Source of the DNA: Paludibacteraceae bacterium
GTDB taxonomy: Bacteria; Bacteroidota; Bacteroidia; Bacteroidales; Paludibacteraceae
Direction of reading: 5' to 3'
NCBI GenBank assembly: GCA_045578255.1
Contig: JAZNJW010000003.1
Span: 8,282-72,281, forward strand
DNA length: 64,000 nucleotides
Shown: positions 1 to 64,000 of the stretch, piece after piece
Numbering within the stretch: the stretch's first letter is position 1
Layout: every line of letters begins with the position of its first letter
The notes under the pieces: generated by a model
Database searches by the model: none
What the model saw: only the letters and a program-made list of their open reading frames with translations
Told to the model about the DNA's origin: nothing
Position numbers and translations under genes: made by a program

Positions 1-2
1 AT

Positions 3-3000
3 TTTGATTTAACAACAATTTCATTGCCAACTACCTTAGATAGCATTGGTGCAAATGCCATTAATGGTTGTCGTTCTTTGAAGTCAATCACTATTCCAGC
101 AGCTGTAAAACACATAGGGGAGAATGCTCTTCAAGATTGTGGTGCTTTGCAAGTAGTCCAAATGTTGCCTGCTACTCCACCTACTATGATAGGTAGTGCG
201 ATTTCTTCTTCTGCTACTATTGAGGTACCATGCGGTACAAAAGAAGCATATATATCTAACGATGCATGGTCATCCTATACAGATAAATTAGTAGAAAAAT
301 CACTCTCTAATTATCGTGTGCAGGTATCAGCGCAAGATCCGATTAGTGGTGTAGTAAATGTGCAATCACCTGATTGTGATAGTGATGGCGCATACACTAT
401 TACCGCTCAACCAAGTTACGGTTATAAGTTTACTCAATGGCGAGATGGTAATACCGATAATCCACGCAAGGTCGTGCTTACCCAAGATACTACCTTTGTC
501 GCTACAATGGTTCGTGATGGTTTCTTGGTACAAGGTGTGCCAAACTATCCAGAGCGTGGAGAGGTAACAGGTGGCACTACCGCATTGTATGGAGATACGG
601 TTACGCTGACTGTTACACCTAACTATGGTTATTATTTCGACTATTGGCTTGATAGACAGAATTATTACTACGAGAGTGATAGACGTGAAAACCCTCGTAA
701 GGTAATTGCAGATAAGGATACTACTTATACAGCTGTCTTCCAAAAGAAACAATATTCTATCACAGTGAATATTACCAATGCGGAGGATGGATTAGGTTCT
801 ATATCGTATCCAGAATCAGGTTATTATCTTGATACGATTACGATGACGGGCAGTCTGGAAGTTGGATATAAAATATCATGGAGTGATGGCTCTATAGATG
901 ATCCACGTAAGTTTGTATTGACCCAAGATACTACTTTCACTGCTACGATAGGCCAAGCTTACGATGGCAAGTGTGGTGATGATGTATATTGGGCATTCCA
1001 CGATACTATATTGACAATCACAGGTACAGGAGATATGTACAACTATAGTCAAAACAATGCTCCATGGCAACTCTTTAAAGAAGAAATCAAGGAAATCACA
1101 ATTGCAGAAGGAATCACACGTATTGGTAATTTTGCATTCTATAATATAAAAGGTGTCACTTCGATTGTTATTCCAGAAAGTATCACCAGCGTGGGAGAAA
1201 ATGCATTGAATAACTGTTCTGGCTTGACAACGGTTGTATGGAATGCTAAAAACTGCCCAACACTTAATAGCAACTGGATATATCGTTCTTCTATTACCTC
1301 ATTTACATTCGGTGAGCAGGTAGAGGTGATTCCAAGTCATGTGTGCTACAATCTGTATAAACTATCTTCAATTATTCTTCCTGAAAGTGTAACGTCAATT
1401 GGCTATAGCGCCTTTTATGGATGCTCGGGAATATCATCATTAGATATTCCAGCCAAAGTAGATAGTATTGCCGCACGGGCATTCTACAATTGCTATGGTT
1501 TAGATTCGCTGGTGGTGTCGTGCGCTACGAAATATATTGCAGCAGATGCTTTCCATGCTAATAGTCTATCTACTGTTACGTTGAAAGCAAATAGCGTTGA
1601 AGAATACGCACAAAGCAATATCAATAAACTGTTGATAGATGCAAGTGTTTCTGCTACGCGAAAATTGCTAATCGGAGGTGAAGCACCAACCGATATTATC
1701 ATACCAAATACCATCACAAGAATAAATTATTATGCGTTTTGGGATGTAGATGGAATAAATTCTATTATCATTCCATCCAGCGTTACGAAGATTGATTCAT
1801 GTGCTTTCTATTCAGATGCAATTCGTACAATCTCTATCCCTTGCACAGTTGATTCTATTGGTGGTACGGCATTTATGCCAAGTACGTTAGAGAATCTGAT
1901 AATTACAACCACTAATCTAGAACAATTTTTACAGAGTGATATTAATCTTTTGTTGAACGCAGCTAATGCTAATACAGTTCCCAGAACACTATGGGCAAAT
2001 GGAGCTGAAGTGACAAATGTGTTAATCCCAAATAGCATAACAGAGATTAAAGAAAGGGCGTTCTATAGAATGGCAAACATAACCTCAGTGAATATACCTG
2101 AGGGTGTGACCAAATTGGGTTCGTATGCCTTTGCTGGATGTAACAAATTGGAGGTGGTGAAACTGCCAAATTCATTGGATACGATACCTATTAGGACATT
2201 CGACCAGTGCTCTTTATTGGCGACAGTAGATTTAGGGGATAGCATAAAGCGTATTGATGATTATGCGTTTGCCAGCTGCTTCAGATTGGTGACGCTACGT
2301 ATGCCAGAAGCATTAAAGAGTATTGGCTCATATGTGTTTAGTAGTTGCTCCAACCTCACATCCATCCACTTGCCAATGCTTGTACCGCCTACCATTATCA
2401 GCAATAAAACCTTCTATGCTGCGACGAAGCTATCTTCGTTCTACGTGCCTTGTGGAGCCAAGGATAATTATACATCTGATGCTAATTGGTCTTCATTTGT
2501 CTCTAAAATCAATGAGCGTTATTTCACGGATTATACTATCACCACAGCCTCAACCAATGATGCATGGGGTATAGTTACCCTCAATGAGCCTACTTCGTGT
2601 GCAGATACCACATACAATGTTGTGGCTAAACCATACGAGGGATATCATTTCGTACAATGGCAAGATGGCAACACCGAGAATCCGCGTACGATTGCGCTAA
2701 CGCAAGATACAGCCTTTACTGCTGAGTTTGCGCGTAATACCTATACTATATCTACGCGCCCAAATATAGTAGATCGTGGCGTTACCTCCGAGGCACAAAG
2801 TGCACTTTATATGGATTCGGTAGAAATCGCTGCTGTTGCCTACTATGGTTATCATTTCACGCAATGGAACGATGGTAATACAGATAATCCACGCAAAGTA
2901 GTTGTCACAGAGGATAAAACCTATCAGGCACAATTTGATAAGAACCGCTATGCCGTTCATGCAAATTGTGACGACGAATTAGGTGCTATTACTTATCCAG

Positions 3001-4850
3001 ATTCAGTGGAATATTTAGATGTAATAGAACTGGAAGTAGATCCAATCTTCGGCTATCATTTCGTACAGTGGCAAGATGGTAATACCGATAATCCACGACG
3101 CGTGCAAATCACTCAAGACACCACATTCACTGCATATTGCGCCATTAATGAGTATGCAATCAGTGTGATTGCTAACTACGAAGAACGTGGTACTACAGAA
3201 GGTAGTGGCACATATCGCCATGGTGATTCCATTACCATGTCTGCTACCGCCAAATATGGTTATCATTTTATTCGCTGGCAAGATAGCGAAGAAGTAGATA
3301 TCAGCAAGGATGCTATATATAGCACAATAGTCACCAAACAAATAGATTATGTAGCAATATTTGGTAAAAATGTTTATCAAATCACTACAGAATCCACTGA
3401 CAATACCAAAGGTTATGTAGATGCAGTTACCCATGCAGAATACTTGGATGAAGTGATTCTGACAGCCGTTCCAGAAGTAGGTTATTACTTCACACAATGG
3501 AATGATGGTAATACCGATAATCCACGTACCATTATCCTTACGCAAGATACAGCCTTTACTGCAAGTTTTGAAATCGCTACATCTGGTAGTTGTGGCGAGG
3601 ACGCTTTCTGGAGTTATCAAGATGGTCATCTAAGCATATCTGGACAGAATGATATGTACGACTATTCGGGTTATTCATCTACTCCTTGGATGCTATATCG
3701 TGAGCAAATCAAGTCTGTTTCTATCGCTGATGGAGTTACGCGTATTGGCACTAATGCATTTAGCAATTGCACCAATTTAGAGACGATAGAGATACCAAAT
3801 TCAGTACGTGAGATTGCTGCGATGGCATTTGCGAATTGTGGTAAATTGACTACATTCACTGTGCCAGAACAGACCATTCATATTGATGCAGACGTGTTCA
3901 CTGGATGCGCAGGCATTACGTCCATTACATGGAATGCAATCTCTTATCAAGATAGTCAGAAGGCATCTACTTCACCGCTCAAACCTCTGTCTGAGCAGAT
4001 TACTACATTCACAGTGGGCGAAAAAGTGAAGTATATTCCTGCTAACTTGCTGCCTGCAATGCCTGCATTACATACCGTAAATTGGAATGCTGTAGCAGGT
4101 GATGATTATTATGCACACAATAATACTCCATTCTATACCAATAGAGATCAAATCAAGGTGTTTACTATTGGCGATAATGTGGAATATATTCCAGAATATT
4201 TGTGCTATAACCTCAATGCAATTACTGCAGTGCAATTGCCTAACACCGTAACGTCTGTAGGTGCATATGCATTTGCTGAATGTTCGAAACTCAAAGATAT
4301 TGCTATGGGAACGGCTCTCAAAGTGATTGGTTATAGAGCATTTGCTAACTGCGAAAGCATCGTAGAACTGCATATTGGCGAATCGGTAGAAACGATAGAC
4401 AGATATGCATTCTACAACTGTAATGCGGTTACGAAAATCAGCATTGGCAGCCATGTGAACTGGATAGGCGATCATGCATTCGACAATTGTACACAAGTAG
4501 AAGAAATCTATTGCTATGCACCAAATCCACCTACGGCAGAACGCAGAACCTTCTATTCGTACACTCCGATATTACGCGTATCATATACCGCAGGCGCGTT
4601 GTATCGCAGCGATAGTATCTTCGGCTTGTTTAATACAATAGGTTACTACGACAATACAGGAGTAGAGGATCTTGTTATAGATGGTATTACTATTACCAAT
4701 GGTACCATCCATTGCAACGAACCATTTACCATTTATGACCTGCTGGGTAATAATGTCACAGCAAGCAACGGCTCGCTGCAAGGTGTATATATCGTGCGCA
4801 CAGCCAGCGCAGCACAAAAAGTAGTACTAAATAGCAATATCAATCTCTAA
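3..4850 (+). CDS. Giant surface protein, 5' end cut by window edge: BspA-type leucine-rich repeats + 8 Listeria-Bacteroides (Flg_new) repeats + C-terminal T9SS sorting domain
   Basis: Frame is open from base 3, with no stop before the TTG at 24. LRR units of type IP.SVT.IG..AF..C..L recur. There are 3+5 copies of GY.F.QW.DGNTDNPR...T.DT.F.A. The tail ...LQGVYIVRTASAAQKVVL resembles a Por/T9SS C-terminal domain. Confidence 0.85.
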   Translation, partial: FDLTTISLPTTLDSIGANAINGCRSLKSITIPAAVKHIGENALQDCGALQVVQMLPATPPTMIGSAISSSATIEVPCGTKEAYISNDAWSSYTDKLVEKSLSNYRVQVSAQDPISGVVNVQSPDCDSDGAYTITAQPSYGYKFTQWRDGNTDNPRKVVLTQDTTFVATMVRDGFLVQGVPNYPERGEVTGGTTALYGDTVTLTVTPNYGYYFDYWLDRQNYYYESDRRENPRKVIADKDTTYTAVFQKKQYSITVNITNAEDGLGSISYPESGYYLDTITMTGSLEVGYKISWSDGSIDDPRKFVLTQDTTFTATIGQAYDGKCGDDVYWAFHDTILTITGTGDMYNYSQNNAPWQLFKEEIKEITIAEGITRIGNFAFYNIKGVTSIVIPESITSVGENALNNCSGLTTVVWNAKNCPTLNSNWIYRSSITSFTFGEQVEVIPSHVCYNLYKLSSIILPESVTSIGYSAFYGCSGISSLDIPAKVDSIAARAFYNCYGLDSLVVSCATKYIAADAFHANSLSTVTLKANSVEEYAQSNINKLLIDASVSATRKLLIGGEAPTDIIIPNTITRINYYAFWDVDGINSIIIPSSVTKIDSCAFYSDAIRTISIPCTVDSIGGTAFMPSTLENLIITTTNLEQFLQSDINLLLNAANANTVPRTLWANGAEVTNVLIPNSITEIKERAFYRMANITSVNIPEGVTKLGSYAFAGCNKLEVVKLPNSLDTIPIRTFDQCSLLATVDLGDSIKRIDDYAFASCFRLVTLRMPEALKSIGSYVFSSCSNLTSIHLPMLVPPTIISNKTFYAATKLSSFYVPCGAKDNYTSDANWSSFVSKINERYFTDYTITTASTNDAWGIVTLNEPTSCADTTYNVVAKPYEGYHFVQWQDGNTENPRTIALTQDTAFTAEFARNTYTISTRPNIVDRGVTSEAQSALYMDSVEIAAVAYYGYHFTQWNDGNTDNPRKVVVTEDKTYQAQFDKNRYAVHANCDDELGAITYPDSVEYLDVIELEVDPIFGYHFVQWQDGNTDNPRRVQITQDTTFTAYCAINEYAISVIANYEERGTTEGSGTYRHGDSITMSATAKYGYHFIRWQDSEEVDISKDAIYSTIVTKQIDYVAIFGKNVYQITTESTDNTKGYVDAVTHAEYLDEVILTAVPEVGYYFTQWNDGNTDNPRTIILTQDTAFTASFEIATSGSCGEDAFWSYQDGHLSISGQNDMYDYSGYSSTPWMLYREQIKSVSIADGVTRIGTNAFSNCTNLETIEIPNSVREIAAMAFANCGKLTTFTVPEQTIHIDADVFTGCAGITSITWNAISYQDSQKASTSPLKPLSEQITTFTVGEKVKYIPANLLPAMPALHTVNWNAVAGDDYYAHNNTPFYTNRDQIKVFTIGDNVEYIPEYLCYNLNAITAVQLPNTVTSVGAYAFAECSKLKDIAMGTALKVIGYRAFANCESIVELHIGESVETIDRYAFYNCNAVTKISIGSHVNWIGDHAFDNCTQVEEIYCYAPNPPTAERRTFYSYTPILRVSYTAGALYRSDSIFGLFNTIGYYDNTGVEDLVIDGITITNGTIHCNEPFTIYDLLGNNVTASNGSLQGVYIVRTASAAQKVVLNSNINL

Positions 4851-4864
4851 ATACCATACGAATT

Positions 4865-5851
4865 ATGAAAAAGAAAATAAATATAGTACTTGTATTATTA
4901 GCAACCATTGGTTTTGCTGCTTGTACCATAGATAATCCAGTGCCTCAATTTGAAGTAAAAGGTGCTGCGGTGAAAACTACCACCGAAGAAGTTGACCTGA
5001 CGTTTTCGTATCAAAAATTCGGAAATTTCAAGGCACTGCATCTTTACTTTGCAGATAATCCTGAGATGAAGAATGCCCATTTCTATGACTTGACCAGCAA
5101 AACTGCTTCGTCTGATCAGGTCAAAACGCACATAGACAACCTCTTCCCTGGACATACCTATTATTATCACTATGTGATAAATTTTGCCTACGATTCGCAA
5201 CAAACCAAGGTGGCGCAGTTTACTACGAATACAGGTACTCCACCCGTTGTGACAACCGAGAAACCATCAAGGGTAAAGCATAATAGTTGCAACTGTAGTG
5301 GCGTGATTGTTAATACTGGAGATTGCCAAATTCGCGACTGTGGAATATGTTGGGGGTACACCAGAGATATTGACATCAATAATGCGAATGTGGTACCGGG
5401 AGAACCGACTGCGAAAAATACGTTTACTATCACACTTAACGATTTAGAGAATGATACCGAATATTACGTGCGATCATATGCACGCAACGTTTTGGGAATC
5501 ACCTATGGAGAGGTAATAGGCTTTAGAACATCCAAAGGCATACAGATCACCACATCTGTGGTAATTCCCAGCGCTACAGAAGCTCGTTCGGGTGGTACTA
5601 TCACAAATGCTGAAGGTTTTTCTATTAAGCAAAGAGGTCTATGCTGGAGCACCGAACCCAATCCGACCATTGATGATATCAATGACCATAGGACTTATGA
5701 AAGCCTAGGCGCGAGCAGTGGCGTAGGCTCTTTTGAGAGTACAATGAAGAACCTGACTCCTAACACCGTATATTATGTACGTGCATATGCCGAATGTGCA
5801 TCAGAAGTTTTCTATGGCGATGAGCACCAATTTACTACAACGAATAATTAA
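4865..5851 (+). CDS. Lipoprotein with three FN3/Ig-like modules
   Basis: Signal peptide with lipobox (LATIGFAAC). Three modules end in strands such as HTYYYHYV, TEYYVRSYA and TVYYVRAYA. Starts 14 nt after the upstream stop. Confidence 0.7.
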   Translation: MKKKINIVLVLLATIGFAACTIDNPVPQFEVKGAAVKTTTEEVDLTFSYQKFGNFKALHLYFADNPEMKNAHFYDLTSKTASSDQVKTHIDNLFPGHTYYYHYVINFAYDSQQTKVAQFTTNTGTPPVVTTEKPSRVKHNSCNCSGVIVNTGDCQIRDCGICWGYTRDIDINNANVVPGEPTAKNTFTITLNDLENDTEYYVRSYARNVLGITYGEVIGFRTSKGIQITTSVVIPSATEARSGGTITNAEGFSIKQRGLCWSTEPNPTIDDINDHRTYESLGASSGVGSFESTMKNLTPNTVYYVRAYAECASEVFYGDEHQFTTTNN

Positions 5852-5865
5852 TACATTTACTATCT

Positions 5866-6366
5866 ATGAAGCGCAATAAATATATCATTTTGTTTTTAGG
5901 AATAGCATTATCCGTGGGAATACATGCTCAAGATTTTCTAAAGTTGCCGAATGCAATGACACCTATGGGCAGATTGCATATATATACCCCCAAGCCCAAA
6001 CTTCCAGATTTGCTATTGTTGGATTATAGTATTGTATTTGATGACAATAGCCGTAATCGTACGATAGAGGTAGGCGAAAAATGCAACTTGCGTTTTCAAG
6101 TTGTCAATAAAGGACGTGGTAGTGGCGTTAATTGTGTGGCACGTCTGACCGCAGAAGGTGCATACGAAGGATTGTCTTTTGGTGATCGCCCCCTGCCTAT
6201 GATAGCATCAGGTGATACAGCTACTATTGAAATGTCCATTTATGCAAGCCAAAAATTGCTGGATGGTAGTGTGAAATTCTCGTTCCGAGTAGAAGAACCG
6301 CAAGGCTTTAGTACGAAAGAACACTATTTGATTATACCTACTAAGGGACAAACAATTTCTCAATAA
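5866..6366 (+). CDS. Small exported protein (Ig/CARDB-like guess)
   Basis: N-terminal signal peptide MKRNKYIILFLGIALSVGIHA. Tight spacing within a co-directional gene run. No recognisable catalytic motif. Confidence 0.55.
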   Translation: MKRNKYIILFLGIALSVGIHAQDFLKLPNAMTPMGRLHIYTPKPKLPDLLLLDYSIVFDDNSRNRTIEVGEKCNLRFQVVNKGRGSGVNCVARLTAEGAYEGLSFGDRPLPMIASGDTATIEMSIYASQKLLDGSVKFSFRVEEPQGFSTKEHYLIIPTKGQTISQ

Positions 6367-6388
6367 CGATTCAACAGGACGATAGCAT

Positions 6389-7213
6389 ATGAAACAAGTA
6401 TTTAAAAGAATAGTACTATTTTTACCGTTTATATATAGTGCAAGTACACTCATGTCCCAAACGGTAAGCAATGTTCGCTTCGAACAATTCGAAGAAGCAG
6501 ATGTACAAATCTTCTATGAGACTGACAGAAAAGCCGATGTGGACCTCTATGTCAGTTTGGATGGTGGAAAAACAGTGGAGAAACTAACGGAGATAGAAGG
6601 TGATTTCGGACCAGAGGTAGATAAAGGTGAGCACACTGTGATGTGGCATGCTCTGAAAGAAAAAGGAGAGTTTTATTCAGACTCTGTAATCTTCTATGTG
6701 GATGCTAAGCGTGTTCAATACCCCAAATCTGTGGTGTTGACGCTCAATGCGGGATATATGACAGCTCCGCAGTACTCGGCTGGTCTGACAATAGGACAGT
6801 TTGTGTGGGGAAAACGACACCGTTTAGGCTGGTTTGTGACTGCAATGAGTGGTTGGGAGTTCCAATTCACCCCAGACGGATTGTGTGATGCAGAAGGCAA
6901 AACCAATGGCTATATGAATATGTTTAATCAGAATGAATCGCGCATGCGTATATCATTGATTGCAGGTCTGCAAGCCAAGATTACTCCTTGGTGGGCTTTG
7001 CAAGTGGGTGGTGGATATGGTTTGCGACATTTAGCTTGGCAAACGCAGAGCGGAAAATGGTTGAAAAATACTGCTTTCTCCACACAGGGAGCAGAACTAA
7101 CACTGGGTACCTCGTTCTTCATTCGTGATTTTGTGTTCTCATACAATGCGGTAACAACCAATTTTGCCACATTAGAACATCGCGTAGGAATAGGTTGGCA
7201 ATTTCATGATTAA
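6389..7213 (+). CDS. Exported protein: N-terminal Ig-like domain + Gly/aromatic-rich putative small beta-barrel
   Basis: Signal peptide. The C-terminal half has alternating hydrophobic/aromatic strands (GWFVTAMSGWEF, ALQVGGGYGL, RVGIGWQF) typical of outer-membrane barrels. Confidence 0.55.
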   Translation: MKQVFKRIVLFLPFIYSASTLMSQTVSNVRFEQFEEADVQIFYETDRKADVDLYVSLDGGKTVEKLTEIEGDFGPEVDKGEHTVMWHALKEKGEFYSDSVIFYVDAKRVQYPKSVVLTLNAGYMTAPQYSAGLTIGQFVWGKRHRLGWFVTAMSGWEFQFTPDGLCDAEGKTNGYMNMFNQNESRMRISLIAGLQAKITPWWALQVGGGYGLRHLAWQTQSGKWLKNTAFSTQGAELTLGTSFFIRDFVFSYNAVTTNFATLEHRVGIGWQFHD

Positions 7214-7236
7214 TCACTCATACAATATTTAACGTT

Positions 7237-9312
7237 ATGAATATAAGAAGAAACATTTTCTTACTGACATTGGTGTTGGTAGTATCAAATATTTTTGGAC
7301 AGTCGCTCACAATCACAGACCCATTTCGCGCGATACCTAATAGTTCAGTACTGGCGTTGTATAAAAACCAGTTTGGTCGTTGGGAAAAGCCCGACTTGGA
7401 TGATACATTCCCTTACGTAGTTATTCGTGTCGGATTGGATGGCAATGGTCAAGAAGTTAGACAAGCAAAGCAGATGTTGAACCTGTATTTGGGTACACAA
7501 ACTGCAGTAGAGTCGGTATATACAGAAGGCGAGAATGAGATATTATTTCTGATCCCCTCTCGTGCACGTCATATTGAAATCAGTTGTGGCGATGGATGTG
7601 AACGACAAACTATTTTTGATATGGTGAGATTGCAATCTAATATGGTGTATTATGGACGAGTTCATTATGTGCCAGAAGACAAGGTAGATGATGGTGCTCC
7701 CAAACGACAATTTTTTAAATTCAATGTATCGCCCGAAGATGCAATTGTAGAGATTGTGGTAAATGGAAAAACAGAGCGCTGCCATATTGAAAACGGAATT
7801 GCCAGCAAATTGTTGAACTATGGCTCTTATCCTTATACGGTAACTGCTAATAAGTATTATCCCGAAAAAGGCGTGATAACCGTATCGGAGTTATCTACAG
7901 AAAAGGATATCTCACTGCGTCCAAGATTTGGTTGGATAGAAATTGAGGAAACTGAAGAGGTAGTGGATGCCTATGTATATGCCACAAATGTGACTACTGA
8001 AGAGGTGATTTCTTTGGGACAATTCCCTTTGAAGAATGCAGAGTTGAGCAGTGGCTCGTATATAATTGAGATTCAGAAGAAGAAGTATAAGACATTCACG
8101 CAGAGTGTGACTATCTCTGATGGAGAATATGCCCGCATCCACCCAGTGATGCTTCCTAATTATACTACGGTTACACTGCAAGTAAGTGATACAATAGGTA
8201 TATATCAAGACAATCAATTGCTGGGACGTGGAGAGTGGACAGGTACACTGGAGTATGGTGAAAATGTCATTGAAACACGATTGACAAATCACAGAAGTGC
8301 TTATACCTCTTTGATGCTCAAAGAAGAAGATAAAGAAAAAGTATTTGTCTTGAACGAACCTACTCCTATTTATACTTCGCTAATTATCACAGGCGAACCG
8401 GTGAATGCATTCGTATATGTGGATGGTAAAAGATACGGCACTACACCATTCATTGTCGATCAATTGTTAATTGGTAAACATGAGGTACGATTAGAGAAGA
8501 TTGGCTATGCCTCGCAGTCTATGGAGGTTGTATTGAATGAAGGTGAGGAAAAAACGATTGAATATACACTGCAAAAAGGTATGTCAGGACAATCAAACTT
8601 CCCTCCTATGCCATCAATAGATATGTTGCACTTCATGGTAAATGGCGTACCATTTTCGATGGTAAGAGTGGCTGCAGACACTTGCGTACTTGGTGCCACA
8701 AAAGAGCATGCTATTTTTGCCAATGAAGATGAGTTGCCATTACACCAAGTGGCACTGTCAGACTATTACATAGGACAAACAGAAGTTACTCAGGCTATGT
8801 GGGAAGCCGTAATGAATGACAATCCAAGTGAGACGTTAGGACTATCTATGCCGGTTACTAATGTAAGTTGGGAGGATTGCCAATTGTTTATTAGCCGTCT
8901 CAATGAACTTACCAACATGCAATTCCGTTTGCCTACTGAAGCCGAGTGGGAGTGGGCTGCTCGTGGCGGCAATAGAACGAATGGATTTGTATATGCAGGT
9001 AGCGATAATGCAGATGAAGTGGCATGGCACATTCAAAATGGGGATAAAGCCATTCATGTGGTAGCGGAGAAATTATCGAATGAATTAGGTATATATGACA
9101 TGTGTGGCAATGTGCTGGAATGGTGCTCTGATTGGTATGGGGGGTACAAGAAAAATTTCCAAGAAAATCCTACAGGTGCTTCATCTGGTACAGAAAGAGT
9201 GGTGCGTGGTGGCTCAATAAATACTGCCGTAAATGGATGTCGCGTGTCATCGAGAGATAAAAGATTCCCTACATTCTCGCTATTCAATGTAGGATTCCGT
9301 TTGGCTTTATAA
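7237..9312 (+). CDS. Exported PEGA-domain protein with C-terminal formylglycine-generating-enzyme (SUMF1/FGE-sulfatase, C-type-lectin fold) domain
   Basis: Signal peptide. PEGA-like unit YVDGKRYGTTPFIVDQLLIGKHEVRLEKIGY. C-terminal FGE-family motifs: EVTQAMWEAVM, VSWEDCQLFI, RLPTEAEWEWAARGG, YDMCGNVLEWC, RVVRGGS, GFRLA. Confidence 0.8.
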   Translation: MNIRRNIFLLTLVLVVSNIFGQSLTITDPFRAIPNSSVLALYKNQFGRWEKPDLDDTFPYVVIRVGLDGNGQEVRQAKQMLNLYLGTQTAVESVYTEGENEILFLIPSRARHIEISCGDGCERQTIFDMVRLQSNMVYYGRVHYVPEDKVDDGAPKRQFFKFNVSPEDAIVEIVVNGKTERCHIENGIASKLLNYGSYPYTVTANKYYPEKGVITVSELSTEKDISLRPRFGWIEIEETEEVVDAYVYATNVTTEEVISLGQFPLKNAELSSGSYIIEIQKKKYKTFTQSVTISDGEYARIHPVMLPNYTTVTLQVSDTIGIYQDNQLLGRGEWTGTLEYGENVIETRLTNHRSAYTSLMLKEEDKEKVFVLNEPTPIYTSLIITGEPVNAFVYVDGKRYGTTPFIVDQLLIGKHEVRLEKIGYASQSMEVVLNEGEEKTIEYTLQKGMSGQSNFPPMPSIDMLHFMVNGVPFSMVRVAADTCVLGATKEHAIFANEDELPLHQVALSDYYIGQTEVTQAMWEAVMNDNPSETLGLSMPVTNVSWEDCQLFISRLNELTNMQFRLPTEAEWEWAARGGNRTNGFVYAGSDNADEVAWHIQNGDKAIHVVAEKLSNELGIYDMCGNVLEWCSDWYGGYKKNFQENPTGASSGTERVVRGGSINTAVNGCRVSSRDKRFPTFSLFNVGFRLAL

Positions 9313-9323
9313 ATACGTCAGAT

Positions 9324-10430
9324 ATGAAACGAATTCTTTTCTTTGCCATTGTTGGCATGAGTGTACTGCTTTCAAGTTGCGGAAAGCATGGTGGTTCATC
9401 GCTGCATTTTGATGCAGATAGTGCGCGTGTGCTTATCGAAAAGGCAATTGCAGATTCGCTAATCCCTGGTGTAGTACTCTGCGTGGTGGATAAAGGCGAG
9501 ATTGTGCATCTAGAGGCATATGGTTATCGTGCAGTTGTGCCTGAACATGAGGAAATGACAACTAATACTATCTTCGACCTTGCCTCGGTGAGCAAACCTA
9601 CAGGTGCTGGTACAGCAGCGTTGCTGTTGGTGAAAGAAGGCCAACTGTCGGTGGATGATTTGGTGTGCAAGTATATTCCAAACTTCCACCCCGATGTGAC
9701 TGTGCGCCACCTAATGACTCACTATTCGGGACTGCCTGCCTATTTTACCGCTGCGCCTATGGAAAAGAAGTTCTTGGAGGCAATAGACGATGGGCGAGTA
9801 CCCATGGACACGGAGCAAGCGCGTCGCGATTTTACGGTGGACTCAATTGCTCGTTGCAAACGTCCTACTGCAATAGACGAGAAATATCGTTATTCGTGTT
9901 TGAACTTTATCTCGTTGCAGCGAGTAGTAGAAACTATCGTGGGCACAGACGTGAATACCTACCTGCGTGAGAACTTGTATGGTCCTCAAGGTTGGAAGAC
10001 CATGGGTTGGTTGCCCGATAAGGCGAATATTGAGCGTATTGCTCCTACGGAATGGAACGAGAATGCGAAATTGCGAGGCAATGTGCATGACCCTGTGGCA
10101 CGCGTGATGATGTGCGGTATATCAGGTAATGCGGGTGTGTTCGCTACTGCAGAAGAGATAGGTCAATGGGCTATCTGGTATATGAGTCAGCCACAAGAGT
10201 TGCGCGAAAGTGCTTGCAATGCAGGTCTTTGGACGGAGGATGTGCCGCTGGCAACGGACACGTTGCAAACGACGGTAGAGAGCCGCCATACGGGTTATAC
10301 AGGAACGAATGTTGTCCTTTGGCCCGAGTATAATCGTGCTGTTGTACTATTGGCACATCGCGTACACCCCCACGACAAGGGTAGCATGTACCGCCTGCGT
10401 ACCGCTATTAAAGAGTTGGTAAAACCATAG
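9324..10430 (+). CDS. Serine hydrolase / beta-lactamase-family lipoprotein
   Basis: Lipobox LLSSC. Active-site S-x-x-K motif in FDLASVSKPTG. Length and layout match class-C beta-lactamase/PBP-like esterases. Confidence 0.8.
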   Translation: MKRILFFAIVGMSVLLSSCGKHGGSSLHFDADSARVLIEKAIADSLIPGVVLCVVDKGEIVHLEAYGYRAVVPEHEEMTTNTIFDLASVSKPTGAGTAALLLVKEGQLSVDDLVCKYIPNFHPDVTVRHLMTHYSGLPAYFTAAPMEKKFLEAIDDGRVPMDTEQARRDFTVDSIARCKRPTAIDEKYRYSCLNFISLQRVVETIVGTDVNTYLRENLYGPQGWKTMGWLPDKANIERIAPTEWNENAKLRGNVHDPVARVMMCGISGNAGVFATAEEIGQWAIWYMSQPQELRESACNAGLWTEDVPLATDTLQTTVESRHTGYTGTNVVLWPEYNRAVVLLAHRVHPHDKGSMYRLRTAIKELVKP

Positions 10431-10523
10431 TGGTGTGTTGAGAATAGTGCACTTATTGTGCGTAGCAAACAAGAGATTTGCAGCGTTTTTTTAGGAAAGT
10501 TTGCATATTTCAGAAAAAAGTAG

Positions 10524-10531
10524 TATCTTTG
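10524..10531 (+). promoter_or_regulatory. Bacteroidota sigma-A -7 box (TATCTTTG)
   Basis: Matches TAnnTTTG and is preceded by an A-tract. Lies 12 nt upstream of the ATG at 10543. Confidence 0.6.
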
Positions 10532-10542
10532 CACTCGAAAGG

Positions 10543-11172
10543 ATGTATATTGCGATAGCTGGAAATATTGGAGCTGGTAAGACTACGCTGACAAAGATGT
10601 TGGCGAAGTACTACGGCTGGGAACCTCGCTTTGAGTCTGTGAGTTTTAATCCGTACTTGGAGGATTATTACACAGACATCAAACGGTGGTCGTTCTGCGT
10701 GGAGACCTACTTCCTGAAAGAGCGTTTCAAAGATATGCTTCGCATCAAAGAGGTGGAACATACCATTGTGCAAGACAGAAGTATCTTTGAAGGTGTATAT
10801 GTGTTTGTGACCAACAACTATTTGCGTGGCGACCTCTCGGAACGCGATTATCAAACATACATGGAGTTGTTTGACCACATGAAACGCCTAATGCGTATGC
10901 CCGATCTGATGATATACCTGCGTAAATCGGTGCCTTCGCTAATCGCACAAATACAAAAACGTGGGCGCGATTATGAGAAAACTATGCAACTGGACTACCT
11001 GCGCGACCTGAACGAACGGTACGAGGATTTTATTTACAAGCAATACGAGGGTAGGGTACTGGTGATTGAAAGCGATGATTTGGATTTTGAAAGTAATCCT
11101 GAAGATTTCCGCAAGGTTATCAATAAAATAGATGCGGAATTGTTTGGGCTTTTTAGTGCCGAAAACTTTTAG
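10543..11172 (+). CDS. Deoxynucleoside kinase (paralog 1)
   Basis: P-loop IAIAGNIGAGKTTL follows the ATG at 10543 directly. The ORF-track start at 10501 would run through the -7 box. dNK-type motifs QDRSIFEG and IYLR. Confidence 0.85.
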   Translation: MYIAIAGNIGAGKTTLTKMLAKYYGWEPRFESVSFNPYLEDYYTDIKRWSFCVETYFLKERFKDMLRIKEVEHTIVQDRSIFEGVYVFVTNNYLRGDLSERDYQTYMELFDHMKRLMRMPDLMIYLRKSVPSLIAQIQKRGRDYEKTMQLDYLRDLNERYEDFIYKQYEGRVLVIESDDLDFESNPEDFRKVINKIDAELFGLFSAENF

Positions 11173-11243
11173 TTTTGGAACAAAGCCGTTATATATCCTT
11201 TGGACGTTGTATGCCTTTGGCGTTGTTATGTTGTATGTGCCGT

Positions 11244-11259
11244 TGGCACGTTATTAGCA
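11244..11259 (+). promoter_or_regulatory. Sigma-54-like -24/-12 element (TGGCACG-N4-TAGCA), weak candidate
   Basis: GG and GC dinucleotides sit at canonical spacing. One mismatch to TGGCACG-N4-TTGCA. About 100 nt upstream of the second kinase ATG. Confidence 0.2.
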
Positions 11260-11358
11260 AGAATAACGCAAAGCAGAAAACAAAAACAACGCGGCGTAGC
11301 CGCACAAAACGCTTGCGGAGCAAGCCAACAACATTAACGAAGTTAATAAAAAGAGATT

Positions 11359-12009
11359 ATGCATATAGCAGTAGCAGGAAACATTGGTTGCGGTAAGACC
11401 ACTTTGACCAACATGCTCGCCAAACATTATGGCTGGCAACCACGCTTTGAGAGCGTGGAGTTTAATCCTTATTTGGAGGATTTTTATGCGGACATGGGCC
11501 GCTGGTCGTTTAACTTGCAGATATACTTCTTGAACAAACGATTCAAAGATGTGGTGGATATATCCAACTCCAACGAGTTTATTATCCAAGATCGCACCAT
11601 CTATGAAGATGCTCGTATCTTTGCACCAAACTTGCACCGTCAAGGATATATGTCGGATAGAGACTTTGACAACTATCGCGACCTGTTTGACCTGATGATG
11701 TCGCTGGTGAAGATGCCCGACCTGATGATTTATATCCGTAGTACTATTCCCAATTTGGTGGCACAGATACAAAAACGCGGTCGTGCGTATGAGTCAAGTA
11801 TGCGTATCGACTACTTGCAGGGATTGAACGAACTCTATGAGAATTGGATCGCGGACTACAAAGGCAAATTGCTCATCATTGATGGCGATACCATCAAGTT
11901 CGGCGACCGTCCAGAAGACTTCCGTTATATCACTGACCGCATAGATGCGGAACTCTTCGGTCTCTTCCCATTTGAGGGAACTTCGGAACACGGAAGGGAA
12001 GTGAAATAA
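11359..12009 (+). CDS. Deoxynucleoside kinase (paralog 2)
   Basis: P-loop IAVAGNIGCGKTTL and QDRTIYED. Same motif order as the upstream paralog. Confidence 0.85.
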   Translation: MHIAVAGNIGCGKTTLTNMLAKHYGWQPRFESVEFNPYLEDFYADMGRWSFNLQIYFLNKRFKDVVDISNSNEFIIQDRTIYEDARIFAPNLHRQGYMSDRDFDNYRDLFDLMMSLVKMPDLMIYIRSTIPNLVAQIQKRGRAYESSMRIDYLQGLNELYENWIADYKGKLLIIDGDTIKFGDRPEDFRYITDRIDAELFGLFPFEGTSEHGREVK

Positions 12010-12059
12010 CTCCTGCTCGCTCCGCTCGCGAAATCTAAACAAATCTGAATCTTAAATAA

Positions 12060-13007
12060 ATGATAAGGAAGTTTTTGGATTATATTGCTATAGAGAAAAG
12101 GTACTCGGCACGTACTGTAGGAGAGTACGGAGATGATCTGAAAGCGTGGTGCAAATTCTTGGATTGCAAAGTGGAAGACTTTGATCCAAAAGGGGTGGAT
12201 GCAGAGGATGTGAAGTTGTGGATGATTGATATGCTGGATAAGCAAAAACAATCGCCACGCAGCGTGAAGAGGCGGTTGTCGGCCGTGAAGAGTTTTTACA
12301 AGTTCTTGCTGCGGGTGGGGTTGGTGAAAGTTGATATTACACGTGCGATAGTAGCACCAAAGACAGACAAACCATTGCCTCTATACTTCCGAGAGAGCGA
12401 GATGCAAGGGGTGAAAATCAACCAAGAACGCGACTGGAGCGAGGATATGAGTGAAGAGGAGCAGTTTACGCACCTGCGCGATTACTTGATGGTGGAAATA
12501 CTATATCAGACGGGTATGCGCCGCGCAGAGTTGGTGGGGCTGAAAGAGGTGGACGTGGATACGCGACAACAACAAGTAAGAGTTTTCGGTAAGCGAGCCA
12601 AAGAACGAATTGTGCCGATAGGCGAGGGGCTATGCGAACTAATAGAGGAGTATCGGAAAAATAAATGCAGTTTTTTGGGCGAGAGGGCAGGGATTGGCAC
12701 GTTTCTTGTGCGAAAAAATAGAAAAGGCGAATGGGTGGAAATGGATGCGCATACCTTATATAATATTGTGCGTGCGCGTATGGGCGAAGTGAGCACGTTG
12801 AAAAAACATTCGCCACACGTATTGAGGCACACGTTTGCGACAAGCATGCTGAACAACGGAGCGGATATACGAACGATACAAAGCCTATTGGGGCATGCGA
12901 GTTTGGCAGCTACGCAAGTATATACACATGCTACATTTGAACAGATAAAGGAAGTGTATAAGGAAGCACATCCGCGTGGAGAGGGGAAAGTGAAAACTGA
13001 AAGGTGA
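12060..13007 (+). CDS. xerC: Tyrosine recombinase, XerC-like
   Basis: N-terminal SAM-like domain (FLDYIAIEKRYSARTV). C-terminal catalytic residues in HVLRHTFATSML...LLGHASLAATQVYTH. Conserved Bacteroidales position upstream of hpf-tRNA-tuf. Confidence 0.7.
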   Translation: MIRKFLDYIAIEKRYSARTVGEYGDDLKAWCKFLDCKVEDFDPKGVDAEDVKLWMIDMLDKQKQSPRSVKRRLSAVKSFYKFLLRVGLVKVDITRAIVAPKTDKPLPLYFRESEMQGVKINQERDWSEDMSEEEQFTHLRDYLMVEILYQTGMRRAELVGLKEVDVDTRQQQVRVFGKRAKERIVPIGEGLCELIEEYRKNKCSFLGERAGIGTFLVRKNRKGEWVEMDAHTLYNIVRARMGEVSTLKKHSPHVLRHTFATSMLNNGADIRTIQSLLGHASLAATQVYTHATFEQIKEVYKEAHPRGEGKVKTER

Positions 13008-13068
13008 AAACTACCAGGCGATGCTTGGTGATAATAATATTAACTTAAATAAAAAAAAGGAGGAAACC

Positions 13069-13356
13069 ATGAAACTGAACGTAAAAGCCGTGAATTTTGA
13101 GACTGCGGAGCGTCTTGAGAAGTACATCGAGAAAAAAACACGTCGTTATGAGAAATTGCTTTCTCCTTCCGCTGAGCTGGAGATACGTATGACGGTGGTG
13201 AAACCAGAAACGAATCTGAACAAAGAAACCGCTATCCGTATCATGGGTATGGGAATGGAGTTGTTTGCACAAAAAGTTTGCGACACTTTTGAGCAAGGCA
13301 TTGATGAGTGCTTGGAAGCATTGGACAAACAATTAGAGAAACATAAAGATAGATAA
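13069..13356 (+). CDS. hpf: Ribosome hibernation promoting factor (RaiA/HPF family)
   Basis: MKLNVKAVNFE..RLEKYIEKK matches the HPF N-terminus. AGGAGG lies upstream of the ATG at 13069. The ORF-track start at 13021 is probably too early. Confidence 0.8.
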   Translation: MKLNVKAVNFETAERLEKYIEKKTRRYEKLLSPSAELEIRMTVVKPETNLNKETAIRIMGMGMELFAQKVCDTFEQGIDECLEALDKQLEKHKDR

Positions 13357-13379
13357 ATGATACCCATTTGGGGCATGTG

Positions 13380-13403
13380 GCGGGGTTTTTGCCCCGCTTT
13401 TTT
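13380..13403 (+). terminator. Rho-independent terminator after hpf
   Basis: GCGGGG-loop-CCCCGC hairpin followed by TTTTTT. Confidence 0.7.
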
Positions 13404-13466
13404 ATGAAAAATGAAAGAAAATTGCATTTTTTTTGTAAAATATTTGGTGGGTTCAAAAAAAAGTAG

Positions 13467-13474
13467 TACCTTTG
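13467..13474 (+). promoter_or_regulatory. -7 box TACCTTTG (with -33 TTTG at 13443-13446) for the tRNA-tuf operon
   Basis: Exact TAnnTTTG match. The upstream module ATTTGGTGG..CAAAAAAAAGT.GTACCTTTGCA is nearly identical to the secG promoter. Confidence 0.7.
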
Positions 13475-13530
13475 CACCGCTTTTCCGCCGACGTGTTAGG
13501 AGGCGTGGCAAAATAGCCGAAAAGTGACCC

Positions 13531-13604
13531 GCCTCTTTAGCTCAGTTGGCCAGAGCACGTGATTTGTAATCTCGGGGTCGTTGGTTCGAATCCGACAAGA
13601 GGCT
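13531..13604 (+). tRNA. tRNA-Thr (anticodon UGU)
   Basis: Acceptor GCCTCTT/AAGAGGC, T-loop GGTTCGAATCC, anticodon loop TTTGTAA. CCA is encoded after the discriminator. Confidence 0.9.
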
Positions 13605-13632
13605 CCAAAAGTGGAACATTGAAATAGATATT

Positions 13633-13715
13633 GGGAGTATTCCAGAGCGGCCAAATGGGGCAGACTGTAAATCTGCTGGTTTTCACCTTCGGTGGTTCGA
13701 ATCCATCTGCTCCCA
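13633..13715 (+). tRNA. tRNA-Tyr (anticodon GUA), long variable arm
   Basis: Acceptor GGGAGTA/TGCTCCC, anticodon stem GCAGA/TCTGC with loop CTGTAAA, T-loop GGTTCGAATCC. Confidence 0.9.
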
Positions 13716-13749
13716 CAAAAGTAACCGTCGCGGAAGTCGTGGTTAATTC

Positions 13750-13822
13750 GCGGAAATAGCTCAGTCGATAGAGCACTAGCCTTCCAAGCTGGGGGTCGCG
13801 GGTTTGAGCCCCGTTTTCCGCT
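13750..13822 (+). tRNA. tRNA-Gly (anticodon UCC)
   Basis: Acceptor GCGGAAA/TTTCCGC and anticodon loop CTTCCAA. Confidence 0.9.
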
Positions 13823-13878
13823 CAATTTTTGTTTATACACTCGTATAATTCGAGTAGTGACGAACTTGAGTTCGTGTT

Positions 13879-13950
<72 letters not shown>

Positions 13951-14059
13951 CAAGGTTTTGCGACCATACAATGCTCTTTCGGGAGTATTGCGGTGTGTAA
14001 AACGGAGATTAATTAGGTAAAACTTATAGTATTAACGTTAATAACTAAATTCTAGAATT

Positions 14060-15247
14060 ATGGCAAAAGAAAAATTTGACCGTTCGAAACCACACGTGAA
14101 CATTGGTACAATTGGTCACGTTGATCACGGTAAAACTACTTTGACTGCAGCTATTACAACCGTATTGGCATCTCGTGGTCTTTCTGAGCTTCGTTCATTC
14201 GACTCTATCGACAATGCTCCAGAGGAGAAAGAGCGTGGTATTACTATTAACACTGCACACGTTGAGTATCAAACCGCTACTCGTCACTACGCTCACGTTG
14301 ACTGCCCTGGTCACGCTGACTACGTAAAGAACATGGTAACTGGTGCTGCTCAAATGGACGGTGCTATCATCGTTGTGGCTGCTACTGATGGTCCTATGCC
14401 TCAAACACGTGAGCACATCCTTTTGGCTCGTCAGGTGAACGTTCCTCGCTTGGTTGTGTTTATGAACAAGTGCGACCTTGTTGATGACGCTGAGATGCTT
14501 GATCTCGTTGAGATGGAGATGCGTGAGCTTCTTTCATTCTATGAGTTCGATGGTGACAATACTCCTATTATCCGCGGTTCTGCTCTTGGTGCTTTGAACT
14601 CTGTAAAAGAGTGGGAAGACAAAGTTATGGAGTTGATGGATGCTTGTGATACATGGATTGAGTTGCCTCCACGTGCTGTTGATAAACCATTCTTGATGCC
14701 TGTTGAGGACGTATTCTCAATCACAGGTCGTGGTACTGTAGCAACTGGTCGTATTGAGACAGGTATCATCAAAGTTGGTGAGGAAGTTCAATTGATCGGT
14801 CTTGGTGCTGAGGGTAGAAAGTCAGTTGTAACTGGTGTTGAGATGTTCCGTAAGTTGCTCGACCAAGGTGAGGCTGGTGATAACGTAGGTTTGTTGCTCC
14901 GTGGTATTGACAAAGATGAGGTTCGCCGTGGTATGGTAATTACCCACCCAGGTGTGGTTAAACCTCACGAGGAGTTCAAAGCTTCTGTTTATATCTTGAA
15001 GAAAGAGGAAGGTGGTCGTCACACTCCATTCCACAACCACTATCGCCCACAATTCTACATCCGTACAATGGACGTAACTGGTGAGATTACTTTGCCAGAG
15101 GGTACTGAGATGGTAATGCCAGGTGATAACTTGGAGATTAAGGTTAAGTTGATTTATCCAGTTGCTTGCTCTGAGGGTCTCCGCTTCGCTATCCGCGAGG
15201 GTGGTCGTACCGTAGGTTCTGGTCAAATCACCGGTTTGCTTGACTAA
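14060..15247 (+). CDS. tuf: Elongation factor Tu
   Basis: [36 protein letters not shown] and NKCD motifs. Full length, 395 aa. Confidence 0.99.
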
Positions 15248-15280
15248 TACAAAGTCTGATTAAGTTCAGCGATAAATTAA

Positions 15281-15308
15281 GATTGCCGAAGTCGCGGCTT
15301 CGGCAATC
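15281..15308 (+). terminator. Stem-loop after tuf (attenuator or processing hairpin before tRNA-Trp)
   Basis: Perfect 11-bp stem GATTGCCGAAG/CTTCGGCAATC with a 6-nt loop. No T-run follows. Confidence 0.5.
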
Positions 15309-15312
15309 ATCT

Positions 15313-15383
15313 ACGGAAGTCTTCTAATGGTAAGAAAGCGGTCTCCAAAACCGTCAATGTGGGTTCGATTCCTGCCTTCCGTG
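15313..15383 (+). tRNA. tRNA-Trp (anticodon CCA)
   Basis: Acceptor ACGGAAG/CTTCCGT, anticodon loop CTCCAAA, T-loop GGGTTCGATTCC. Confidence 0.88.
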
Positions 15384-15471
15384 CTGTTACAAAAAATAGC
15401 TTCCGTCTGACTTCGGCGAATGCTGAGGCCAGATGTTTGGCGCAAATTAGAATATATAAATAACTACAGAT

Positions 15472-15660
15472 ATGAAGTTTGTTCAAAGTCTTAAAGAATC
15501 CTACGAGGAGTTGGTTCACAAGGTGAATTGGCCTACTCGTAAAGAGTTGTCCAAAAGCGCTGTGCTGGTATTGATTGCTTCCATAATATTGGCACTTATT
15601 GTATGGCTGATGGATTTTTGTTTTGAGTCAATCATGACTTTTGTCTATGGCTTATTCTAA
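15472..15660 (+). CDS. secE: Preprotein translocase subunit SecE
   Basis: 62 aa with a single C-terminal TM helix. Has the ELxKVxWPTRKEL signature (HKVNWPTRKEL). Conserved position before nusG. Confidence 0.9.
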   Translation: MKFVQSLKESYEELVHKVNWPTRKELSKSAVLVLIASIILALIVWLMDFCFESIMTFVYGLF

Positions 15661-15678
15661 TTGATTAATTGTTTGAAT

Positions 15679-16230
15679 ATGGCTGAGAACAATTGCAAGT
15701 GGTATGTGCTGAAAGCAATCAGTGGTAAGGAGAACAAAGTGAAAGAGTATATCGAAGGCGCTTTGGTTACCTCCACATTGTTTAAGGAATATGTATCACA
15801 AGTCTTGATTCCGACTGAGAAGGTGGTTAGTGTTCGCAATGGCAAGCGTGTAATCAAAGAGCGCAATAAGCTTCCAGGTTATGTGCTCGTTGAGTGCAAT
15901 TTGACTGATGAATGCTATCCACTGTTGCGTAACATTCCTAATGTGTTGGGTTTCTTGAGTGATAGTAAGTCCTCTACGAAGCCAGCTCCAGTATCTCAAG
16001 CTGAAATTAACAAAATTGTCGGCACTATTGATGAGGCATCTATTGAGTCAATAGCTGACGAGGTATTCTTGGTGGGCGAGCGCGTTAAGGTGATTAATGG
16101 CGCATTTAATGGATTCGAGGGCGTTATCGATGAGGTGGCGCAAGACAAGCGTAAGTTGAAGGTGGTAGTTACGATTTTTGATCGTCAAACACCTCTTGAA
16201 TTGAGCTTCGATCAAGTAGAAAAGGAGTAG
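15679..16230 (+). CDS. nusG: Transcription termination/antitermination factor NusG
   Basis: KWYVLKAISGKENKV (NGN domain) and C-terminal KOW (GERVKVINGAFNGFEGVI). The ATG at 15679 is preferred over the TTG at 15661. Confidence 0.95.
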   Translation: MAENNCKWYVLKAISGKENKVKEYIEGALVTSTLFKEYVSQVLIPTEKVVSVRNGKRVIKERNKLPGYVLVECNLTDECYPLLRNIPNVLGFLSDSKSSTKPAPVSQAEINKIVGTIDEASIESIADEVFLVGERVKVINGAFNGFEGVIDEVAQDKRKLKVVVTIFDRQTPLELSFDQVEKE

Positions 16231-16310
16231 GAGGCATTTGTTACGGGCCGTTGTACTACTCGGTAGTTTATTATTAACAAAAACTATTAACAAAGTAAAA
16301 AAACAAAATT

Positions 16311-16733
16311 ATGGCTAAAGAAATTGCTGGATTTATCAAACTCCAGATTAAGGGTGGCGCAGCTAACCCATCTCCTCCAGTAGGACCTGCACTTGGTTCT
16401 AAAGGTGTGAACATTATGGAGTTTTGTAAACAATTCAATGCCAGAACGCAGGAAAAAGCAGGTAAAATTTTGCCTGTAGTGATTACTGTTTACACTGACA
16501 AATCGTTCGATTTTATCGTTAAGACTCCACCAGTAGCTGTTCAATTGAAAGAGGCTGCAAAAGTTAAGTCTGGTTCTAACCAACCTAACCGAAATAAAGT
16601 GGCATCTATCACTGAGGAGCAATGTGTGGCGATTGCAACTGATAAAATGGTTGACTTGAACTGTTTCACTGTAGAGAGCGCTATCAAAATGGTAAAAGGT
16701 ACCGCTCGTAGTATGGGTATTACCGTTAAATAA
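16311..16733 (+). CDS. rplK: 50S ribosomal protein L11
   Basis: [20 protein letters not shown] signature. Confidence 0.97.
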
Positions 16734-16752
16734 TTAAACTTCAATCATTATT

Positions 16753-17445
16753 ATGGCAAAATTGACAAAGAATCAAAAGCTTGCTGCTGAGAAGATTGAA
16801 GCAGGTAAGCTCTATACCGTAGCAGAGGCTGCTGCGTTGGTGAAAGAGATCACTACAACTAAGTTTGATGCAAGTGTAGATGTAGATGTACGTTTAGGTG
16901 TTGACCCACGTAAAGCAAACCAAATGGTTCGTGGCGTGGTAAGTCTTCCTCACGGTACAGGTAAACAAGTTCGCGTCCTCGCATTGTGTACTCCCGACCA
17001 AGAGGCTGCTGCTAAAGAGGCAGGTGCAGATTATGTAGGTCTGGATGAGTATATCGAGAAGATCAAAGGTGGTTGGACTGATATTGATGTGATCATCACT
17101 CAACCTCAAATCATGGGTAAGATTGGTGCTCTCGGTCGTGTATTGGGTCCTCGTGGTCTTATGCCAAACCCAAAATCAGGTACAGTGACAATGGATGTTG
17201 CTAAGGCTGTTAAGGAGGTTAAGCAAGGTAAGATTGACTTCAAGGTAGACAAATTTGGTATTGTTCACACTTCAATTGGTAAGGTGTCATTTGCTCCTGA
17301 GGCAATTGCTGAGAATGCTATTGAGTTTGTTCAAACACTCATCAAATTGAAACCCGCAGTAAGTAAGGGTACCTATATCAAGAGCATTTATCTTTCCAGT
17401 ACAATGAGTCAGGGTATTAAGATTGACCCAAAATCTATTGAGTAA
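16753..17445 (+). CDS. rplA: 50S ribosomal protein L1
   Basis: [31 protein letters not shown] signature. Confidence 0.97.
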
Positions 17446-17466
17446 TTAAATTAATCGAAGACAAGT

Positions 17467-18000
17467 ATGAAGAAGGAAGATAAAAACGCCATTATTGCTT
17501 CATTGCAAGAGCAATTGGGTCAATACTCACACTTCTATTTGACCAATATTGAAGGTTTGAATGCAGAGAAGACTAGTGAGTTGCGCCGTGCTTGCTTCAA
17601 GCAAGATGTGAAATTGCTTGTGGCTAAGAATACTTTGCTGCAAAAAGCATTAGAAGCAAAAGGCATTGATGCTCAGATATTTGAGGCTCTAAAAGGTAAT
17701 ACTGCTTTGATGTTGTCAAATACAGGTAATGCTCCTGCAAAGCTCATCAAGGAATTTACAAAGAAAGAGAAGAACAAAGAGGAAGCTAAGCCACAGTTGA
17801 AGGCGGCTTATGTAGAAGAAACTATCTACGTAGGTGCACAAAACTTGGATTTCTTGGCAACCATCAAGTCAAAGAACGAACTCATTGCGGATTTGGTTGC
17901 TTTGCTCCAATCACCTGCAAAGAATGTTGTTTCTGCACTCCAATCTGGAGGTACTACCATCCACGGTGTTTTGAAAACGCTGGGTGAACGCGCTGAATAA
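17467..18000 (+). CDS. rplJ: 50S ribosomal protein L10
   Basis: Position between rplA and rplL, plus an L10-like N-terminus. Confidence 0.93.
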   Translation: MKKEDKNAIIASLQEQLGQYSHFYLTNIEGLNAEKTSELRRACFKQDVKLLVAKNTLLQKALEAKGIDAQIFEALKGNTALMLSNTGNAPAKLIKEFTKKEKNKEEAKPQLKAAYVEETIYVGAQNLDFLATIKSKNELIADLVALLQSPAKNVVSALQSGGTTIHGVLKTLGERAE

Positions 18001-18056
18001 TCAGCAACAAATAAACAAATTAACATTAAAAATTAACACTTTAAAATTATACAACA

Positions 18057-18434
18057 ATGGCAGATTTGAAAGCTTTTGCTGAACAATTAGTAAACCTTAC
18101 AGTTAAGGAAGTAAACGAACTCGCTCAAATTTTGAAAGAGGAGTATGGTATTGAACCTGCAGCTGCAGCTGTTGCAGTTGCTGCTGGCCCAGCTGCTGAT
18201 GCAGCTCCTGCAGCAGAGGAGAAAACTAGCTTTGACGTAGTATTGAAGTCAGCTGGTGCACAAAAGTTGCAAGTAGTTAAGGCAGTTAAAGAGCAAACAG
18301 GTCTTGGCTTGAAAGAAGCTAAGGACATCGTAGATGCTGCTCCTGCAACTGTTAAAGAAGGTGTAGACAAAGCTACCGCTGAGGCTCTCAAGAAAGCTCT
18401 TGAGGAGGTAGGTGCTGAGGTAGAATTGAAGTAA
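18057..18434 (+). CDS. rplL: 50S ribosomal protein L7/L12
   Basis: Ala-rich hinge and C-terminal [24 protein letters not shown]. Confidence 0.97.
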
Positions 18435-18456
18435 TACCTTTTTATCGAATAATGAT

Positions 18457-18491
18457 AGGTTTAGACCCTTTTTGGGGGTCTAAACCTTTTT
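18457..18491 (+). terminator. Rho-independent terminator/attenuator after rplL
   Basis: 12-bp stem AGGTTTAGACCC/GGGTCTAAACCT followed by a T-run. Confidence 0.8.
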
Positions 18492-18650
18492 CTCTGAATA
18501 GTGGAGAATGTTGAAAAAATGTTAAAAACTGGTAATTATAGTGCGATTCTTGTGAAAAAAGTATAAAACAGTAGAATCATTTATTTAGTTCTAAATAGTT
18601 TATTATCAGGCATTTTTAGATATTTGAAACCTATAAAAATACAAAAATAA

Positions 18651-21600
18651 ATGGCAAAACAAAACAAAACCCAGCGGATCAATTTTTCGGCAATGCAAAA
18701 GCAGATGCCATATCCTGATTTTCTGGAAATTCAATTGAAATCCTTCCACGATTTCTTCCAGATTGATTCCACTCCGGAGGAGCGTCATAAAGAAGGTTTG
18801 TTTAAAGTGTTCTCGGAGAGTTTCCCTATTGCGGATACCCGAAACAACTTTGTGCTTGAGTTCTTGGATTATCACATTGATCATCCTCGTTATTCGATTG
18901 AAGAGTGTCTTCTTCGTGGACTCACCTATAGTGTGCCATTGAAGGCGAAGTTGTTCTTGACATGTACTGATCCTGATCACGAAGATTTTGCGCCAGTGAT
19001 GCAAGACGTGTTCTTGGGTACCATCCCATACATGACTCCTAAGGGCACTTTTGTTATCAATGGTGCAGAGCGAGTAATTGTTAGTCAGTTGCACCGTTCT
19101 CCAGGTGTATTCTTCGGTACTTCTATGCACTCGAATGGTACAAAGTTGTATTCTGCTCGTATCATTCCTTTCCGCGGTTCGTGGATTGAGTTTGCAACGG
19201 ATATCAACCGTGTGATGTACGCTTACATTGATCGTAAGAAGAAATTGCCTGTAACCACTTTGCTCCGTGCTATTGGTTTTGAGAGTGATAAAGAGATTTT
19301 GAATTGCTTTGGTTTGGCTGAGGAAATCAAGTGTACCAAAGAAAATTTGGATGCTGCTGTTGGTCGCACATTGGCAGGTAACGTTTTGAAGGCTTGGGCT
19401 GAAGATTTCGTAGATGAGGAAACAGGCGAAGTAGTAACTATCGAACGAAACGAAGTGATTATTGAGCGCGAAACTGTTTTGACAGAAGAGCTTTGTGAAA
19501 CGATCTATGAGTCAGATGTTAAGACTATTCTCTTGCACAAGGATGAAGCTTATGAGTCAGAGTATTCTATCATCTTCAATACTTTGCAGAAAGATCCTTC
19601 TCATTCTGAGAAGGAGGCGGTGTTGTATATCTATCGTCAGTTGCGCAACTCAGAGCCTGCTGATGATGCTACAGCTCGTGAAGTTATCCAAAACCTCTTC
19701 TTCTCTGACAAGCGTTATGATTTAGGTGAGGTGGGGCGCTATCGTATCAACCGTAAGTTGGAGATGGATACCCCAATGGAAACTCGTACATTGACCAAAG
19801 AAGATATCATTGAGATTATCAAATACTTGGTTCAACTCATCAACTCTAATGCTGAGGTGGATGATATTGATCACTTGTCTAACCGTCGTGTTCGCACGGT
19901 GGGTGAGCAGTTGTACAACCAGTTCGGTATTGGTTTGGCTCGTATGGCTCGTACTATACGTGAGCGCATGAACGTACGTGACACAGAGGTGTTTACCCCT
20001 ACTGACTTGATTAATGCAAAGGCAATCTCCAGTGTGATCAACTCATACTTTGGTACGAATGCTTTGTCACAGTTTATGGACCAACAGAACCCATTGGCAG
20101 AGATTACCCACAAACGTCGTATGTCGGCTCTCGGTCCTGGTGGACTTAGTCGTGACCGTGCTGGTTTTGAGGTGCGTGACGTGCACTATACCCACTATGG
20201 CCGTTTGTGTCCTATTGAGACACCTGAAGGTCCAAACATCGGTTTGATCTCATCGTTGTGTATCTATGCTAAAATCAATAACTTAGGATTTATTGAAACA
20301 CCATATCGTAAGGCTGATAATGGTGTCGTAGATTTGGATAACGACCACGTAGTATATATGACTGCGGAGGATGAAGAGAAGTCCACTGTAGCTCAAGGTA
20401 ATGCTCCATTGGACAAAGACGGCAAGTTCATTCGTAACAAAGTTAAGGCACGCTACGAAGCGGACTTCCCAGTGGTGGCTCCTGATCAAATCGATTTAAT
20501 GGACGTTTCTCCGTCGCAGATTGCTTCTATTGCTGCTGCATTGATTCCATTCTTGGAGCACGATGATGCTAACCGTGCGTTAATGGGATCGAACATGATG
20601 CGCCAAGCTGTGCCTTTGTTACGTAACGAAGCGCCTATCGTAGGTACAGGTATTGAGGGGCAATTGATTCAGGACTCTCGCACACAAATTGTTGCTGAGG
20701 GTGAGGGTGTAGTAACCTATGTAGATGCAGATCAGATTCGCATTAAATACGACAGAACCAAAGAGGAGGACTTCATATCTTTTGAGTCTTCAGAGAAAGA
20801 ATACAAATTGCCTAAATTCCAACGTACCAATCAGAATACCACTATTGACCTTCGTCCTATCGTGCGCAAGGGTGATAAGGTAACAAAAGGTCAGATTCTT
20901 TCCGAAGGTTATGCTACGGAGAACGGAGAGTTGGCATTGGGTAAGAACTTAAAGGTAGCATACATTCCTTGGAAGGGTTACAACTATGAGGATGCAATTG
21001 TTCTGAGTGAACGTATTGTTCGCGAGGACATGTTTACATCTGTGCACGTAGTTGAGCAGCTTTTAGAGGTTCGTGAGACCAAGCGTGGTGTCGAGGAGTT
21101 CACTTCGGATATCCCTAATGTTAGTGAAGAATCTACCAAGGATTTGGACGAGAACGGTATTATTCGTGTGGGTGCTTATGTATCTCCGGGTGATATTCTC
21201 ATCGGTAAGATTACTCCTAAGGGTGAGTCGGATCCATCTCCCGAGGAGAAGCTTCTGAAGGCGATATTTGGTGACAAGGCGGGTGATGTGAAGGATGCGT
21301 CTCTCAAGGCGAGTCCATCTTTGAGCGGTGTAGTGATTGCTAAGAATCTTTACAAGAAGGCTCAGAAAGACCGTCGTCAGAAGTTGGAAGACAAGGAATT
21401 GATGTCCCAGTTGGATGCCTCTTATTCATTGAAGTCGTCTGAATTGCATTCTTTGTTGGTCAACAAGCTAGTATCTTTGTTGCATGATCAAGTATCATTG
21501 GGTGTAACTGACCATGTGCATAGTGATATTATTCCTCGTGGTGTTCCCTTCAGTGCTTCGGTTCTAGATGGTATTGACTACACATCAGTGATGCTATCTA

Positions 21601-22463
21601 ATTGGACGTCCGATTCTCATGTCAATGATTTGGTTAGTCGTTGTATCATGAATTACCTCGCCAAGAGCAAGGCGCTTGATGCGGAGCTGAAGCGTTCTAA
21701 GTTCAATCTTACTATTGGTGACGAGTTGCCGAATGGTATAGTTCAAATGGCCAAGGTATATATAGCTAAGCGTCGTAAGATCCGTGTAGGTGATAAGATG
21801 GCTGGTCGTCACGGCAACAAGGGTATTGTTAGTAAGATTGTGCGCGTAGAGGATATGCCTTTCTTGGCTGATGGTACGCCTGTAGATATAGTGTTGAATC
21901 CACTGGGTGTGCCTTCTCGTATGAACATTGGTCAGATCTTCGAGGCTGTGCTTGGTTGGGCAGGTCGCGAGTTGGGTGTTAAGTTTGCTACGCCTATTTT
22001 CGATGGCTGTACTTTGGATGATCTTAACGAGTGGACCGACAAAGCAGGTATCCCACGTGCGGGTAAAACCCAATTGTACGATGGTGGTACTGGCGAGGCG
22101 TTCGACCAAATGGCTACTGTGGGTGTAACCTATTTCATGAAGCTTGGTCACATGGTGGATGACAAGATGCATGCTCGTTCGATTGGTCCTTACAGTCTTA
22201 TCACTCAACAGCCACTTGGCGGTAAAGCGCAATTTGGTGGTCAACGTTTTGGTGAGATGGAAGTTTGGGCGCTTGAGGCACACGGTGCTGCGCACATTCT
22301 GCAAGAGATCTTGACCGTAAAATCCGATGATGTTACTGGTCGTGCTCGTACTTACGAGGCTATTGTTAAGGGCGAATCAATGCCTACACCAGGTTTGCCT
22401 GAATCACTCAATGTATTGTTGCATGAGTTACAAGGTCTGGGTCTATCAATTACAATGGAATAA
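18651..22463 (+). CDS. rpoB: DNA-directed RNA polymerase beta subunit
   Basis: 1270 aa with canonical blocks ([33 protein letters not shown]-like [21 protein letters not shown]). Confidence 0.99.
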
Positions 22464-22475
22464 AATTCAAGAATT

Positions 22476-25400
22476 ATGGCTTTCAAACAAGATAATAAGA
22501 AAAACGGATTTTCCCGTATCTCTATTGGCCTAGCATCGCCAGATGAGATCATGCGTATCAGTTCGGGTGAGGTACTCAAACCTGAGACAATCAACTATCG
22601 TACCTACAAACCTGAGCGCGATGGCCTATTCTGCGAACGCATCTTCGGTCCTACCAAGGATTATGAGTGCCACTGCGGTAAATACAAACGTATTCGCTAC
22701 AAGGGGATTGTATGCGAGCGTTGTGGTGTGGAGGTTACTGAAAAGAAAGTGCGCCGTGAGCGCATGGGACATATCAAATTAGTGGTCCCTGTTACTCACA
22801 TCTGGTACTTGCGTTCATTGCCATCAAAGATGGCTGCGCTCTTAGGTGTACCTACCAAGAAGTTGGATTCAGTTGTTTACTACGAGAAGTATATAGTGCT
22901 ACGTGCAGGTGTCTTGGCAGGTCAAGAGATTGATGACGAGATAGTAGAGGATAAGATGTTGCTCGAGGATGATCAATATGCAGAATTGATGGAACGTTTG
23001 GCAAAGATTAGTCCTGATAATCAAATGCTTGATGATGATGATCCTGATAAGTTCATCGCTAAGATGGGTGCTGAGGCTATTGAGGAGTTGTTGATGGGAC
23101 TCGATTTGGATGCACTGAGTTATGAGTTGCGTGATCGTGCCAACAGCGATGGTTCGCAACAACGCAAAGCTGATGCACTAAAGCGTCTCCAAGTGGTGGA
23201 GAATTTCCGCGCGAGCAAAGGCAAGAACCGTCCAGAGTGGATGGTATTGCGTGTGGTGCCTGTTACGCCTCCTGAGTTGCGTCCGCTTGTGCCACTAGAT
23301 GGTGGACGTTTCGCTACTTCCGACCTCAATGACCTCTATCGTCGTGTAATCATTCGTAATAACCGTCTCAAACGCCTTGTAGAAATCAAGGCTCCAGACG
23401 TAATCTTGCGCAATGAAAAACGTATGTTGCAAGAGGCTGTTGATTCGCTTTTCGATAATAGTAAGAAAACCACAGCTATCAAGTCAGATGCTAACCGTCC
23501 ATTGAAATCTTTGTCTGATTCACTCAAAGGTAAACAAGGACGTTTCCGTCAGAACTTGCTAGGTAAGCGTGTGGATTATTCTGCACGTTCTGTTATTGTC
23601 GTAGGTCCTGAGTTGAAGATGCACGAGTGCGGTCTGCCAAAAGATATGGCTGCTGAGCTCTACAAACCATTTATTATTCGCAAACTCATTGAACGTGGTG
23701 TGGTTAAAACGGTGAAATCGGCTAAGAAGATCATCGACCGTAAGGAGCCTATTATCTTCGATATCCTTGAGCATGTAATGAAGGGACACCCTGTATTACT
23801 GAACCGTGCTCCTACTTTGCACCGCCACGGAATATTGGCTTTCCAACCTCGTATGATTGAGGGTAAAGCTATCCAGTTGCACCCACTTGCTTGTGCTGGT
23901 TTCAACGCTGACTTTGATGGTGACCAGATGGCTGTGCACTTGCCACTCTCTCACGAGGCTATCCTTGAGGCGCAACTCCTCATGCTCGGTTCGCACAATA
24001 TCCTTGACCCAGCTAACGGTAATCCTATCACTGTACCATCGCAGGATATGATTCTTGGTCTATACTATATTACTAAGGAACGTACAGGTGCGAAAGGCGA
24101 AGGATTAACTTTCTACTCTCCAGAGGAGTGCGAGATTGCACTCAACGAAGGCAAAGTGGATATCCATGCATTGGTAAAAGTGCGTATCAAAGACCAACGT
24201 ACAGGCGAGACTTCTATTGTAGAGACCACTCCGGGACGTGTAATAGTCAACTATTATGTACCCAACGAGGTAGGTTATAAGAACGTTACACTTGGCAAGA
24301 AAGCCGTTAAGGAGATTATTACAGATGTTATCAAGACTTGTGGTGTGGCTCGCACAGCACTTTTCTTGGATGAGATCAAGGACCTCGGTTATAAGATGGC
24401 TTTCAAGGGTGGATTAAGTTTCAACCTCAACGATATCCTTATCCCAGAGGAGAAAACTGAATTTGTGGCTAAGGGTAACCAAGTCGTTGAGGAGGTAACG
24501 GGGCTTTATATGGAAGGTTTGATGACTGACAACGAGCGTTATAACAAGGTTGTTGCTGCATGGGGTGAAGTTGATGCACAAGTCACCAACGTGCTGATGA
24601 AACATATGAAAGAGGCAGATCAAGGATTCAACTCTGTGTTTATGATGATGGATTCTGGTGCCCGTGGCTCTAAACAACAGATTAAGCAGTTAGCTGGTAT
24701 GCGTGGTCTGATGGCTAAACCACAGAAAGCAGGTGTGGCAGATAGCCGTCAAACAATTGAGAACCCTATTCTCTCCAACTTTAAAGAGGGTCTAAGTGTG
24801 CTTGAGTACTTTATCTCTACCCACGGTGCGCGTAAGGGTCTGGCGGATACTGCGTTGAAGACTGCCGATGCAGGTTATTTGACTCGTCGTCTGGTTGACG
24901 TTTCACACGATGTGATCATTACAGAGGAGGACTGCGGTACATTGCGTGGTTTGACTGCTAAGGCTATCAAGCAAAATGATAACGTAGTGGCTACTCTCAC
25001 CCAACGTATCTTAGGACGTGTTAGTGTTCACGATATTTACGACATGGATGGCAACCTCATCGTGGCTTCTGGCGAAGAGATTCGCGAGGCAGCATGTCAA
25101 GCTATTGAAGAGGCTGGTATTGAGTCTGTTGAGATTCGTTCGGTACTTACTTGTGAGGCTAAGCATGGTGTGTGCGCGAAGTGCTATGGACGTAACTTGG
25201 CTACTCGTCGAATGGTGCAAAAAGGTGAGGCTGTGGGCGTGATTGCTGCACAAGCTATTGGTGAGCCAGGTACGCAGCTTACGCTTCGTACTTTCCACTC
25301 GGGTGGTGTTGCTGGCAATGCTGCTACACAAAACACCTATGCTCTCACACAAAATGGTCGTATCGAAATTGACGATTTGCGTCTAATCACTACTGAAGAA

Positions 25401-26774
25401 GGTGAAGTGATTGTAGTAAGTCGTTTGAATGAGATGCGTCTTGTGGATGTGAATACGGGTGTAGTGCTTACAACCTTTAATATCCCTTATGCTTCAAAGC
25501 TCTTTGTTACTCCAGGTGAGGTGTATGAGAAAGGCACCAAGGTATGCGAGTGGGATCCTTATAAAGCTACATTGATTATTGAGCAAGCTGGTCGCCTCGA
25601 ATACCAAGACGTTATTGAAGGCGTAACGTGTAAGACAGAAGTCGATGAGCAAACAGGCAAGAAAGAGGTGTCTATTATCGAAACCAAAGACAAAACGAAG
25701 ATGCCATCTGCGCATATAGTGGATGCAGAGGGTAATTATTTGCGTACATATAACTTGCCAGTCAAAGCCTTGTTGGTTTATCCTGATGGTACCGATGTTA
25801 AGGTAGGTGACTCATTGTTCACACAAACCCGTTCTTTCGGTACTGCAGGCGATATTACTGGAGGTCTTCCACGTGTTACTGAGCTCTTCGAGGCACGTAA
25901 CCCATCCAACCCTGCTATTGTGGCAGAGATCGATGGTGAGGTTAGCTTCGGTCGCGTAAAACGCGGTAATCGTGAGTTGTCTATTACTAGCAAACTGGGT
26001 GAAGTTAAGTCATATCTCATTCCGCTTGGCAAGCAGATCCTCGTACAGGAAGGTGATTATGTACGTGCCGGTGTGGCATTGTCTGATGGCGCTATCACAC
26101 CTAACGATATCCTAGCTATCCAAGGTCCTACTGCTGTGCAAGACTATATCGTCAACGAGGCACAATCTGTATACCGTATGCAAGGTGTGGAAATCAACGA
26201 TAAACACTTCGAAATCATTGTACGCCAAATGATGCGCAAGGTGGAGATTCAAGAAGCAGGTGATACACGTTATCTCGAGAAACAAATCGTTGATAAGCGC
26301 GACTTCTTGGAGGAGAACGATCGTATCTGGGGTAAGAAAGTTATTACAGATGCAGGTGAGAGTGAGACCTTAAAAGCTGGTCAGATTGTTACCGCCCGTC
26401 GTCTACATGATGAAAATTCTACACTCCGTCGTAAGGATAAGAAACTCGTACAAGCTCGCGAAGCTACTTGTGCTACAGCTAGTCAAATCTTGCAAGGTAT
26501 CACACGTGCTGCCTTAGGTACAAAGTCTTTCATGTCTGCAGCATCTTTCCAAGAGACCACTAAGGTTTTGAACGAGGCTGCTATCCAAGGCAAAGTAGAT
26601 TACTTAGAGGGTATGAAAGAGAACGTTATCTGCGGTAATTTGATTCCAGCAGGTACAGGCTTGCGTGAGTTCCAAAACTTGTCGGTTCACAATGCTGAGG
26701 AGTACGCTGCTATCCAAGCAGCTCGCGCTGCAGCAGCAGAAGCACACTTGCGTAGCCAAGAGTTAGATTTCTAA
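22476..26774 (+). CDS. rpoC: DNA-directed RNA polymerase beta' subunit
   Basis: 1432 aa with the zinc motif [16 protein letters not shown] and catalytic [12 protein letters not shown]. Confidence 0.99.
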
Positions 26775-26791
26775 AAATCGCTGTATAAACG

Positions 26792-26823
26792 AAAAAACCA
26801 CGCTCTCAAAGCGTGGTTTTTTT
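26792..26823 (+). terminator. Rho-independent terminator after rpoC
   Basis: AAAAAACCACGC-loop-GCGTGGTTTTTTT. Confidence 0.85.
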
Positions 26824-26950
26824 GTGTTTAAATGTCATTCTATTTAAGATTTTCAACGTCATTATCCTTTTTGATTGATTATTTTTTTTATATTTGTGAT
26901 GTTTTTTTTGAAAAATATACGTTTTATTTGGAAGATTAAGAAAAAAGTAC

Positions 26951-26958
26951 TACCTTTG
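26951..26958 (+). promoter_or_regulatory. -7 box TACCTTTG of the AraC-family gene, embedded in an 11-bp inverted repeat (26941-26951 / 26969-26979)
   Basis: Exact TAnnTTTG match. AAAAAAGTACT ... AGTACTTTTTT flank the box and the predicted transcription start. Confidence 0.6.
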
Positions 26959-26981
26959 CAAGCAAATAAGTACTTTTTTTT

Positions 26982-27824
26982 ATGCTAAACGAAAAAATAC
27001 CTCTCATTGATTGTCCTATTGACTATATCTTCGGCGAAGCAAGCGGAAAAATCTTGAATGAATATGGCAGATTCCCTTGCAAAATCCAATGTGCTGTATA
27101 TGCATATATGGTCAAAGGAAATGCCAGAGCTACATTGGATATTACCAAATATGAAGTCAAAGAAAATGATCTCATCTATGTGAAACCAGGTAGTTTCCTT
27201 CTAGTGCATGACTTTAGCGAAGATGCCCAGCTGAAGTATATCGTTTTTGCATCTTCTTTTGTAGAAAGAAATGCTTATGGCACCCGCCGTTTCTCGTTGC
27301 CTAACCAATCCCTTCAACCAATTCTACCCCTTAATGGCGAACAAAGAGAAGTGGTGACTGTATTCTCTTCACTGCTTGATAAAGCGATCAACTGCACTCC
27401 CTGTATGCTCAATGTGGATGCAATGGTGCATATCTTTAACCTCATACAGCAGACCTTCTACGAACTTTATGTGGATAATGAAGATAAACAATCTCGTGCT
27501 ATAGATCGTAAGACACAAATATTCAAAGAGTTTAGCGATCTCGTCTTGCAACATTACCACGAGTGGCATCATGTGGCAGATTATGCGAATGCGCTATGTG
27601 TCACAGTGCCTCACTTATGCTCTACCATCAAAGCAGCCAGCCAACGTACAGCAGGTGATATCATTGTTGATGCGATACTGATGGATGCCAAAGCTCAGCT
27701 GAAAATCACAAATGCTCCTATCAAAGAGATAGCCCTGAATCTGGGTTTTGATAACGTGGCATTCTTTAACCGCTTCTTCAAAGGGCATGTGGGCGTTACA
27801 CCCAAAGCCTACCGCATGGAGTAG
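26982..27824 (+). CDS. AraC-family transcriptional regulator
   Basis: C-terminal double HTH (ALNLGFDNVAFFNRFFKGHVGVTPKAYR) and an N-terminal cupin-like domain. Confidence 0.85.
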   Translation: MLNEKIPLIDCPIDYIFGEASGKILNEYGRFPCKIQCAVYAYMVKGNARATLDITKYEVKENDLIYVKPGSFLLVHDFSEDAQLKYIVFASSFVERNAYGTRRFSLPNQSLQPILPLNGEQREVVTVFSSLLDKAINCTPCMLNVDAMVHIFNLIQQTFYELYVDNEDKQSRAIDRKTQIFKEFSDLVLQHYHEWHHVADYANALCVTVPHLCSTIKAASQRTAGDIIVDAILMDAKAQLKITNAPIKEIALNLGFDNVAFFNRFFKGHVGVTPKAYRME

Positions 27825-27826
27825 GA

Positions 27827-30286
27827 CTACATTCCTAAATGCAAACGAAAACGAAGACCCCACCATGGTGCATGAGCATCATGCCAGTGCGTCAAACGGA
27901 ATACTCCGTACACTTCACCAATACGCAAGATATTACCCAACCCCACACCTACTTCTACGTAGGGAACGGTGGGAGCCGATAAGAGGGAGTAGGCTGATGC
28001 CTGCTCCGCTTTGTAATCACTTAGATGAGGAAAAGCTAATACCTGTGCATGTTTTTCGTGCAAAGAACCATACGCTACTTTTACCTCTACCAACTCACGC
28101 AACCGCAAATAACGGATACCTGGCACACGATTCAATAGCAATCCATTTCCATCCCATTGCGCATGTACCGATACATAACGGTCAGCTGCATACTGATAGG
28201 TATTCATCAACGTGAAACGCTGCGCATCCAATGTATATGAGGGGTTACCAGCAAAAATATGCAACAACGGATACGGCACATTACCAAAAATCATACCCGC
28301 TTCCAGCAGATAATTCAAATTACCAGCTATACCTAAATTTACTTTTTGACGTACTATCAAACGCAAATTACCATACATGCGATAACGAGGCATGTCTGCT
28401 AACTGATAACTACCTAATTCTGCACCTAAATACACCACAGGCAAATGATTGTAGATATGACGCCGATGAAAATAACTATCTATTTTGCGTTCATGAAAGC
28501 TAATGCGCGCAGATGCACCCAATGTGGAATAGAAAAATGATTTTTGCCCCATATAATCACGCGAAGCAGTTCCATAACCCATACGACCAATCTTCAGGTA
28601 TGCTTGTGTTTCTAAAAACGAATTCCATTCATCCTCAAAATGCATCCTCGCTTCACGACGACGCACCATTGTATTGTAGTAGAACGGCTTGTTGAAAGGT
28701 GCACCTCGCAGCAACTCCGTGATGAGGTTGATCTGTGGGTTGAAGACTTGATTCTCGCGTATATACTCCTGAAAATCATTCACATCCGAATAGACGTAGT
28801 GGTCTCCATACCGCACCTGAATAGTATGTCTCTTTTGGGTAGGCAAAGCGATATTCATTTCGCCCATACCTTTGCACGCTCTGTCACCCGTTGCGAACGA
28901 TATATATCCACCCAATGATACACGCTGCCACAACATCTCCGTCGTACGCAAAGGTAAGGCCATACGCCATCCTTCAACTTGATTGTACTTTAGCAACTCA
29001 TTCACCTTGCCGATTTCGATATACTTACCCGTCGGTATATAACCCGTTTGCAGTACATACGCCACGAATTTAGCCGTTCTAAATAATGGCGTGTTACTCA
29101 GGCTATCCATTGCACTGACTATAGGGCTATTGTGCGATGAGGCGATGAGGCGATGAGGCGATGGAGATATAGAGTGATGAGGAAAGGAAGTGTTACGGGT
29201 GATGAGAAGGGTAGGAAAGATATGTGAAGTGTCGGTCTTAATAGCAAAATCCAATAACAACGATAGGCGTTCATTTACGAGGTGATTACACTGTGTAAAA
29301 TTTTGATGGATAGTTAGTTGTCGCAAGAAATTGATATTGGTCTGGGATGGTACAGTGGCTTTTATGCTACGCAACGCATAGGTGGCAGAATCGATAGCCA
29401 TCTCGCCATTGAAAGTGGCATAAAAAGCATTCTTCGTGCGGAAATGTACCAGATAATGTTTCTCATTGCCCACCTGCATGCTGTCCGCTAGATAATAGTT
29501 GTAATACGAATTGCCCGCAGCGGCCAATGGACTAAGTAAGGAAGTTGATAAGATTTGGATATGGTTGTTGTAGAAATCACAAGTCGATTGCAAATCGTTG
29601 AGCAGGATATTGTAGTCGGTAGTGGTGAGCAAGGTGGCTTGTTCTTCGACTTGTTGCTCTTTTTTTCTTCGCCAGTACAACGGGATAAGATATGTGGAGT
29701 CTTCTGCTTGCAGCATACCTGTTTGCAGACTTTTCCATAGAGTTTTTCGCAGGTGTTTAGGCTGGATATCCGACACGTAGCAAGACAAATTTTGATGTGC
29801 CTGATCCAACATAGTAGTTTGTTGGTTGGCTTGTCGATGTTTGCGCACCTCATCCATAAGCGGTAGAGCAGGATTAACCCCAGGATAGACAAACACATCT
29901 GCTAGACTACTCACTTTCTCGCGCAAAGCAATATCTATACCAACTTGCTGTCCCACTTCGATACGAAAACGTTCGGTGTGATACCCCACAGCGGACACTA
30001 TCAAAGTATGTGCCCGGTCCACTTGTCCGCGCAAAAGAAACATGCCTTCGGCATTGCTTATTGTGCCGATGTCTGTGCCCTGCAAATAGACATTCACATT
30101 GGGTAGTGGCCGACCATTGGCTGCATCATATATATCGCCTATGATGATAGTTTCTCGCTGTTCACCTTTCATCTCATGCTGTTTACCCAAAGGATTTGCT
30201 GGTTGTTGGGGTGCTCTCACGTTCGTGCTCCATGCATTACTTGTTGTACAGCAAAGAGCAAACAATATGTATATCAGCCGTTTCAT
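27827..30286 (-). CDS. Outer-membrane protein with N-terminal carboxypeptidase-regulatory-like domain (DUF5686-like)
   Basis: Signal peptide. GDIYDAANGRPLPNVNVYLQGTDIGTISNAEGMFLL is a CarboxypepD_reg-like module. Long Tyr/Gly/aromatic-rich C-terminal barrel-like region. Confidence 0.7.
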   Translation of the reverse strand: MKRLIYILFALCCTTSNAWSTNVRAPQQPANPLGKQHEMKGEQRETIIIGDIYDAANGRPLPNVNVYLQGTDIGTISNAEGMFLLRGQVDRAHTLIVSAVGYHTERFRIEVGQQVGIDIALREKVSSLADVFVYPGVNPALPLMDEVRKHRQANQQTTMLDQAHQNLSCYVSDIQPKHLRKTLWKSLQTGMLQAEDSTYLIPLYWRRKKEQQVEEQATLLTTTDYNILLNDLQSTCDFYNNHIQILSTSLLSPLAAAGNSYYNYYLADSMQVGNEKHYLVHFRTKNAFYATFNGEMAIDSATYALRSIKATVPSQTNINFLRQLTIHQNFTQCNHLVNERLSLLLDFAIKTDTSHIFPTLLITRNTSFPHHSISPSPHRLIASSHNSPIVSAMDSLSNTPLFRTAKFVAYVLQTGYIPTGKYIEIGKVNELLKYNQVEGWRMALPLRTTEMLWQRVSLGGYISFATGDRACKGMGEMNIALPTQKRHTIQVRYGDHYVYSDVNDFQEYIRENQVFNPQINLITELLRGAPFNKPFYYNTMVRRREARMHFEDEWNSFLETQAYLKIGRMGYGTASRDYMGQKSFFYSTLGASARISFHERKIDSYFHRRHIYNHLPVVYLGAELGSYQLADMPRYRMYGNLRLIVRQKVNLGIAGNLNYLLEAGMIFGNVPYPLLHIFAGNPSYTLDAQRFTLMNTYQYAADRYVSVHAQWDGNGLLLNRVPGIRYLRLRELVEVKVAYGSLHEKHAQVLAFPHLSDYKAEQASAYSLLSAPTVPYVEVGVGLGNILRIGEVYGVFRLTHWHDAHAPWWGLRFRLHLGM
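29134..29165. repeat. 8-bp tandem repeat GCGATGAG x4 (last copy GCGATGGA) inside the outer-membrane protein CDS
   Basis: Read directly: gcgatgag gcgatgag gcgatgag gcgatgga. Encodes part of ..SPSPHRLIASSH.. on the minus strand. Confidence 0.9.
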
Positions 30287-31164
30287 CTATTTTCGGGATG
30301 GTATTTCAGTACAGCTTCGCGAAGGTCGTGAATATTGATATGAGTGTAGATCTCAGTGGTCACAATTGATTCGTGTCCCAGCAGTTGTTGGATAATACGC
30401 AGGTCAGCACCGTTCTGCAATAAATGGGTAGCAAACGAGTGGCGTAGGGTGTGAGGGGAAATGGTCTTGGTGATACCCGCGTCTTTTGCAAGGGTCTTGA
30501 CAATGGTGAAAATCATAGCCCGTGTCAGTTGCCGCCCGTGACGATTGAGAAAAGCAATATCGCTGGCTTCGGGCTTAATGTCCAATCGAATACGGTCTTC
30601 TAACCAATAGCCAAATTGCTTATCAGCTTCGGGAGAGATAGGTACTAATCGTTGTTTGCTGCCTTTACCCATGATGCGCATATACCCCTCTTGACGATAT
30701 ATATTGCTCATTCTGAGATCGGTGAGTTCGCTCACACGCAAACCACTGCCATACAACATCTCAATGATAGCACGATTGCGATGCCCCTCTGCTTTTGACA
30801 TGTCAATCTGCGCAATCATAGCATCAATTTCTTCCAGACTAAGTACCTCTGGCAGGTGCTTCTCTATACGTGGCATCTCTAATAGTTCTGAAGGGTCTTG
30901 CTCAATATAGTGATGATAGAGTAAAAAACGATAAAATGAGTGAATACTAGACAACAGGCGTGCCTGCGTTTTGGCACTATGAATGGTCTTGAAGGTTTGA
31001 AAAACAAAGTCTTGCAGATCATCGAACTGGGCATGTACCACATTGATATGGTGTTCATCCATATAGGCTTTCAAGCGTTTGAAATCCATTTCGTACGCCG
31101 TCACGGAGTTGTTGCTCAAACCACGCTCCAACTTCAGATAGGTATGGTATTCGCGTTCAATCAT
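30283..31164 (-). CDS. xerD: Tyrosine recombinase XerD
   Basis: YLKLERGLSNNSVTAYEMDFKRL N-terminus and catalytic HTLRHSFATHLL..LLGHESIVTTEIYTH. The start at 31164 (MIEREY..) gives an ATGA overlap with the upstream stop. The ORF-track start at 31203 is less likely. Confidence 0.85.
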   Translation of the reverse strand: MIEREYHTYLKLERGLSNNSVTAYEMDFKRLKAYMDEHHINVVHAQFDDLQDFVFQTFKTIHSAKTQARLLSSIHSFYRFLLYHHYIEQDPSELLEMPRIEKHLPEVLSLEEIDAMIAQIDMSKAEGHRNRAIIEMLYGSGLRVSELTDLRMSNIYRQEGYMRIMGKGSKQRLVPISPEADKQFGYWLEDRIRLDIKPEASDIAFLNRHGRQLTRAMIFTIVKTLAKDAGITKTISPHTLRHSFATHLLQNGADLRIIQQLLGHESIVTTEIYTHINIHDLREAVLKYHPENR

Positions 31165-31712
31165 CTGTAGATAGCGGCTCCACGATAGGTGGCATGATAG
31201 CATTCAGTGTGTGTGGAATCGGTGTAAAGGATAATATCCAAACAAATAAGATCTTCGTCGTGTTGCACAGTCATTTCTCCATCCGTAAACCCAATGATGC
31301 GACGTATCTTGTCGGTGTTGATATCCAGCAGATAGGTACCTGTGATTTCGCCTTCGAAGTCAAGATAGGGCAAGAACGTATAGGGTTGTGCGGTGGTATC
31401 CATGCGATACGTACCATCTTGTAAAGTTGATACATGGCTGGGCAAGAACACATCTGATAGATAGAGATTATATCCCGTGCCACTGATGTGATATGCCGAA
31501 TCAAATGCTAATCCGTTGGACAGCAGGTCCAGTGAAAAGACTTGGTAATCTAATCCAGGATAATACTGTTGATGCCATTGCAAATCGGCTTCTATAAACA
31601 CACTGTCGCAGCTACTCAAGCTATGCTCTATATCGGAGTTGTTGCCATTGGAATGACATGCCGCAAAGAACAACAGGACTAAGGCAAGTAATATGAATTT
31701 AATTATTCTCAT
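31161..31712 (-). CDS. Hypothetical lipoprotein
   Basis: Lipobox LLFFAAC. Overlaps both neighbouring genes in the rbfA-lolE-like-xerD run. Confidence 0.6.
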   Translation of the reverse strand: MRIIKFILLALVLLFFAACHSNGNNSDIEHSLSSCDSVFIEADLQWHQQYYPGLDYQVFSLDLLSNGLAFDSAYHISGTGYNLYLSDVFLPSHVSTLQDGTYRMDTTAQPYTFLPYLDFEGEITGTYLLDINTDKIRRIIGFTDGEMTVQHDEDLICLDIILYTDSTHTECYHATYRGAAIYR

Positions 31713-32925
31713 GTTGAATCGAAATTTGTCTTGCAGGAATCCATGCGGCTAGCGCGCCTAATGCCAATACGATACATGCTATTAGTGCAATATCGGATGC
31801 TTGTACGGTCACAGGATATGCTGAGATGATATATTCGGTACCGCTACCCAACTTGAGAATTCCAAAATGCTCTTGTATTAAACAAACTACAAGTCCAGTC
31901 GCCAAGCCAATCATGGATCCCAGTGCAGAGATCATCCATCCCTCGAAGAGGAAGATACGATGAATCATTTGTTGGTTGGCACCAAGATAACTTAATGTGT
32001 GGATATCTACTTTCTTGTCAATGACCAGCATTGATAGTGAACCGATGATATTAAACGATGCAATCAGCAAGATGAAGATCAATAGCAGTGCGGTCAGCAG
32101 TTTTTCAATGCGCAGGATGCGGAAGAAGTCTTCCTGTTGTTCGTAGCGGTCAAGTACGGAATAAGCATCACCTAAGAGTTGTTGTATCTGTTTTTTTACA
32201 TGTCGCACAGAAGCATTAGGAGCCACCTTCACGCACAAGGCACTTACTTCATCTTGCTCATATTCCAGCAATCGGCGTGTGAGATTGATATCCACTAGCA
32301 TCAGTTCATCATCGTATTGGGCTTGTTGCACTGCAAACGTACCTGCGATATAGCATACTTCATCATTGAAGGCTTGGTCTGGACGTAGCAGATTCACTCT
32401 GGCTGTTCGTTTGGGAGCATACAAATGGAGCGGATTGATAAATCGCGCACCGATACCCATTTGCCAAGCTAGTCCTCTGCCGAGCACAGCGCGGTCGAAT
32501 GCTCCGTCATGTACCTGATAATAACCATCTGTGATGATATCCTCGATACGAGTGAGTGTTGAGAATGCTGAATCTACTCCTTGTAGCCGCACAGGCATCT
32601 GTTTGCTTTCGAATTGTAGCAAGGCTGTTTCTTGGATTATTTGGCTGACCAGTTGTATGTCGGGCATGGTGTGAATTTCTTTGAAAGCCTCGCCTGTGAT
32701 ATGAAAGGATTTTCCGGTAGTGGCTTCTATACGAATGTCAGGGTCGAATTGAGAAAACATCTGCTCTACCATGGTGCCAAAGCCATTCATCACGCTCAGT
32801 ACGCACACCATAGCCGCTGTCACGACGCCTATTGCTGCGGCGCTGACACCTGAGATGATGTGGATAGCGTTGTACTGCTTCTTAGCAAACAAGTATCGCC
32901 ATGCTATTTTCAGTTCCGTTCTCAC
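31699..32925 (-). CDS. ABC transporter permease, FtsX/LolC-LolE family
   Basis: N-terminal TM helix, large periplasmic MacB-like domain and a C-terminal FtsX-type 3-TM bundle. 408 aa. Confidence 0.8.
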   Translation of the reverse strand: MRTELKIAWRYLFAKKQYNAIHIISGVSAAAIGVVTAAMVCVLSVMNGFGTMVEQMFSQFDPDIRIEATTGKSFHITGEAFKEIHTMPDIQLVSQIIQETALLQFESKQMPVRLQGVDSAFSTLTRIEDIITDGYYQVHDGAFDRAVLGRGLAWQMGIGARFINPLHLYAPKRTARVNLLRPDQAFNDEVCYIAGTFAVQQAQYDDELMLVDINLTRRLLEYEQDEVSALCVKVAPNASVRHVKKQIQQLLGDAYSVLDRYEQQEDFFRILRIEKLLTALLLIFILLIASFNIIGSLSMLVIDKKVDIHTLSYLGANQQMIHRIFLFEGWMISALGSMIGLATGLVVCLIQEHFGILKLGSGTEYIISAYPVTVQASDIALIACIVLALGALAAWIPARQISIQHENN

Positions 32926-32935
32926 CTTTCCGTTT

Positions 32936-33277
32936 TTACTTTTCTCTTTTCAGCAGTTCATCAATGCGTTCCATACGATTGATAGTCTCGTCGAGGTGGA
33001 AATGCAATTCTGGGATGACGCGTAATTGGTGACGCTCCAATCGACCGAGTTCGCCGCGTATCTTGCCTGTGTCCTCTTGCACTTGCTCGATAGTTGTGCT
33101 AACTTTGTCTTGTGGGAAAATACTAAGGTATGCGTGTGCGATACTCAAGTCTGGCGATATACGAACTTCGCTGACGGATATCAGCGTTCCGCGCAGTGTG
33201 CGCGCGTACCTTAAAAATATATCGCTCAAATCTTTCTGAATTAAGCGCTCAATCTTCTGTTGTCTTGTTGATTCCAT
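32936..33277 (-). CDS. rbfA: Ribosome-binding factor A
   Basis: RQQKIERLIQKDLSDIF...ISVSEVRISPDLSIAHAYLSIF is the RbfA signature. Confidence 0.9.
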   Translation of the reverse strand: MESTRQQKIERLIQKDLSDIFLRYARTLRGTLISVSEVRISPDLSIAHAYLSIFPQDKVSTTIEQVQEDTGKIRGELGRLERHQLRVIPELHFHLDETINRMERIDELLKREK

Positions 33278-33325
33278 ATTCTTTTTGTCTATAAACTCTA
33301 AAATCTAAACCAATCAACGCAATAA

Positions 33326-33379
33326 GGGAAAAGATTCACTCTTTTCCCTATGCTAATGCCTTAGGAAAAAGCCCTAAGG
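33326..33379 (-). terminator. Two consecutive hairpins downstream of rpmH
   Basis: CCTTAGG-N7-CCTAAGG (33359-33379) and GGGAAAAG-N7-CTTTTCCC (33326-33348). Confidence 0.55.
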
Positions 33380-33394
33380 TAGTCTAATCGTTGA

Positions 33395-33553
33395 TTAGCG
33401 TTTGTGACGACCTTCGTCAGCTACGGTCAATTTCTTACGACCATGTGCGCGGCGAGCAGCCAATACGCGACGACCATTTGCAGTAGCCATACGAGCACGG
33501 AAACCATGTTTGTTACGGCGACGACGTTGGCTTGGTTGGAATGTACGTTTCAT
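33395..33553 (-). CDS. rpmH: 50S ribosomal protein L34 (52 aa, below the ORF-track cutoff)
   Basis: My translation of the minus strand gives [52 protein letters not shown], the canonical L34 sequence. Confidence 0.95.
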
Positions 33554-33618
33554 TGTTTTATCTTATTTTATGCCCCATCTCGTGGGCGTGGTTAATAAAT
33601 TTCGTGCGAAAAATCGTG

Positions 33619-33626
33619 CAAAGGTA
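33619..33626 (-). promoter_or_regulatory. -7 box (TACCTTTG on minus strand) for rpmH
   Basis: CAAAGGTA on the plus strand, followed by a T8 tract. Confidence 0.6.
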
Positions 33627-33720
33627 CTGCTTTTTTTTGAACTGACCAAATTTTTTTGTTCTATTTTACGAAAAAAAACAATACTTTGGCTTTTTTCTTG
33701 CGTATGTGCATTTTTTGTTG

Positions 33721-33728
33721 TACCTTTG
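33721..33728 (+). promoter_or_regulatory. -7 box TACCTTTG for the sigma-54 activator operon
   Basis: Exact TAnnTTTG match. Divergent from the rpmH promoter. Confidence 0.55.
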
Positions 33729-33797
33729 TCTGCCATTTTTGGCAGATGGTGTACCATTAAACTTTGAAACTTGAAACTTTGAAACATTTAATCAATC

Positions 33798-35030
33798 ATG
33801 GAACAAAAAGACTTACAAGCCATAAAACAGCGATTTAATATCATTGGAAATAATCCTTTGTTGAATCGTGGTATTGAAGTAGCAGTGCAAGTAGCTCTTA
33901 CAGATTTGAGTGTGCTTATCACAGGAGAGAGTGGTGTGGGAAAAGAGCATTTCCCACAGATTATTCATGCGTATTCGTCTCGTAAACATGGACCTTATTT
34001 TGCTATCAACTGTGGAGCTATTCCTGAAGGCACGATTGATGCAGAGCTTTTTGGACACACAAAAGGTGCGTTTACAGATGCTAAAAGCGAGCGCAAGGGA
34101 TACTTTGAGATAGCTAATGGGGGTACATTATTTATGGATGAAGTGGGTGAATTACCATTATCCACGCAGGCTCGCTTGTTACGTGTGCTTGAGACGGGCG
34201 AGTTTATCCGAATGGGTGATTCGAAGGTGATGAAGACCAATGTGCGTGTAGTAGCAGCCACTAATCTAAATGTCCCCAAAGCTATAGAAGAAGGGCGTTT
34301 TCGTGAGGATTTGTATTATCGTCTTAATACGATTGAAATCAAAGTACCTGCTTTGCGTGAGAGAAAAGAAGATATACCGCTACTTTTCCGCAAGTTCGTG
34401 GTGGATTTTGCTGACAAATATCGTATGCCAGCTATCCGCTTGACGGAGGATGCTACTGAAATGCTCAAATCCTATTATTGGCAAGGTAATGTACGCCAAC
34501 TTAAGAATGTGGCCCAACAGATTAGTATCATAGAGAATGCTCGTGAGATAACAGCACAGATCTTGCGTAAGTATTTACCAGAGAATGAAACGCAGAATGG
34601 ATTAGCCCTGTTGAACCCACATGCGCAAACAAGGCATGATACTTATATGACAGAACGCGAATTGCTCTACAAAGTGTTGTTTGATATGCGCCGCGACATG
34701 ACGGAGATGCGTCAACAACTGAATGGTTTACTTTCTTCTGCGGCTGCTCCTGCACGCAATAAAGATATAGTGGTAGCCAAACACGCGGAATACGAATCTG
34801 TAGAGGAAGTGCAAGAGGTGGCGCATCCTATACATACTTCTATAAGAAACGGCGAAGTGGAGGAAGCGGTGTTGGCGGAAGAATCACCTGTAGTTACGAT
34901 GGAGGATGTGGAACGCAAGATGATTCGTCGTGCATTGGAGCGCAATGGAGGAAGCCGGAAATTAACGGCTAATGAATTGCATATATCTGAGCGAACACTC
35001 TACCGAAAAATCAAAGAATACGGGCTTTAA
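33798..35030 (+). CDS. Sigma-54-dependent transcriptional activator (bEBP) with no N-terminal receiver or sensor domain
   Basis: The AAA+ core starts at about residue 20 (Walker A GESGVGKE). Sigma-54 contact loop reads GAFTDA and Walker B is TLFMDEVGEL. C-terminal Fis-type HTH LTANELHISERTLYRKIKEYGL. Confidence 0.9.
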   Translation: MEQKDLQAIKQRFNIIGNNPLLNRGIEVAVQVALTDLSVLITGESGVGKEHFPQIIHAYSSRKHGPYFAINCGAIPEGTIDAELFGHTKGAFTDAKSERKGYFEIANGGTLFMDEVGELPLSTQARLLRVLETGEFIRMGDSKVMKTNVRVVAATNLNVPKAIEEGRFREDLYYRLNTIEIKVPALRERKEDIPLLFRKFVVDFADKYRMPAIRLTEDATEMLKSYYWQGNVRQLKNVAQQISIIENAREITAQILRKYLPENETQNGLALLNPHAQTRHDTYMTERELLYKVLFDMRRDMTEMRQQLNGLLSSAAAPARNKDIVVAKHAEYESVEEVQEVAHPIHTSIRNGEVEEAVLAEESPVVTMEDVERKMIRRALERNGGSRKLTANELHISERTLYRKIKEYGL

Positions 35031-35076
35031 TCCATAGCTTTCATAATACTATACACCATATATAGACTAATACACT

Positions 35077-35610
35077 ATGCTACGCCACACTACAATGCAC
35101 TACACTATCTTATCTTGGGTGTTGACCTTTGGAATATTCTTCTTATTGAATGGTTGCTCTATATCCTATAAGTTTAATGGAGCAAGTATTGACTATGCTA
35201 CCACGAAGACTATTTCTGTGGCAGATTTTACGAATAATGCAGCTCTTGTATATGCACCTTTGGCGACCAATTTGACAGATGGTATAAAAGATTTGTACCA
35301 ACGCCAAACGCGTTTGGAGATTACTCGGCGTGGTGGAAACTTGGAATTGGAGGGTGAAATTACAGGTTATAACCTCACACCAATGGCGGTGTCGGCGGAT
35401 AGTTATGCAGCAGAAACCAAACTGACCATCACTGTGAAAGTGCGATTTACCAATAACGTGGCGCCTGAAGAGAGTTTTGAAAAAACATATTCTGCATACC
35501 AAACTTTTGATGCTTCGCAAATGCTTACAGATGTGCAAGATGAACTTTGTAGCACGATGATTACTGAGATTGCAGAGCAAATCTACAACGATACGGTAGC
35601 AAAATGGTAA
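35077..35610 (+). CDS. lptE: LptE-family LPS-assembly lipoprotein
   Basis: Lipobox LLNGCS followed by ISYKFNGASI. Length and the conserved Bacteroidota neighbourhood (bEBP-lptE-secG) both fit. Confidence 0.6.
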   Translation: MLRHTTMHYTILSWVLTFGIFFLLNGCSISYKFNGASIDYATTKTISVADFTNNAALVYAPLATNLTDGIKDLYQRQTRLEITRRGGNLELEGEITGYNLTPMAVSADSYAAETKLTITVKVRFTNNVAPEESFEKTYSAYQTFDASQMLTDVQDELCSTMITEIAEQIYNDTVAKW

Positions 35611-35638
35611 AAAATTTGGTGGTATCAAAAAAAAGTTG

Positions 35639-35646
35639 TACCTTTG
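35639..35646 (+). promoter_or_regulatory. -7 box TACCTTTG (with -33 TTTG at 35616-35619) for secG
   Basis: About 40 bp is nearly identical to the tRNA-tuf promoter module. Confidence 0.65.
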
Positions 35647-35697
35647 CAGGCTGAATGCATAACTTTGAAAATATTAAATCATTAAAACTATAATATT

Positions 35698-36036
35698 ATG
35701 TACATTTTATTAACTATTTTGATTGTAATTGCAGCAATTTTGCTTACTTTGTTGGTACTTGTTCAAAACAGCAAGGGTGGCGGTTTGGCTGCTGGTTTCT
35801 CGAGCGGAAACCAAGTGATGGGTGCTCCTAAGACTGCTGACTTCTTGGAGAAAGCAAGTTGGACTTTGGCTGGTATTATTTTGGCATTGAGTATTCTTGC
35901 TGTAGGTGTTAGCAAAGGTCAAGATACAGAGATTGAGCAAGGTAGTGCCATCACGGAGCAAGTGCAAGAGGCTTACGAAGCTGAGCAAGCTGCTCAAGCT
36001 GTTCCTGAGTTCGAAACAGAGGAAGTGGCTGAGTAA
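35698..36036 (+). CDS. secG: Preprotein translocase subunit SecG
   Basis: Two TM helices and the LLVLVQNSKGGGL signature. Confidence 0.88.
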   Translation: MYILLTILIVIAAILLTLLVLVQNSKGGGLAAGFSSGNQVMGAPKTADFLEKASWTLAGIILALSILAVGVSKGQDTEIEQGSAITEQVQEAYEAEQAAQAVPEFETEEVAE

Positions 36037-36073
36037 TTTCCTACGAACAGTTGGAATTAGTTCCACAAAACAA

Positions 36074-36106
36074 ATGAGAGGCAGACGTGCCTCTCATTTT
36101 TTTTTT
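36074..36106. terminator. Terminator between convergent secG and the trpB-like gene
   Basis: ATGAGAGGCA-GACG-TGCCTCTCAT followed by T10. Confidence 0.85.
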
Positions 36107-36120
36107 ATATCTATCGGTTA

Positions 36121-37425
36121 TTATTTCTTCAGTTCGCCTGCGAAATACCTATCATACGACGCCATATCGATTAGTCCATGACCTGATAGGTTGAATAGTA
36201 TCACTCGCTCTACGCCTTCCTCTTTTGCCTTAAGTGCCTCATCTATAGCCGCTTTGATGGCATGTGTAGATTCGGGTGCAGGGATAATTCCTTCGACTTG
36301 GCTAAAGAGTACACCTGCCTCAAAACTATCCAACTGATTGATATCCACCGCCTCTATCAGTCCATCTTGGCGCAATTGGCTGACGATAGCCCCCGCACCA
36401 TGATAGCGCAATCCACCTGCATGGATGGCTTCTGGCTCGAAGTCGTGCCCCAACGTAAACATTGGGATAAGCGGCGTAAAGCCTTCAGTATCACCAAAAT
36501 CGTATTCGAATCGTCCTTGCGTTAGCTTAGGACACGCCTCAGGTTCGGCAGCAATAAAGCGCGTTTTATATCCTTTGGTTAGGTTATCACGCATAAATGG
36601 AAAGGTTATTCCGCAGAAATTACTACCGCCACCAAAGCATCCAATCACCACATCAGGATAGTCGCCTGCTATCTCTATTTGCTTGCGGGCTTCCTCGCCG
36701 ATGATAGTCTGATGGAGGCATACGTGATTGAGCACCGAACCCAATCCATATCGCGTATCTGGCTGTTTACGAGCCACTTCCACCGCCTCTGAGATTGCCA
36801 TGCCCAAACTGCCTGGCGTATTGGGGAACTGTGCTCTCAGCGATCGCCCAGCTTCGGTGGTGAAGGATGGCGAAGGGATGATAGTTGCCCCATAGGTGCG
36901 CATCACGGACTTGCGGTATGGTTTCTGCTCGTAGCTGGAGTTCACCATAAATACGGTTAAGTCCAATCCAAAGTGTTTGCACGCGATAGACAACGCAGAG
37001 CCCCACTGCCCTGCTCCTGTCTCAGTGGTCATATGCTTGATTCCCTGCTGCTTATTGTAATATGCTTGAGGTATTGCAGAGTTCAGTTTGTACGAGCCAA
37101 CGGGGCTGACACTCTCGTTTTTGAAGTAGATTTTGGCAGGTGTATCCAGTGCTTTCTCCAGTCCACTGGCACGCACAAGAGGCGTTGGGCGGAAGATACG
37201 ATATAGTTCTTGCACTTCTTCGGGTATATCAATATACGGCTCTTGCGAGAACTCTTGCTCTACTAATGCCTCTGCAAATAGCGAACTCATCTCCTCTTTT
37301 TTCAGCGGTTCACGCGTAACGGGGTTGAGTAATGGAGCAGGTTTATTGGGCATATCTGCCACAATATTATACCATTGAGTAGGCATCTCATTCTCCTGCA
37401 ATACAATCTTCTTCGTAATCTTCAT
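36121..37425 (-). CDS. TrpB-like PLP-dependent enzyme (tryptophan synthase beta, TrpB2 type), stand-alone
   Basis: N-terminus PTQWYNIVADMPNKPAPLLNP is typical of TrpB2. PLP-fold motifs (GGGSNF, ESTHA). No other trp genes lie nearby. Confidence 0.8.
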   Translation of the reverse strand: MKITKKIVLQENEMPTQWYNIVADMPNKPAPLLNPVTREPLKKEEMSSLFAEALVEQEFSQEPYIDIPEEVQELYRIFRPTPLVRASGLEKALDTPAKIYFKNESVSPVGSYKLNSAIPQAYYNKQQGIKHMTTETGAGQWGSALSIACKHFGLDLTVFMVNSSYEQKPYRKSVMRTYGATIIPSPSFTTEAGRSLRAQFPNTPGSLGMAISEAVEVARKQPDTRYGLGSVLNHVCLHQTIIGEEARKQIEIAGDYPDVVIGCFGGGSNFCGITFPFMRDNLTKGYKTRFIAAEPEACPKLTQGRFEYDFGDTEGFTPLIPMFTLGHDFEPEAIHAGGLRYHGAGAIVSQLRQDGLIEAVDINQLDSFEAGVLFSQVEGIIPAPESTHAIKAAIDEALKAKEEGVERVILFNLSGHGLIDMASYDRYFAGELKK

Positions 37426-37446
37426 ACGTTCTAAATTTAATAGGGT

Positions 37447-38277
37447 TTACCAACGGCGACGAAATAATCCGCCAATCAAACAGATTAATATATAGAATGG
37501 ATATACTACCTCCAACAGCAACGCTGTACCGAAGCCAACCGACTTATCGCGTTTCTTAATCAAGTGATATTCAATCGGAAACTTCACAATCAAAGCCACA
37601 GGACATAACACCTGTATCACATTGGCTATCAATACGATTGCTCCGCAGCAGAGAATATCTTTGTCGGTGTATTTGGGTGCTTTACCAGCCCAACGCATGC
37701 GTTGATGGAAGAACGCAAGCCAAGTGGTTTGAGGGCGAACGAGGGCGGTCAATTCCTCGCTCTCACTCACCGCAATCTTCAGTCCCCGACGCTTGAAGGA
37801 CTCTAAGAGAAACATATCATCGCCACTCGGTATTTCGGGATGCAAGTCGGGATAGGACTCCAACCATCTATCGCGTTTGGCAATGAGGTTCGCCCCACTA
37901 CACAGCACAGCATGCCCACGTTTGGCTGTTTCTATGGTCAGTTGCTGAATGGCAGCATACTCTGCCATCTGCAACCGCTCCAGTAGCGACGGTTTCTCTC
38001 TCTCCGACTCCATCCGCAGTGGAAGGATGAGGAGATCGCTTTGCTGTAGATCGCTCGCGATGCTCACTGTAGATCGCTTTGCTGTAGATCGTTCGTGATG
38101 CTCACTGAAGACACTATTGCTGATGGGAGATGGGAGAATATCATCGTCCATCATCCAAATATACTCTGTTTGGGATTCAGAGATAAGGCGATAAAGGGCA
38201 TGTTTCTTGCCCTTCCCTTCGTCGTTGATTCCCCGTCGCGGGATGATGATTGATATGTTATTGCTATTAATATCCAA
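37447..38277 (-). CDS. Family-2 glycosyltransferase carrying an in-frame repeat insertion
   Basis: ISIIIP..., an acidic DDD motif, QRMRWAGK, and C-terminal TM helices. Confidence 0.7.
   Translation of the reverse strand: MDINSNNISIIIPRRGINDEGKGKKHALYRLISESQTEYIWMMDDDILPSPISNSVFSEHHERSTAKRSTVSIASDLQQSDLLILPLRMESEREKPSLLERLQMAEYAAIQQLTIETAKRGHAVLCSGANLIAKRDRWLESYPDLHPEIPSGDDMFLLESFKRRGLKIAVSESEELTALVRPQTTWLAFFHQRMRWAGKAPKYTDKDILCCGAIVLIANVIQVLCPVALIVKFPIEYHLIKKRDKSVGFGTALLLEVVYPFYILICLIGGLFRRRW
38034..38109. repeat. 38-bp unit x2 tandem repeat inside the GT2 CDS, followed by GATGGGA x2 at 38122-38135
   Basis: gatcgctttgctgtagatcgctcgcgatgctcactgta / gatcgctttgctgtagatcgttcgtgatgctcactgaa, with 3 mismatches. 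Encodes ..HHERSTAKRSTVSIASDLQQSD.. Confidence 0.9.
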
Positions 38278-38301
38278 AGTCGTCTAATCTATAGGAGATT
38301 G

Positions 38302-38309
38302 CAAAGGTA
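38302..38309 (-). promoter_or_regulatory. -7 box (minus strand) for the GT2 / trpB-like genes
   Basis: CAAAGGTA followed by a T-tract, about 25 nt upstream of the start at 38277. Confidence 0.55.
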
Positions 38310-38392
38310 GTACATTTTTTTGAGATATGCAACAATTATCCATAAATCTCGAATTTATTAAACTATTTCTTGCTCCATTCAAAATATTTCAT

Positions 38393-38400
38393 TATCTTTG
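38393..38400 (+). promoter_or_regulatory. -7 box TATCTTTG for the LRR protein gene
   Basis: Matches TAnnTTTG, 60 nt upstream of the ATG at 38460. Confidence 0.5.
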
Positions 38401-38459
38401 CAAACCATTAAGTTTAACAAACAAGAAATCAATTGAAATAACATAAAACCTAAGTAAAG

Positions 38460-39485
38460 ATGAAAAAGTTATCTTCTCTTTTCATGGCAATCCTCGCTGC
38501 TACATACCTTTGGGCGTATGATTTCGAAGCTGGTGGTTTGTTTTACAATGTTATTAGTGACACCATACCTTACACTGCTGAAGTGACCAATCATCCTGGT
38601 TTCCCTTACGAGATTGCATCGGCTACAATTCCAGAGAAGGTTAATTATTGTGACATTACCTATGTTATTAAAAGAATTGGAGCGGGAGCTTTTGAAGATT
38701 GTTACGCACTCACCTCTGTCACCATCCCCAATTCAATAACTAGCATAGAATCATTCGCTTTCAAGAATTGCCAATCGCTCAACTCTATCAATATCCCAAA
38801 GAGCGTGGTGTTTATTAAACCCACTGCATTTTCTAATTCTGGTATTTACAACGATGAGTCTAATTGGGAAGATAGTGTGCTTTACATTAGCGATTGTTTG
38901 ATTCAAGCGAAACGAGGGCTTACAGGTTCGTATATAGTTAAGGAAGGAACTCGATTGATCATTAATGAAGCATTTGCAGGATCTAATCTTACTGACATTA
39001 CGATTCCTAATACAGTAACTGATATTGGTGTAGGTGCTTTTCAATATTCAGCTCTTACTTCCATCATTATTCCTAATGGTGTAACGAAAATATGGGCAGG
39101 TGCTTTCCACCATTGTACTTCCCTCAAGTCAGTTACGCTTCCCAACAGCATTACGCAAATCCAGCGCGATGCTTTTAGGGATTGCACTGCTCTTACGACA
39201 GTCGTTTGCGAGGCGGTTCAAGTACCAGATTGTCAGCATAATATATTTGCCAACATACCATTTCTGGAGGCTACGTTATATGTACCTAAAGAATCTTTAG
39301 AGGAATATAAATCAGCCATTTATTGGAAAGACTTTGGCACTATCTTGCCAATAGCCCCAACAGGTACAGAAAACACACATTCTAAGAATAACAATAGTTC
39401 TTCATTTACCAAAGTAATCCTCAATGGTCAACTTCTCATCCTCCGTGATGGCAAGACATACACCGTGATGGGTGTGGAATGGTAG
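38460..39485 (+). CDS. BspA-type leucine-rich-repeat surface protein with probable T9SS C-terminal domain
   Basis: Signal peptide. Repeats IPNSITSIESFAFKNCQSL, IPNTVTDIGVGAF and LPNSITQIQRDAFRDCTAL. Tail KVILNGQLLILRDGKTYTVMG. Confidence 0.8.
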   Translation: MKKLSSLFMAILAATYLWAYDFEAGGLFYNVISDTIPYTAEVTNHPGFPYEIASATIPEKVNYCDITYVIKRIGAGAFEDCYALTSVTIPNSITSIESFAFKNCQSLNSINIPKSVVFIKPTAFSNSGIYNDESNWEDSVLYISDCLIQAKRGLTGSYIVKEGTRLIINEAFAGSNLTDITIPNTVTDIGVGAFQYSALTSIIIPNGVTKIWAGAFHHCTSLKSVTLPNSITQIQRDAFRDCTALTTVVCEAVQVPDCQHNIFANIPFLEATLYVPKESLEEYKSAIYWKDFGTILPIAPTGTENTHSKNNNSSSFTKVILNGQLLILRDGKTYTVMGVEW

Positions 39486-39520
39486 TCTTTTCGCGAGGTT
39501 CTATGACTGCTCCGAATAGT

Positions 39521-39564
39521 GCGGTTATTGTCCGGTTATTGTCCGGTTATTGTGCGGTTATTGT
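39521..39564. repeat. 11-bp tandem repeat (G/C)CGGTTATTGT x4 at the convergent LRR/aroA junction
   Basis: gcggttattgt ccggttattgt ccggttattgt gcggttattgt. The aroA stop and its last codons (..SHRTITAQ*) lie inside it. Confidence 0.9.
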
Positions 39565-40791
39565 GCGGTGCGAGCAGGGAGTTTGTGGAAATAGTTTATA
39601 GTATTCTTCCATAAATTGAGGATAGGATTTGCTGATGCAGGCGATGTCGTCCACTTCGTAGCCAGCAATCAACAATGCCATTGCCATGCGGTGGTCGTGG
39701 TCGGTGCGGTGTTCGCGTACAGCACGCAGGCGGTCGGATTCCTTCAGAGGCAAAGATTCTACGCCTGTGGCATGTAACTCTATGCCCAAACATTCACAGG
39801 TCAGAGCGACAGCAGGGTACAGGTCGGGGCAAGTTCCGAAATCCTGAATGAGGATTTTGGAACGGGACGCCGCTTGTGCGGCTATTGGACGCCCACCATG
39901 TGGGCTATTGGACGCTTCGCTATAGGCGATAGGCGAAAGGATGATGCCTTCGGCGGTGTAGGTAGTATGGACGCCGAGGTGGGCGAAGATGTCGGCAATG
40001 ATTTTGTCGCCTTGCAGCGAGTCGCGGAATAAGCCAGGGAGCGTAATCTCACCACCGTAAAGAGCCACATACTCGTACCAGAAGGCGGCAGAGGACCAGT
40101 CCTTTTCTAGTTCGTTCGCTATCCTCACTGTAGATCGCTGCGCTGTAGTTCGCTCGTTTTGCTCGCTGTAGTTCGCTCGTTTTACTCGCTGTAGATAGCT
40201 TTCTATTATCTCGCGGGTAAGAGTAATGTAAGGAGAAGTGCTATTGGTTTGGACGTTCGCGCCGATGAGGAGCAGGGCCGAAACGAACTGCGTAGATTGG
40301 GGATTGTTGAGAGTAACTATCCTATGCTTATCTAATATACATCCCTTAATGCGCAAAGGCGGGAAGCCCTCTTCGCCTAGATATTCTATATCAGCCCCTA
40401 TCTCATGCAAAGCATCTACTAACTGACCTATAGGACGGTGACGCATGCGTTCCACACCATTAAGAATAACTGTTTGTCCCTCTAGTTGAGCACAGTAGGC
40501 CGTGAGGAAGCGCATGGCGGTGCCACAATTGCCGAGTTCGATACTCGAACAGGACGCCGCTTGCGCGGCTATAGGACGCCCTGACGGGCTATAGGACGGC
40601 GTTTCGCCTATAGGACGCTCGCTCTGCGAGCTATTGGATGCATTGTTTAGTGTGGTTAAAGCGCGATGGAGAATCTGCACATCTTCGGGCAAAGTAGCGG
40701 AGACGGGCATAAGCTCGTCTCCGTGTATGGATTGCAAAATCAATAGGCGATTTGCAATGGATTTCGATATTGGCAGTTCAATCTGCATCAA
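39547..40791 (-). CDS. aroA: 3-phosphoshikimate 1-carboxyvinyltransferase (EPSP synthase) with three in-frame low-complexity insertions
   Basis: LPISKSIANRLLIL, GNCGTAMRFLTAYCA and DHRMAMALLIAG motifs. Confidence 0.9.
   Translation of the reverse strand: MMQIELPISKSIANRLLILQSIHGDELMPVSATLPEDVQILHRALTTLNNASNSSQSERPIGETPSYSPSGRPIAAQAASCSSIELGNCGTAMRFLTAYCAQLEGQTVILNGVERMRHRPIGQLVDALHEIGADIEYLGEEGFPPLRIKGCILDKHRIVTLNNPQSTQFVSALLLIGANVQTNSTSPYITLTREIIESYLQRVKRANYSEQNERTTAQRSTVRIANELEKDWSSAAFWYEYVALYGGEITLPGLFRDSLQGDKIIADIFAHLGVHTTYTAEGIILSPIAYSEASNSPHGGRPIAAQAASRSKILIQDFGTCPDLYPAVALTCECLGIELHATGVESLPLKESDRLRAVREHRTDHDHRMAMALLIAGYEVDDIACISKSYPQFMEEYYKLFPQTPCSHRTITAQ
39865..39940. repeat. In-frame repeat block in aroA (encodes ..SNSPHGGRPIAAQAASRS..)
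   Basis: ggacgccgcttgtgcggctattggacgcc, then gctattggacgc again, then ataggcg x2. Confidence 0.85.
40124..40199. repeat. In-frame repeat block in aroA (encodes ..NERTTAQRSTVRIANE..)
   Basis: The 16-nt core ctcactgtagatcgct is identical to the GT2 repeat. It is followed by the 23-bp unit gctgtagttcgctcgtttt(g/a)ctc x2. Confidence 0.85.
40552..40640. repeat. In-frame repeat block in aroA (encodes ..SERPIGETPSYSPSGRPIAAQAASCS..)
   Basis: ggacgccgcttgcgcggctataggacgcc has 27 of 29 nt identical to 39865-39893. It is followed by ctataggacg words x3. Confidence 0.85.
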
Positions 40792-42764
40792 TTGATGTCA
40801 GGTAAGAAAGAATAGTCGCGAGAGTAGCGGAGGTGCTGCTCGATATAACCCTCGGTGTAGTCGAGAGTGACATCTGTGATATTGCCTTCTGCATCATAGT
40901 GCGCGGTGTAAACAGGGTTAACGAAGCCCTTGTATGGTGCGAGGTTGAGTTTCTCATAACGCTCCAAAATCTCGCGGTGCAAGTCTTGATCTACTTTCAC
41001 AGCGTATTCCTCAACCATCGCTTTAGCAGCAGGATAGTCGCCCTCTGAGGTGATGCGTTGAATCTCACGTAGTAACTCGCCATAGAGGCGGCGAACGCCC
41101 TCGTAATCATTGATTTGGAGGTAGTGTTTGCCATCGCGTTCGATAATCTCTACCTCTTTGTTTTGAGCGTTCTTATATACCCAAAGAGCAATCAACTGAC
41201 GGTTGCGCATGTGCGATTCCTCGATGTCTTTGCCTGGCTCGATACGCACGAGTTGGGTCATGAGACCATTCATCATCTGTTGGTAGTAGAAGCCCTTGTA
41301 TGCCTCTTCATCCTCCAACAAGCCAAGCTCTACCAATTTAGGGTCAGCCATATAGTAGAGACCGAGCAAGTCGGCACGTGCCTCCTCGATAGTAGAAGCG
41401 TGCTCCTTGAGCGCATCTTTGGTAACGCCTGGCATGAGTTTGCCAGATCCGTGACCTACGCACTCGTGGAGGTCGGTATGCAAGTCGCCGCAAGCACCTG
41501 CTTTCTCGTACATAGCAATCACCTCTGGGCTAATCATAAACTCCTCGTTGAAGCCATTGCCTTTGGCAGCTTCGTTGTAAGCGTGGGTGATATTGTCGAT
41601 CGTGACGGACTTAGAACCATAGTCTTTGCGAATCCAGTTGGCATTAGGCAGATTGATGCCGATAGGGGTAGCAGGATAGCAGTCGCCTGCCAAGATAGCT
41701 GCGGTGATAACCTTTGCGCTCACGCCTTTAACTTCCTCTTTCTTGTATTTCTTATCGGTTGGGGAGTTGTCCTCGAACCATTGTGCGTTGTCGGAGATGG
41801 TTTGGCAACGGTGGGTAGCACGCATGTCTTTGAAGTTCACAAGTGACTCCCAAGTACCTGTAATGCCCAGAGGGTCAGCATATGTCTCGGTAAAACCATT
41901 CACGAAGTCCACGCGGCTGTTGAGGTCTTTCACCCAAGCGATGCAGTATTCGTTGAAAGCGCGAAGGTCGCCTGTCTTATTGAACTCAATCATCTTTTCA
42001 ATAACGAGGCGTTGTTGCTCGTTCTCAGCGAAAGGCAGGGCTTTCTCGAGGTGCTCAACCACATGGCTGAGTGCTTCGCCGTACATGCCACCTACTTTAT
42101 ATACGCGCTCTACCACTTTGCCGTTCTCCTTCACGAGCTTGCTGTTGAGACCAATCCAGAGTGGCTCTGCGGAGTTGTCTTTGTGTGCCTCGTAGTATGC
42201 TTCTGCTTCGGCTTGGGTCACGCCCTCATAGTAGTTGTTGGCAGACGCAAGGAGCAGGTCTTCGCCGTCAAGACTCAAACTCTTTGGCATTACGGTTGGG
42301 TCGAAGATGACTGGCAGAATTGCCTCGTCGTAGGTCACACCTGCTTCAGCACAAGCGTTTACGAACCACTCTTGAGAGAATTCTGGTTGGAACTTGTCAG
42401 AAGCGTAGTGGTGGTGAATACCGTTGGCAAACCATACGCGTTTGAGGTATTTCTCGAAGTTGAGGAATTCCTCGCTTGTCTTATCGCCCTTGTATTGAGT
42501 GTATAGGGCTTCGAGTGCGCGACGGATACGCAGGTTGTAGCGACCGTTTTGATCATAGAGGATATCACGACCGTGCAAAGCTGCTTCGGTGAGGTGATAA
42601 ACGAGGGTCTTTTGTTGCAGACTCAGTGAGTCAAACTCTGGCACTTGGTAGCGCAGAATTTCGAGGTCATAAAACTTGTCCACGGTGTAGTCAAATGTTT
42701 GTTCTTGTTTGCAGCATGCGCTGAGTGCTACGAGCGCAAGGCCAAATAGGATTGTTTTTTTCAT
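40788..42764 (-). CDS. Dipeptidyl-peptidase III (peptidase family M49), lipoprotein/exported
   Basis: Zinc motifs HECVGHGSG and EEARADL (M49 HExxGH / EExRA(D/E)). Signal peptide with Cys (LVALSACC). Confidence 0.85.
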   Translation of the reverse strand: MKKTILFGLALVALSACCKQEQTFDYTVDKFYDLEILRYQVPEFDSLSLQQKTLVYHLTEAALHGRDILYDQNGRYNLRIRRALEALYTQYKGDKTSEEFLNFEKYLKRVWFANGIHHHYASDKFQPEFSQEWFVNACAEAGVTYDEAILPVIFDPTVMPKSLSLDGEDLLLASANNYYEGVTQAEAEAYYEAHKDNSAEPLWIGLNSKLVKENGKVVERVYKVGGMYGEALSHVVEHLEKALPFAENEQQRLVIEKMIEFNKTGDLRAFNEYCIAWVKDLNSRVDFVNGFTETYADPLGITGTWESLVNFKDMRATHRCQTISDNAQWFEDNSPTDKKYKKEEVKGVSAKVITAAILAGDCYPATPIGINLPNANWIRKDYGSKSVTIDNITHAYNEAAKGNGFNEEFMISPEVIAMYEKAGACGDLHTDLHECVGHGSGKLMPGVTKDALKEHASTIEEARADLLGLYYMADPKLVELGLLEDEEAYKGFYYQQMMNGLMTQLVRIEPGKDIEESHMRNRQLIALWVYKNAQNKEVEIIERDGKHYLQINDYEGVRRLYGELLREIQRITSEGDYPAAKAMVEEYAVKVDQDLHREILERYEKLNLAPYKGFVNPVYTAHYDAEGNITDVTLDYTEGYIEQHLRYSRDYSFLPDIN

Positions 42765-42798
42765 ATGATTTGAAATTTGTTGTCTGTATATTTCGCTG

Positions 42799-42806
42799 CA
42801 AAGGTA
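42799..42806 (-). promoter_or_regulatory. -7 box (minus strand) for the DPP III-aroA operon
   Basis: CAAAGGTA followed by T9, about 35 nt upstream of the start at 42764. Confidence 0.6.
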
Positions 42807-42967
42807 GTATTTTTTTTTGAAATATGCAAGTTTTTTTGAATTGACTTCATATTTCCCGTTTTCACTTTCGATGCAGTTCTATATATTATAGTAATGCCGT
42901 ATCTTCGGCATTTTAGCGGTTTTGCGCCGAAGGTTTGAGAATTTGGAGAGTAAAATGGTATATATAA

Positions 42968-43018
42968 CACGCGGAAGCATCTGTATTACAAGAGCTTCCG
43001 CGTGAGTGTATTTTTTTT
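42968..43018. terminator. 11-bp-stem hairpin + T8 at the left edge of the AT-rich island
   Basis: CACGCGGAAGC-N15-GCTTCCGCGTG, then AGTGTA and TTTTTTTT. Confidence 0.55.
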
Positions 43019-43206
43019 AAAAAGTTTTCTTCGCGCGAAGATTCTGCCGAAAATTAAAAGTTATCAGTTTCGAGAGAAAATATTCTTTTTGATGTATGTA
43101 GAATATCAAAAATACTATGTAATAACCGAAACTATAATCTCGTGTTTAGTTGTGTTAAGTTATAGCGAATTGGAGAATTTGAAATGATAAGAGAGAACCT
43201 CATCAA

Positions 43207-43851
43207 CTACACAAATCGATTAGAATTATGCAAACTTAATAATTGATATTCTTCAAGCATCTCCCATTTGGGCATATACCCTAAACAAGAAGACTCCCAA
43301 TCCTTTATTTTTTGCAAAAAAATATCCTTAATTGCTACGATATATTCATATTCCCAACCATTTGAATATTCAACTGATGTTCTAAATATTGCTATCTCAT
43401 CATTATGTCTATAAGCAGCTTCTAACCATAAAAAGATAGTTTGTTTTGGCAGTAATGTATATGTATCATCATCTATGTTATTCAAATCTAGAGCGAAAAG
43501 GTATTGTAAATATTTCTTTTCATCAATCGTATAGTTTTTTCGCTCTAATTTGTTTAATAATTTATTATAAATTCTCTTTCCTTCGTTTCGTTTTGACCGC
43601 TTTACCTTATGTAATATCGACTGTTCGTATTCACCTGAGCAAAAAGATACACTAATTTCTTGCGTATTTCCCTCCACATCTATCAATAAATAGTAAGCAT
43701 GACACCCCGTATACCTTATGGCACTATCTCCATATATAAATCCAAAAACACCTTGTTCTTCATATTTACCAATATAGTATGCCGCATAATGATGCGATTC
43801 TTTTGCAACTGCATCTGCTATTTTCTGATATCTTTTACAATATTTCCACAT
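43207..43851 (-). CDS. Hypothetical 214-aa protein, translationally coupled to the GmrSD-like gene
   Basis: The ATG at 43849-43851 lies 2 nt after the upstream TAA (43854-43856). No signal peptide, TM helix or motif that I recognise. Confidence 0.65.
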   Translation of the reverse strand: MWKYCKRYQKIADAVAKESHHYAAYYIGKYEEQGVFGFIYGDSAIRYTGCHAYYLLIDVEGNTQEISVSFCSGEYEQSILHKVKRSKRNEGKRIYNKLLNKLERKNYTIDEKKYLQYLFALDLNNIDDDTYTLLPKQTIFLWLEAAYRHNDEIAIFRTSVEYSNGWEYEYIVAIKDIFLQKIKDWESSCLGYMPKWEMLEEYQLLSLHNSNRFV

Positions 43852-43853
43852 AA

Positions 43854-45932
43854 TTATTCTGTTTTTCTTTGCGGATGAAGTACAATAGATATAGCATCTG
43901 TTTCGTATTCATACATGGTAAGTAGCCTATATAATTGGCGAAGCTTGTTGTGTGTGTTACATGCAACCTTAAGATATAGATTTTCGGAGATTTGGTTAAA
44001 TCCTTCTTCTGGATGTGTTTCATAGAATCCTTCTTGAGGATTTTGTGCCAAATAATTTAATTTTGAGTTGTCTTTTTCATACAATGTTTTTACGATACGA
44101 GTAAAAGCATCTGCCCAACTGTCCACATTAACAACTAAGCCTTCAAAACGGTAACATTTGATATATCGACCTTTAAATTCAAATTCGGCATCAATAGGAA
44201 TAAATTCCTCTTCTGACACGATTGGTTTATAGTGAGTTGTTGGATATGGCCATATTTTGCAAGCTTGTTCTGCAAACCAATTGCACCGCGTTTTTATGTT
44301 TTGTAGAGTCCAATGTTCTTGTTCACTCACATACTTATTCATTGCCACACAACTATCTTTAAACCCTTTCATATCTTGCAAGGTAGGTATGCCGTCACGC
44401 TTCTCAGAGAATTTGCGGTTACTATACTCTGAGTTATATGCTGTCAATGTTAAGTTTCCTATATTATGTAACCATTTATCATATTCTTCTTCAGTAATAT
44501 CTCCCAACTCTATTTTCCAATCGTCTGATAGAGTTTGTGGCATAATATGTTCAATACTTAATACACCATCCTCAATTTTCATTTTCGTACCAACCGCCTC
44601 TTTATTCATTGCTTCTTCAAATTTATAGAACAAATACAAGCGATAGTTACTTCTCATCTTATATACTTCTCTTTCTTCAAAACTCAGTTTAAACTTTTCA
44701 TCATTTGGAAACTCCCAATAGGTAATACCATGTTGAAGTAAGTAGATGAAAACATCAAGATATGTGAAATTATCATACATCATTTTGATAATTCGATTAT
44801 GAAGATTTACAAAAATCTTGTTTAGTCCAGTATTGTAAAATCCACTCATAATACGGCGGAAGAGAAATACTTCAAGCACTCCCAAAACTTTTTCTGCTTC
44901 ATTATCGGAAATACCTCCTTGTCTGTGGTAAGCCAATAATGCTAGTAAAAATGGATATGTCGTAGTTAATTCTAACTGCTCCAAATCCGTCATTATGGCG
45001 TTCGCTTTATTTGTGCCTATTTTGGACTCCTTAATGGATTTGAAAATAGTTGCATAATATTTTAGATCTGTTAACAAGGGTTCTACATCACTGGCATAAT
45101 TCTCTAATACGAAATCCTTAAACACTTTGTAAACATCATTTCTATTAGGAATATAATTCAATCTCATGGTAAGGTAATCTCGCATGAAGTCTTCCATATA
45201 GATATTGGTGCTAATTTCTATAGGCAACCAATAATTATTGTAAATGTGTTCTTGTCGTTTTGCATCAAGATTCATCAATACAAAATTGCGTATTTTATCT
45301 GTTTCATTGAGACTGACACCAGTAGAATTGATAGTTTCAAATACAAGTTGAGCATTATCTCCATATTGTGGTTCTAATGAAATCTGTACAAATTCTAGCC
45401 TGTTTTTTATTGCTTCGTAAAACTTTGTTGCATCTACATTTTGGGATATTAGTTCGTTGTAAAAGAATTTGTAGTTGATAGTTATTTGTGATGTCTCAAT
45501 ATAATTTTGCGCATCACCAAATAATGCGTCATAAGCTTTGCAATCATCACGAAATGGTTTTAATTTCATGCGATGTTCTTCTGTACTACTGAATTGATTA
45601 ACAAGAAACTCGTATTCAATTTGATTAGCAAGAGATGGATTTGTGACCTCTATTTCGCCATTTTTGATGGCATTTCGCAAAGCAAGTAAAAGAATAGATA
45701 TCGTTGTTATACGCTGTTGCCCATCTATCACAATAAAAGAATCCGCATGGTCTACAAAGACAACACTTCCGATAAAATGTTTTTTGCGTTCATCATTACA
45801 GATATTTAGTATATCATCAAATAATAGCTTGCAATTTTCTTTTCTCCATGTATAATTGCGTTGATATACTGGCACTACCAAAGGTTTGGTACTATGAAAG
45901 AATTTCGCTAAAAAAGTTTCTTGACCTCTCAT
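43854..45932 (-). CDS. GmrSD-family type IV restriction-like nuclease (N-terminal DUF262 + C-terminal DUF1524) with an extra C-terminal extension
   Basis: DUF262 motifs PVYQRNYTW and VIDGQQRITT. DUF1524 His-Me-type motifs SIEHIMPQ and WLHNIGNLTLTAYNSEYSN. More than 100 residues follow the last motif. Confidence 0.85.
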   Translation of the reverse strand: MRGQETFLAKFFHSTKPLVVPVYQRNYTWRKENCKLLFDDILNICNDERKKHFIGSVVFVDHADSFIVIDGQQRITTISILLLALRNAIKNGEIEVTNPSLANQIEYEFLVNQFSSTEEHRMKLKPFRDDCKAYDALFGDAQNYIETSQITINYKFFYNELISQNVDATKFYEAIKNRLEFVQISLEPQYGDNAQLVFETINSTGVSLNETDKIRNFVLMNLDAKRQEHIYNNYWLPIEISTNIYMEDFMRDYLTMRLNYIPNRNDVYKVFKDFVLENYASDVEPLLTDLKYYATIFKSIKESKIGTNKANAIMTDLEQLELTTTYPFLLALLAYHRQGGISDNEAEKVLGVLEVFLFRRIMSGFYNTGLNKIFVNLHNRIIKMMYDNFTYLDVFIYLLQHGITYWEFPNDEKFKLSFEEREVYKMRSNYRLYLFYKFEEAMNKEAVGTKMKIEDGVLSIEHIMPQTLSDDWKIELGDITEEEYDKWLHNIGNLTLTAYNSEYSNRKFSEKRDGIPTLQDMKGFKDSCVAMNKYVSEQEHWTLQNIKTRCNWFAEQACKIWPYPTTHYKPIVSEEEFIPIDAEFEFKGRYIKCYRFEGLVVNVDSWADAFTRIVKTLYEKDNSKLNYLAQNPQEGFYETHPEEGFNQISENLYLKVACNTHNKLRQLYRLLTMYEYETDAISIVLHPQRKTE

Positions 45933-45981
45933 GATATTGGAATTTTACTTATTGTTTACTTAGGTTTTGTTTTTTACTCGG

Positions 45982-45989
45982 CAAAGATA
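45982..45989 (-). promoter_or_regulatory. -7 box (TATCTTTG on minus strand) for the GmrSD-like operon
   Basis: CAAAGATA lies about 50 nt upstream of the start at 45932. Confidence 0.5.
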
Positions 45990-46015
45990 GTGAATTATAT
46001 TGAATTGAGCAAGAG

Positions 46016-47020
46016 TTATTTCTCCGTCAGTTTTTTTATTTCGCGGTCGAAGTCGGAAATGATTTTCTGAGTTTTATTAAATTCCATGTACTCATCTTCT
46101 GCTTTTTTATCCGCTTGTGAACGAGAAACGCGCCCTTTATCCGTCAGTATTTGGTATTTGCGAAACTCTAAAAACTCATTTACACTATTTGCAAACTCCG
46201 CCATTGTAAAAGTATTCTCTTGCTCGATAAGGTCTTCGATATAATCAAAATATCCCGTTACTGCACGCTCTAATCGGCGTATTTGTTTTTCATCTAAATA
46301 ATTTTTAGCAATGGTTACATCCGATTTTAAGATTCTACCATCTGGCGCATACTTCCATGTTGTCAATCCCATGTGCTCCTTTGTATGATCTGCTTTGGAG
46401 TGAACAATCTCTGCTGCTGTTTGCCCTGTAATAGCATAGTGAAATTTATTTTGCACCATGGCATAGAACTCTTGCGTAATAGGAGAAGTACGGTCATAGT
46501 CCAAACTGCATTCTGCAAAGATGTCCGTTATCTGTTGCCATATACGACGCTCGCTGGCACGAATAGAACGAACGCGCTCTAGCAATTCACGGAAATAATC
46601 TTTGCCAAAAGCAGTGGTTCCTTGTTTCAATCGTTCATCATCCAACACAAAGCCCTTTTGGATAAACTCTTTGAGAATCTTAGTCGCCCAAATACGGAAA
46701 TGAGTAGCTTTAGCTGAATTAACTCTATAACCAACAGAAATAATTGCATCAAGGTTGTAGAAGTTCGTTTCCTTTTGTTGCGTTTTGCCTTCTATCGCAC
46801 CATGTTGAGTGGTTATTTCCATTTTGGAAACAACCATATTTTCTGCCAGTTCTCCCTCTTCAAAAATATTCTTTAGATGCTTACTAATAGCAGGAACTTG
46901 TACACCAAACAATTCAGCCATTGCTTTTTGTGTCAGCCAAAGTGTTTCATCCTTTACCACCGCTTCAATGTTGACATTTCCCTGTGGGGTCTGGTAGATT
47001 ATAAAATTTATCTCATTCAT
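46016..47020 (-). CDS. RhuM-family protein
   Basis: N-terminus IIYQTPQGNVNIEAVVKDETLWLTQKAMAELFGVQVPAISKHLKNIFEEGEL and YNLDAIISVGYRVNS are characteristic of the RhuM family. Confidence 0.8.
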   Translation of the reverse strand: MNEINFIIYQTPQGNVNIEAVVKDETLWLTQKAMAELFGVQVPAISKHLKNIFEEGELAENMVVSKMEITTQHGAIEGKTQQKETNFYNLDAIISVGYRVNSAKATHFRIWATKILKEFIQKGFVLDDERLKQGTTAFGKDYFRELLERVRSIRASERRIWQQITDIFAECSLDYDRTSPITQEFYAMVQNKFHYAITGQTAAEIVHSKADHTKEHMGLTTWKYAPDGRILKSDVTIAKNYLDEKQIRRLERAVTGYFDYIEDLIEQENTFTMAEFANSVNEFLEFRKYQILTDKGRVSRSQADKKAEDEYMEFNKTQKIISDFDREIKKLTEK

Positions 47021-47052
47021 ATCTCTATTGGTTCAATATCACTTTCACTCTG

Positions 47053-47060
47053 CAAAGATA
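47053..47060 (-). promoter_or_regulatory. -7 box (minus strand) for the RhuM-family gene
   Basis: CAAAGATA followed by T9, about 35 nt upstream of the start at 47020. Confidence 0.5.
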
Positions 47061-47237
47061 CACTTTTTTTTGCATCCCTGCAAATAAATTCGCTATTAGA
47101 GCGATTTTATCTGATGTTGAGTGTTTGTTCGAGTCAAAACATATTGATAAAAGCCTCTATTAATACCCATATACAGAAAACTGCTAATAATAGGTCAAGA
47201 ATTATTATAATTAATCTATCCATAATTTAGAATTGCA

Positions 47238-47444
47238 TTAAAAGTCATTATCCTCATACGAATCAAATTCCGACATACCATCGCTATCGTAGTCGTCACA
47301 GTCCCAATCTTCGCGAGAACTCCAATTACCAGAACCACTTGCGCGATGACGGCGGTCTTCATGAATGCTACGGTAGTCTTCAATGTCAAATTGTCCGTTG
47401 GTTGTGCTCTCATCAGAGCCAAAGAGAAAATCAAATAGTCCCAT
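47238..47444 (-). CDS. Hypothetical 68-aa hyper-acidic protein
   Basis: 20 Asp/Glu against 5 Arg and 0 Lys, by my count. Own TAnnTTTG box upstream. An overlapping 78-aa ORF in another frame looks less protein-like. Confidence 0.45.
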   Translation of the reverse strand: MGLFDFLFGSDESTTNGQFDIEDYRSIHEDRRHRASGSGNWSSREDWDCDDYDSDGMSEFDSYEDNDF

Positions 47445-47493
47445 AATCTCATTATTTAAAGGTTAAACATATGTTTATTTCTGAAATCCGCTG

Positions 47494-47501
47494 CAAAATT
47501 A
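47494..47501 (-). promoter_or_regulatory. -7 box (TAATTTTG on minus strand) for the acidic ORF
   Basis: Matches TAnnTTTG about 50 nt upstream of the start at 47444. Confidence 0.4.
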
Positions 47502-47537
47502 CTACATCAAACTGCTAAAACTTGTCAGTTTGTAAAG

Positions 47538-47573
47538 AAAAATGCACTTTTTTTGCTGAAAAGTGCATTTTTT
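47538..47573. terminator. Bidirectional hairpin insulating the island from the phosphorylase gene
   Basis: 14-bp stem AAAAATGCACTTTT / AAAAGTGCATTTTT with a 7-nt loop. Confidence 0.65.
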
Positions 47574-47603
47574 GTGGTTATCAAGGGTGAAATACAATAA
47601 AAA

Positions 47604-47619
47604 GTGAGCTCGAGCTCAC
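47604..47619. repeat. Perfect 16-bp palindrome GTGAGCTCGAGCTCAC
   Basis: Read directly. Lies where the composition shifts back to GC-richer sequence. Confidence 0.9.
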
Positions 47620-47621
47620 AA

Positions 47622-47860
47622 GTTAGTCAACTTTTTCAGTAATCGAGTCAACCTTTTTCAGGTTTAGTCAAGGTTTAGTCATGGGGAGTTGAGTCGGAGT
47701 TCTCTCGGTCATCGGTCGGTGGAATTAGGGAATGTATAAGAGAGTGAAAAGAGACGGCAATCTTAATAAACAGCACTTTTTGTATTTGGGAGTTCTTTGG
47801 TCGTTCCATGGTTCTTCTTTGGTTTCTCCTTGGTCTTTTACCCGAGGGAAATAGAGAAGG
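47622..47860. repeat. Non-coding block of stuttering direct repeats
   Basis: AGTCAAC(C)TTTTTCAG x2, GGTTTAGTCA x2, TCGGTC x2 and TTCTTTGGT-type words x3-4. AATCTTAATAAA occurs at 47759-47770 and again just downstream of the block at 47874-47885. Confidence 0.8.
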
Positions 47861-47882
47861 TACAAAGGTGGGAAATCTTAAT

Positions 47883-47919
47883 AAAACGCCACTTGTGCAT
47901 GAAACACAAATGGCGTTTT
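47883..47919 (-). terminator. Terminator of the nucleoside phosphorylase gene
   Basis: 15-bp stem AAAACGCCACTTGTG / CACAAATGGCGTTTT with one mismatch. Confidence 0.7.
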
Positions 47920-47992
47920 AGTGGTATTTTGAGAAGTTAATGACTTTGGGGCAGTAAGGACTTTATAGTCGTTAGGGACTTTAAAGCCAACG

Positions 47993-48871
47993 TTAAATTC
48001 TCTCCAGTACGGTTTGTACGAGTTGTTTGATACGAGGTTTGTAGTCGGTATTCGCCGCTTCGACTTTGCGTTGAGCGATGACACAGCAGACGGTCATGGC
48101 CTTGTGTCCCATCAGCAAGCTGAGGCCTGCGATAGCACTACCCTCCATCTCGTAATTGGTGATGCGTTGTCCCTCATAACGGAAGTCAGTGATACGTTCG
48201 TTGATGTCCTTCACCGCCAAATCACAGCGCAACACACGGCCTTGAGGGCCATAGAAACCGTTGGCAGCGATAGTGCAACCACGCATCATGTCATCGCCTG
48301 CGATGCGATTGACCAGTTCGGGGTTAGCAGCCACTACATATGGGCGAGCCGCTTTGGCAGGATAGTGGATGAAGTCCACGAGTGTATCCTCAAAACCGAG
48401 GTCGGCAATCTCATCACGGCCTTCGTAGAAAGCCAAGACACCGTCCCAACCGATGGACTTCTCGCTCACGAGGAAAGTGCCAAGAGGGATGTCCTCTTGC
48501 ATGCCTCCGCACGTGCCGATGCGCACAATCTCAAGTGTGCGGTGCTCGTCTTTCTCGGTGCGAGTGGCGAAGTCGATGTTGGCGAGAGCGTCCAATTCGT
48601 TGAGCACAATATCGCAGTTGTCGGTACCGATACCCGTAGAGATACAAGAGATGCGTTTGCCGTGGTATTTACCTGTGATAGTATGGAACTCACGGCTTTG
48701 GATATCGCATTCAATGCTGCCTTCGTCAAAAAACGAAGCCACCATGTTGACGCGACCTTGGTCGCCGACCAATATCACCTTATCCGCCAGATGTTCGGGG
48801 CGAATGTGCAAATGGAATATGCTACCATCCTCATTGATAATGAGTTGGCTGGCAGGGAATGTCTTTTTCAT
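47993..48871 (-). CDS. Nucleoside phosphorylase (PNP/UDP family 1, uridine-phosphorylase-like)
   Basis: ADKVILVGDQGRV, ISTGIGTDN and EMEGSAIAG motifs. The 291-aa plus-strand ORF over the same DNA is a shadow. Confidence 0.85.
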   Translation of the reverse strand: MKKTFPASQLIINEDGSIFHLHIRPEHLADKVILVGDQGRVNMVASFFDEGSIECDIQSREFHTITGKYHGKRISCISTGIGTDNCDIVLNELDALANIDFATRTEKDEHRTLEIVRIGTCGGMQEDIPLGTFLVSEKSIGWDGVLAFYEGRDEIADLGFEDTLVDFIHYPAKAARPYVVAANPELVNRIAGDDMMRGCTIAANGFYGPQGRVLRCDLAVKDINERITDFRYEGQRITNYEMEGSAIAGLSLLMGHKAMTVCCVIAQRKVEAANTDYKPRIKQLVQTVLERI

Positions 48872-48885
48872 AGTAAAACGTTGTT

Positions 48886-49021
48886 TTAGACCGCTCGCGT
48901 TGCTCGCTGTTAGAAGTTAGACCACTGCGTTGTTAGAAGTTAGACTATGAAAATCTCTCAGCGCGAAGCGCGATCTAACAGCCGAAGGAGGTCTCTCTTC
49001 TCTCAGCCCGCAGGGCGGTCG
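48886..49021. repeat. Intergenic word-repeat block
   Basis: GTTAGAAGTTAGAC x2 (48909, 48932), CTCGCGTTGCTCGCTG, and TCTCAGCGCGAAGCGCGATC / TCTCAGCCCGCAGGGCGGTC. Confidence 0.8.
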
Positions 49022-49030
49022 GGTTAATGG

Positions 49031-49336
49031 TTAGGCTTGACCGCCGCCGAAGGACATAGGGATAGTACTTCCTGGGGCAGGAGTGCCATTGATTTTGATG
49101 GTACCAAATTGCTTTTCGTATTTAGCTACATTCTCTTGCAGCGCAAAAAGCAGTTTTTTGGTATTCTCTGGTGTCATGATGATGCGCGATTGCACGTTTG
49201 CGCTCTTCTGACCAGGCATCATGCGCACGAAATCTACTACAAACTCCGATGATGAGTGTGCTACGATAGCGAGGTTAGAATAATTACCTTCAGCCACTTC
49301 GGGCGAGAGGTTGATGTTGAGTTTTTGTTCTTCCAT
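49031..49336 (-). CDS. DUF3467-family protein
   Basis: NLSPEVAEGNYSNLAIVAHSSSEFVVDFVRMMPG matches my recollection of the DUF3467 family. Confidence 0.7.
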   Translation of the reverse strand: MEEQKLNINLSPEVAEGNYSNLAIVAHSSSEFVVDFVRMMPGQKSANVQSRIIMTPENTKKLLFALQENVAKYEKQFGTIKINGTPAPGSTIPMSFGGGQA

Positions 49337-49368
49337 ATGAATGTTGTTTAGTGTTGTTTAGAGTGGTA

Positions 49369-50547
49369 TTACCAGTAGATAGGTCTTTTGCGGAAGTGTT
49401 GTGTGAACAATATCCATAACGAAATCAATGGTAATATAATATCGTACGCTACAATCTCTATGCCAAACAATCTTCCACCTAACTTATGAGCGGAGGTGTT
49501 GATTATGCAAAGTTGCATTATTAAACGTAGCCACAATAATGTGTAGGCTGCACACATTGCCCAACCGCTGCCCAAAATGAATATAGCAATAATTAATGCG
49601 TAGAATAATCCGCGAGTTAATGGCTCAATACCTAACCGTAACTTACTGCTGAACTTATAGTTGGGTGAAACGGATAGGTGTCTGCGTTTTTGGTGCATCC
49701 ATTCTTTCCAACTTGTTTTTGGAGCCGACCAAGTAATGCTATCTGGTGAACATATGATAGTGGTGTTATGGTGGTTTGTCACTTTGTTTACAAACAAATC
49801 GTCATCGCCAGCTCGTTCGCCCAGTAGTCCGCGAAAACCACTATTGCGAAAGAAAGTATCTTTTTTGTATGCAAGATTTCGTCCTACTCCCATATATGGA
49901 TGTCTAGCTGCTGCCATGCCCAAATATTGCATTCCGATGAATAGCGTATCATAATTAATTAGGCTGGTAAGCAAAGAATTTTTTGCAAAATACGCACCAT
50001 AGCCTAGCACCACTTCTGTTTGTTCATCCCTAAAACCTTGCATCATTTCTTGTATCCAATAACGCGATTGAGGACGGCAATCCGCATCGGTTAGTAATAG
50101 GTAATCGTAGTTGGCGGCTTTCACTCCGATGGTTAGCGCTAATTTTTTGCTACTGACAACGCGCGCACCTGCGGGAACGAAGGTTATATATAGGTTGTTG
50201 CATTGTTGGGCATATCGCTCTAATATAATTTGCGTGTTATCTTCCGAACTATCGTTTACCACAATGACTTCGTAGCAAGGGTAGTCTTGTGTCAGGAGTG
50301 TGTGCAGATAATCTTGTAGATTAGTTTGTTCATTGCGTGCGCAGACGATAACGCTCACTTTTGGCAATTCCCTATTAGGCATTAACGACCTATTTTTGTT
50401 CTTACGACACCAACGATTCACCTTCGTCATATAGCGAAGATAAAAATAGCACTGATGCACCATGACAATTAATAATGCACCCAGCAAGCAATGATCGAGA
50501 TATGTCAAAAAGGGAAGAGGAAACATTTTATGGAATAGCAGAGTCAA
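49369..50547 (-). CDS. Membrane-bound family-2 glycosyltransferase
   Basis: VSVIVCARNEQTNL...EVIVVNDSSEDNT, LLLTDADC and QKRRH, with TM helices at both ends. An alternative start at 50526 would remove the overlap with the upstream gene. Confidence 0.85.
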   Translation of the reverse strand: MTLLFHKMFPLPFLTYLDHCLLGALLIVMVHQCYFYLRYMTKVNRWCRKNKNRSLMPNRELPKVSVIVCARNEQTNLQDYLHTLLTQDYPCYEVIVVNDSSEDNTQIILERYAQQCNNLYITFVPAGARVVSSKKLALTIGVKAANYDYLLLTDADCRPQSRYWIQEMMQGFRDEQTEVVLGYGAYFAKNSLLTSLINYDTLFIGMQYLGMAAARHPYMGVGRNLAYKKDTFFRNSGFRGLLGERAGDDDLFVNKVTNHHNTTIICSPDSITWSAPKTSWKEWMHQKRRHLSVSPNYKFSSKLRLGIEPLTRGLFYALIIAIFILGSGWAMCAAYTLLWLRLIMQLCIINTSAHKLGGRLFGIEIVAYDIILPLISLWILFTQHFRKRPIYW

Positions 50548-51262
50548 TAAGGTATCGATTGAATATGCGTATTTTGCTTTTTTTCAATTCTTTGAGTGCT
50601 ATTTTGCATACTTCTTGTGAGCCCGCTTCTGTGAGATTATACTCAATTCGTGCAGGTGAGTCTGATACATGCATGAAGTATTTTTTAGCTTCATCTTCTC
50701 CGATTTCTTTCAACCACTGATAGGTTGCACGATGGAGATCTAATAGTGGAATATTTTTCGCTTTGGCTACGCGGCGAATAGATTCAGGATAACTGCCCAT
50801 GCGATCAACCAACTCACCTTGGCGGTAAAAAGGTTGTGCCAAAGGAGTGGCAAGCACCACTTTGAGCTCTTTTTTGGATAGAAAATCAAGAATCTTAATC
50901 AATTTTTCAACCATTTCTTCAGTGGAATAATACATATTGCTGCGATCCATGCGCATATCATTCTGCCCAATCTGGAGCAATACAATATCATCGGGATTAC
51001 TACTAGCCAGGATTTTTGCCAAACGCTTATCCACCAACGTGTGTGTGCTCTCACCCGCCTTGGCATGATTTTCTACGTCCACCTTGCTCGTGACGCATTG
51101 AGCGAATGCTCCACCCCAACCATAGGAATCTAAAGACGCTACACTATGAGATGCCAAAGTGGCATCACCAATTAAATAAATCTTGGTCTTCGCCTCGCAT
51201 AACAGGGAAAGGCTCAGTAATACAGATAAACAAAGGAAAATCTTTTTCATAGCGATACTCAT
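50528..51262 (-). CDS. SGNH/GDSL-fold (rhamnogalacturonan-acetylesterase-like) exported protein with substituted catalytic residues
   Basis: Signal peptide. Block I reads IYLIGDATLA, with Ala where the nucleophile Ser is expected. Block II AGES and block III IGQND are present. The block V region reads IEYNLTEAG instead of D..H. The real start may be MKKIF at 51250. Confidence 0.65.
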   Translation of the reverse strand: MSIAMKKIFLCLSVLLSLSLLCEAKTKIYLIGDATLASHSVASLDSYGWGGAFAQCVTSKVDVENHAKAGESTHTLVDKRLAKILASSNPDDIVLLQIGQNDMRMDRSNMYYSTEEMVEKLIKILDFLSKKELKVVLATPLAQPFYRQGELVDRMGSYPESIRRVAKAKNIPLLDLHRATYQWLKEIGEDEAKKYFMHVSDSPARIEYNLTEAGSQEVCKIALKELKKSKIRIFNRYLIDSAIP

Positions 51263-51284
51263 TTAAATATTTCGACTACTGTTG

Positions 51285-52247
51285 TTATTCTTCATACACT
51301 AAACAAATGTTATCCACCCAAAAAGCGTTGTTTTCGTGGCCAACAAACGCTTCCATTTTGCCAGATGTAACCACGATTACCATATGGGTTGGTTCTAAAG
51401 AACCATCCCACCCCTCTTCTTGAATAGGAGTGATTTTTCCGCGTGAGTTCATAGCACGCTGCATGCCTTTGAACCCCATATAGTCTTTGTACCAAGTCGC
51501 GGTTGTAATGTCACCATAATGGATGGGCACGCGGTGAGCATTTACCCATTCCTCTTGTGACTTCGAGAAGCGCTCATAACCTGTACCCACTCGGATTGAG
51601 TGTATCTTGCCTTTCTCATCTTCCCAACGATGTTGCAGATAGATATATACTTCGGCCTCATCTATGTCGCCATTCTCTAATTCTTTTTTCTTGGGCTTTG
51701 CCATGCCTTTTGCATACCATACCCAATGCTCTTGTTCGATGATGCATTTATAGTCGAACATCAGTGCCGATGGGCGTTTTGTAAACGGAACGCCAAAGTC
51801 GATATTTTGATATGGGTCTGCTGCGGTAGTGATAGGTTCTATGTTGCGACCAGTGAATAGCGTGCCAGCTACAAGTACTTGGATATCAATCATTCCCATT
51901 ACTCTTACTCCTAACATGTCTACGTCTAATCGACAGCATGTTCCACCATCGCTGCGTGCTTCGGGTGACATCGTGCCCGCTGCCTTCTCAATGCCAATTA
52001 CATTTGCATAGGCATTGCTAGTGGACCAAGGATTACCATGTTGCCCAAAAATATATGGAGCGTTTTTATGAATCGTGTCAGTAGGGTCAAGACAATATAG
52101 GGTTTTGGTGTTGCCTCCCAAAAGTTTGGATTCTTGGATATATCGTACAGTCCATTGTTCCATGTCACCGAACGGAATAGGTTCGATACGTTCCGCCAGT
52201 AGGCACAATGGCCAGCAGAGTAATGGTAAAAAAAGTATTTTTTTCAT
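51285..52247 (-). CDS. Hypothetical exported protein
   Basis: Signal peptide MKKILFLPLLCWPLCLLA. No motif I can name with confidence. Confidence 0.55.
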   Translation of the reverse strand: MKKILFLPLLCWPLCLLAERIEPIPFGDMEQWTVRYIQESKLLGGNTKTLYCLDPTDTIHKNAPYIFGQHGNPWSTSNAYANVIGIEKAAGTMSPEARSDGGTCCRLDVDMLGVRVMGMIDIQVLVAGTLFTGRNIEPITTAADPYQNIDFGVPFTKRPSALMFDYKCIIEQEHWVWYAKGMAKPKKKELENGDIDEAEVYIYLQHRWEDEKGKIHSIRVGTGYERFSKSQEEWVNAHRVPIHYGDITTATWYKDYMGFKGMQRAMNSRGKITPIQEEGWDGSLEPTHMVIVVTSGKMEAFVGHENNAFWVDNICLVYEE

Positions 52248-52325
52248 GTTATATTTTCTCTTATGCTCTTATTGACTTTTTACGCCCTGAAGAGGCGTTC
52301 TAACATCTTTATGGTAAAAAACGTG

Positions 52326-52333
52326 CAAAGGTA
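52326..52333 (-). promoter_or_regulatory. -7 box (minus strand) for the 52247-49031 gene run
   Basis: CAAAGGTA followed by T8. Confidence 0.5.
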
Positions 52334-52415
52334 CGATTTTTTTTGCAAATTTCCAAATGCTAGTGAGAAATGCTATCAAAAATTCGTAATATTTGCAAAT
52401 ATACTTTTTTTTTAC

Positions 52416-52423
52416 TACCTTTG
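52416..52423 (+). promoter_or_regulatory. -7 box TACCTTTG for the small T9SS-cargo gene / aroC
   Basis: Exact TAnnTTTG match, preceded by T9. Confidence 0.55.
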
Positions 52424-52471
52424 CAGCATGAATTGTATAATGTCGTATCATATCCAAACTATTTTTTTGCG

Positions 52472-52927
52472 ATGAAAGTCGGAATAACTTTAATTGTTGC
52501 TATTGTGTATTCCATGCAAATGGTTGCTGCTAATCTTGTTGTTCAGACAAATAATAATGCCCAACAGTTGCATGATGTAGCTCTTATCGGGAAATGGGTG
52601 TTTGAAGGTGATGAATTGCAGTTGTTTGACAAAGCTGGTTATCTGCTCGCTTCGGAGCAGATAGCACATATACGCAAGATTACTTTTTCTACATCCTCTC
52701 CAAGTGCGATTGAAGATGTGGAAAAAAATAGTATTTTGGTATATCCGAACCCTACACAAGATGTACTTTTTGTAGAAGGTGCGGAAGCGTTCCCTTTGCG
52801 TGTATACGATATGCAGGGACGCTTGCTGCAAGAGGGAAATGGAAATCACGTTCAAGTATCAGAATTGTCTTCAGGTACCTATTTGTTGCAAATCGGCACA
52901 CAAATTGTACGATTTATTAAACGATGA
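52472..52927 (+). CDS. Small secreted protein with T9SS type-A sorting domain
   Basis: Starts at MKVGITLIVAIV. The ORF-track start at 52370 lies upstream of the promoter. C-terminus ILVYPNPTQDVLFVEG...LSSGTYLLQI is a classic Por_Secre_tail. Confidence 0.8.
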   Translation: MKVGITLIVAIVYSMQMVAANLVVQTNNNAQQLHDVALIGKWVFEGDELQLFDKAGYLLASEQIAHIRKITFSTSSPSAIEDVEKNSILVYPNPTQDVLFVEGAEAFPLRVYDMQGRLLQEGNGNHVQVSELSSGTYLLQIGTQIVRFIKR

Positions 52928-53994
52928 ATACTTTTGGCACATATTTCTCTTTCACTTCTTTTGGAGAGTCGCATGGTAGAGCAATTGGTGGTGTGCTGGA
53001 TGGTGTGCCTGCTGGATTGCGTATCGATATGCAGATGATTCGCCACGAGTTAGACCGCAGAGCAGGGCGAATAGACGATGAGGCGAACGGCGAAAGGGGA
53101 GAGACAGGTGTATCACCTCGAGCTCTGCGCGAGACAGATGAAGTGGAATGGTTGAGTGGTGTGCTTGATGGTGTGACACTTGGTACGCCAATAGCTTTTA
53201 TTATTCGCAACAAGGATGCGCGCCCTGAGGACTATGAGTGGCTAAAACATTCTTATCGCATCGGACATGCTGATCGGACGTATCAAGAGAAATATGGTAT
53301 CCGTGACCACAGAGGTGGCGGTCGTGCTTCTGCGCGTGAGACGGCTTCGCGTGTGGTGGCAGGTGCGATAGCTAAACAAATCCTTGCTAAACAAAATATA
53401 CATATCCATGCCCAACTTGTTCAAGTGGGTGATAAGACCAATTCATCTGATTTTGAAGAGTATATATGCAAAGTACGCCAAGATGGCGATAGTATAGGCG
53501 GCATAGTGGAATGTACTATTATGGGATTGCCTGTTGGTGTAGGCGAACCCATCTTTGACAAGTTACAAGCACATTTGGCCTTTGCTATGATGAGTATTAA
53601 TGCTTGCAAAGGTTTTGAGTATGGTTCGGGATTTGATAATGTTGGGATGAGAGGCAGTGATATGTATTTGTCGGGTGATTCTGTACTAATCTCTGGCGGT
53701 ATAGCTGGGGGCATTTCCGATGGCACGCCTATTGTTTTTCGTTGTGTGTTCAAACCCACAGCATCATCGCCAAAGACCTTAATAGCTGCGTTGACTGATG
53801 TAGTTGCTGAAAATAAACTGAATATAGGAGAGAATGAAGGTGATGAGTATTCGCTATCGCGGAGCGATAGTTCTTGTACGAAATTACCGAATGCGGGGCG
53901 TCATGACGCCTGTGTGGCAGTGCGTGCAGTGGCAGTGGTAGAAGCTATGACAGCCCTAGTTTTGATGAATGAGATAGATATCAACAAACATTAA
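52924..53994 (+). CDS. aroC: Chorismate synthase with two in-frame expansions
   Basis: SFGESHG, GHADRTYQEKYGIRDHRGGGRASARET and GRHDACV motifs. Confidence 0.92.
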   Translation: MNTFGTYFSFTSFGESHGRAIGGVLDGVPAGLRIDMQMIRHELDRRAGRIDDEANGERGETGVSPRALRETDEVEWLSGVLDGVTLGTPIAFIIRNKDARPEDYEWLKHSYRIGHADRTYQEKYGIRDHRGGGRASARETASRVVAGAIAKQILAKQNIHIHAQLVQVGDKTNSSDFEEYICKVRQDGDSIGGIVECTIMGLPVGVGEPIFDKLQAHLAFAMMSINACKGFEYGSGFDNVGMRGSDMYLSGDSVLISGGIAGGISDGTPIVFRCVFKPTASSPKTLIAALTDVVAENKLNIGENEGDEYSLSRSDSSCTKLPNAGRHDACVAVRAVAVVEAMTALVLMNEIDINKH

Positions 53995-54029
53995 TAATAG
54001 AAGGATTTGCATATGTGCAGATTTTTTTG

Positions 54030-54037
54030 TACCTTTG
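54030..54037 (+). promoter_or_regulatory. -7 box TACCTTTG for the ABC ATPase / ruvB operon
   Basis: Exact match, 25 nt upstream of the ATG at 54062. Confidence 0.6.
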
Positions 54038-54061
54038 CACCAGATTTGTTCATAAATAAAT

Positions 54062-54787
54062 ATGGCAACTGAAATATCCCACTTGAATAAGCATATTGGT
54101 AAGCAACATGTGCTGAAAGATATATGTCTTTCTATCGCTGATGGAGAGATTGTTGGGTTGTTGGGTCCCAATGGGGCAGGCAAATCCACCTTGATGAAAA
54201 TCTTAGTGGGGGTATGGGATGCAGACTCATCGCAACACTCCCTTGGAGGGAGTGATTCTCTCTCTCCTGATGAGGAGGTTAGGTGGGGGATAAATGTGCC
54301 CGAATCTATTGGATATCTCCCCGAGCAAAATCCGTTATACGAGGATATGTACGTGCGTGAGTACCTGCACTTTTTCGTAGGACTTCGCATTAATAGCCAA
54401 TTGCCGATATCTCATAGTCAATTGGTCGAAGACCTTATCATGCGCGTCGGCTTGACGGCAGAAGCTAACAAAAAGATTAGACAACTCAGCAAAGGTTATC
54501 GCCAGCGTGTGGGCTTGGCGCAAGCGATGATTGGTAATCCTGAACTTTTGATTTTAGATGAACCAACCACAGGTCTTGACCCTAATCAATTGGAAGATAT
54601 ACGTGCGTTAATTCGTGAGATGGGAGAGCAGCGCACCATTATTCTATCTACTCATATCTTGCAGGAAGTCAAGCAGATGTGTACGCGAGTTATTATTATT
54701 GACCATGGTGAGATCAAGGTGGACAAACCTATACCAGAGATAGAAAATCTAGAGGAAACTTTTAAGCAAGCGACAAACAATGAATGA
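54062..54787 (+). CDS. ABC transporter ATP-binding protein (ABC-2 / GldA-like)
   Basis: Walker [11 protein letters not shown]-loop IGYLPEQ, signature LSKGYRQR, Walker B LLILDEPT and H-loop STHIL. Confidence 0.85.
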
Positions 54788-55799
54788 GAATTTTGATATT
54801 AGGGGACAGATGACCGAGAAGGAGCAAGACAATGCCTTGCGTCCTTTGCGTTTTGATGATTTTGCGGGACAGTCCAAGATTGTCAGCAACTTGCGTATTT
54901 TTGTAGAAGCAGCGCGCATGCGTGGTGAGTCGCTTGACCATGTGCTCCTTTTTGGCCCTCCAGGCTTGGGTAAAACGACGCTCAGCAATATCATTGCCAA
55001 CGAATTGGGGGTAGGGTTTAAGGTTACTTCAGGTCCTGTGCTCGATAAACCAGGCGACTTGGCGGGACTGCTTACTTCACTTGAAGAAAACGATGTGCTC
55101 TTCATTGATGAGATTCACCGCCTTTCGTCCATTGTGGAGGAATATTTATATTCTGCGATGGAAGACTATCGTATTGATATTATGATAGATAAGGGACCTT
55201 CTGCCCGCACGATACAAATCGACCTTAACAAGTTCACGCTCATTGGTGCCACCACTCGAAGCGGTCTGCTGACCAGTCCATTGCGTGCGCGTTTTGGTAT
55301 CAATTGCCACTTAGAATACTATGATGCACATATCCTTGCTGGGATTGTGGAGCGTAGTGCACGCCTCTTGGGTATCCATATCGACAGCAAAGCGGCAGCC
55401 GAGATTGCACGCCGCAGTCGTGGTACCCCTCGTATTGCCAATGCGCTATTACGCCGAGTTCGTGACTTTGCACAAGTGAAGGGCAACGGAGCCATTGATT
55501 TGGAGATTGCACGCTATGCTTTGGAGGCATTGAATATCGATACCTTCGGTTTGGATGAGATTGATAATAAGTTACTTAGCACGATTATTGATAAGTTCAA
55601 AGGTGGTCCTGTGGGCTTGAATACCATTGCTACTGCTATGGGTGAAGATGCAGGTACGATAGAGGATGTCTATGAGCCATACCTCATCAAAGAGGGCTTT
55701 ATCAAGCGCACTCCTCGTGGCCGTGAGGCGACCGAGTTGGCATATAAACACCTCGGTAAAACGCCACTTATCAATGGTCAAATCACATTGGAGTTCTAA
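54780..55799 (+). CDS. ruvB: Holliday junction branch migration helicase RuvB
   Basis: [30 protein letters not shown] and [17 protein letters not shown]. Confidence 0.97.
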
Positions 55800-55800
55800 C

Positions 55801-56541
55801 ATGAAGCAGTACAAAGCAGTCTTTATCGACTGGGATGATACAATAGGGGATTTTGTTGGTGCCGCGAAGCGAGCACTCCAAGAGATGTACGACAAGTACA
55901 AGTTAAGTGACTATTTTGCTTCGCATGAGGAGTTCGTGTCGCTCTACAAACCGCATAATATTGAATTGTGGGATAAATATGGTAAGGACTTAGTAACCAA
56001 AGCATTTTTGCGTGTGGATCGCTTCTTATATCCCTTGCTACACGGCACTAAGGTTGCTTCACAAATACAATCCTACACCGCACTTTCTGCTCTTGCGGAG
56101 CAGATGAGCGAGGACTTTTTGAATTTGACAACGAAATACTTCTCCTTATTGCCTGGAGCAGAGGAGTTGGTGCGTTACTTGGCGAAGAAATATCCGCTGA
56201 CGGTAGTGACCAACGGCTTTATAGAAGTGCAGTACGAGAAGTTTGATAAGAGTGGACTGCGCAACTGCTTCTCGCATATCGTGTTGAGCGAGGAAGTGGG
56301 TTGCCAGAAACCTAATCCACGCATTTATGAGGAGGCACTACGTATGAATGGTGTATCGGCAGCAGAAGCTGTCATGATAGGCGACTCATGGAACTCCGAT
56401 ATTCAAGGGGCTATCAATGCTGGCATTGACCAAATCTGGATTAGAAAGAACAAAGAGCAAGGAACCAAGAGCCAAGACACAACAGAACAGACTGCCACCT
56501 ATATTCTCCAATCGCTCTCCGAAGTGATGGAGATATTATAA
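55801..56541 (+). CDS. HAD-superfamily hydrolase (YjjG-like nucleotidase type)
   Basis: The ATG at 55801 gives MKQYKAVFIDWDDTIGDF (DxD motif). Later motifs VVTNG and IGDSWNSDIQGA. The ORF-track start at 55666 lies inside ruvB. Confidence 0.8.
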   Translation: MKQYKAVFIDWDDTIGDFVGAAKRALQEMYDKYKLSDYFASHEEFVSLYKPHNIELWDKYGKDLVTKAFLRVDRFLYPLLHGTKVASQIQSYTALSALAEQMSEDFLNLTTKYFSLLPGAEELVRYLAKKYPLTVVTNGFIEVQYEKFDKSGLRNCFSHIVLSEEVGCQKPNPRIYEEALRMNGVSAAEAVMIGDSWNSDIQGAINAGIDQIWIRKNKEQGTKSQDTTEQTATYILQSLSEVMEIL

Positions 56542-56554
56542 GTTACCTGAGAAA

Positions 56555-56601
56555 AACAATTCCCCTGCAAGTCGATGATTTGCAGGGGAGTTGTTGTTTT
56601 T
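56555..56601. terminator. Terminator between the convergent HAD hydrolase and lipoprotein genes
   Basis: 16-bp stem AACAATTCCCCTGCAA / TTGCAGGGGAGTTGTT with one mismatch, followed by GTTTTT. Confidence 0.8.
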
Positions 56602-56633
56602 GAGATTTATTTGTGTTAAGTAAGTATGCAAGT

Positions 56634-57323
56634 TTAATTCATAGATTCTAATTCTTTAATTTTAGCCAATAATGCATCTTTGTCTGCTTCTTCTAGAATC
56701 TTGTCTATAAATTCAACATATCCTGCGTAAGGCATTTCATCTGCCTCATATACTTTTATAATTTCATTAAAATCTTTATCCATAATAAATATATTCTCTC
56801 CAAGAGCAATATGTCCTCCTCTTGTATTACATCTATATTTATGCTTAACTTTCCAACCGGATAATTCATTTATTGGATTTTGTTCTATATCTTCTTTTAT
56901 ACAAAGAATATTATACATACAAACCAGCGTTTCTCTTAATGCATAATTAAGTGCTGCTTGATTCTTTTCGTATCTTTCTTTGGCTTCATTATATTGATAC
57001 GTGCCGTAGGAAGAAGAGAAATGACGATTCATTGAAGATGCAAACTCCATATCTTCTTTTGCATCTTCTACATCTTTGTTTAGTTCCTCGATTTGCATTC
57101 CATACTTTATACCTGTTTCTGCATATTCAAGCACTTCTTCATCTATATATAAATCAGGTTTTAAAGTATCTATAATAGTTTTAGTCGGTTCGTAACTCTT
57201 AAAATCATATAAACTCTCAAACATATACTGCTTGATAAGTTTATTTGCTTTTTGTTCATTGGAGGCGCATGATACCATAAACAACGCAATAGCGCAAATG
57301 AAATAATAGAAAATCTTTTTCAT
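56634..57323 (-). CDS. Hypothetical lipoprotein, AT-rich singleton
   Basis: Lipobox LFMVSCAS. Composition resembles the 43-47 kb island. Has its own promoter and terminator. Confidence 0.6.
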   Translation of the reverse strand: MKKIFYYFICAIALFMVSCASNEQKANKLIKQYMFESLYDFKSYEPTKTIIDTLKPDLYIDEEVLEYAETGIKYGMQIEELNKDVEDAKEDMEFASSMNRHFSSSYGTYQYNEAKERYEKNQAALNYALRETLVCMYNILCIKEDIEQNPINELSGWKVKHKYRCNTRGGHIALGENIFIMDKDFNEIIKVYEADEMPYAGYVEFIDKILEEADKDALLAKIKELESMN

Positions 57324-57360
57324 GATAATATGGGGATAGAGTTTGTTTTTTGTTGGTCCG

Positions 57361-57368
57361 CAAAGGTA
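57361..57368 (-). promoter_or_regulatory. -7 box (minus strand) for the AT-rich lipoprotein gene
   Basis: CAAAGGTA lies about 40 nt upstream of the start at 57323. Confidence 0.5.
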
Positions 57369-57418
57369 CTACTTTTCTGGGAAATATACAAATAAAATTG
57401 CATTTTGGTGTGATTTAA

Positions 57419-57763
57419 TTATTTAGAGGAGTGAATCAATGAGCCGATGATGAAACCGCGGAGAGTGGTGTATGGCTTTGGGTAGGAGGTTGGATAACGA
57501 TCAGCTTTCTTGCGGTAGGTAGCAAATTTCTCCTCCCATTCGGTGCGGAGTTCGGGGGTGTTCAAAATGACCGTAGTCTGGTTGACAGCGTCCTTGAAAG
57601 CGGTGATAGTGCGTTGACGTTCAGGAGCCACAGGACCTTTATACGGATGTTTGACTACATAAGCGTGAGTGCGACCATTGCGAGTGCGCATGACAATCTT
57701 ATCGTTTGAGGCGAGTTTGCCAGAGATAGAGTCAAAAGGATGAGAGAGTGTGGTACGTGCCAT
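57419..57763 (-). CDS. Hypothetical basic 114-aa protein
   Basis: Clean ORF with its own -7 box. No recognisable motif. Confidence 0.5.
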   Translation of the reverse strand: MARTTLSHPFDSISGKLASNDKIVMRTRNGRTHAYVVKHPYKGPVAPERQRTITAFKDAVNQTTVILNTPELRTEWEEKFATYRKKADRYPTSYPKPYTTLRGFIIGSLIHSSK

Positions 57764-57797
57764 GGTAATGTTGATTATGAATTTTGAATTATGAGGG

Positions 57798-57805
57798 CAA
57801 AGGTA
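57798..57805 (-). promoter_or_regulatory. -7 box (minus strand) for the 114-aa ORF
   Basis: CAAAGGTA lies about 35 nt upstream of the start at 57763. Confidence 0.5.
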
Positions 57806-57914
57806 GTGAAAAATTGTGAGATGGCAAAATAATTTGAGGTATATTTTTGTTTTTTAGTAGAAATATCGTAATTATATGATATATACGATGTTCCTACAGT
57901 ATACATATACTAAT

Positions 57915-57967
57915 CTACCGTATATCTACCGTGTATGTACCGTATATCTACCGTATATCTACCGTAG
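57915..57967. repeat. 11-bp tandem repeat CTACCGTATAT x5 (degenerate) upstream of grpE
   Basis: ctaccgtatat ctaccgtgtat gtaccgtatat ctaccgtatat ctaccgtag. Confidence 0.9.
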
Positions 57968-58090
57968 TTGATGGCGGGAAGATAAGTGTAAATTATGAAC
58001 TATAAGTGATTAGTGATAAACTTTGCTGTGTGCGCAAGCTGCAAGTGGTGGGTTATGATTAATCTGCCATAATGGCAGTCGGAAGGGCTA

Positions 58091-58106
58091 TGGCACGGAG
58101 ATTGTA
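58091..58106 (+). promoter_or_regulatory. Sigma-54-like -24/-12 element (TGGCACG-N4-TTGTA), weak candidate upstream of grpE-dnaJ
   Basis: The GG is at the correct spacing, but the -12 GC reads GT. Lies 33 nt upstream of the grpE ATG. Confidence 0.2.
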
Positions 58107-58138
58107 AGTATAGTATTACGAAGTAATAAAATTAGACT

Positions 58139-58735
58139 ATGATGAAGAATAAAAATAAAAAGAATGTAGAGCAACCTGTTGAAAATCAACAGGAAAACTT
58201 AAATGTGCAAACTGAAAACGGAAAGGTGGAAGTAGAGAACACTGAGAGTGTACAAACTGAAGAAGTGTCAGAGACCGAAATGCTGCAAGCCAAAGTGGCA
58301 GAATTGGAAGCACGCGTGGCAGAGTTGGAAGACCTGAAACTGCGTCAAATGGCAGAGTTTGACAACTTCCGTCGTCGTACCAACAAAGAGAAACTGGAAT
58401 TGATGACCACCGCTGGTGAGCGTATCTTCAAAGATATGCTGCCCCTTGTTGATGACTTTGAACGCGCCAAAGATGCGATGGCAAAGACCGATGATATTGA
58501 GGCAGTTCGTCAAGGCATTGAATTGATTTACAATAAGTTTATCGGTTTCTTGGCGGCAAATGATGTGAAAGTAATTGATACAACCGATGCTGATTTTAAT
58601 ACCGATTTGCACGAGGCAATTACCACTTTTGCAGCAGGCGAAGACAAAAAAGGTAAAGTAATCGATTGTACACAAAAAGGATACACCTTGGGCGAAAAAG
58701 TGATTCGCTTTGCGAAAGTAGTCGTAGGAGAATAA
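58139..58735 (+). CDS. grpE: Nucleotide exchange factor GrpE
   Basis: Coiled-coil N-terminus, [23 protein letters not shown], and C-terminal VIRFAKVVV. Confidence 0.93.
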
Positions 58736-58739
58736 GATT

Positions 58740-59897
58740 ATGGCAGAGAAAAGAGATTATTATGAAGTGCTGGGCGTGGAGAAGAACGCCAGTGCGGATG
58801 AGATAAAAAAGGCGTACCGCAAGAAAGCGGTGCAATATCACCCTGACAAAAATCCAGGTGACAAGGCAGCTGAGGAGAAATTCAAAGAGGCAGCCGAGGC
58901 ATATGAGGTGCTTTCTGACCCGCAGAAACGCCAACGCTATGATCAGTTCGGTCATGCAGGTATGGGTGGTGCTGGCTTCAGTGGCGGCGGCATGAACATG
59001 GAAGATATCTTCTCGCAATTCGGTGACCTATTCGAATCATGGGGCATGGGTGGCGGAGGATTCTCCAGTTTCTTCGGCGGCGGTAGTCGTGGCGGCGGTC
59101 AGCGTGTGCGTAGAGGTAGCGACTTGCGTGTTCGTGTGAAAGTAACCTTGGAAGAGATTGCCACAGGTGTGGACAAGAAAATCAAGGTGAAGAAAATGGT
59201 GAACTGCAAGAGTTGCAACGGCACAGGTAGCGCGGACGGCAACGTGGAGACATGTCCAACATGTAAAGGTTCGGGACGTGTGGTGAGTGCGCAACGTAGT
59301 ATCTTCGGTATGATGCAGGTGCAAAATGAGTGTCCGACCTGTCATGGCGAGGGCAAAATCATCAAAAATAAGTGTACACATTGCCAAGGTAATGGCGTAG
59401 TGCGTGAGGAGGAAATAATTGAGATTCATATCCCCGCTGGTGTGGCTGGTGGCATGCAGATTCCAGTGCATGGCAAAGGTAATGCGGCTCCTCATGGCGG
59501 CGTGAATGGCGATTTGCTGGTACTGATTGAGGAAGAAGAGCACAAAGATTTCTTACGCGATGGTAGCGACTTGGTGTATAACTTGCTGCTGGATATGCCG
59601 ACTGCTATCTTAGGTGGACAAGTGCAGATACCAACCTTGCAAGGCGAGGCGAAGATTACCATCACCCCTGGCACGCAACCTGGTAAGGTTCTGAGAATGA
59701 GAGGAAAAGGTCTGCCTATGATAGACCAATATGCCCGCCAATACGGCACAGGCGATATGCTGATTAACGTGGGTGTGTATATTCCAGAGCACCTCAACAA
59801 GGACGAGAAGAAGATGATTGAGCAACTGCAAAAGAGCGAGAATGTGCGACCTGGCAGCAGCGATAAGAAAAATTTCTTTAAGAATTTGTTTGGATGA
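58740..59897 (+). CDS. dnaJ: Molecular chaperone DnaJ
   Basis: J-domain DYYEVLGV...YHPDKNP, a G/F-rich region and four CxxCxGxG zinc-finger repeats. Confidence 0.97.
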
Positions 59898-62374
59898 AAA
59901 AGTTTGCACTTTTGATTATGATTTGCCTCGGTATGCAATTGCATGCTGAGGTTTTTCCGTCTTTTGGAGTAGATAGCGTGAGTAGCGAGTTCTTTCGCGA
60001 GTGGTATATCAATGGGGATTTAGGACATTATCTGGATAATTATTCGGATTATGTGGTGTATGAAGCGGAAACCACAGGCGAATGGAACTTGGGCGATATG
60101 AATATCTTTTCGATTGCAGGCAACTCGTTTCGTCAGAATAAGTATTCGCTGAATGGCATGCGCATAGATAGCCGCTATCAAGTGGGCAGTACTATGCTGT
60201 ATACCAATATGTTACGCACGGACTATGTGCTGAATTACCACGAGGGCAAGATTCATTTTACAGATGCCGCCTATCAAAGCCAATCGCTGACACTGAAAGG
60301 TAATGCAGGCAACTTGGGCGGTATATCGCCTGGAACATGTGAGTTGATCAACTTGTTCCACTCATCGGGTGAAGAGCGAACGATGGATAGTCGCCCGATA
60401 GAGATGCGTAATCATGTGATAGGTGCGGGTAGTGTGGAGGCGAGTTTCGCTATTCCTGCGTATGGCAAACGGTATTATCAACATGCGTATGCTCAATATG
60501 GTTCGCGCACGCAGACAGCATTTGACCACACAGGTATATCTGGGATGTATGCAAGTCCCTATTATACAGCGCAATTGGATGGCGAACTGCCTATGGCAAC
60601 GAATAATGTGCTGGATAAGTTGAACTATTATTTTGTAGCGCAGGGTAGGGGAGATATGTATTCGGAGTTGCTGTATAATCGCAATGAAGTGGCAGATTTT
60701 TTAGGCTATACGGCTGCAGTGTATGGAAGCAAGACCTTTGCTAATGGTGGTAGACTGGTGGCAGGTCTGAGCTGGGCTTTGAGCGATGTGCAGCATGATA
60801 GTTTGTCGTTTGCTCGCAATCTATTGGACCACGATGGCGAGGCGTTTGACCCATGGTATGCTGATGGTAAGACAAATGAGGCAAGTTTGTCGTTGCAATA
60901 TGATCAGCGTTTATTGCCATGGTTGCGTGTACATGCTTCAGGGTATAACTCTTTTGTGCATTTCAGTCCGACTACCGCGACTTGGAGCAACGATATGTAT
61001 ATGCAAAGTATAGCCGATAAATCGCGCACACCACTATACACATATCACTGGCAATCATCGGCTTATGGAGCGGGGTTGTTGGAGAATGAAGCTATGGTAG
61101 TGGCGGAATATGAATTGGCGCGTGGACTACGTATGCAAGCGCATTTGGGCGTTTCGTTGGACGGAATACTGTTGAATGGCAAATCGGTGGTAAGCCCCAA
61201 TTGGTTGGCTAAGTTTGCCATGGACTGGAAGCCCAATTGGTGGTTTCAAATGGGGTTGAACCTCTCGCATAATCGTATGAGTTACACTATGAACGAGGTG
61301 CAATACTTGAGCAATGATTATATGAATGGCGAGATTCGCTATGCGGATGGCACCTTGCTTGCCACAACGGGAGGCAAATATCATGCCATAGATAAGAACT
61401 TATGGGCACATCAGCCATCATATGCCGTATTGGATATCCCTATTCGCTTTACTTTCGATAAGCAGTCAAGGCATCAATTCTCGCTGCTGTCTAGCATTCG
61501 CAAGTATTATAACATGTGGTTTACCGATTATAGCGATGGCTTAGAGGCGAATATGTTTGAACAAGATGGTTTGTACTATTGGCGTGAGGGTGAGAAACAT
61601 TATACAGTAGGTCTGCAACCAATGGATTTGATGAGCAGTACGGTGGGCGGACGTACACCTTATTATATGTCGAACGTAGCGAAGTATTCGTACACAGGCA
61701 AGAAATGGTTCGTTAGTGTATCATGGCAGAGTTATTTGATGGCAGGACTCTCTACGATTGGTAATGGTCCGCTACATAATAACATTGGTGTGTTAGCAGA
61801 GTCGAGTGCAAATCCAAATGCGTATAAAGTGATGAGTTACGGCAACTTACCTTATCAAGGAAATTGCCGCTTGAATCAAGATAAGTCTTTTATCTTGCGT
61901 TTGCAGGTTACATATAATGCTTGCAAGTATTTCTCAATCAGCTTGAATGGTAAGTTCAAAGATGGTCAGCCATTTGCTACTTTTGTAGCTGAACCTGTGA
62001 TGGTAGATGGGCACACGCAAGTAGCATTATGTGGCAACGATGCAAAAGGAATCAATATGGCAAACGGCGCTTTTGGCAAACGAGAAGATGCGTTCTTCAA
62101 TTTTGACTTGCGTATGACAGGTCGTTGGTGGATTAAGCAAGTACCTTTCCAATTGGATGTGACGTGCTATAATATCTACGACTTCGGAACAGCATTGACA
62201 GAGTATGTATTTGATGGTTATGACCATCCTACATATCCTTATTGGACCAATGATAGAGGGATTGCCACTATGCAAGATAGTCGCACCTCTATGTCATTGT
62301 GTATCCCTCGAGGGTTGCTCATCAGTTTGCGTATCGGATTGGAGGCGGATAAGAACCATCCAAACACACCATAA
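59894..62374 (+). CDS. Putative outer-membrane protein (826 aa), ATGA-coupled to dnaJ
   Basis: Signal peptide [18 protein letters not shown]. Tyr/Trp/Gly-rich throughout. No plug or TonB-box motif that I can identify. Confidence 0.5.
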
Positions 62375-63580
62375 AGCGATACCGTCGAACATACCCCACA
62401 TACAGTCAGTAAGCATATTGAGTGCGTAAAGCGTGAATAACATCATTGCAGATTTACGCGCTCTTTTTTGTGTAAAATATGGAATGCTAAGCCAAGCGAG
62501 TATAAAGAATACTAAACCAGGAATACCTATCTCCATCCATTCGGCAAGGTACTGATTGTGTGCCGCATAGCCGCGTTTGATATAATTTGTTAGTCCGGCT
62601 TTGGCGTATTTCTCTTGGAGATACTGTGTACTCTGTCCTGCGCCCAAGCCATAAAGCGAATAATCATGAGGATCTTCTAATGCTAACCCCCAAATATTTA
62701 AGCGAACATTATCCTCTTTGTCAATATCTCGAATAGATAGCAATTGGTCATATTTGAATTCTTGCATGCGAGGGTGCAAACTCAATACGAATAAACCTGT
62801 TCCAAATGCCACCACGATAAGTGCGATTTTATAGCGCAGGTGGCGAATAGGAAGCCTGTATAGCATCCAAACAGCAATCAACGCAATACCAGATAGAATG
62901 GATGCTCGTGAACCCGTTGCCAAAATCAGGGCTACCATAATGATAATTGCGCCAGCAATGAGCAACCATCCTTTGAATTTACCGAATTTCTCTATTATAT
63001 CTTTGCGCACATATAGCAGAGCCATTATACCCATCATCTCGGTACTACAAAGAAATAAACGGTGTTTGAGATAAGAAATCTTTTCTTCAAAGAAATCAAA
63101 GGTAAGCGGAACAAAGGAATCATTTCCTATTTCCGAATAAAAAGTGTTGGCATTGATAACCCAAAACAAAGTAAATGTGTATAATGCTGCTGCTGCTACG
63201 CATGCAATAGCGAGTACTTTGCAAATCTGTTTCCAATCATACCGTGCATTTACTCCCCATATCCCCACTGGTACAAGCAATCCAAAAAATAGGTATCGTT
63301 CCAGTTGCCAGCCGTAATCATCTATATTTGCTGCCCATAAACCAGAGATGATTTTCCATAGGTACCATGTTCCAAACATAAGGAAGGGTATCGATTTATG
63401 CCAATCTTGTCTCATCGGCTTGCTAAGAAAGCGCCCTTCGAAAACCCATGTCGCAAACCATGCCACAATGGCATAACGTAGTGCTAATTGTGGGAAAGGT
63501 AATAGCGCTACTGTTACTAAGAAAAGGATATAATTGAGTTGCCCTATAAAAGACTTGTATTTTTGCAGAAAATTAGTCAT
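62294..63580 (-). CDS. O-antigen ligase / polymerase (Wzy_C) family membrane protein
   Basis: About 10 TM helices and a GSRASILSG loop motif. Confidence 0.75.
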   Translation of the reverse strand: MTNFLQKYKSFIGQLNYILFLVTVALLPFPQLALRYAIVAWFATWVFEGRFLSKPMRQDWHKSIPFLMFGTWYLWKIISGLWAANIDDYGWQLERYLFFGLLVPVGIWGVNARYDWKQICKVLAIACVAAAALYTFTLFWVINANTFYSEIGNDSFVPLTFDFFEEKISYLKHRLFLCSTEMMGIMALLYVRKDIIEKFGKFKGWLLIAGAIIIMVALILATGSRASILSGIALIAVWMLYRLPIRHLRYKIALIVVAFGTGLFVLSLHPRMQEFKYDQLLSIRDIDKEDNVRLNIWGLALEDPHDYSLYGLGAGQSTQYLQEKYAKAGLTNYIKRGYAAHNQYLAEWMEIGIPGLVFFILAWLSIPYFTQKRARKSAMMLFTLYALNMLTDCMWGMFDGIALWCVWMVLIRLQSDTQTDEQPSRDTQ

Positions 63581-64000
63581 ATAAATTGGTTATTCCTTGT
63601 TTTATGTGTTTCTTCCAGCGATGGGTGATTATATAGTTGACAGCAAATGTTTCATCGATTGCTGTGGCTTGCGCAAAGGTAGCACCAAGTATAGAGAGTG
63701 CATCTTTATCAATATTGAGTCGCTCGAATAATTGTAATCCCTTCTTTAAAGGCATTTTGCGATGAAATTTGATACGATTGAGGTCAATAATTTCAATTTT
63801 GCTCCCATCTTCATTAAAGAGAATGTTCCCGCCAGAATAATCTTGATGTTGGATTCCGCGTTTGTATAATTCCGCCGTAAAACGTCCTATCGCCTGAAGT
63901 ATTTGTGAGCGATTAGGAAAAGTCTTGTCATGAATCAAATCATTGAAAGTGTATTTGCACTCCGATTCTTTGCAGACGTACCAACTTTGGCGAAGGATTC
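63573..64000 (-). CDS. Lipopolysaccharide kinase (Kdo/WaaP/InaA) family protein, N-terminus beyond window edge
   Basis: Catalytic loop HQDYSGGNILF. The frame stays open upstream of the TTG at 63938 as far as base 64000. Confidence 0.7.
   Translation of the reverse strand, partial: ILRQSWYVCKESECKYTFNDLIHDKTFPNRSQILQAIGRFTAELYKRGIQHQDYSGGNILFNEDGSKIEIIDLNRIKFHRKMPLKKGLQLFERLNIDKDALSILGATFAQATAIDETFAVNYIITHRWKKHIKQGITNLYD

What the first reader, a model, noticed from the sequence alone, without database searches (positions are those of the whole stretch)
38034..38137. 38-bp x2 tandem repeat translated inside a GT2 glycosyltransferase, sharing its core with the aroA insert
Seen: two 38-bp units with 3 mismatches are followed by GATGGGA x2. 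The segment encodes ..EHHERSTAKRSTVSIASDLQQSD.. directly after the acidic DDD motif. The peptide RSTV.IA and the DNA core ctcactgtagatcgct recur in aroA (..AQRSTVRIANE..). A 38-bp period is not a multiple of 3, so gain or loss of one unit would shift the frame. Inference: this is the same repeat family as in aroA, with potential on/off switching of a surface-glycan gene.
Basis: partly seen in the sequence, partly recalled or inferred. Interest (0 to 1): 0.62.

Follow-up and report, generated by a model that had tools for sequence, protein, structure and literature searches.

The report
Repeat-built swappable loop in a glycosyltransferase
The 38-base double repeat is real, but I found no evidence that it is an on/off switch: it is a translated cassette of a genome-wide short-repeat family filling one floppy loop of a conserved membrane glycosyltransferase, and related gut bacteria carry other, interchangeable repeat cassettes at the same loop.

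Summary
Observation confirmed. Two 38-nt units with 3 mismatches (38033-38108) and GATGGGA x2.3 lie in a 276-aa GT2 gene, 12 codons after DDD. The 16-nt core and the peptide RSTV.IA recur in aroA.

The phase-variation reading is not supported.
- No +/-38 allele appears in 8 DNA metagenomes or 4 RNA or probable-RNA runs.
- The -38 frameshift tail is absent from a 5.8-billion-cluster protein database.
- All 27 related protein clusters are in frame. Three lack exactly one 15-nt subunit.

Each 38-mer is 23+15 nt of a dispersed family (GATCTA(A)CAG...GC). The family also sits in frame in linkers of MutS2, RlmN, UvrA and RNase HI, and it builds intercistronic hairpins.

The loop is the only internal low-confidence part of an otherwise confident model (pLDDT 91.9). 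Across about 80 Paludibacteraceae genomes it is 12-45 aa long and falls into many unrelated types.

These types are nearly random on the backbone tree (27 changes against 30 in label shuffles). Monophyly of this type is rejected (p-AU 1.6e-44). Cassette DNA is far less diverged than its flanks (third positions 2/34 against 91/227).

Best reading: a tolerated repeat cassette exchanged between lineages. How it spreads is unresolved.

The parts
37447..38277 (-). GT2 glycosyltransferase gene, 276 aa. It has D..DDD..QRMRW motifs and C-terminal membrane helices, and lacks about the first 65 residues of a usual GT-A domain.
   Evidence: ORF. Pfam PF13641 matches profile positions 68-228 only. AlphaFold2 model has pLDDT 91.9. 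Best Foldseek matches are hyaluronan, chitin and cellulose synthases.
38140..38148 (-). Codons of the DDD (DxD-type) motif, residues 44-46.
   Evidence: Translation. D44 and D46 are invariant in alignments A1, A3 and A4.
38038..38139 (-). Hypervariable loop, residues 47-80 (ILPSPISNSVFSEHHERSTAKRSTVSIASDLQQS), between strand 39-43 and strand 82-84.
   Evidence: It is the only internal low-confidence stretch of the model: 10-residue block means 67, 55 and 80 against 94-98 elsewhere. Relatives have 12-45 aa of unrelated sequence here.
38033..38070 (+). 38-nt unit A: AGATCGCTTTGCTGTAGATCGCTCGCGATGCTCACTGT.
38071..38108 (+). 38-nt unit B, with 3 mismatches to unit A.
38038..38052 (-). 15-nt sub-unit u3 (coding sense GATCTACAGCAAAGC, read DLQQS). 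It abuts the native GAT CTC (D-L) codons, which repeat its first 5 bases.
   Evidence: Codon-level reading of the alleles.
38053..38075 (-). 23-nt sub-unit u2 (coding sense GATCTACAGTGAGCATCGCGAGC, read (R)STVSIAS). It carries the 16-nt core shared with aroA.
38076..38090 (-). 15-nt sub-unit u1 (GATCTACAGCAAAGC, read (R)STAK). It is the unit missing from the 29-aa alleles.
   Evidence: DNA alignment of WIN, L005, L089 and L088 against L086 and L087.
38091..38113 (-). Degenerate 23-nt unit (coding sense TGTCTTCAGTGAGCATCACGAAC), the oldest-looking copy.
38122..38137 (+). GATGGGA x2.3, which encodes LPSPI. This part is the remnant of the native P-x-P start of the loop (compare IVPP and LPAP in relatives), not the dispersed family.
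39547..40791 (-). aroA (EPSP synthase, 414 aa), host of a related in-frame array.
   Evidence: Pfam PF00275 and TIGR01356. It is the only PF00275 locus found in the genome.
40108..40200 (-). aroA array of the same family (23+23+15+23 nt), in the same orientation as the GT2 array. It encodes ..RANYSEQNERTTAQRSTVRIANEL...
   Evidence: 81% identity over 64 nt to the GT2 array (family D5). TRF finds 23 nt x2.3. An array of the family occurs in or near the aroA part of many relatives' loci, whatever their GT2 loop type.
48872..49030 (-). Intercistronic copy of the family. It is a 159-nt imperfect long hairpin between two co-directional genes, one arm (CTGTTAGAYC..)n and the other its inverse with GC-stem/GNA-loop mini-hairpins.
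   Evidence: At the orthologous site it is present only in G000 and G008 among same-genus genomes.

Best explanation
The segment is a translated, selectively tolerated repeat cassette. It fills the one disordered, insertion-tolerant loop of a conserved membrane GT2 enzyme.

It is built of 15-nt and 23-nt units of a short-repeat family (coding sense GATCTA(A)CAG + short GC-rich spacer + GC) that is dispersed through this Paludibacteraceae genome. Its largest copies are intercistronic long hairpins. Single-arm arrays sit in frame in loops and linkers of several housekeeping proteins.

Shown:
- the family membership;
- the loop location;
- the existence of many alternative loop cassettes in relatives;
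- their near-random distribution over the gene's own phylogeny;
- their low DNA divergence compared with the flanks;
- in-frame loss of one 15-nt unit in some alleles;
- absence of any 38-nt copy-number variant.

Inferred:
- The array arose by local slippage or templated copying, seeded on the native GATCT (Asp-Leu) codons.
- Only in-frame, stop-free configurations survive selection, because the enzyme is needed.
- Cassettes then pass between lineages as alleles, by homologous recombination through the strongly conserved flanks.
- The cassette peptide itself has no required function.

It is therefore an RPE-like in-frame repeat passenger, not a contingency switch.
For: Family membership.
- Core match to aroA: 5 hits against 0.37 expected.
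- Related arrays lie at about 15 loci.
- Four further in-frame hosts were checked by Pfam: the MutS2 linker, RlmN between its domains, UvrA just after UvrA_inter, and the RNase H1 linker, which reads NATAKRSTVSSASDLQALCADLQRSDL.

Loop tolerance.
- AF2 mean pLDDT is 91.9 and pTM 0.89. The only internal dip is at about residues 51-75.
- pN/pS is 0.3-0.9 in the loop against 0.06-0.2 in the rest of the gene.

Alternative cassettes.
- Loops are 12-45 aa and of many unrelated types in 80 species-level genomes.
- Several are visibly made of other repeat families of this genome. For example, the CERPIGG type matches the 21-nt tandem-repeat consensus TCCAATAGCCTCACCGAGGCG at C4:49501.
- The same GATCTAACAG family occupies the loop in both orientations in other species (L044, L011, L070, L076).

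Exchange between lineages.
- Loop types need 27 changes on the loop-free tree, against a mean of 30 (range 25-34) for shuffled labels.
- The 6 alleles of this type need 6 changes, and the AU test rejects their monophyly at p 1.6e-44.
- Allele L088 joins the left part of another loop type to this cassette.
- Third-position differences are 2/34 in the loop against 91/227 elsewhere (p 3e-5). The dip is confined to the cassette. The same holds for five other loop types.

Frame selection.
- 24 clusters have 34 aa and 3 have 29 aa. The difference is loss of exactly one 15-nt unit between 9-nt GATCTACAG repeats.
- No +/-38 form exists in 8 DNA metagenomes.
- RNA-run contigs carry the cassette ungapped.
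- The -38 frameshift tail is absent from the protein database.
Against: - Logan contigs drop rare variants, so OFF variants below a few per cent of a population cannot be excluded.
- The cassette is much better conserved at silent sites than its immediate 30-nt flanks. Plain allelic recombination explains this only if recombination is about as frequent as mutation per site. DNA-level constraint, or repeated re-copying from other family members, would explain it equally well.
- Grouping alleles by loop type biases the loop divergence downwards.
- No mobilising enzyme was identified: no RAYT.
- No target-site duplication is visible.
- The CDS copy has no hairpin (z -0.42 and +0.90).
- All sequences are metagenome assemblies. 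No isolate is available.
Confidence: 0.7

Rival explanations
1. Contingency locus. Slipped-strand gain or loss of one 38-nt unit reversibly switches the glycosyltransferase off and on.
For: - The unit length is not a multiple of 3, and +/-1 unit truncates the protein at 113 or 83 aa.
- The units share a perfect 21-nt head.
- Slippage does happen here: 15-nt loss alleles exist.
Against: - There are only 2.1 copies at 92% identity.
- No indel and no +/-38 joint appears in 8 DNA and 4 RNA or probable-RNA runs, although ungapped contigs span the array in most of them.
- 27 of 27 clusters are in frame.
- The -38 tail is absent from 5.8 billion protein clusters.
- The two-unit architecture is unchanged between alleles whose flanks differ at 30-50% of silent (third-codon) sites.
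- After a deletion, re-duplication of a lost unit would be rare, so a switch would not be reversible.
Confidence: 0.05
2. Active copying rather than allelic exchange. Cassettes are written into permissive sites from dispersed master copies, by short-patch gene conversion, template switching or an unidentified element-encoded activity. This keeps them close to the family consensus in every lineage.
For: - The cassette-limited dip in divergence has no residual linkage in the adjacent 30-nt bins.
- The same family occupies the same loop in both orientations in distant species.
- The last unit merges with the native GATCT codons, a microhomology.
- A donor array of the same family lies in aroA, 2 kb away on the same strand, and is widespread in relatives.
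- At an orthologous intergenic site, 97-99%-identical neighbours carry wholly different repeat fillers.
Against: - The identical, idiosyncratic architecture (degenerate 23' + 15 + 23 + 15, same left junction) in alleles on different backbones points to one origin followed by transfer, not repeated writing.
- No RAYT.
- No TSD.
- The GT2 and aroA arrays are only 81% alike.
- No within-genome concerted pattern could be shown.
Confidence: 0.17
3. The loop is a functional, diversifying surface of the enzyme, for example to escape an inhibitor or to tune a partner interaction. The discrete cassette types are then kept by balancing selection.
For: - A handful of discrete types is shared across many species, each young relative to its backbone.
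- The loop follows the catalytic DxD.
- The gene is fused to the aroA-like domain in relatives, so partner contacts exist.
Against: - The same repeat families sit in linkers of unrelated cytoplasmic enzymes and in intergenic spacers, which points to a mutational process.
- pN/pS in the loop is relaxed but not above 1.
- Model confidence in the loop is low.
- Basal lineages manage with 12 aa.
Confidence: 0.08

Closest known systems
Rickettsia palindromic elements (RPEs): selfish repeats inserted in frame in unrelated genes (Ogata et al. 2000, as summarised in PMC10969869)
   Same: - A dispersed repeat family is read through as protein in several unrelated housekeeping genes.
- Insertions sit at positions compatible with the fold (loops and linkers).
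- A conserved peptide recurs (RSTV.IA, DLQQSD).
   Different: - The CDS copies here are short direct-repeat arrays (15/23-nt units, about 76 nt) with no palindrome. RPEs are elements of about 150 bp.
- The host is free-living gut Bacteroidota, not an obligate intracellular alphaproteobacterium.
- The same loop holds many alternative cassettes that are shuffled between lineages.
- There is no sequence relation to RPEs.
BrickBuilt minisatellite MITE of Porphyromonas gingivalis (Klein et al. 2015, PMC4596501)
   Same: - It is found in the order Bacteroidales.
- It has an imperfect 23-nt tandem unit without spacers.
- It has about 19 copies per genome.
- Copy number varies between loci.
- It has small inverted-repeat ends.
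   Different: - BrickBuilt is always intergenic, 49-591 nt from coding sequences, and has leader and tail modules. Here arrays are translated inside genes.
- Units of 15/16 nt are mixed with the 23/24-nt units.
- The intergenic form is a long hairpin abutting the stop and start codons.
- Sequence relation was not tested, because the paper's text gives no consensus.
Simple-sequence contingency loci in glycosyltransferase genes (slipped-strand phase variation, as in Haemophilus, Neisseria and Campylobacter; from general knowledge)
   Same: A tandem repeat whose unit is not a multiple of three lies in the 5' third of a glycosyltransferase gene.
   Different: - There are two imperfect 38-nt copies, not many perfect 1-8-nt units.
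- No copy-number polymorphism was found.
- The frame is conserved in all alleles.
REP/BIME/REPIN elements mobilised by RAYT transposases
   Same: - The intergenic copies are arrays of short units with small GC hairpins.
- They are arranged as inverted halves that fold into a long hairpin.
- They lie between co-directional genes.
   Different: - No RAYT (PF01797) is present in a 98.9%-complete genome.
- There are tens of copies, not hundreds.
- Copies occur inside genes.

Membership tests
Slipped-strand contingency (phase-variation) locus | Tandem repeat in the coding region or promoter whose unit length is not a multiple of 3 | tested here: met
   The period is 38 nt, inside the CDS. A change of +/-1 unit gives stops after 113 or 83 aa.
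Slipped-strand contingency (phase-variation) locus | Long, near-perfect tract that gives a high slippage rate | tested here: not met
   There are 2.1 copies at 92% identity, and the longest perfect shared run is 21 nt.
Slipped-strand contingency (phase-variation) locus | Copy-number polymorphism of the frame-shifting unit within or between populations | tested here: not met
   No indels and no +/-38 joints in 8 DNA metagenomes and 4 RNA or probable-RNA runs. 27 of 27 protein clusters are in frame. The -38 tail is not in the protein database. Limit: contigs hide variants below a few per cent.
RPE-like in-frame selfish repeat | Dispersed repeat family present at many loci of the genome | tested here: met
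   About 15 loci carry two or more related units.
RPE-like in-frame selfish repeat | Inserted in frame in unrelated protein-coding genes, at positions compatible with the fold | tested here: met
   Hosts are GT2, aroA, MutS2, RlmN, UvrA and RNase H1. All copies lie between Pfam domains or in the low-pLDDT loop.
RPE-like in-frame selfish repeat | Palindromic element of about 100-150 nt able to form a stable hairpin | tested here: not met
   The GT2 copy folds no better than shuffles (z -0.42 as RNA, +0.90 as DNA). Only the intercistronic copies are long hairpins.
REP/REPIN-RAYT system | Cognate RAYT (Y1 transposase) gene in the genome | tested here: not met
   PF01797 gives 0 matches in G000, which is 98.9% complete. 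The control genomes ring.
REP/REPIN-RAYT system | Short extragenic imperfect palindromes arranged as inverted pairs | tested here: met
   Six intercistronic copies align and fold as long hairpins. Their units carry GC stems with GNA loops, and the stem sequences differ between units.
MITE (for example BrickBuilt) | Terminal inverted repeats plus target-site duplication | tested here: inconclusive
   The ends are inverted (TTAGAYCGC ... GCGGTCTTA), but this is trivial in a palindrome. No TSD is seen when filled and unfilled orthologous sites are compared, and the filler is replaced rather than inserted.
GT2 (GT-A fold) membrane glycosyltransferase | DxD motif, Q(Q/R)xRW motif, GT-A core and membrane helices | tested here: met
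   DDD at 44-46 and QRMRW at 192-196 are invariant or nearly so. Pfam PF13641 matches. Foldseek TM 0.6-0.67 to hyaluronan synthases. The first about 65 residues of the usual domain are absent.

The most novel reading that the evidence does not exclude
In this genus of gut Paludibacteraceae a so far undescribed process writes or swaps short tandem-repeat cassettes into every permissive site. These sites include protein loops, inter-domain linkers and intercistronic spacers.

The process works largely independently of flanking homology, for example by templated copying from dispersed master arrays. As a result, neighbours with 97-99% identical genes carry wholly different fillers, and each cassette stays close to a family consensus across species.
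Probability: 0.2. Interest if true: 0.8.

Novelty: new variant of a known kind. Interest (0 to 1): 0.5.

Why it matters
- It removes a false lead. A repeat whose unit breaks the frame, sitting in a glycosyltransferase, is not by itself a phase-variation switch.
- It documents a rare situation in free-living bacteria. Short-repeat DNA is read through as protein in several core enzymes, and one loop behaves like a multi-allelic cassette site shared across species.
- If the turnover is driven by a dedicated copying process, this would be a new source of protein length variation and of intergenic diversity in gut Bacteroidota.
- The loop would also be a ready-made permissive site for protein engineering.
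- These cassette sites are sharp strain markers for ruminant-gut metagenomics.

Tried and rejected
- **Hairpin or RNA element in the GT2 cassette.** RNA and DNA folds are no better than shuffles, and Rfam finds only tRNAs in the window. Rejected.
- **RAYT-driven REP system.** No PF01797 in the genome. Rejected as the mobiliser.
- **AlphaFold2 with the shallow alignment A1.** It gave pLDDT 46 and was unusable. It was repeated with 107 diverse homologues.
- **NCBIfam naming of the GT2.** Only a sub-threshold HpsE hit. No specific function could be assigned.
- **Hairpin-unit regex.** Counts in the real genome are barely above a shuffle (38 against 29). Only 12 units have stems of 3 bp or more, so the family is small, not a proliferating element.
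- **Single-unit pattern counts.** 77 hits against 54-60 in shuffles, which is uninformative. Only clustered units are meaningful.
- **Literature.** No paper links Paludibacteraceae with tandem repeats.
- **Assembly chimerism as the cause of the loop/backbone decoupling.** Judged unlikely. This is a judgement, not a test. The conserved flanks next to the loop are only about 17-20 nt long, and the same alleles recur on many independent long contigs.
- **Raw-read data for rare variants.** Every run offered is kept only as contigs.

Full report
**1.
Tandem Repeats Finder gives a 38-nt period at 38033-38111 (2.1 copies, 92% matches, score 137) and GATGGGA x2.3 at 38122-38137. The two units differ at three positions. 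A shuffled copy of the whole 2.25-Mb genome gives no tandem repeat scoring above 62.

The array lies in the minus-strand ORF 37447-38277. This is a 276-aa protein matching Pfam Glyco_tranf_2_3. The repeat-encoded residues (..SEHHERSTAKRSTVSIASDLQQSD..) begin 12 residues after the DDD motif.

The 16-nt core CTCACTGTAGATCGCT recurs exactly inside aroA at 40124. With up to 3 mismatches there are 5 hits in the window against 0.37 expected. The arrays in the two genes are 81% identical over 64 nt, lie on the same strand, and give the shared peptide RSTV.IA.

**2. Anatomy.**
Read on the coding strand, the array is [TGTCTTCAGTGAGCATCACGAAC][GATCTACAGCAAAGC][GATCTACAGTGAGCATCGCGAGC][GATCTACAGCAAAGC]GATCTC. 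That is (23+15) x2. The last unit runs into the native Asp-Leu codons (GAT CTC), which repeat its first five bases.
- The 15-nt units keep the frame.
- The 23-nt units shift it, so the same DNA word is read as STAK, STVSIAS and DLQQS.
- In this orientation the word GCGATCTACAG has no stop in any frame. The opposite orientation has a TAG in one frame.
- GATGGGA x2 encodes LPSPI. It belongs to the older P-x-P start of the loop (LPAP and IVPP in relatives), not to the family.
- The array has no secondary structure beyond chance, as RNA or as DNA. Rfam finds nothing here.

**3. The organism and the gene.**
The closest relatives are metagenome-assembled Paludibacteraceae (Bacteroidales) from the guts of deer, sheep, buffalo and yak. 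The runs that hold the sequence are gut metagenomes.

With a 107-sequence alignment, AlphaFold2 gives a confident model: mean pLDDT 91.9 and pTM 0.89. Besides the first four residues, the only weak part is residues about 51-75, which is the cassette. The best structural matches are hyaluronan, chitin and cellulose synthases, TM 0.6-0.67. The protein keeps D..DDD..QRMRW but lacks about the first 65 residues of a usual GT-A domain. Its substrate is unknown, so 'surface glycan' is unproven.

In relatives at 55-70% identity the same GT2 is the C-terminal half of proteins of about 600 aa. Their N-terminal half is the aroA-like EPSP-synthase domain. The two repeat-bearing genes of the finding are therefore functionally linked.

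**4. The family is genome-wide and sits in other core genes.**
Arrays of related units (GCGATCTA(A)CAG.., 15/16/23/24 nt) occur at about 15 loci. Four more are in frame in genes confirmed by Pfam:
- MutS2, between MutS_V and Smr;
- RlmN, between RlmN_N and the radical-SAM domain;
- UvrA, just after UvrA_inter;
- RNase H1, in the linker after the Cauli_VI domain, with NATAKRSTVSSASDLQALCADLQRSDL, nearly the GT2 peptide.

All are loops or linkers.

The intergenic copies are different. Six of them align as elements of 130-170 nt that lie between the stop of one gene and the start of the next co-directional gene. One half is (CTGTTAGAYCGCTTCG)n. The other half is its inverse, with units TCTAACAG + GC stem + GNA loop + GGTC. 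Each whole element folds into a long hairpin. The copy in this window is at 48872-49030. The genome has no RAYT transposase.

**5. The loop is a multi-allelic cassette site.**
The protein is otherwise about 95% conserved among close relatives. The stretch between DDD and DL(L/I)IL is replaced wholesale. In 80 species-level genomes it is 12-45 aa.
- Basal lineages have 12-20 aa (IVPPVATPETDA; VILHSLEDALSGYSLEVKGM).
- In the clade of the window there are at least seven discrete types.
- Several are visibly made of other repeat families of this genome. The CERPIGG type matches a 21-nt tandem repeat at C4:49501. The LEVKGERLEVKG type is the 7-nt TTAGAGG/TTAAAGG family.
- In other species the same GATCTAACAG family occupies the loop in either orientation (L044, L011, L070, L076).

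**6. Cassettes are decoupled from the gene's history.**
On a maximum-likelihood tree of the protein without the loop, loop types need 27 changes among 46 rows. Shuffled labels need 30 on average (range 25-34). The six alleles with the window's cassette need six changes, and the AU test rejects their monophyly (p 1.6e-44). One allele (L088) joins the left part of the CERPIGG type to this cassette.

The cassette DNA is much less diverged than the gene around it.
- Between the window and L089, third codon positions differ at 2/34 in the loop against 91/227 elsewhere (p 3e-5).
- The dip is confined to the cassette. The adjacent 30-nt bins are at the gene-wide level.
- The same contrast holds for five other loop types: 0.03-0.20 against 0.33-0.45.
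- Grouping by loop type biases this comparison, so it restates the decoupling rather than proving it independently.
- pN/pS is 0.3-0.9 in the loop against 0.06-0.2 elsewhere. The DNA conservation is therefore not protein-level constraint.

The simplest reading is that each cassette is a young allele class that has spread across diverged backbones by homologous recombination through the conserved flanks. The gene is otherwise mosaic: the last 120 nt of WIN and L005 are almost identical. Re-copying from other family members, or DNA-level constraint, cannot be excluded.

**7. The switch hypothesis.**
Gain or loss of one 38-nt unit would indeed truncate the enzyme after 83 or 113 aa. The evidence is against such switching in nature.
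- The two-unit form is found ungapped in contigs of independent gut metagenomes from several studies.
- No indel and no +/-38 joint is seen in 8 DNA runs or in 4 RNA or probable-RNA runs. The only joints are whole-loop replacements from other strains.
- Of the 120 best database clusters, 27 carry this cassette. Of these, 24 have 34 aa and 3 have 29 aa.
- The 29-aa alleles lack exactly one 15-nt unit. This is a slippage between 9-nt GATCTACAG repeats.
- Slippage therefore occurs, but only in-frame products persist.
- The tail that a -38 allele would encode is absent from 5.8 billion protein clusters.

Limits: contigs hide rare variants, and no raw-read run was available.

**8. Wider setting.**
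The genome holds 796 tandem repeats of period 7 or more, against 36 in a shuffle. Period 11 is the commonest.

At the site orthologous to the hairpin element at 48872-49030, same-genus genomes whose flanking proteins are 97-99% identical carry entirely different fillers. Each filler is a different short tandem repeat. The hairpin element is present only in G000 and G008.

Repeat-built fillers thus turn over much faster than point substitutions throughout the genus. The GT2 loop is one instance of this.

I checked only that arrays of the family occur in or near the aroA part of many relatives' loci, independently of the GT2 loop type.

**9. Comparison and verdict.**
- It works most like Rickettsia palindromic elements (PMC10969869): dispersed repeats read through as protein at fold-compatible positions. 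It fails their palindrome criterion and is unrelated in sequence.
- It resembles the 23-nt BrickBuilt minisatellite of Porphyromonas gingivalis (PMC4596501), which however is always intergenic.
- It is not a contingency locus, and not a RAYT/REP system.

I file it as a new variant of a known kind. The family link is confirmed and widened. The switching idea is not supported.

Noticed in passing
window 37447-38277 and 39547-40791; proteins P0121, P0122, P0124, P0126, P0128, P0129: In relatives at 55-70% identity, the aroA-like EPSP-synthase domain and this truncated GT2 are fused into one protein of about 600 aa. In the window they are separated by a BspA-type LRR gene on the other strand. This suggests that the two enzymes work together.
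   Followed up: partly
window 48872-49030: A 159-nt imperfect long hairpin of the same repeat family fills the whole gap between the stop of ORF 49031-49336 and the start of ORF 47993-48871, both on the minus strand. Five similar intercistronic copies lie elsewhere in the genome.
   Followed up: partly
loci L096-L114 (site orthologous to window 48872-49030 in same-genus genomes): Genomes whose flanking proteins are 97-99% identical have completely different intergenic fillers here. Each filler is a different short tandem repeat (CTTTAAA, TTTCTAAA, TTAAACAACA, TGTACGA, ATTTGAAG ...). Repeat-built spacers turn over far faster than point mutations.
   Followed up: partly
whole genome G000; in the window for example 39522-39569 and 57913-57966: There are 796 tandem repeats of period 7 or more against 36 in a shuffled genome. 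Period 11 is the commonest (152). Several unrelated 11-nt arrays have the same 54-nt length (4.9 copies).
   Followed up: partly
G000 C6:50885-53287, C22:240675-241796, C12:111758-114559, C17:144211-144945: MutS2, RlmN, UvrA and RNase H1 each carry an in-frame array of the same family in an inter-domain linker.
   Followed up: yes
window 37447-37570 against L005: The last 120 nt or so of the GT2 gene are almost identical between the window and L005, while the rest differs by about 12%. This is a recent recombination tract, so the gene is mosaic.
   Followed up: no
window 38299-38313 and about 7 other sites (repeat families D3 and D6): The commonest 11-mers of the genome (GTACCTTTGCA and relatives) are the Bacteroidetes TAnnTTTG promoter box with its conserved surroundings, not mobile repeats. 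One sits 25-35 nt upstream of the GT2 start on the minus strand.
   Followed up: no
genome G000: A whole-genome search with PF00275 (EPSP_synthase, which also covers MurA) found only the aroA locus of this window and no MurA. This may be a miss of the tool's loose first look.
   Followed up: no

Follow-up and report, generated by a model that had tools for sequence, protein, structure and literature searches.

On balance, the repeat blocks inside the aroA-like gene of this Paludibacteraceae contig are probably lineage-specific cassettes of a minisatellite- or REP-like kind, which are predicted to be translated in frame and tolerated in three permissive loops and at the C-terminus of the AroA-like enzyme. 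The sites are polymorphic: a given site carries either a short form or one cassette out of several unrelated types, and strains differ in how these are combined, as a result of reassortment.

Repeat arrays in the aroA-like gene and its GT2 neighbour

In the window, i.e. the whole 64-kb stretch of DNA that was analysed, the cassettes are located in an AroA-like ORF and in the adjoining ORF of a GT2 glycosyltransferase (Table 1). Cassettes are 50–110 nt in size and built of 10–13-nt units. Two modules were distinguished. In module A, GCGTCCWATAGC precedes a small GC-rich hairpin whose sequence varies; the period is about 19–23 nt, and the array encodes GRPIAAQAAS. Module B consists of CGATCTACAG with 5-nt and 13-nt spacers, which results in a 15/23-nt spacing and a 38-nt period. 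The units of the two modules are identical at 9 of 13 positions and have CTRYAG in common.

Table 1. Positions of the host ORFs and repeat arrays in the window.
Feature	Position	Strand	Details
AroA-like (EPSP-synthase family) ORF, cassette host, 414 aa	39547..40791	minus	PF00275, E = 1.7e-48; PDB AroA matches down to 1.9e-35
GT2 glycosyltransferase ORF, 276 aa, adjoining the AroA-like gene	37447..38277	minus	PF13641
Site 1 cassette, module A long form	40540..40657	minus	Repeat array proper 40552–40641
Site 2 cassette, module B	40108..40205	minus	Units CGATCTACAG / CGAACTACAG, 15/23-nt spacing; encodes SYLQRVKRANYSEQNERTTAQRSTVRIANEL
Site 3 cassette, module A short form	39865..39937	minus	Encodes SPIAYSEASNSPHGGRPIAAQAAS; sense RNA fold z = -3.3
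11-nt tandem array CGGTTATTGTC x4.4	39522..39569	minus	Crosses the aroA stop; gives C-terminal tail ..CSHRTITAQ*
Module B cassette in GT2	38033..38122	minus	38-nt unit x2.1–2.4, just after the WMMDDD motif; encodes SEHHERSTAKRSTVSIASDLQQSDL

An earlier note on this DNA had described two 29-nt copies with 27 of 29 identical positions, and this was confirmed by the pattern GGACGCCGCTTGYGCGGCTATWGGACGCC, which has exactly two matches in the window, both on the plus strand (39865–39893 and 40552–40580), against none expected; 100 shuffles gave no match, although up to 3 mismatches were permitted. Two of the 29 positions differ between the copies, whose similarity stretches to 42 nt at 86%. Their predicted placement in frame and their hairpin core were found as well: within the minus-strand AroA-like ORF, they translate as ..SGRPIAAQAASCSS.. 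and ..GGRPIAAQAASRSK.., and the core is a 5-bp stem (GCCGC/GCGGC) with a 4-nt loop. The same was true for a third block with a 23-nt repeat and a 16-nt core that recurs in the GT2 gene. The 23-nt unit is repeated 2.3 times at 40141–40194 with 96% matching (TRF), and the core CTCACTGTAGATCGCT is exact at 40124 and at 38063, the latter within the GT2 ORF; with up to 3 mismatches, it has 5 matches in the window vs 0.37 expected. Two features were absent from the earlier note, namely a 12-nt unit (GCTATWGGACGC) with 6 copies vs 0.36 expected, all within the two module A blocks, and the 11-nt array over the aroA stop codon, which is the fourth array. Arrays of this CGGTTATTGTC type were also found in intergenic positions (L001, 13856–13898; L015, 3660–3707).

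The site 1 cassette comprises four GCGTCCWATAGC-type units with small GC-rich hairpins between them and encodes NNASNSSQSERPIGETPSYSPSGRPIAAQAASCSS; its sense RNA fold has a z of -3.0, with a hairpin cluster at 40556–40631. At site 3, the hairpins are TCGC-CTATA-GCGA, GCCCAC-ATG-GTGGGC, and GCCGC-ACAA-GCGGC. In the module B cassette at site 2, RNA structure was not found (z = +0.8). By the repeat finder, the GT2 array is a 38-nt unit repeated 2.1 times at 38033–38111. Outside the cassettes, no repeat unit is over-represented in the 64-kb window: KWAGATCG occurred 6 times vs 7 expected and is hence not enriched, and a search for enriched octamers outside aroA–GT2 returned only the Bacteroidota promoter motif TACCTTTG, while words resembling HIP1 or uptake sequences were absent. 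Self-similarity of the window at the 12-mer level was too noisy to be informative.

Judged by its sequence, this host gene of gut Paludibacteraceae appears to encode a truncated enolpyruvyl transferase of an AroA-like type. The AroA-like core comprises about 350 aa and the E. coli 347–380 segment is absent, so that the architecture is not full-length, and the NCBIfam aroA model TIGR01356 gave 197.7 bits on the window ORF vs a cut-off of 287.25, i.e. below equivalog level. In orthologue alignments, the clade is made up of truncated AroA-like proteins in which fusion to GT2 is frequent, and the GT2 is the fusion partner of the AroA-like protein in other strains (P0069, P0074, P0121, and L017). 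The catalytic residues of EPSP synthase (E. coli numbering: K22, R27, N94, R124, Q171, D313, K340, E341, R344, H385, R386, and K411) are all aligned, and alignments A1 and A3 show them as invariant or almost invariant. The core is under purifying selection, with an identity of about 0.95 at codon positions 1 and 2 and of about 0.6 at position 3. The designation of the host as an essential enzyme is at most putative, since the clade is truncated, often fused to GT2, and scores under the NCBIfam aroA cut-off, and its function may differ from classical EPSP synthesis.

Cassette alleles among orthologues

Orthologues were aligned, as the earlier note had suggested, and among 120 close orthologues of 353–446 aa the cassettes are variable at three sites in a core with almost no variation. 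In the predicted reading, every cassette is in frame and stop-free. About 5 cassette types were found at site 1, about 11 at site 2, and about 7 at site 3, and 90 proteins show 34 combinations of them. Module A is present at site 1 in 47 proteins, at site 2 in 23, and at site 3 in 64, and module B at site 2 in 53 and at site 3 in 14. In other strains, site 1 has 8-nt, 7-nt, or other alleles, and the GT2 site has a module-A-like cassette (ERPIGGTPSNS) or unrelated sequence.

The proposal that the blocks are insertions flanked by AroA motifs was borne out in part. They are in-frame additions, and in close orthologues with an 81–95% identical core the blocks are absent or unrelated sequence is found at the same sites; alleles of the P0119 type are cassette-less. 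The site 2 cassette, however, sits where canonical AroA has a native hairpin of roughly equal length, which makes it a replacement and not a simple insertion. DNA alignments of the allelic sites revealed replacements; filled/empty pairs, duplications, and fixed termini were not seen. Sites 1–3 correspond to E. coli positions of about 61–89, 209–238, and 296–304. The loop positions of the cassettes were assigned from sequence alignment alone, because the AlphaFold2 model calculated from the 23-sequence alignment A1 was unusable (mean pLDDT of 42).

Several processes might together account for this polymorphism. Deletion variants are present (NNASNSSQSERPIAAQAASCSSIE and DQYPIAAQAASAL are slippage variants with deletions between direct units), and slippage or unequal exchange between units would shrink or grow the arrays. 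Cassettes also seem to have been copied within about 2.5 kb to aroA sites 1–3, to GT2, and to the aroA leader, with ectopic gene conversion or template switching as the likely route. The module A copies at sites 2 and 3 are identical at 51 of 51 positions in L001, L006, L007, and L014, a complex non-tandem cassette (CERSVVENNVVGVVDLDN) is common to sites 1 and 2, and a module B copy is found in the aroA leader of L001. Slippage or mobility had been named as the source of the repeats, and slippage and copying have indeed both left traces. In addition, cassettes may pass between strains and species by homologous recombination, with the conserved core serving as homology arms, as is suggested by the mosaic structure of the gene and by cassette haplotypes that are discordant with the core. 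Within the aroA-like gene, 100% identical blocks adjoin blocks of 62–86% identity, and the window and L001 are 96% identical over a 6.9-kb flank vs 86% in aroA; chimeric metagenome assemblies could have inflated this pattern.

Selection would retain only in-frame, stop-free versions, and the same DNA unit would therefore be read in whichever of two open frames fits. CGATCTACAG is read in two frames within one protein (L017), giving DLQ and RST, and from CGTCCTATAGC come both RPIA and (A/P)SYS. The cassette peptides are probably tolerated loop filler and not functional motifs. A protein database search with the 44-aa composite cassette peptide returned no candidates.

Other mechanisms were considered and rejected. 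A DGR-type or silent-donor-cassette mechanism does not apply, as the 13 species-representative genomes contain no module A donor outside the gene and the variation is not adenine-specific. The same holds for inteins, introns, and translational bypass elements, as the segments are short, always in frame, and stop-free.

Distribution, conservation, and alternative explanations

In the 13 species-representative genomes, every copy of the 24-nt core of module A is located inside the aroA-like orthologue, and module A appears to be private to this locus. The idea of a comparable dispersed repeat family thus failed for the 29-nt module but stood for module B, which was also found in GT2, in frame in pdxA, and, on other metagenome contigs, between genes or in 5' leaders. 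Five of six metagenome contigs have such other contexts, the in-frame PdxA copy included, and 24-mers of module B are common to unlinked loci (GT2; leader or intergenic copies beside pdxA, an rluD-like gene, and an mntP-like gene; and one unassigned intergenic site). These dispersed copies are on contigs L018–L022, outside the set of verified relatives, and in the verified relatives (about 215 kb) module B was seen only at the aroA–GT2 locus. Leader copies end 3–25 nt upstream of start codons, and the orientation of module B equals the gene direction in all eight assignable cases. Intergenic copies form composite inverted structures, in which forward CTGWAGATCG and mini-hairpin arrays are followed by reverse units (z = -3.0 and -2.0). 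Intergenic arrays of CTGTAGATCG with a 3–5-bp GC hairpin were found in L021, L022, and L001, with stems that differ among the copies. Module B is apparently part of a wider dispersed family, whose members include the pdxA copy and copies in intergenic leaders.

In-frame arrays with other units are present in further genes of these genomes, i.e. those for RsgA, Omp85, and an 819-aa CarboxypepD_reg protein, and another lineage has its own QVSGFKF unit.

As a tentative extension, the cassettes might belong to an undescribed Bacteroidota superfamily of 'unit plus mini-hairpin' arrays with the consensus GCG-WY-CTAYAG-C and a CTRYAG core, kept and spread by nucleic-acid selection or drive. It would be a structurally new counterpart of the Rickettsia palindromic elements (RPEs), possibly with a dedicated recognition protein, and life inside ORFs would be possible because two of three frames are open.

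It is unlikely that the repeats are a non-autonomous mobile family (MITE, RPE, or REP-like) moved by a dedicated enzyme such as a Y1/RAYT-type transposase, with the aroA cassettes as in-frame insertions. The module B 24-mers at unlinked loci, the units in frame in pdxA, the composite inverted intergenic structures, the co-direction with the gene, the resemblance between units A and B, and the likeness of a GTAG followed by a palindrome to REP and SMAG would all fit with this explanation. However, the coding cassettes are without fixed ends, terminal inverted repeats, and target-site duplications, and the sites hold fragments of varied length and register, the allelic forms being replacements and not filled vs empty sites. 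The module A core is restricted to the aroA-like gene across the 13 genomes, the remainder of the 64-kb window is not enriched in any unit, and no transposase was identified in the DNA examined. In viral contigs, two pattern scans detected no module A and, for module-B-type patterns, four unrelated matches, e.g. pentapeptide repeats.

Conservation of the cassettes raises the question of a function at the level of the nucleic acid. In comparisons of species, the cassettes are identical at a fraction of 0.946 (0.919 at third positions) vs 0.73 for third positions and 0.709 for 4-fold sites of the core, and inside the cassette the identity at positions 1 and 2 is close to that at position 3, i.e. 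there is no codon-position asymmetry. The cassettes thus look free of peptide-type constraint and are yet very similar between species. At site 3, where cassettes of different species are 88–100% identical vs 55–81% at 4-fold sites of the core, there is a sharp nucleotide conservation peak, and the synonymous identity of the flanks is raised weakly; this peak would be explained equally well by selection that acts directly on the nucleic acid. The hairpin stems occur in differing sequences (GCUCGC/GCGAGC, GCCC/GGGC, GCCGC/GCGGC, and GCCCAC/GUGGGC), and 25 periodic hairpin clusters were counted in the loci examined vs 0–3 in shuffles. Among 12 sequences, 1 of 22 stem columns vs 3 of 7 loop columns varied, with ATG, TGA, ATT, and ATA as loop variants among orthologues and fixed stems, which hints at a structural constraint.

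From these data, the cassettes, and especially the module A hairpin arrays, could be seen as nucleotide-selected functional RNA hairpins or protein-binding DNA sites with a role in mRNA stability, translation pace, or regulation, although this is quite improbable. The combination of a conserved single-stranded unit with perfect hairpins and the position of the module B leader copies, which stop shortly before start codons, are compatible with such a role. Many strains, however, are without the cassettes or have unrelated sequences in their place, and none of the elements is therefore required. Module B is unstructured, an Rfam search of the cassettes gave no family match, and a scan for promoters and terminators found signals at chance level. 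The evident recombination between lineages can yield the same conservation, and the contrast of stems and loops comes from 12 sequences.

It is very improbable that the cassettes arose de novo by local replication slippage alone, in unconstrained loops and without any copying from one site or locus to another. Short-unit arrays of differing copy number, the deletion variants, the arrays of RsgA, Omp85, and the CarboxypepD_reg protein, and the QVSGFKF unit of the other lineage speak for slippage. Nevertheless, stretches of 24–51 nt are identical at different aroA sites, in GT2, and at unlinked loci, and for this reason independent slippage cannot be their source; whole complex non-tandem cassettes such as CERSVVENNVVGVVDLDN are also common to sites. 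Local slippage is therefore largely refuted and survives only as a mechanism of array length change. Finally, in phmmer alignments blocks 1 and 2 face segments of E. coli-type AroA that are similarly long, but the explanation of the blocks as native divergent AroA segments or as assembly artefacts is already refuted by the close orthologues described above, by AroA relatives of about 400–410 aa that are short at site 1, by the composition of the blocks from tandem DNA units, and by the recurrence of the cassettes in independent assemblies (ENA, NCBI, JGI, and Logan) and in the 13 species genomes.

Relation to known repeat systems

To our knowledge, in-frame repeat DNA in bacterial enzyme genes is documented mainly for RPEs. 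If confirmed, the lineage-specific in-frame cassettes would be a natural map of those loops of the EPSP-synthase fold that tolerate 15–40 extra residues and a tractable case of repeat DNA making new peptide segments, and they would provide strain-level markers for Paludibacteraceae.

Coding minisatellites, or cryptically simple sequences in protein loops, are low-complexity regions generated by slippage. The cassettes share with them the short tandem units, length polymorphism, deletions between units, loop location, and a weak or absent peptide constraint; they differ by identical 24–51-nt stretches across sites, genes, and loci and by a between-species conservation above that of synonymous sites. 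In extragenic palindromes of the REP, BIME, or SMAG type, a GTAG is followed by a palindrome. The intergenic relatives of the cassettes similarly have a short GC-rich palindrome after (C)TGTAGATCG and form arrays and inverted composites. Their units, however, are much shorter (about 20 nt), the stems vary by copy, copies are also found in coding sequence, and no RAYT gene was identified in the DNA examined.

In the Bacteroidales, BrickBuilt of Porphyromonas gingivalis is a minisatellite/MITE with 23-nt tandem repeats without spacers and with a leader and tail with inverted-repeat ends; its 19 copies are always intergenic (PMC4596501). Both systems show dispersed imperfect tandem arrays with a 23-nt period, a copy number that varies by locus and strain, and positions near gene starts. 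In contrast to BrickBuilt, the arrays described here are without a recognised leader or tail, their unit alternates with a spacer or hairpin, and they lie in frame inside ORFs. The coding cassettes have none of the terminal inverted repeats, target-site duplications, and defined ends of a MITE; this is limited to the coding cassettes, since the intergenic composites have an inverted-repeat character.

The earlier note had drawn an analogy to RPEs, which according to the account of Ogata et al. 2000 in PMC10969869 are about 100–150 bp in size and form defined families, each with a conserved peptide, with about 44 copies in unrelated genes of one genome. The analogy is valid for the outcome, i.e. 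predicted in-frame read-through, but not for the size and the dispersed copy number. In both cases, as far as the RPEs are covered there, palindromic repeat DNA is in frame in enzyme genes, apparently at fold-compatible positions, and is also intergenic (here module B). Compared with the RPEs of that account, the arrays described here are 50–110 nt with 10–13-nt units, two frames are used for one unit, strains carry allelic cassettes in reassorted combinations, module A is confined to one gene, and the host is a member of the Bacteroidota and not Rickettsia. The cassettes thus resemble RPEs in effect but are not members of the RPE family. In free-living gut Bacteroidota, they lead to a similar outcome but have three features undescribed for RPEs, namely 10–13-nt units with mini-hairpins, interchangeable alleles per loop that are reassorted across strains, and DNA with a conservation above that of neighbouring synonymous sites.

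Repeat blocks and the protein that carries them

The coordinates and sequences that the earlier note had given for the repeat blocks of the aroA-like gene were right. The 29-nt pattern has two exact matches in the window and none in shuffled sequences, even with three mismatches permitted, and either copy encodes the peptide GRPIAAQAAS. Here, the cassette encoding this peptide is called module A, the family with the 16-nt core and 23-nt array is called module B, and sites 1-3 are the loop positions of the aroA-like gene that hold them. The 16-nt core CTCACTGTAGATCGCT was confirmed both in this gene and in the neighbouring glycosyltransferase (GT2) ORF. A fourth block, an 11-nt array, has near-identical intergenic versions in two other loci (L001 and L015), and one example of an intergenic array of this type in other genomes precedes a nitroreductase gene, as part of its leader.

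Repeat arrays, insertion sites and neighbouring genes (positions in the window unless a locus of another genome or E. coli AroA is named)
Feature	Position	Strand	Description
aroA-like ORF	39547..40791	minus	414 aa, PF00275; contains the 29-nt copies and the 23-nt array
29-nt module	39865-39893; 40552-40580		Two copies
16-nt core CTCACTGTAGATCGCT	40124; 38063		Second copy within the GT2 ORF
23-nt x2.3 array	40141-40194		Within the minus-strand aroA-like ORF
38-nt x2.1 array			In the GT2 ORF, where the 38063 core copy sits
11-nt x4.4 array, unit CGGTTATTGTC	39522-39569		Across the aroA stop codon, gives a C-terminal tail
Near-identical 11-nt arrays	L001:13856-13898; L015:3660-3707		Intergenic
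Site 1	E. coli ~61-89		400-420-aa relatives naturally short; predicted true insertion of ~28 aa
Site 2	E. coli ~209-238		Native hairpin of 400-420-aa relatives, lost in the short clade; place apparently taken by the cassette
Site 3	E. coli ~296-304		Predicted insertion of ~17-20 aa against 400-420-aa relatives
8-nt array, GCGATGAG x3.8	29134-29163		Hypervariable loop of minus-strand ORF 27827..30286, in frame
10-nt-unit arrays, HNPTPSYTTLDNPTPHS and NHTTQPYTTLHHTTPHS	L001:14158-14206, 15764-15811; L002:1500-1545		In frame in RsgA and in an Omp85-family protein from related genomes
Two intergenic repeat regions	48886-49030; 57913-57966		Listed first: 30-nt x1.9 array, then small GC hairpins and GCGATCTAACAG unit. 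Listed second: 11-nt array, ATCTACCGTAT x4.9, preceding the ORF at 58139
Intergenic composites	L022:12515-12705; L021:140-215, 622-685; L001:9843-10000; L019:560-790
BspA-type leucine-rich-repeat gene	38460-39485	plus	Between GT2 and aroA, opposite strand
Probable defence island	43207-47020		GmrSD (DUF262/DUF1524) gene, RhuM-like gene and small ORF, between M49 peptidase and PNP_UDP_1 genes
Peptide deformylase	L022:11969-12514		182 aa, hairpin array after its stop codon

The sites were located on the AroA fold by sequence alignment. Comparison with solved AroA structures by phmmer pairs blocks 1 and 2 with native segments of like length, a placement that is misleading. Among the 120 closest proteins of a public collection, all derived from assembled metagenomes of gut or rumen (two with the source name Paludibacteraceae MAG), the core is almost invariant and is interrupted by hypervariable sites at which the sequences are wholly different or missing. 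When the DNA was aligned with that of two orthologues, L001 and L002, one cassette proved to be cleanly swapped for another between identical flanks. The orthologue comparisons, together with recurrence of the cassettes in independent assemblies, ruled out native AroA sequence as well as an assembly artefact. The proposal that the blocks are insertions stands for sites 1 and 3 and not for site 2, where the cassette stands in for the native hairpin of the 400-420-aa relatives.

The 120 proteins are 353-446 aa long, except for two AroA-GT2 fusions of 633 aa. In a search of 50%-identity representatives, the host protein grouped with other short AroA-like proteins in one clade, whose core spans 320-370 aa and is devoid of the segment corresponding to E. 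coli 347-380. Many members carry a C-terminally fused GT2 domain (590-675 aa in total; e.g. proteins P0069, P0074 and P0121, and L017:6263-8287), and these fusions suggest a GT2-linked function instead of, or besides, classical EPSP synthesis. The next relatives (~40% identity, 400-420 aa) include one Bacteroidales cluster named 3-phosphoshikimate 1-carboxyvinyltransferase. The alignments indicate that the AroA catalytic residues are kept, and identity in the core is ~0.95 at first and second codon positions vs ~0.6 at third positions; because this substitution pattern is of the coding type, the gene is under purifying selection. The host protein scores below the NCBIfam aroA cut-off, so that the label of an essential AroA enzyme, used in the earlier note, is unwarranted.

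Structure and turnover of the cassettes

On the coding strand, module A is an array of GCGTCCWATAGC units with a period of 19-23 nt, spaced by short perfect GC-rich hairpins that differ in sequence (GCTCGC-AGA-GCGAGC, GCCC-GTCA-GGGC, GCCGC-RCAA-GCGGC and GCCCAC-ATG-GTGGGC). The sense RNA of module A is predicted to fold more stably than shuffled sequences (z = -3.0 and -3.3), and 25 periodic hairpin clusters were counted in the DNA analysed vs 0-3 in shuffled controls. Module B has the unit CGATCTACAG (or CGAACTACAG) with spacers of alternately 5 nt and 13 nt, which leads to 15/23-nt spacing and a 38-nt period; structure prediction gave no structure for this array. The two units are identical at 9/13 positions and have a CTRYAG core in common. 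Depending on the frame, CGTCCTATAGC reads as RPIA or (A/P)SYS and CGATCTACAG as RST or DLQ, the latter in both frames even inside one protein, and the third frame of the units contains a stop. As the units are read in two frames, the conserved entity is the DNA and not the peptide.

In the 90 orthologues for which all three sites were resolved, 34 cassette combinations were found, and two site-1 and two site-2 alleles occurred in all four combinations. Module A was present in 47 proteins at site 1, in 23 at site 2 and in 64 at site 3; for module B the counts were 53 at site 2 and 14 at site 3. Inside several genomes the site 2 and site 3 copies of module A are identical (51/51), and shorter cassette variants are deletions between direct units. 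Across species, same-type cassettes share 94.6% identity (91.9% at third positions), with all codon positions equally conserved, whereas in the flanking core identity falls to 73% at third positions and 71% at 4-fold sites; in the most distant pair the values are 98% vs 57%. Cassette haplotypes with an ATG or a TGA loop are distributed at odds with the core. The gene is a mosaic of 100%-identical blocks beside 62-86% blocks, although metagenome assemblies may exaggerate the mosaicism, and in otherwise close genomes it is 86% identical vs 96% in its surroundings.

Gene content is especially changeable at the aroA-GT2 locus, with identities of 86% and 80% vs 96% in the flanks. L001 has a beta-lactamase-family gene where the window has the BspA-type gene, and GT2 and aroA are adjacent or fused in L016 and L017. 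The probable defence island is also present in L001.

Distribution of the repeats

A scan of one genome per species (185,579 species) for the 24-nt core of module A identified 14 stretches in 13 Paludibacteraceae MAGs. By tblastn in these 13 MAGs, all copies lie inside the aroA-like orthologue (1-3 per gene), so that module A is no dispersed family and the notion of a 29-nt module spread through the genome was not upheld. The neighbouring or fused GT2 contains only a related piece, ERPIGGTPS.

For the 16-nt-core family, an occurrence outside aroA was borne out in metagenome contigs, where module B was found in GT2, in pdxA and in intergenic or 5' leader DNA. Its 24-mer matched six contigs, one of them (the syntenic relative L017) within the GT2 portion of an AroA-GT2 fusion and five with intergenic or leader copies. 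The latter lie directly upstream of pdxA, an mntP-like gene and an rluD-like gene, with two more in unassigned intergenic DNA; this pdxA additionally has in-frame B units, two to three in number (ADLQRSDL). Across the ~215 kb of DNA from verified relatives, module B was restricted to the aroA-GT2 locus and its leader. The intergenic composites are arrays of (C)TGWAGATCG with 3-5-bp GC hairpins (TTCG, TAGC or AGA loops), after which come CGATCTACAG arrays in reverse orientation, and the two parts combine into inverted composites (z = -3.0 and -2.0). They terminate 3-25 nt ahead of the start codons of pdxA, the mntP-like gene, the rluD-like gene and aroA. In the 90%-identity cluster of the 182-aa deformylase, members of 207 and 224 aa occur, and their extra length may reflect read-through into the hairpin array 3' of the stop codon.

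Other genes of these genomes also have in-frame short-unit arrays with their own units in variable loops. Since RsgA and Omp85-family genes have them, such arrays are not restricted to aroA in this lineage. The 8-nt array lies in the gene for an 819-aa CarboxypepD_reg/DUF-type outer-membrane protein, orthologues of which have different 8-aa-period repeats in that loop (PISNTQY.., SLITSSPH..). In other strains, this same octamer array makes up the LIASSPH cassette of aroA site 1. The two intergenic repeat regions of the window had only orthologous matches in other loci. In a different AroA-GT2 lineage (P0124 cluster, alignment A6), an unrelated 7-aa unit, QVSGFKF, is present at two distinct AroA-domain sites, with an additional copy in one member; as in the window clade, one repeat is found at several sites of a gene.

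Origin of the cassettes and known repeat families

The most economical account of these sequences is that the cassettes would be lineage-specific minisatellite or REP-like repeats in permissive loops. Their length might change by slippage or unequal exchange, and short-range copying might proceed via ectopic conversion or template switching, as sharing is concentrated within ~2.5 kb. Exchange between strains and between species could occur by homologous recombination, with the conserved core supplying the homology, which would explain both the reassortment and the young look of the cassettes. Alternatively, the cassettes may belong to a genuine mobile element served by an enzyme of its own, as the dispersed, oriented and composite-palindromic copies of module B suggest. 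A nucleotide-level function is a further possible alternative, as conservation is limited to the cassette and stems are invariant with variable loops (variable columns in 12 site-3 cassettes: 1/22 in stems vs 3/7 in loops). Pure de novo slippage was ruled out by 24-51-nt identities between sites and loci.

REP or SMAG-type elements consist of GTAG followed by a palindrome, and their stems are conserved. The intergenic arrays described here look similar, but their stems are not conserved between copies. No account of such repeats in Paludibacteraceae turned up in literature searches. The earlier note had likened the blocks to Rickettsia palindromic elements, and the analogy holds in effect, as both are in frame, partly palindromic and tolerated in enzymes. 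However, the cassettes lack the features that define that family (PMC10969869), whose members are ~150 bp long, encode a conserved peptide and number in the dozens across unrelated genes. The nearest Bacteroidales repeat is BrickBuilt of Porphyromonas gingivalis, a dispersed 23-nt minisatellite, which is set apart by its always intergenic location and its leader and tail ends (PMC4596501).

Follow-up and report, generated by a model that had tools for sequence, protein, structure and literature searches.

A known GmrSD-type nuclease and a coupled gene of a new, rare family in a low-GC Bacteroidales islet: probably a facultative accessory or rider rather than an obligate partner

The locus described here joins a restriction nuclease of a known type to a small downstream gene of a new family that is probably a facultative accessory or a rider, and the obligate two-gene system that the original prediction had seen in this pair is not supported. 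Two minus-strand ORFs of 692 and 214 aa, 2 nt apart, lie in the window (the whole stretch of 64,000 nucleotides that was analysed) with the coordinates and the junction first given for them (Table 1). Read on the minus strand, this junction is GAA TAA TT ATG, the nuclease stop codon occupying 43856-43854 and the start codon of the 214-aa ORF 43851-43849. Neither is a chance ORF, since the DNA is of ~32% GC and rich in stop codons, the nuclease has thousands of homologues and the 214-aa ORF has the dN/dS and the predicted fold of a gene.

Table 1. Features of the islet and their positions in the window
Feature	Position	Strand	Evidence
Conserved element with two hairpins (e.g. 42968-43004), 3' of the 214-aa gene	42878..43065	-	Inverted repeat I3; copies in L003, L011, L014-L016
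214-aa soluble alpha/beta protein (predicted), rare unannotated family	43207..43851	-	ORF; AF2; dN/dS 0.22
2-nt spacer from nuclease TAA to 214-aa ATG (translational-coupling distance)	43852..43853	-	Sequence; same spacing in L003-L011
692-aa type IV restriction nuclease, GmrSD/HEC-06-like (with stop codon)	43854..45932	-	Pfam domain matches; full-length PADLOC model matches; dN/dS 0.06 against L003
Subfamily-specific conserved C-terminal domain of the nuclease, aa 559-692, IWPYP...SWAD...T..K motifs	43857..44258	-	Alignments; dN/dS 0.08-0.09
DUF1524/GmrSD_C His-Me finger, aa 409-555	44268..44708	-	Pfam PF07510, E 6.7e-28
DUF262/GmrSD_N, aa 9-218; QR motif aa 21-29, DGQQR aa 70-74	45279..45908	-	Pfam PF03235, E 2.4e-33
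TAtcTTTG, Bacteroidetes-type -7 promoter motif (putative), 57 nt upstream of nuclease ATG	45982..45989	-	Motif scan
RhuM-family gene (PADLOC PDC-S05), separate cassette	46016..47020	-	Pfam PF13310, E 2e-104; PADLOC, E 1e-158
68-aa highly acidic conserved ORF, pI 4.05, upstream islet end	47238..47444	-	dN/dS 0.13; own TAnnTTTG motif
Conserved repeat-containing element, left islet border	47694..47886	-	Direct repeat D1; copies in L003, L007, L011, L014, L016

The assignment of the larger protein to the GmrSD type (DUF262 plus DUF1524) stands, as it matches both GmrSD_N and GmrSD_C, both Pfam domains are intact and the motifs are found where they had been placed, namely PVYQRNYTW at residues 21-29, VIDGQQRITT at 68-77, EHIMPQ at 461-466 and HNIGNLTLTAYN at 489-500. 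Both signatures of the GmrSD family are thereby present, the DGQQR motif for nucleotide binding and hydrolysis and the (D/E)H...N...N His-Me motif. The PADLOC model HEC-06 (PDLC04155) matches residues 8-563 over its positions 12-560 of 562 (E 1.5e-68), the best PADLOC matches are models named 'Orf5' (E 3.7e-137) and the SspE models match mainly over the N-terminal ~100 residues; the only PDB sequence match, 9jfl (E 9e-8), is to the N-terminal 90 residues. With at least 7955 homologues, the GmrSD/HEC-06-like subfamily of Bacteroidales into which the protein falls is very large. Among the best 120 of these, 90 are 680-710 aa long, most alignments cover 97-100% of the query and include the C-terminal domain, DGQQR is conserved in all and EH..P in 119. 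The suggestion that the locus represents a form of type IV restriction not described before is not supported: the nuclease is of a known GmrSD type within a large subfamily, and published HEC-06 relatives defend as single genes. The 692-aa protein would be the effector, a single-chain GmrSD/HEC-06-type type IV enzyme in which DUF262 is expected to bind and hydrolyse nucleotide through DGQQR, and the DUF1524 His-Me finger (EH...N...N) to cut DNA bearing phage-type base modifications; it is membership of the family, whose enzymes are stimulated by NTP to cleave DNA of the hmC or glucosyl-hmC type and spare unmodified DNA, that suggests this modification-dependent activity.

BREX or Ssp partners had been reported as missing from the window, which is borne out for ORFs of at least 450 aa and for the neighbours within the islet. 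The former comprise six ORFs with housekeeping or surface-protein Pfam domains (rpoB, rpoC, BspA-type LRR, M49 peptidase and similar), the nuclease and one 826-aa ORF without a Pfam match, with no BREX genes (PglX, PglZ, BrxC etc.) and no partner of BREX or Ssp size among them, and no candidate Ssp partner is adjacent to the nuclease within the islet.

Residues ~559-692 of the nuclease lie outside every GmrSD, PADLOC and PHROG model. The original prediction had described a long C-terminal extension without a recognised motif; the extension exists and finds neither a Pfam match nor anything significant in a profile search against PDB sequences, but it is not peculiar to this gene, being a conserved domain of ~130 aa that the whole subfamily shares. 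It is present in most of the best 120 of the at least 7955 homologues, and W3, P6, P12, F38, W48, T102 and K105 are invariant in its alignment. A word-index homology search with the extension alone had returned a single fragment, and its wide distribution was revealed by the full-length search. Members of the GmrSD subfamily of ~830-856 aa also carry an appended DUF4268. Probably, the C-terminal domain is a substrate-recognition or assembly module; it presents a candidate modification-recognition module and is absent from current domain databases. Its identification as Pfam S-AdoMet_lyase was dismissed as a chance match (E 0.16, and 0.012 for the isolated domain; one of 23 family members), and hhalign detected no relation between this domain and the 214-aa family.

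The 214-aa ORF is a real gene, given its dN/dS of 0.22 (36 non-synonymous and 32 synonymous changes), which indicates purifying selection, and an AF2 model with a pLDDT of 91.2 and a pTM of 0.88 from an 18-sequence alignment; a run on four close sequences (pLDDT 45) was discarded for the 18-sequence one. An in-frame stop codon in the homologue at locus L029 and a dN/dS above that of the nuclease might suggest a decaying or non-functional remnant, for instance a split-off former domain or a pseudogene. Such an origin is very unlikely in view of the selection and the confident fold, the full-length ORF retained in dozens of metagenomic variants, the conservation of the family down to ~21% identity and the lack of any GmrSD fusion among the family representatives. 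As had been claimed, the protein has no transmembrane helix (its longest hydrophobic run does not exceed 6 residues) and no familiar motif, with no significant match in Pfam, PADLOC, NCBIfam or PHROGs; likewise, all 18 family members find nothing in Pfam, PADLOC or PHROGs. A fold search had been named as the check on this unrecognisability and has now been run: Foldseek with the model gives a best E of 0.22 with TM of at most 0.21 against PDB, and against BFVD only partial matches (E 0.035 or weaker) to uncharacterised phage proteins of 77-90 aa, so that, by the libraries searched, the protein still falls into no well-known unrelated family. A profile search of the family against PDB sequences was equally without significant result.

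By these sequence comparisons the family is new and rare: 1.84 billion proteins contain only 19 representative clusters of it, and a metagenome scan with a family sub-alignment gave three loci only. G49, L143 and R148 are the only residues that are invariant or nearly so across it, and the pI of its members ranges from 4.6 to 9.7. The family includes a fusion to GNAT (P0137) and proteins with a duplicated N-terminal half (P0130-P0132), which fit a binding module. A DNA-mimic or anti-restriction protein was also considered and is rejected on the pI range together with the lack of matches in phage or plasmid collections and viral contigs.

Both genes lie in what appears to be a horizontally acquired low-GC islet of ~5 kb in a Bacteroidales chromosome, an origin that is indicated by the drop in GC from ~50% to ~31-34% over about 42750-47900 and by the occurrence of a 4.6-kb block, 97% identical, between different flanks in another Paludibacteraceae MAG. 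The defence islet (about 42880-47890) is inserted between housekeeping genes and consists of cassettes that appear to be separately promoted, namely the 68-aa acidic ORF (from a cluster of 166 members at 90% identity), the RhuM gene and a bicistronic GmrSD+214 unit, which RhuM and the M49 peptidase gene flank directly. The RhuM cassette carries its own TAtcTTTG motif, and a DUF1016/YhcG gene takes its slot in sister islets. The conserved element downstream of the 214-aa gene forms the right islet border and is probably a terminator. Between 36000 and 54000 no tRNA gene was found, no convincing flanking direct repeats mark an integrase-type insertion, and the islet holds no Rfam family.

All close relatives seen (L003-L011) have inherited the two genes together as a single cassette, with the 214-aa gene again starting 2 nt after the GmrSD gene, and in this respect the tight coupling originally reported is upheld. 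In L003-L010, which have the DUF1016 gene in the RhuM slot, homology is unbroken at 91% over 46012..42881, a stretch that begins shortly before the GmrSD promoter motif and ends ~330 nt beyond the 214-aa gene. TAnnTTTG is the promoter consensus of Bacteroides, and a motif scan places it 40-57 nt upstream of the 68-aa ORF, RhuM, GmrSD and the M49 peptidase gene, but nowhere in the 200 nt that precede the 214-aa ATG. With its start 2 nt past the nuclease stop and no such motif in front of it, the 214-aa gene appears to be co-transcribed with the nuclease and made from its mRNA.

Translational-coupling distance, invariable co-occurrence in the lineage of 85-100% identity and a distant homologue in a second GmrSD-containing locus would agree with an obligate two-gene type IV system, in which GmrSD is inactive or toxic without the 214-aa protein as regulator, sensor or self-immunity factor. 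Such a system is nonetheless improbable: three relatives of the nuclease with 64-70% identity (L012-L019), which have the same domain set including the C-terminal domain, are solitary, with neither a 214-like gene nor a remnant found in their loci, and the 214-aa gene is present only in the lineage with at least 94% nuclease identity. In addition, 19 clusters of the 214-aa family stand against at least 7955 nuclease homologues, family members occur without GmrSD and beside other nucleases or none, and the 214-aa gene evolves ~4x faster than the nuclease at non-synonymous sites. Furthermore, the HEC-06-type enzymes that have been tested act alone: for HEC-06 and for a homologue of it from Bacteroides, one gene suffices for protection (bioRxiv 10.1101/2024.01.29.577857; 10.1101/2025.02.28.640651). 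Because relatives with 64-70% identity do without a 214-like gene and HEC-06 and HEC-06_Bact defend singly, the nuclease would be self-sufficient and the 214-aa protein no obligate subunit of it.

Further evidence comes from the neighbourhoods of the family, of which about nine independent contexts were sampled; for three distant members, the contigs of 1.3-1.7 kb showed few surroundings. Family members adjoin four kinds of single-gene defence nuclease, GmrSD, a NucS-like protein with DUF4268, T5orf172 and a DUF4357 protein. The idea that homologues lie beside DUF262/DUF1524 genes elsewhere is supported at one further locus (P0141 in L025; ~21% identity), where the member comes one gene after a GmrSD of 687 aa that belongs to the same subfamily, and overlaps a downstream REase-ARP/PD-(D/E)XK gene, but it fails in the seven other contexts, which have other nucleases or none, so that GmrSD occurs in two independent lineages (the window with P0002, and P0141). 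In L029 the member lies 14 nt after the gene of a DUF4357 protein matching PADLOC PDC-S14. The member in L030 follows a T5orf172 gene (PDC-S57) with a gap of 136 nt and overlaps a HIRAN gene, and that in L020 follows a NucS-like+DUF4268 gene (PDC-S11) with a gap of 234 nt, distances that give no sign of coupling. The upstream proteins of L029 and L030 have no PDB matches. BLASTP rejected the L020 protein as a relative of the 692-aa nuclease, and its matches are only to the DUF4268 tail of the long GmrSD variants. No nuclease is adjacent in L001/L002 (where the neighbour is an IS transposase), L023/L024, L026 and L027, about half of the informative contexts, an observation that speaks against an accessory role.

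Since members of its family also lie beside other defence nucleases, the 214-aa gene gives the impression of an optional addition and not of a required partner. The reading that we tentatively prefer, and would place somewhat short of probable, is a self-sufficient GmrSD with the 214-aa protein as a modular, facultative accessory, in which the functional link between the two proteins is itself presumed. The 214-aa protein would be of a binding or sensor type, without an obvious catalytic site, and would join operons of DNA-targeting effectors of several folds, which it may tune, protect or extend, for instance by opposing inhibitors made by phages or by keeping self-damage low. Nuclease-rich defence islands could, with about nine contexts, produce such adjacency by chance, and it is quite possible, if doubtful, that the 214-aa gene is an independent rider, a promoterless cassette on the GmrSD transcript whose product has its own function (for instance as a separate small protein of defence or counter-defence, or as an orphan resembling immunity proteins) and no functional link to the nuclease. 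This would account for members without any nuclease neighbour, for the heterogeneous neighbours, for the L020 and L023 members amid runs of small unannotated ORFs and for nuclease relatives that do without the gene; the spread in pI and the scarcity of invariant residues would likewise fit a fast-evolving binding or immunity-type protein. Less easily explained by a rider are the 2-nt coupling and joint inheritance, which survive although the nucleotide sequences have diverged by ~9%, the unit has been relocated several times and the cassette next to it has been exchanged, the contact at operon distance with a protein that acts on DNA (GmrSD, REase-ARP, HIRAN, DUF4357 protein) in four of about nine contexts, and the fact that none of the nine contexts read has a copy standing alone behind a promoter recognisable as its own, the promoter scan covering the window.

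A broader form of the preferred accessory reading, which is rather unlikely, would make the family a new portable, non-catalytic accessory of modification-dependent nucleases (GmrSD, PD-(D/E)XK+DUF4268, T5orf172, DUF4357 protein, REase-ARP) that guards them from phage anti-restriction proteins or gates their activity against self-damage. For the accessory reading in either form, there is to our knowledge no precedent of a single accessory that serves His-Me, PD-(D/E)XK and T5orf172-type nucleases together with a DUF4357 protein.

The prevailing view of GmrSD/HEC-06-type enzymes is that a single protein makes up the whole type IV restriction system, and the known protein partner of GmrSD is the phage inhibitor T4 IPI*, not a host-encoded operon partner. 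If the accessory reading holds, a host small protein riding with GmrSD/HEC-06-type enzymes and other single-gene defence nucleases would hint at an accessory layer that has escaped study, such as guarding against inhibitors, gating or an extension of targets, and a portable module would mean that single-protein restriction enzymes are regulated at a level not recognised so far; the 214-aa protein, which is predicted to fold confidently and has no PDB or BFVD match, would then also enlarge the inventory of defence islands. If the 214-aa gene is an unrelated passenger, the locus is merely another GmrSD-type islet. Of practical value, besides the candidate module in the C-terminal domain, is that the islet illustrates the shuffling of single-gene defences in Bacteroidales, with border elements, a swappable RhuM/DUF1016 slot and the GmrSD+214 unit.

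Compared with known systems, the pair resembles toxin-immunity or toxin-antitoxin pairs in having a small, fast-evolving, non-catalytic-looking protein directly after a nuclease gene at coupling distance; unlike in those pairs, the partner is missing from most nuclease relatives, and its family is found with unrelated nucleases or alone. MdgA/MdgB, which contain DUF4268 (bioRxiv 10.1101/2025.02.28.640651), and CMoRE (PMC12923530) are single-protein modification-dependent nucleases that combine a nuclease with accessory domains, and sensing of the modification by the accessory domain has been proposed for DUF4268 (bioRxiv 10.1101/2025.02.28.640651) and shown for CMoRE (PMC12923530). The genes upstream of the L020 (NucS-like+DUF4268, PDC-S11) and L029 (DUF4357, PDC-S14) members resemble these in design logic only; unlike GmrSD, MdgA/MdgB and CMoRE have different nuclease folds, and none of them has been reported with a small downstream partner. 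BrxU (BREX-associated, PMC8565348) and SspE (Ssp-associated) share the two-domain nuclease type, but the present nuclease differs in having no genes of BREX or Ssp size among the window ORFs of at least 450 aa. With classical GmrSD enzymes (EcoCTGmrSD, Eco94GmrSD; PMC4619093, PMC4437046) it has in common GmrSD_N and GmrSD_C in one chain with the expected motifs, while being only distantly similar in sequence; variable extra C-terminal regions and DUF4268 and DUF4357 additions in GmrSD were noted earlier by Machnicka et al. Like HEC-06 and HEC-06_Bact, the latter reported to block T-even phages (bioRxiv 10.1101/2024.01.29.577857; 10.1101/2025.02.28.640651), the 692-aa protein has DUF262 with DGQQR, a helical linker, DUF1524 with an EH-type His-Me motif and a defence-island setting. 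Unlike the HEC-06 models, with which its match stops at residue ~563, it adds a C-terminal domain of ~130 aa past the model end, and its gene is followed by the coupled 214-aa gene.

The 692-aa ORF carries the DUF262 and DUF1524 motifs that the original prediction had read in it (PVYQRNYTW at residues 21-29, VIDGQQRITT at 68-77, EHIMPQ at 461-466 and HNIGNLTLTAYN at 489-500) and matches Pfam GmrSD_N over residues 9-218 (E = 2.4e-33) and GmrSD_C over residues 409-555 (E = 6.7e-28). The PADLOC models Orf5 (E = 3.7e-137) and HEC-06 (E = 1.5e-68) both match it over the whole length of the model and stop at residue ~563, so that its final ~130 residues form an extension beyond those models. The extension, already noted at the outset, matched nothing in Pfam or among PDB sequences, but it is not peculiar to this gene. 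Among the best 120 of at least 7955 relatives retrieved by homology search, 90 are 680-710 aa long, and most of these align over 97-100% of the query (37-70% identity) and hence include the extension. Another 25 of the best 120 measure 820-860 aa (e.g. P0043, P0059, P0060 and P0066), 13 of them with DUF4268 (PF14088) listed behind the conserved C-terminal domain in their precomputed annotation. The aligned region is well conserved: seven positions are invariant, the motifs IWPYP, SWAD and T..K stand out, and selection is purifying (dN/dS 0.08-0.09). It is thus a genuine unannotated subfamily domain rather than an oddity of this gene; a weak S-AdoMet-lyase match in 1 of 23 members was put down to chance. 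By sequence, nothing sets the nuclease apart from the rest of this very large GmrSD subfamily. Variable C-terminal additions to GmrSD proteins, including DUF4268 and DUF4357, have been noted before (Machnicka et al., PMC4619093), and MdgA and MdgB, nucleases reported to be modification dependent, contain DUF4268 (bioRxiv 10.1101/2025.02.28.640651). This domain also occurs in a stand-alone NucS-like+DUF4268 gene upstream of the 214-family member P0127 (locus L020).

The nuclease and the 214-aa gene lie in a block where GC drops from ~50% to 31-34% (about 42750 to 47900). The block contains four minus-strand genes and is flanked by two housekeeping genes, with rpoB and rpoC farther off. The junction sequence GAA-TAA-TT-ATG bears out the 2-nt gap between the nuclease's stop and the 214-aa ATG. 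The motif TAnnTTTG, which we take to be the Bacteroidetes-type -7 promoter motif, precedes four ATGs (those of orf68, RhuM, the nuclease and the M49 gene) at a distance of 40-57 nt and is absent from the 200 nt before the 214-aa ATG, so that the 214-aa gene should be co-transcribed with the nuclease from the latter's presumed promoter. At the upstream end of the islet lies the extremely acidic orf68 (pI 4.05; 20 D/E versus 5 K/R), whose product may act as a small regulator or in the manner of a DNA mimic; sister islets carry it at 90% identity (dN/dS 0.13), its cluster of 166 members at 90% identity is annotated only as 'hypothetical protein', and no PHROG matched it.

Features of the islet and its flanks, with copies of the border elements in related loci
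Feature	Location	Coordinates	Strand	Remarks
M49 peptidase	window	40788-42764		housekeeping gene, islet flank
Right border element	window	42878-43065		conserved, non-coding; two hairpins
214-aa gene	window	43207..43851	-	ORF listing; co-oriented with nuclease
Nuclease, 692 aa	window	43854..45932	-	ORF listing
RhuM-family gene	window	46016-47020	-	Pfam E = 2e-104; PADLOC PDC-S05
orf68, 68 aa	window	47238-47444	-	very acidic; upstream end of islet
Left border element	window	47694-47886		conserved, non-coding; ~30-nt direct repeat (TTTTATTAAGATT core) and GAACCAAAGA-like repeats
PNP/UDP phosphorylase	window	47993-48871		housekeeping gene, other islet flank
Border-element copies	L011	3948-4122, 10171-10357
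Border-element copies	L014	501-629, 3266-3353
Border-element copies	L016	145-259, 2835-2922, 6972-7149
Border-element copies	L003	3877-4007, ~8770-8970

In every close relative (loci L003-L011) a 692-aa GmrSD gene is followed after 2 nt by a 213/214-aa gene, and DNA comparison with sister islets finds the two as a single uninterrupted homology block (46012..42881, 91%). Some sister islets hold a DUF1016/YhcG PD-(D/E)XK-type gene in the RhuM slot (L003 4603-5760; L007 2669-3793) and are otherwise ~90% identical across the orf68 region and the pair, the breakpoint of the swap lying at ~46012, right at the GmrSD promoter region. A Paludibacteraceae MAG has the entire 4.6-kb block at 97% identity, set between other flanking sequences. 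Taken together, the constant spacing, the uninterrupted block and the relocated copy show that GmrSD and the 214-aa gene travel as one cassette. In other genomes, related islets have the two border elements again where their cassettes begin or end, and the first hairpin stem of the right element varies in sequence between copies while its pairing is kept. The elements may serve as terminators or recombination sites, or may mark the ends of a mobile element. Searches revealed no tRNA gene in 36000-54000, no convincing direct repeats flanking the islet and no Rfam family within it, border elements included.

As first described, the 214-aa product has neither a TM helix nor a familiar motif: no long hydrophobic stretch was found, and Pfam, PADLOC, NCBIfam and PHROGs gave no significant match. 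A word-index search retrieved only 3 clusters of its family; HMMER, run exhaustively over 1.84 billion representative proteins, raised this to 19. No homologues were found in phage collections, plasmid collections or viral contigs. Several motifs recur in the alignment (Q-x-x-AD, Y-x-G, DS-x-PR-x-x-G-x-P, YLEYL and (W/Y)LEAAxR), yet complete or almost complete invariance is confined to G49, L143 and R148, a pattern that does not resemble an enzyme active site. AlphaFold2 with the family alignment predicted an N-terminal helix and four-stranded sheet, a helical middle, and a beta-hairpin with helices (pLDDT 91.2, pTM 0.88). The structure search suggested for this protein gave no significant fold match, Foldseek returning a best E of 0.22 (TM <= 0.21) against the PDB and, against BFVD, nothing more than partial matches below significance to uncharacterised small phage proteins. 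The pI spans 4.6 to 9.7 across the family, which disfavours a DNA mimic. Against the 91%-identical sister cassette, dN/dS is 0.22 for the 214-aa gene and 0.06 for the nuclease; the gene is under selection and evolves faster than its neighbour, and it is very improbable that it is a decaying remnant. It is a real and rare gene, unlike known families.

The original prediction made this protein the obligate partner of the nuclease in an undescribed type IV variant. Such an obligate two-gene system would fit the cassette that L003-L011 all keep at 2-nt spacing, and the proposed search for homologues beside other GmrSD genes did yield one further case, P0141 (~21% identity), whose locus L025 reads HsdR, a 687-aa GmrSD of the same subfamily, a 150-aa ORF, P0141 and REase-ARP/PD-(D/E)XK. 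P0141 overlaps the REase-ARP/PDDEXK_13 gene by 37 nt, and the locus may be a four-gene operon; the 150-aa ORF (4196-4648) is Gly/Ser/Val-rich and repetitive and matched nothing in Pfam or PADLOC. However, neither a 214-like gene nor, by tblastn, a remnant was found at the loci of nuclease relatives P0018, P0021 and P0027 (64-70% identity; L012-L019), where 500-770-nt gaps or unrelated genes follow the nuclease, and the other family members do not adjoin GmrSD. Moreover, HEC-06 and a Bacteroides homologue each protect E. coli as single genes (bioRxiv 10.1101/2024.01.29.577857, 10.1101/2025.02.28.640651). An obligate pair is therefore unlikely, and we do not take the 214-aa protein for a required subunit. 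Our preferred reading of the nuclease is a routine, self-sufficient HEC-06/GmrSD-type type IV enzyme, presumably modification dependent. MdgA and MdgB, which bear DUF4268 (bioRxiv 10.1101/2025.02.28.640651), and the GIY-YIG enzyme CMoRE (PMC12923530) are likewise single-protein nucleases, with an activity that depends on modification. Two-gene pairs in which a DUF4325 protein comes last recur beside GmrSD relatives (L012 2794-4042; L017 7573-8537; equivalents in L018 and L019), headed by an unannotated 314-aa ORF in L012 and a 216-aa HATPase_c_2-like protein in L017-L019; these are probably another defence-island module.

The expected co-occurrence with GmrSD thus holds for L003-L011 and P0141, whereas elsewhere the family adjoins other nucleases or none. 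P0127 lies 234 nt after its NucS-like+DUF4268 gene (PADLOC PDC-S11), P0125 comes behind a T5orf172 gene (PDC-S57) and has an overlapping HIRAN gene, and in L029 a 14-nt gap separates P0129 from the DUF4357 protein (PDC-S14) before it. There an in-frame stop after codon 37 breaks the 214-family gene (1360-1962; database pieces P0138 and P0129), so that the copy is a pseudogene or the sequence contains an error. P0003 adjoins an IS transposase, P0131 lies among small unannotated ORFs with housekeeping genes on either side, and P0136 and P0140 have no nuclease nearby on their short contigs. Within this sample of about nine independent contexts, several distant members being on very short contigs, five have a recognised candidate for a single-gene defence nuclease immediately upstream or one gene off, and a DNA-acting protein lies at operon distance (gap <= 14 nt or overlap) in four. 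On these counts we tentatively regard the 214-aa protein as a modular accessory that serves DNA-targeting defence effectors facultatively. A role in binding or sensing would suit the C-terminal GNAT acetyltransferase fusion of P0137 (L031 72-1109; Acetyltransf_7, E = 1e-8) and the extra N-terminal copy of the helix and four-strand half in the ~290-aa P0130, P0131 and P0132 (e.g. L023 6001-6897). With few contexts and defence islands rich in nucleases, the association is suggestive, not proven, and a second reading, only somewhat less likely, is that the gene is an independent rider accumulating in such islands and co-transcribed here by accident of insertion. Separately, the window encodes a 1608-aa BspA-type leucine-rich-repeat surface protein (24-4850, +) and a smaller 341-aa ORF (38460-39485, +) with a C-terminal sequence that by eye seems to be of this type; a similar C-terminus precedes P0136 in L026, probably by coincidence.

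What is new here is a rare family with a confidently predicted fold lacking a PDB or BFVD match and attached to a GmrSD cassette, an unannotated conserved C-terminal domain in a very large GmrSD subfamily, and the organisation of the islet by cassettes and border elements. The nuclease itself is routine; its neighbour, though intriguing, is rare, has only a putative role and is not needed by the nuclease family. As to known systems, the context of BrxU and SspE is missing, since neither BREX nor Ssp genes were found among the window's ORFs of 450 aa or more or beside the nuclease in the islet, in line with the initial reading, and the SspE profile matches it only partially. In contrast, the nuclease has the sequence-level defining features of both GmrSD and HEC-06.
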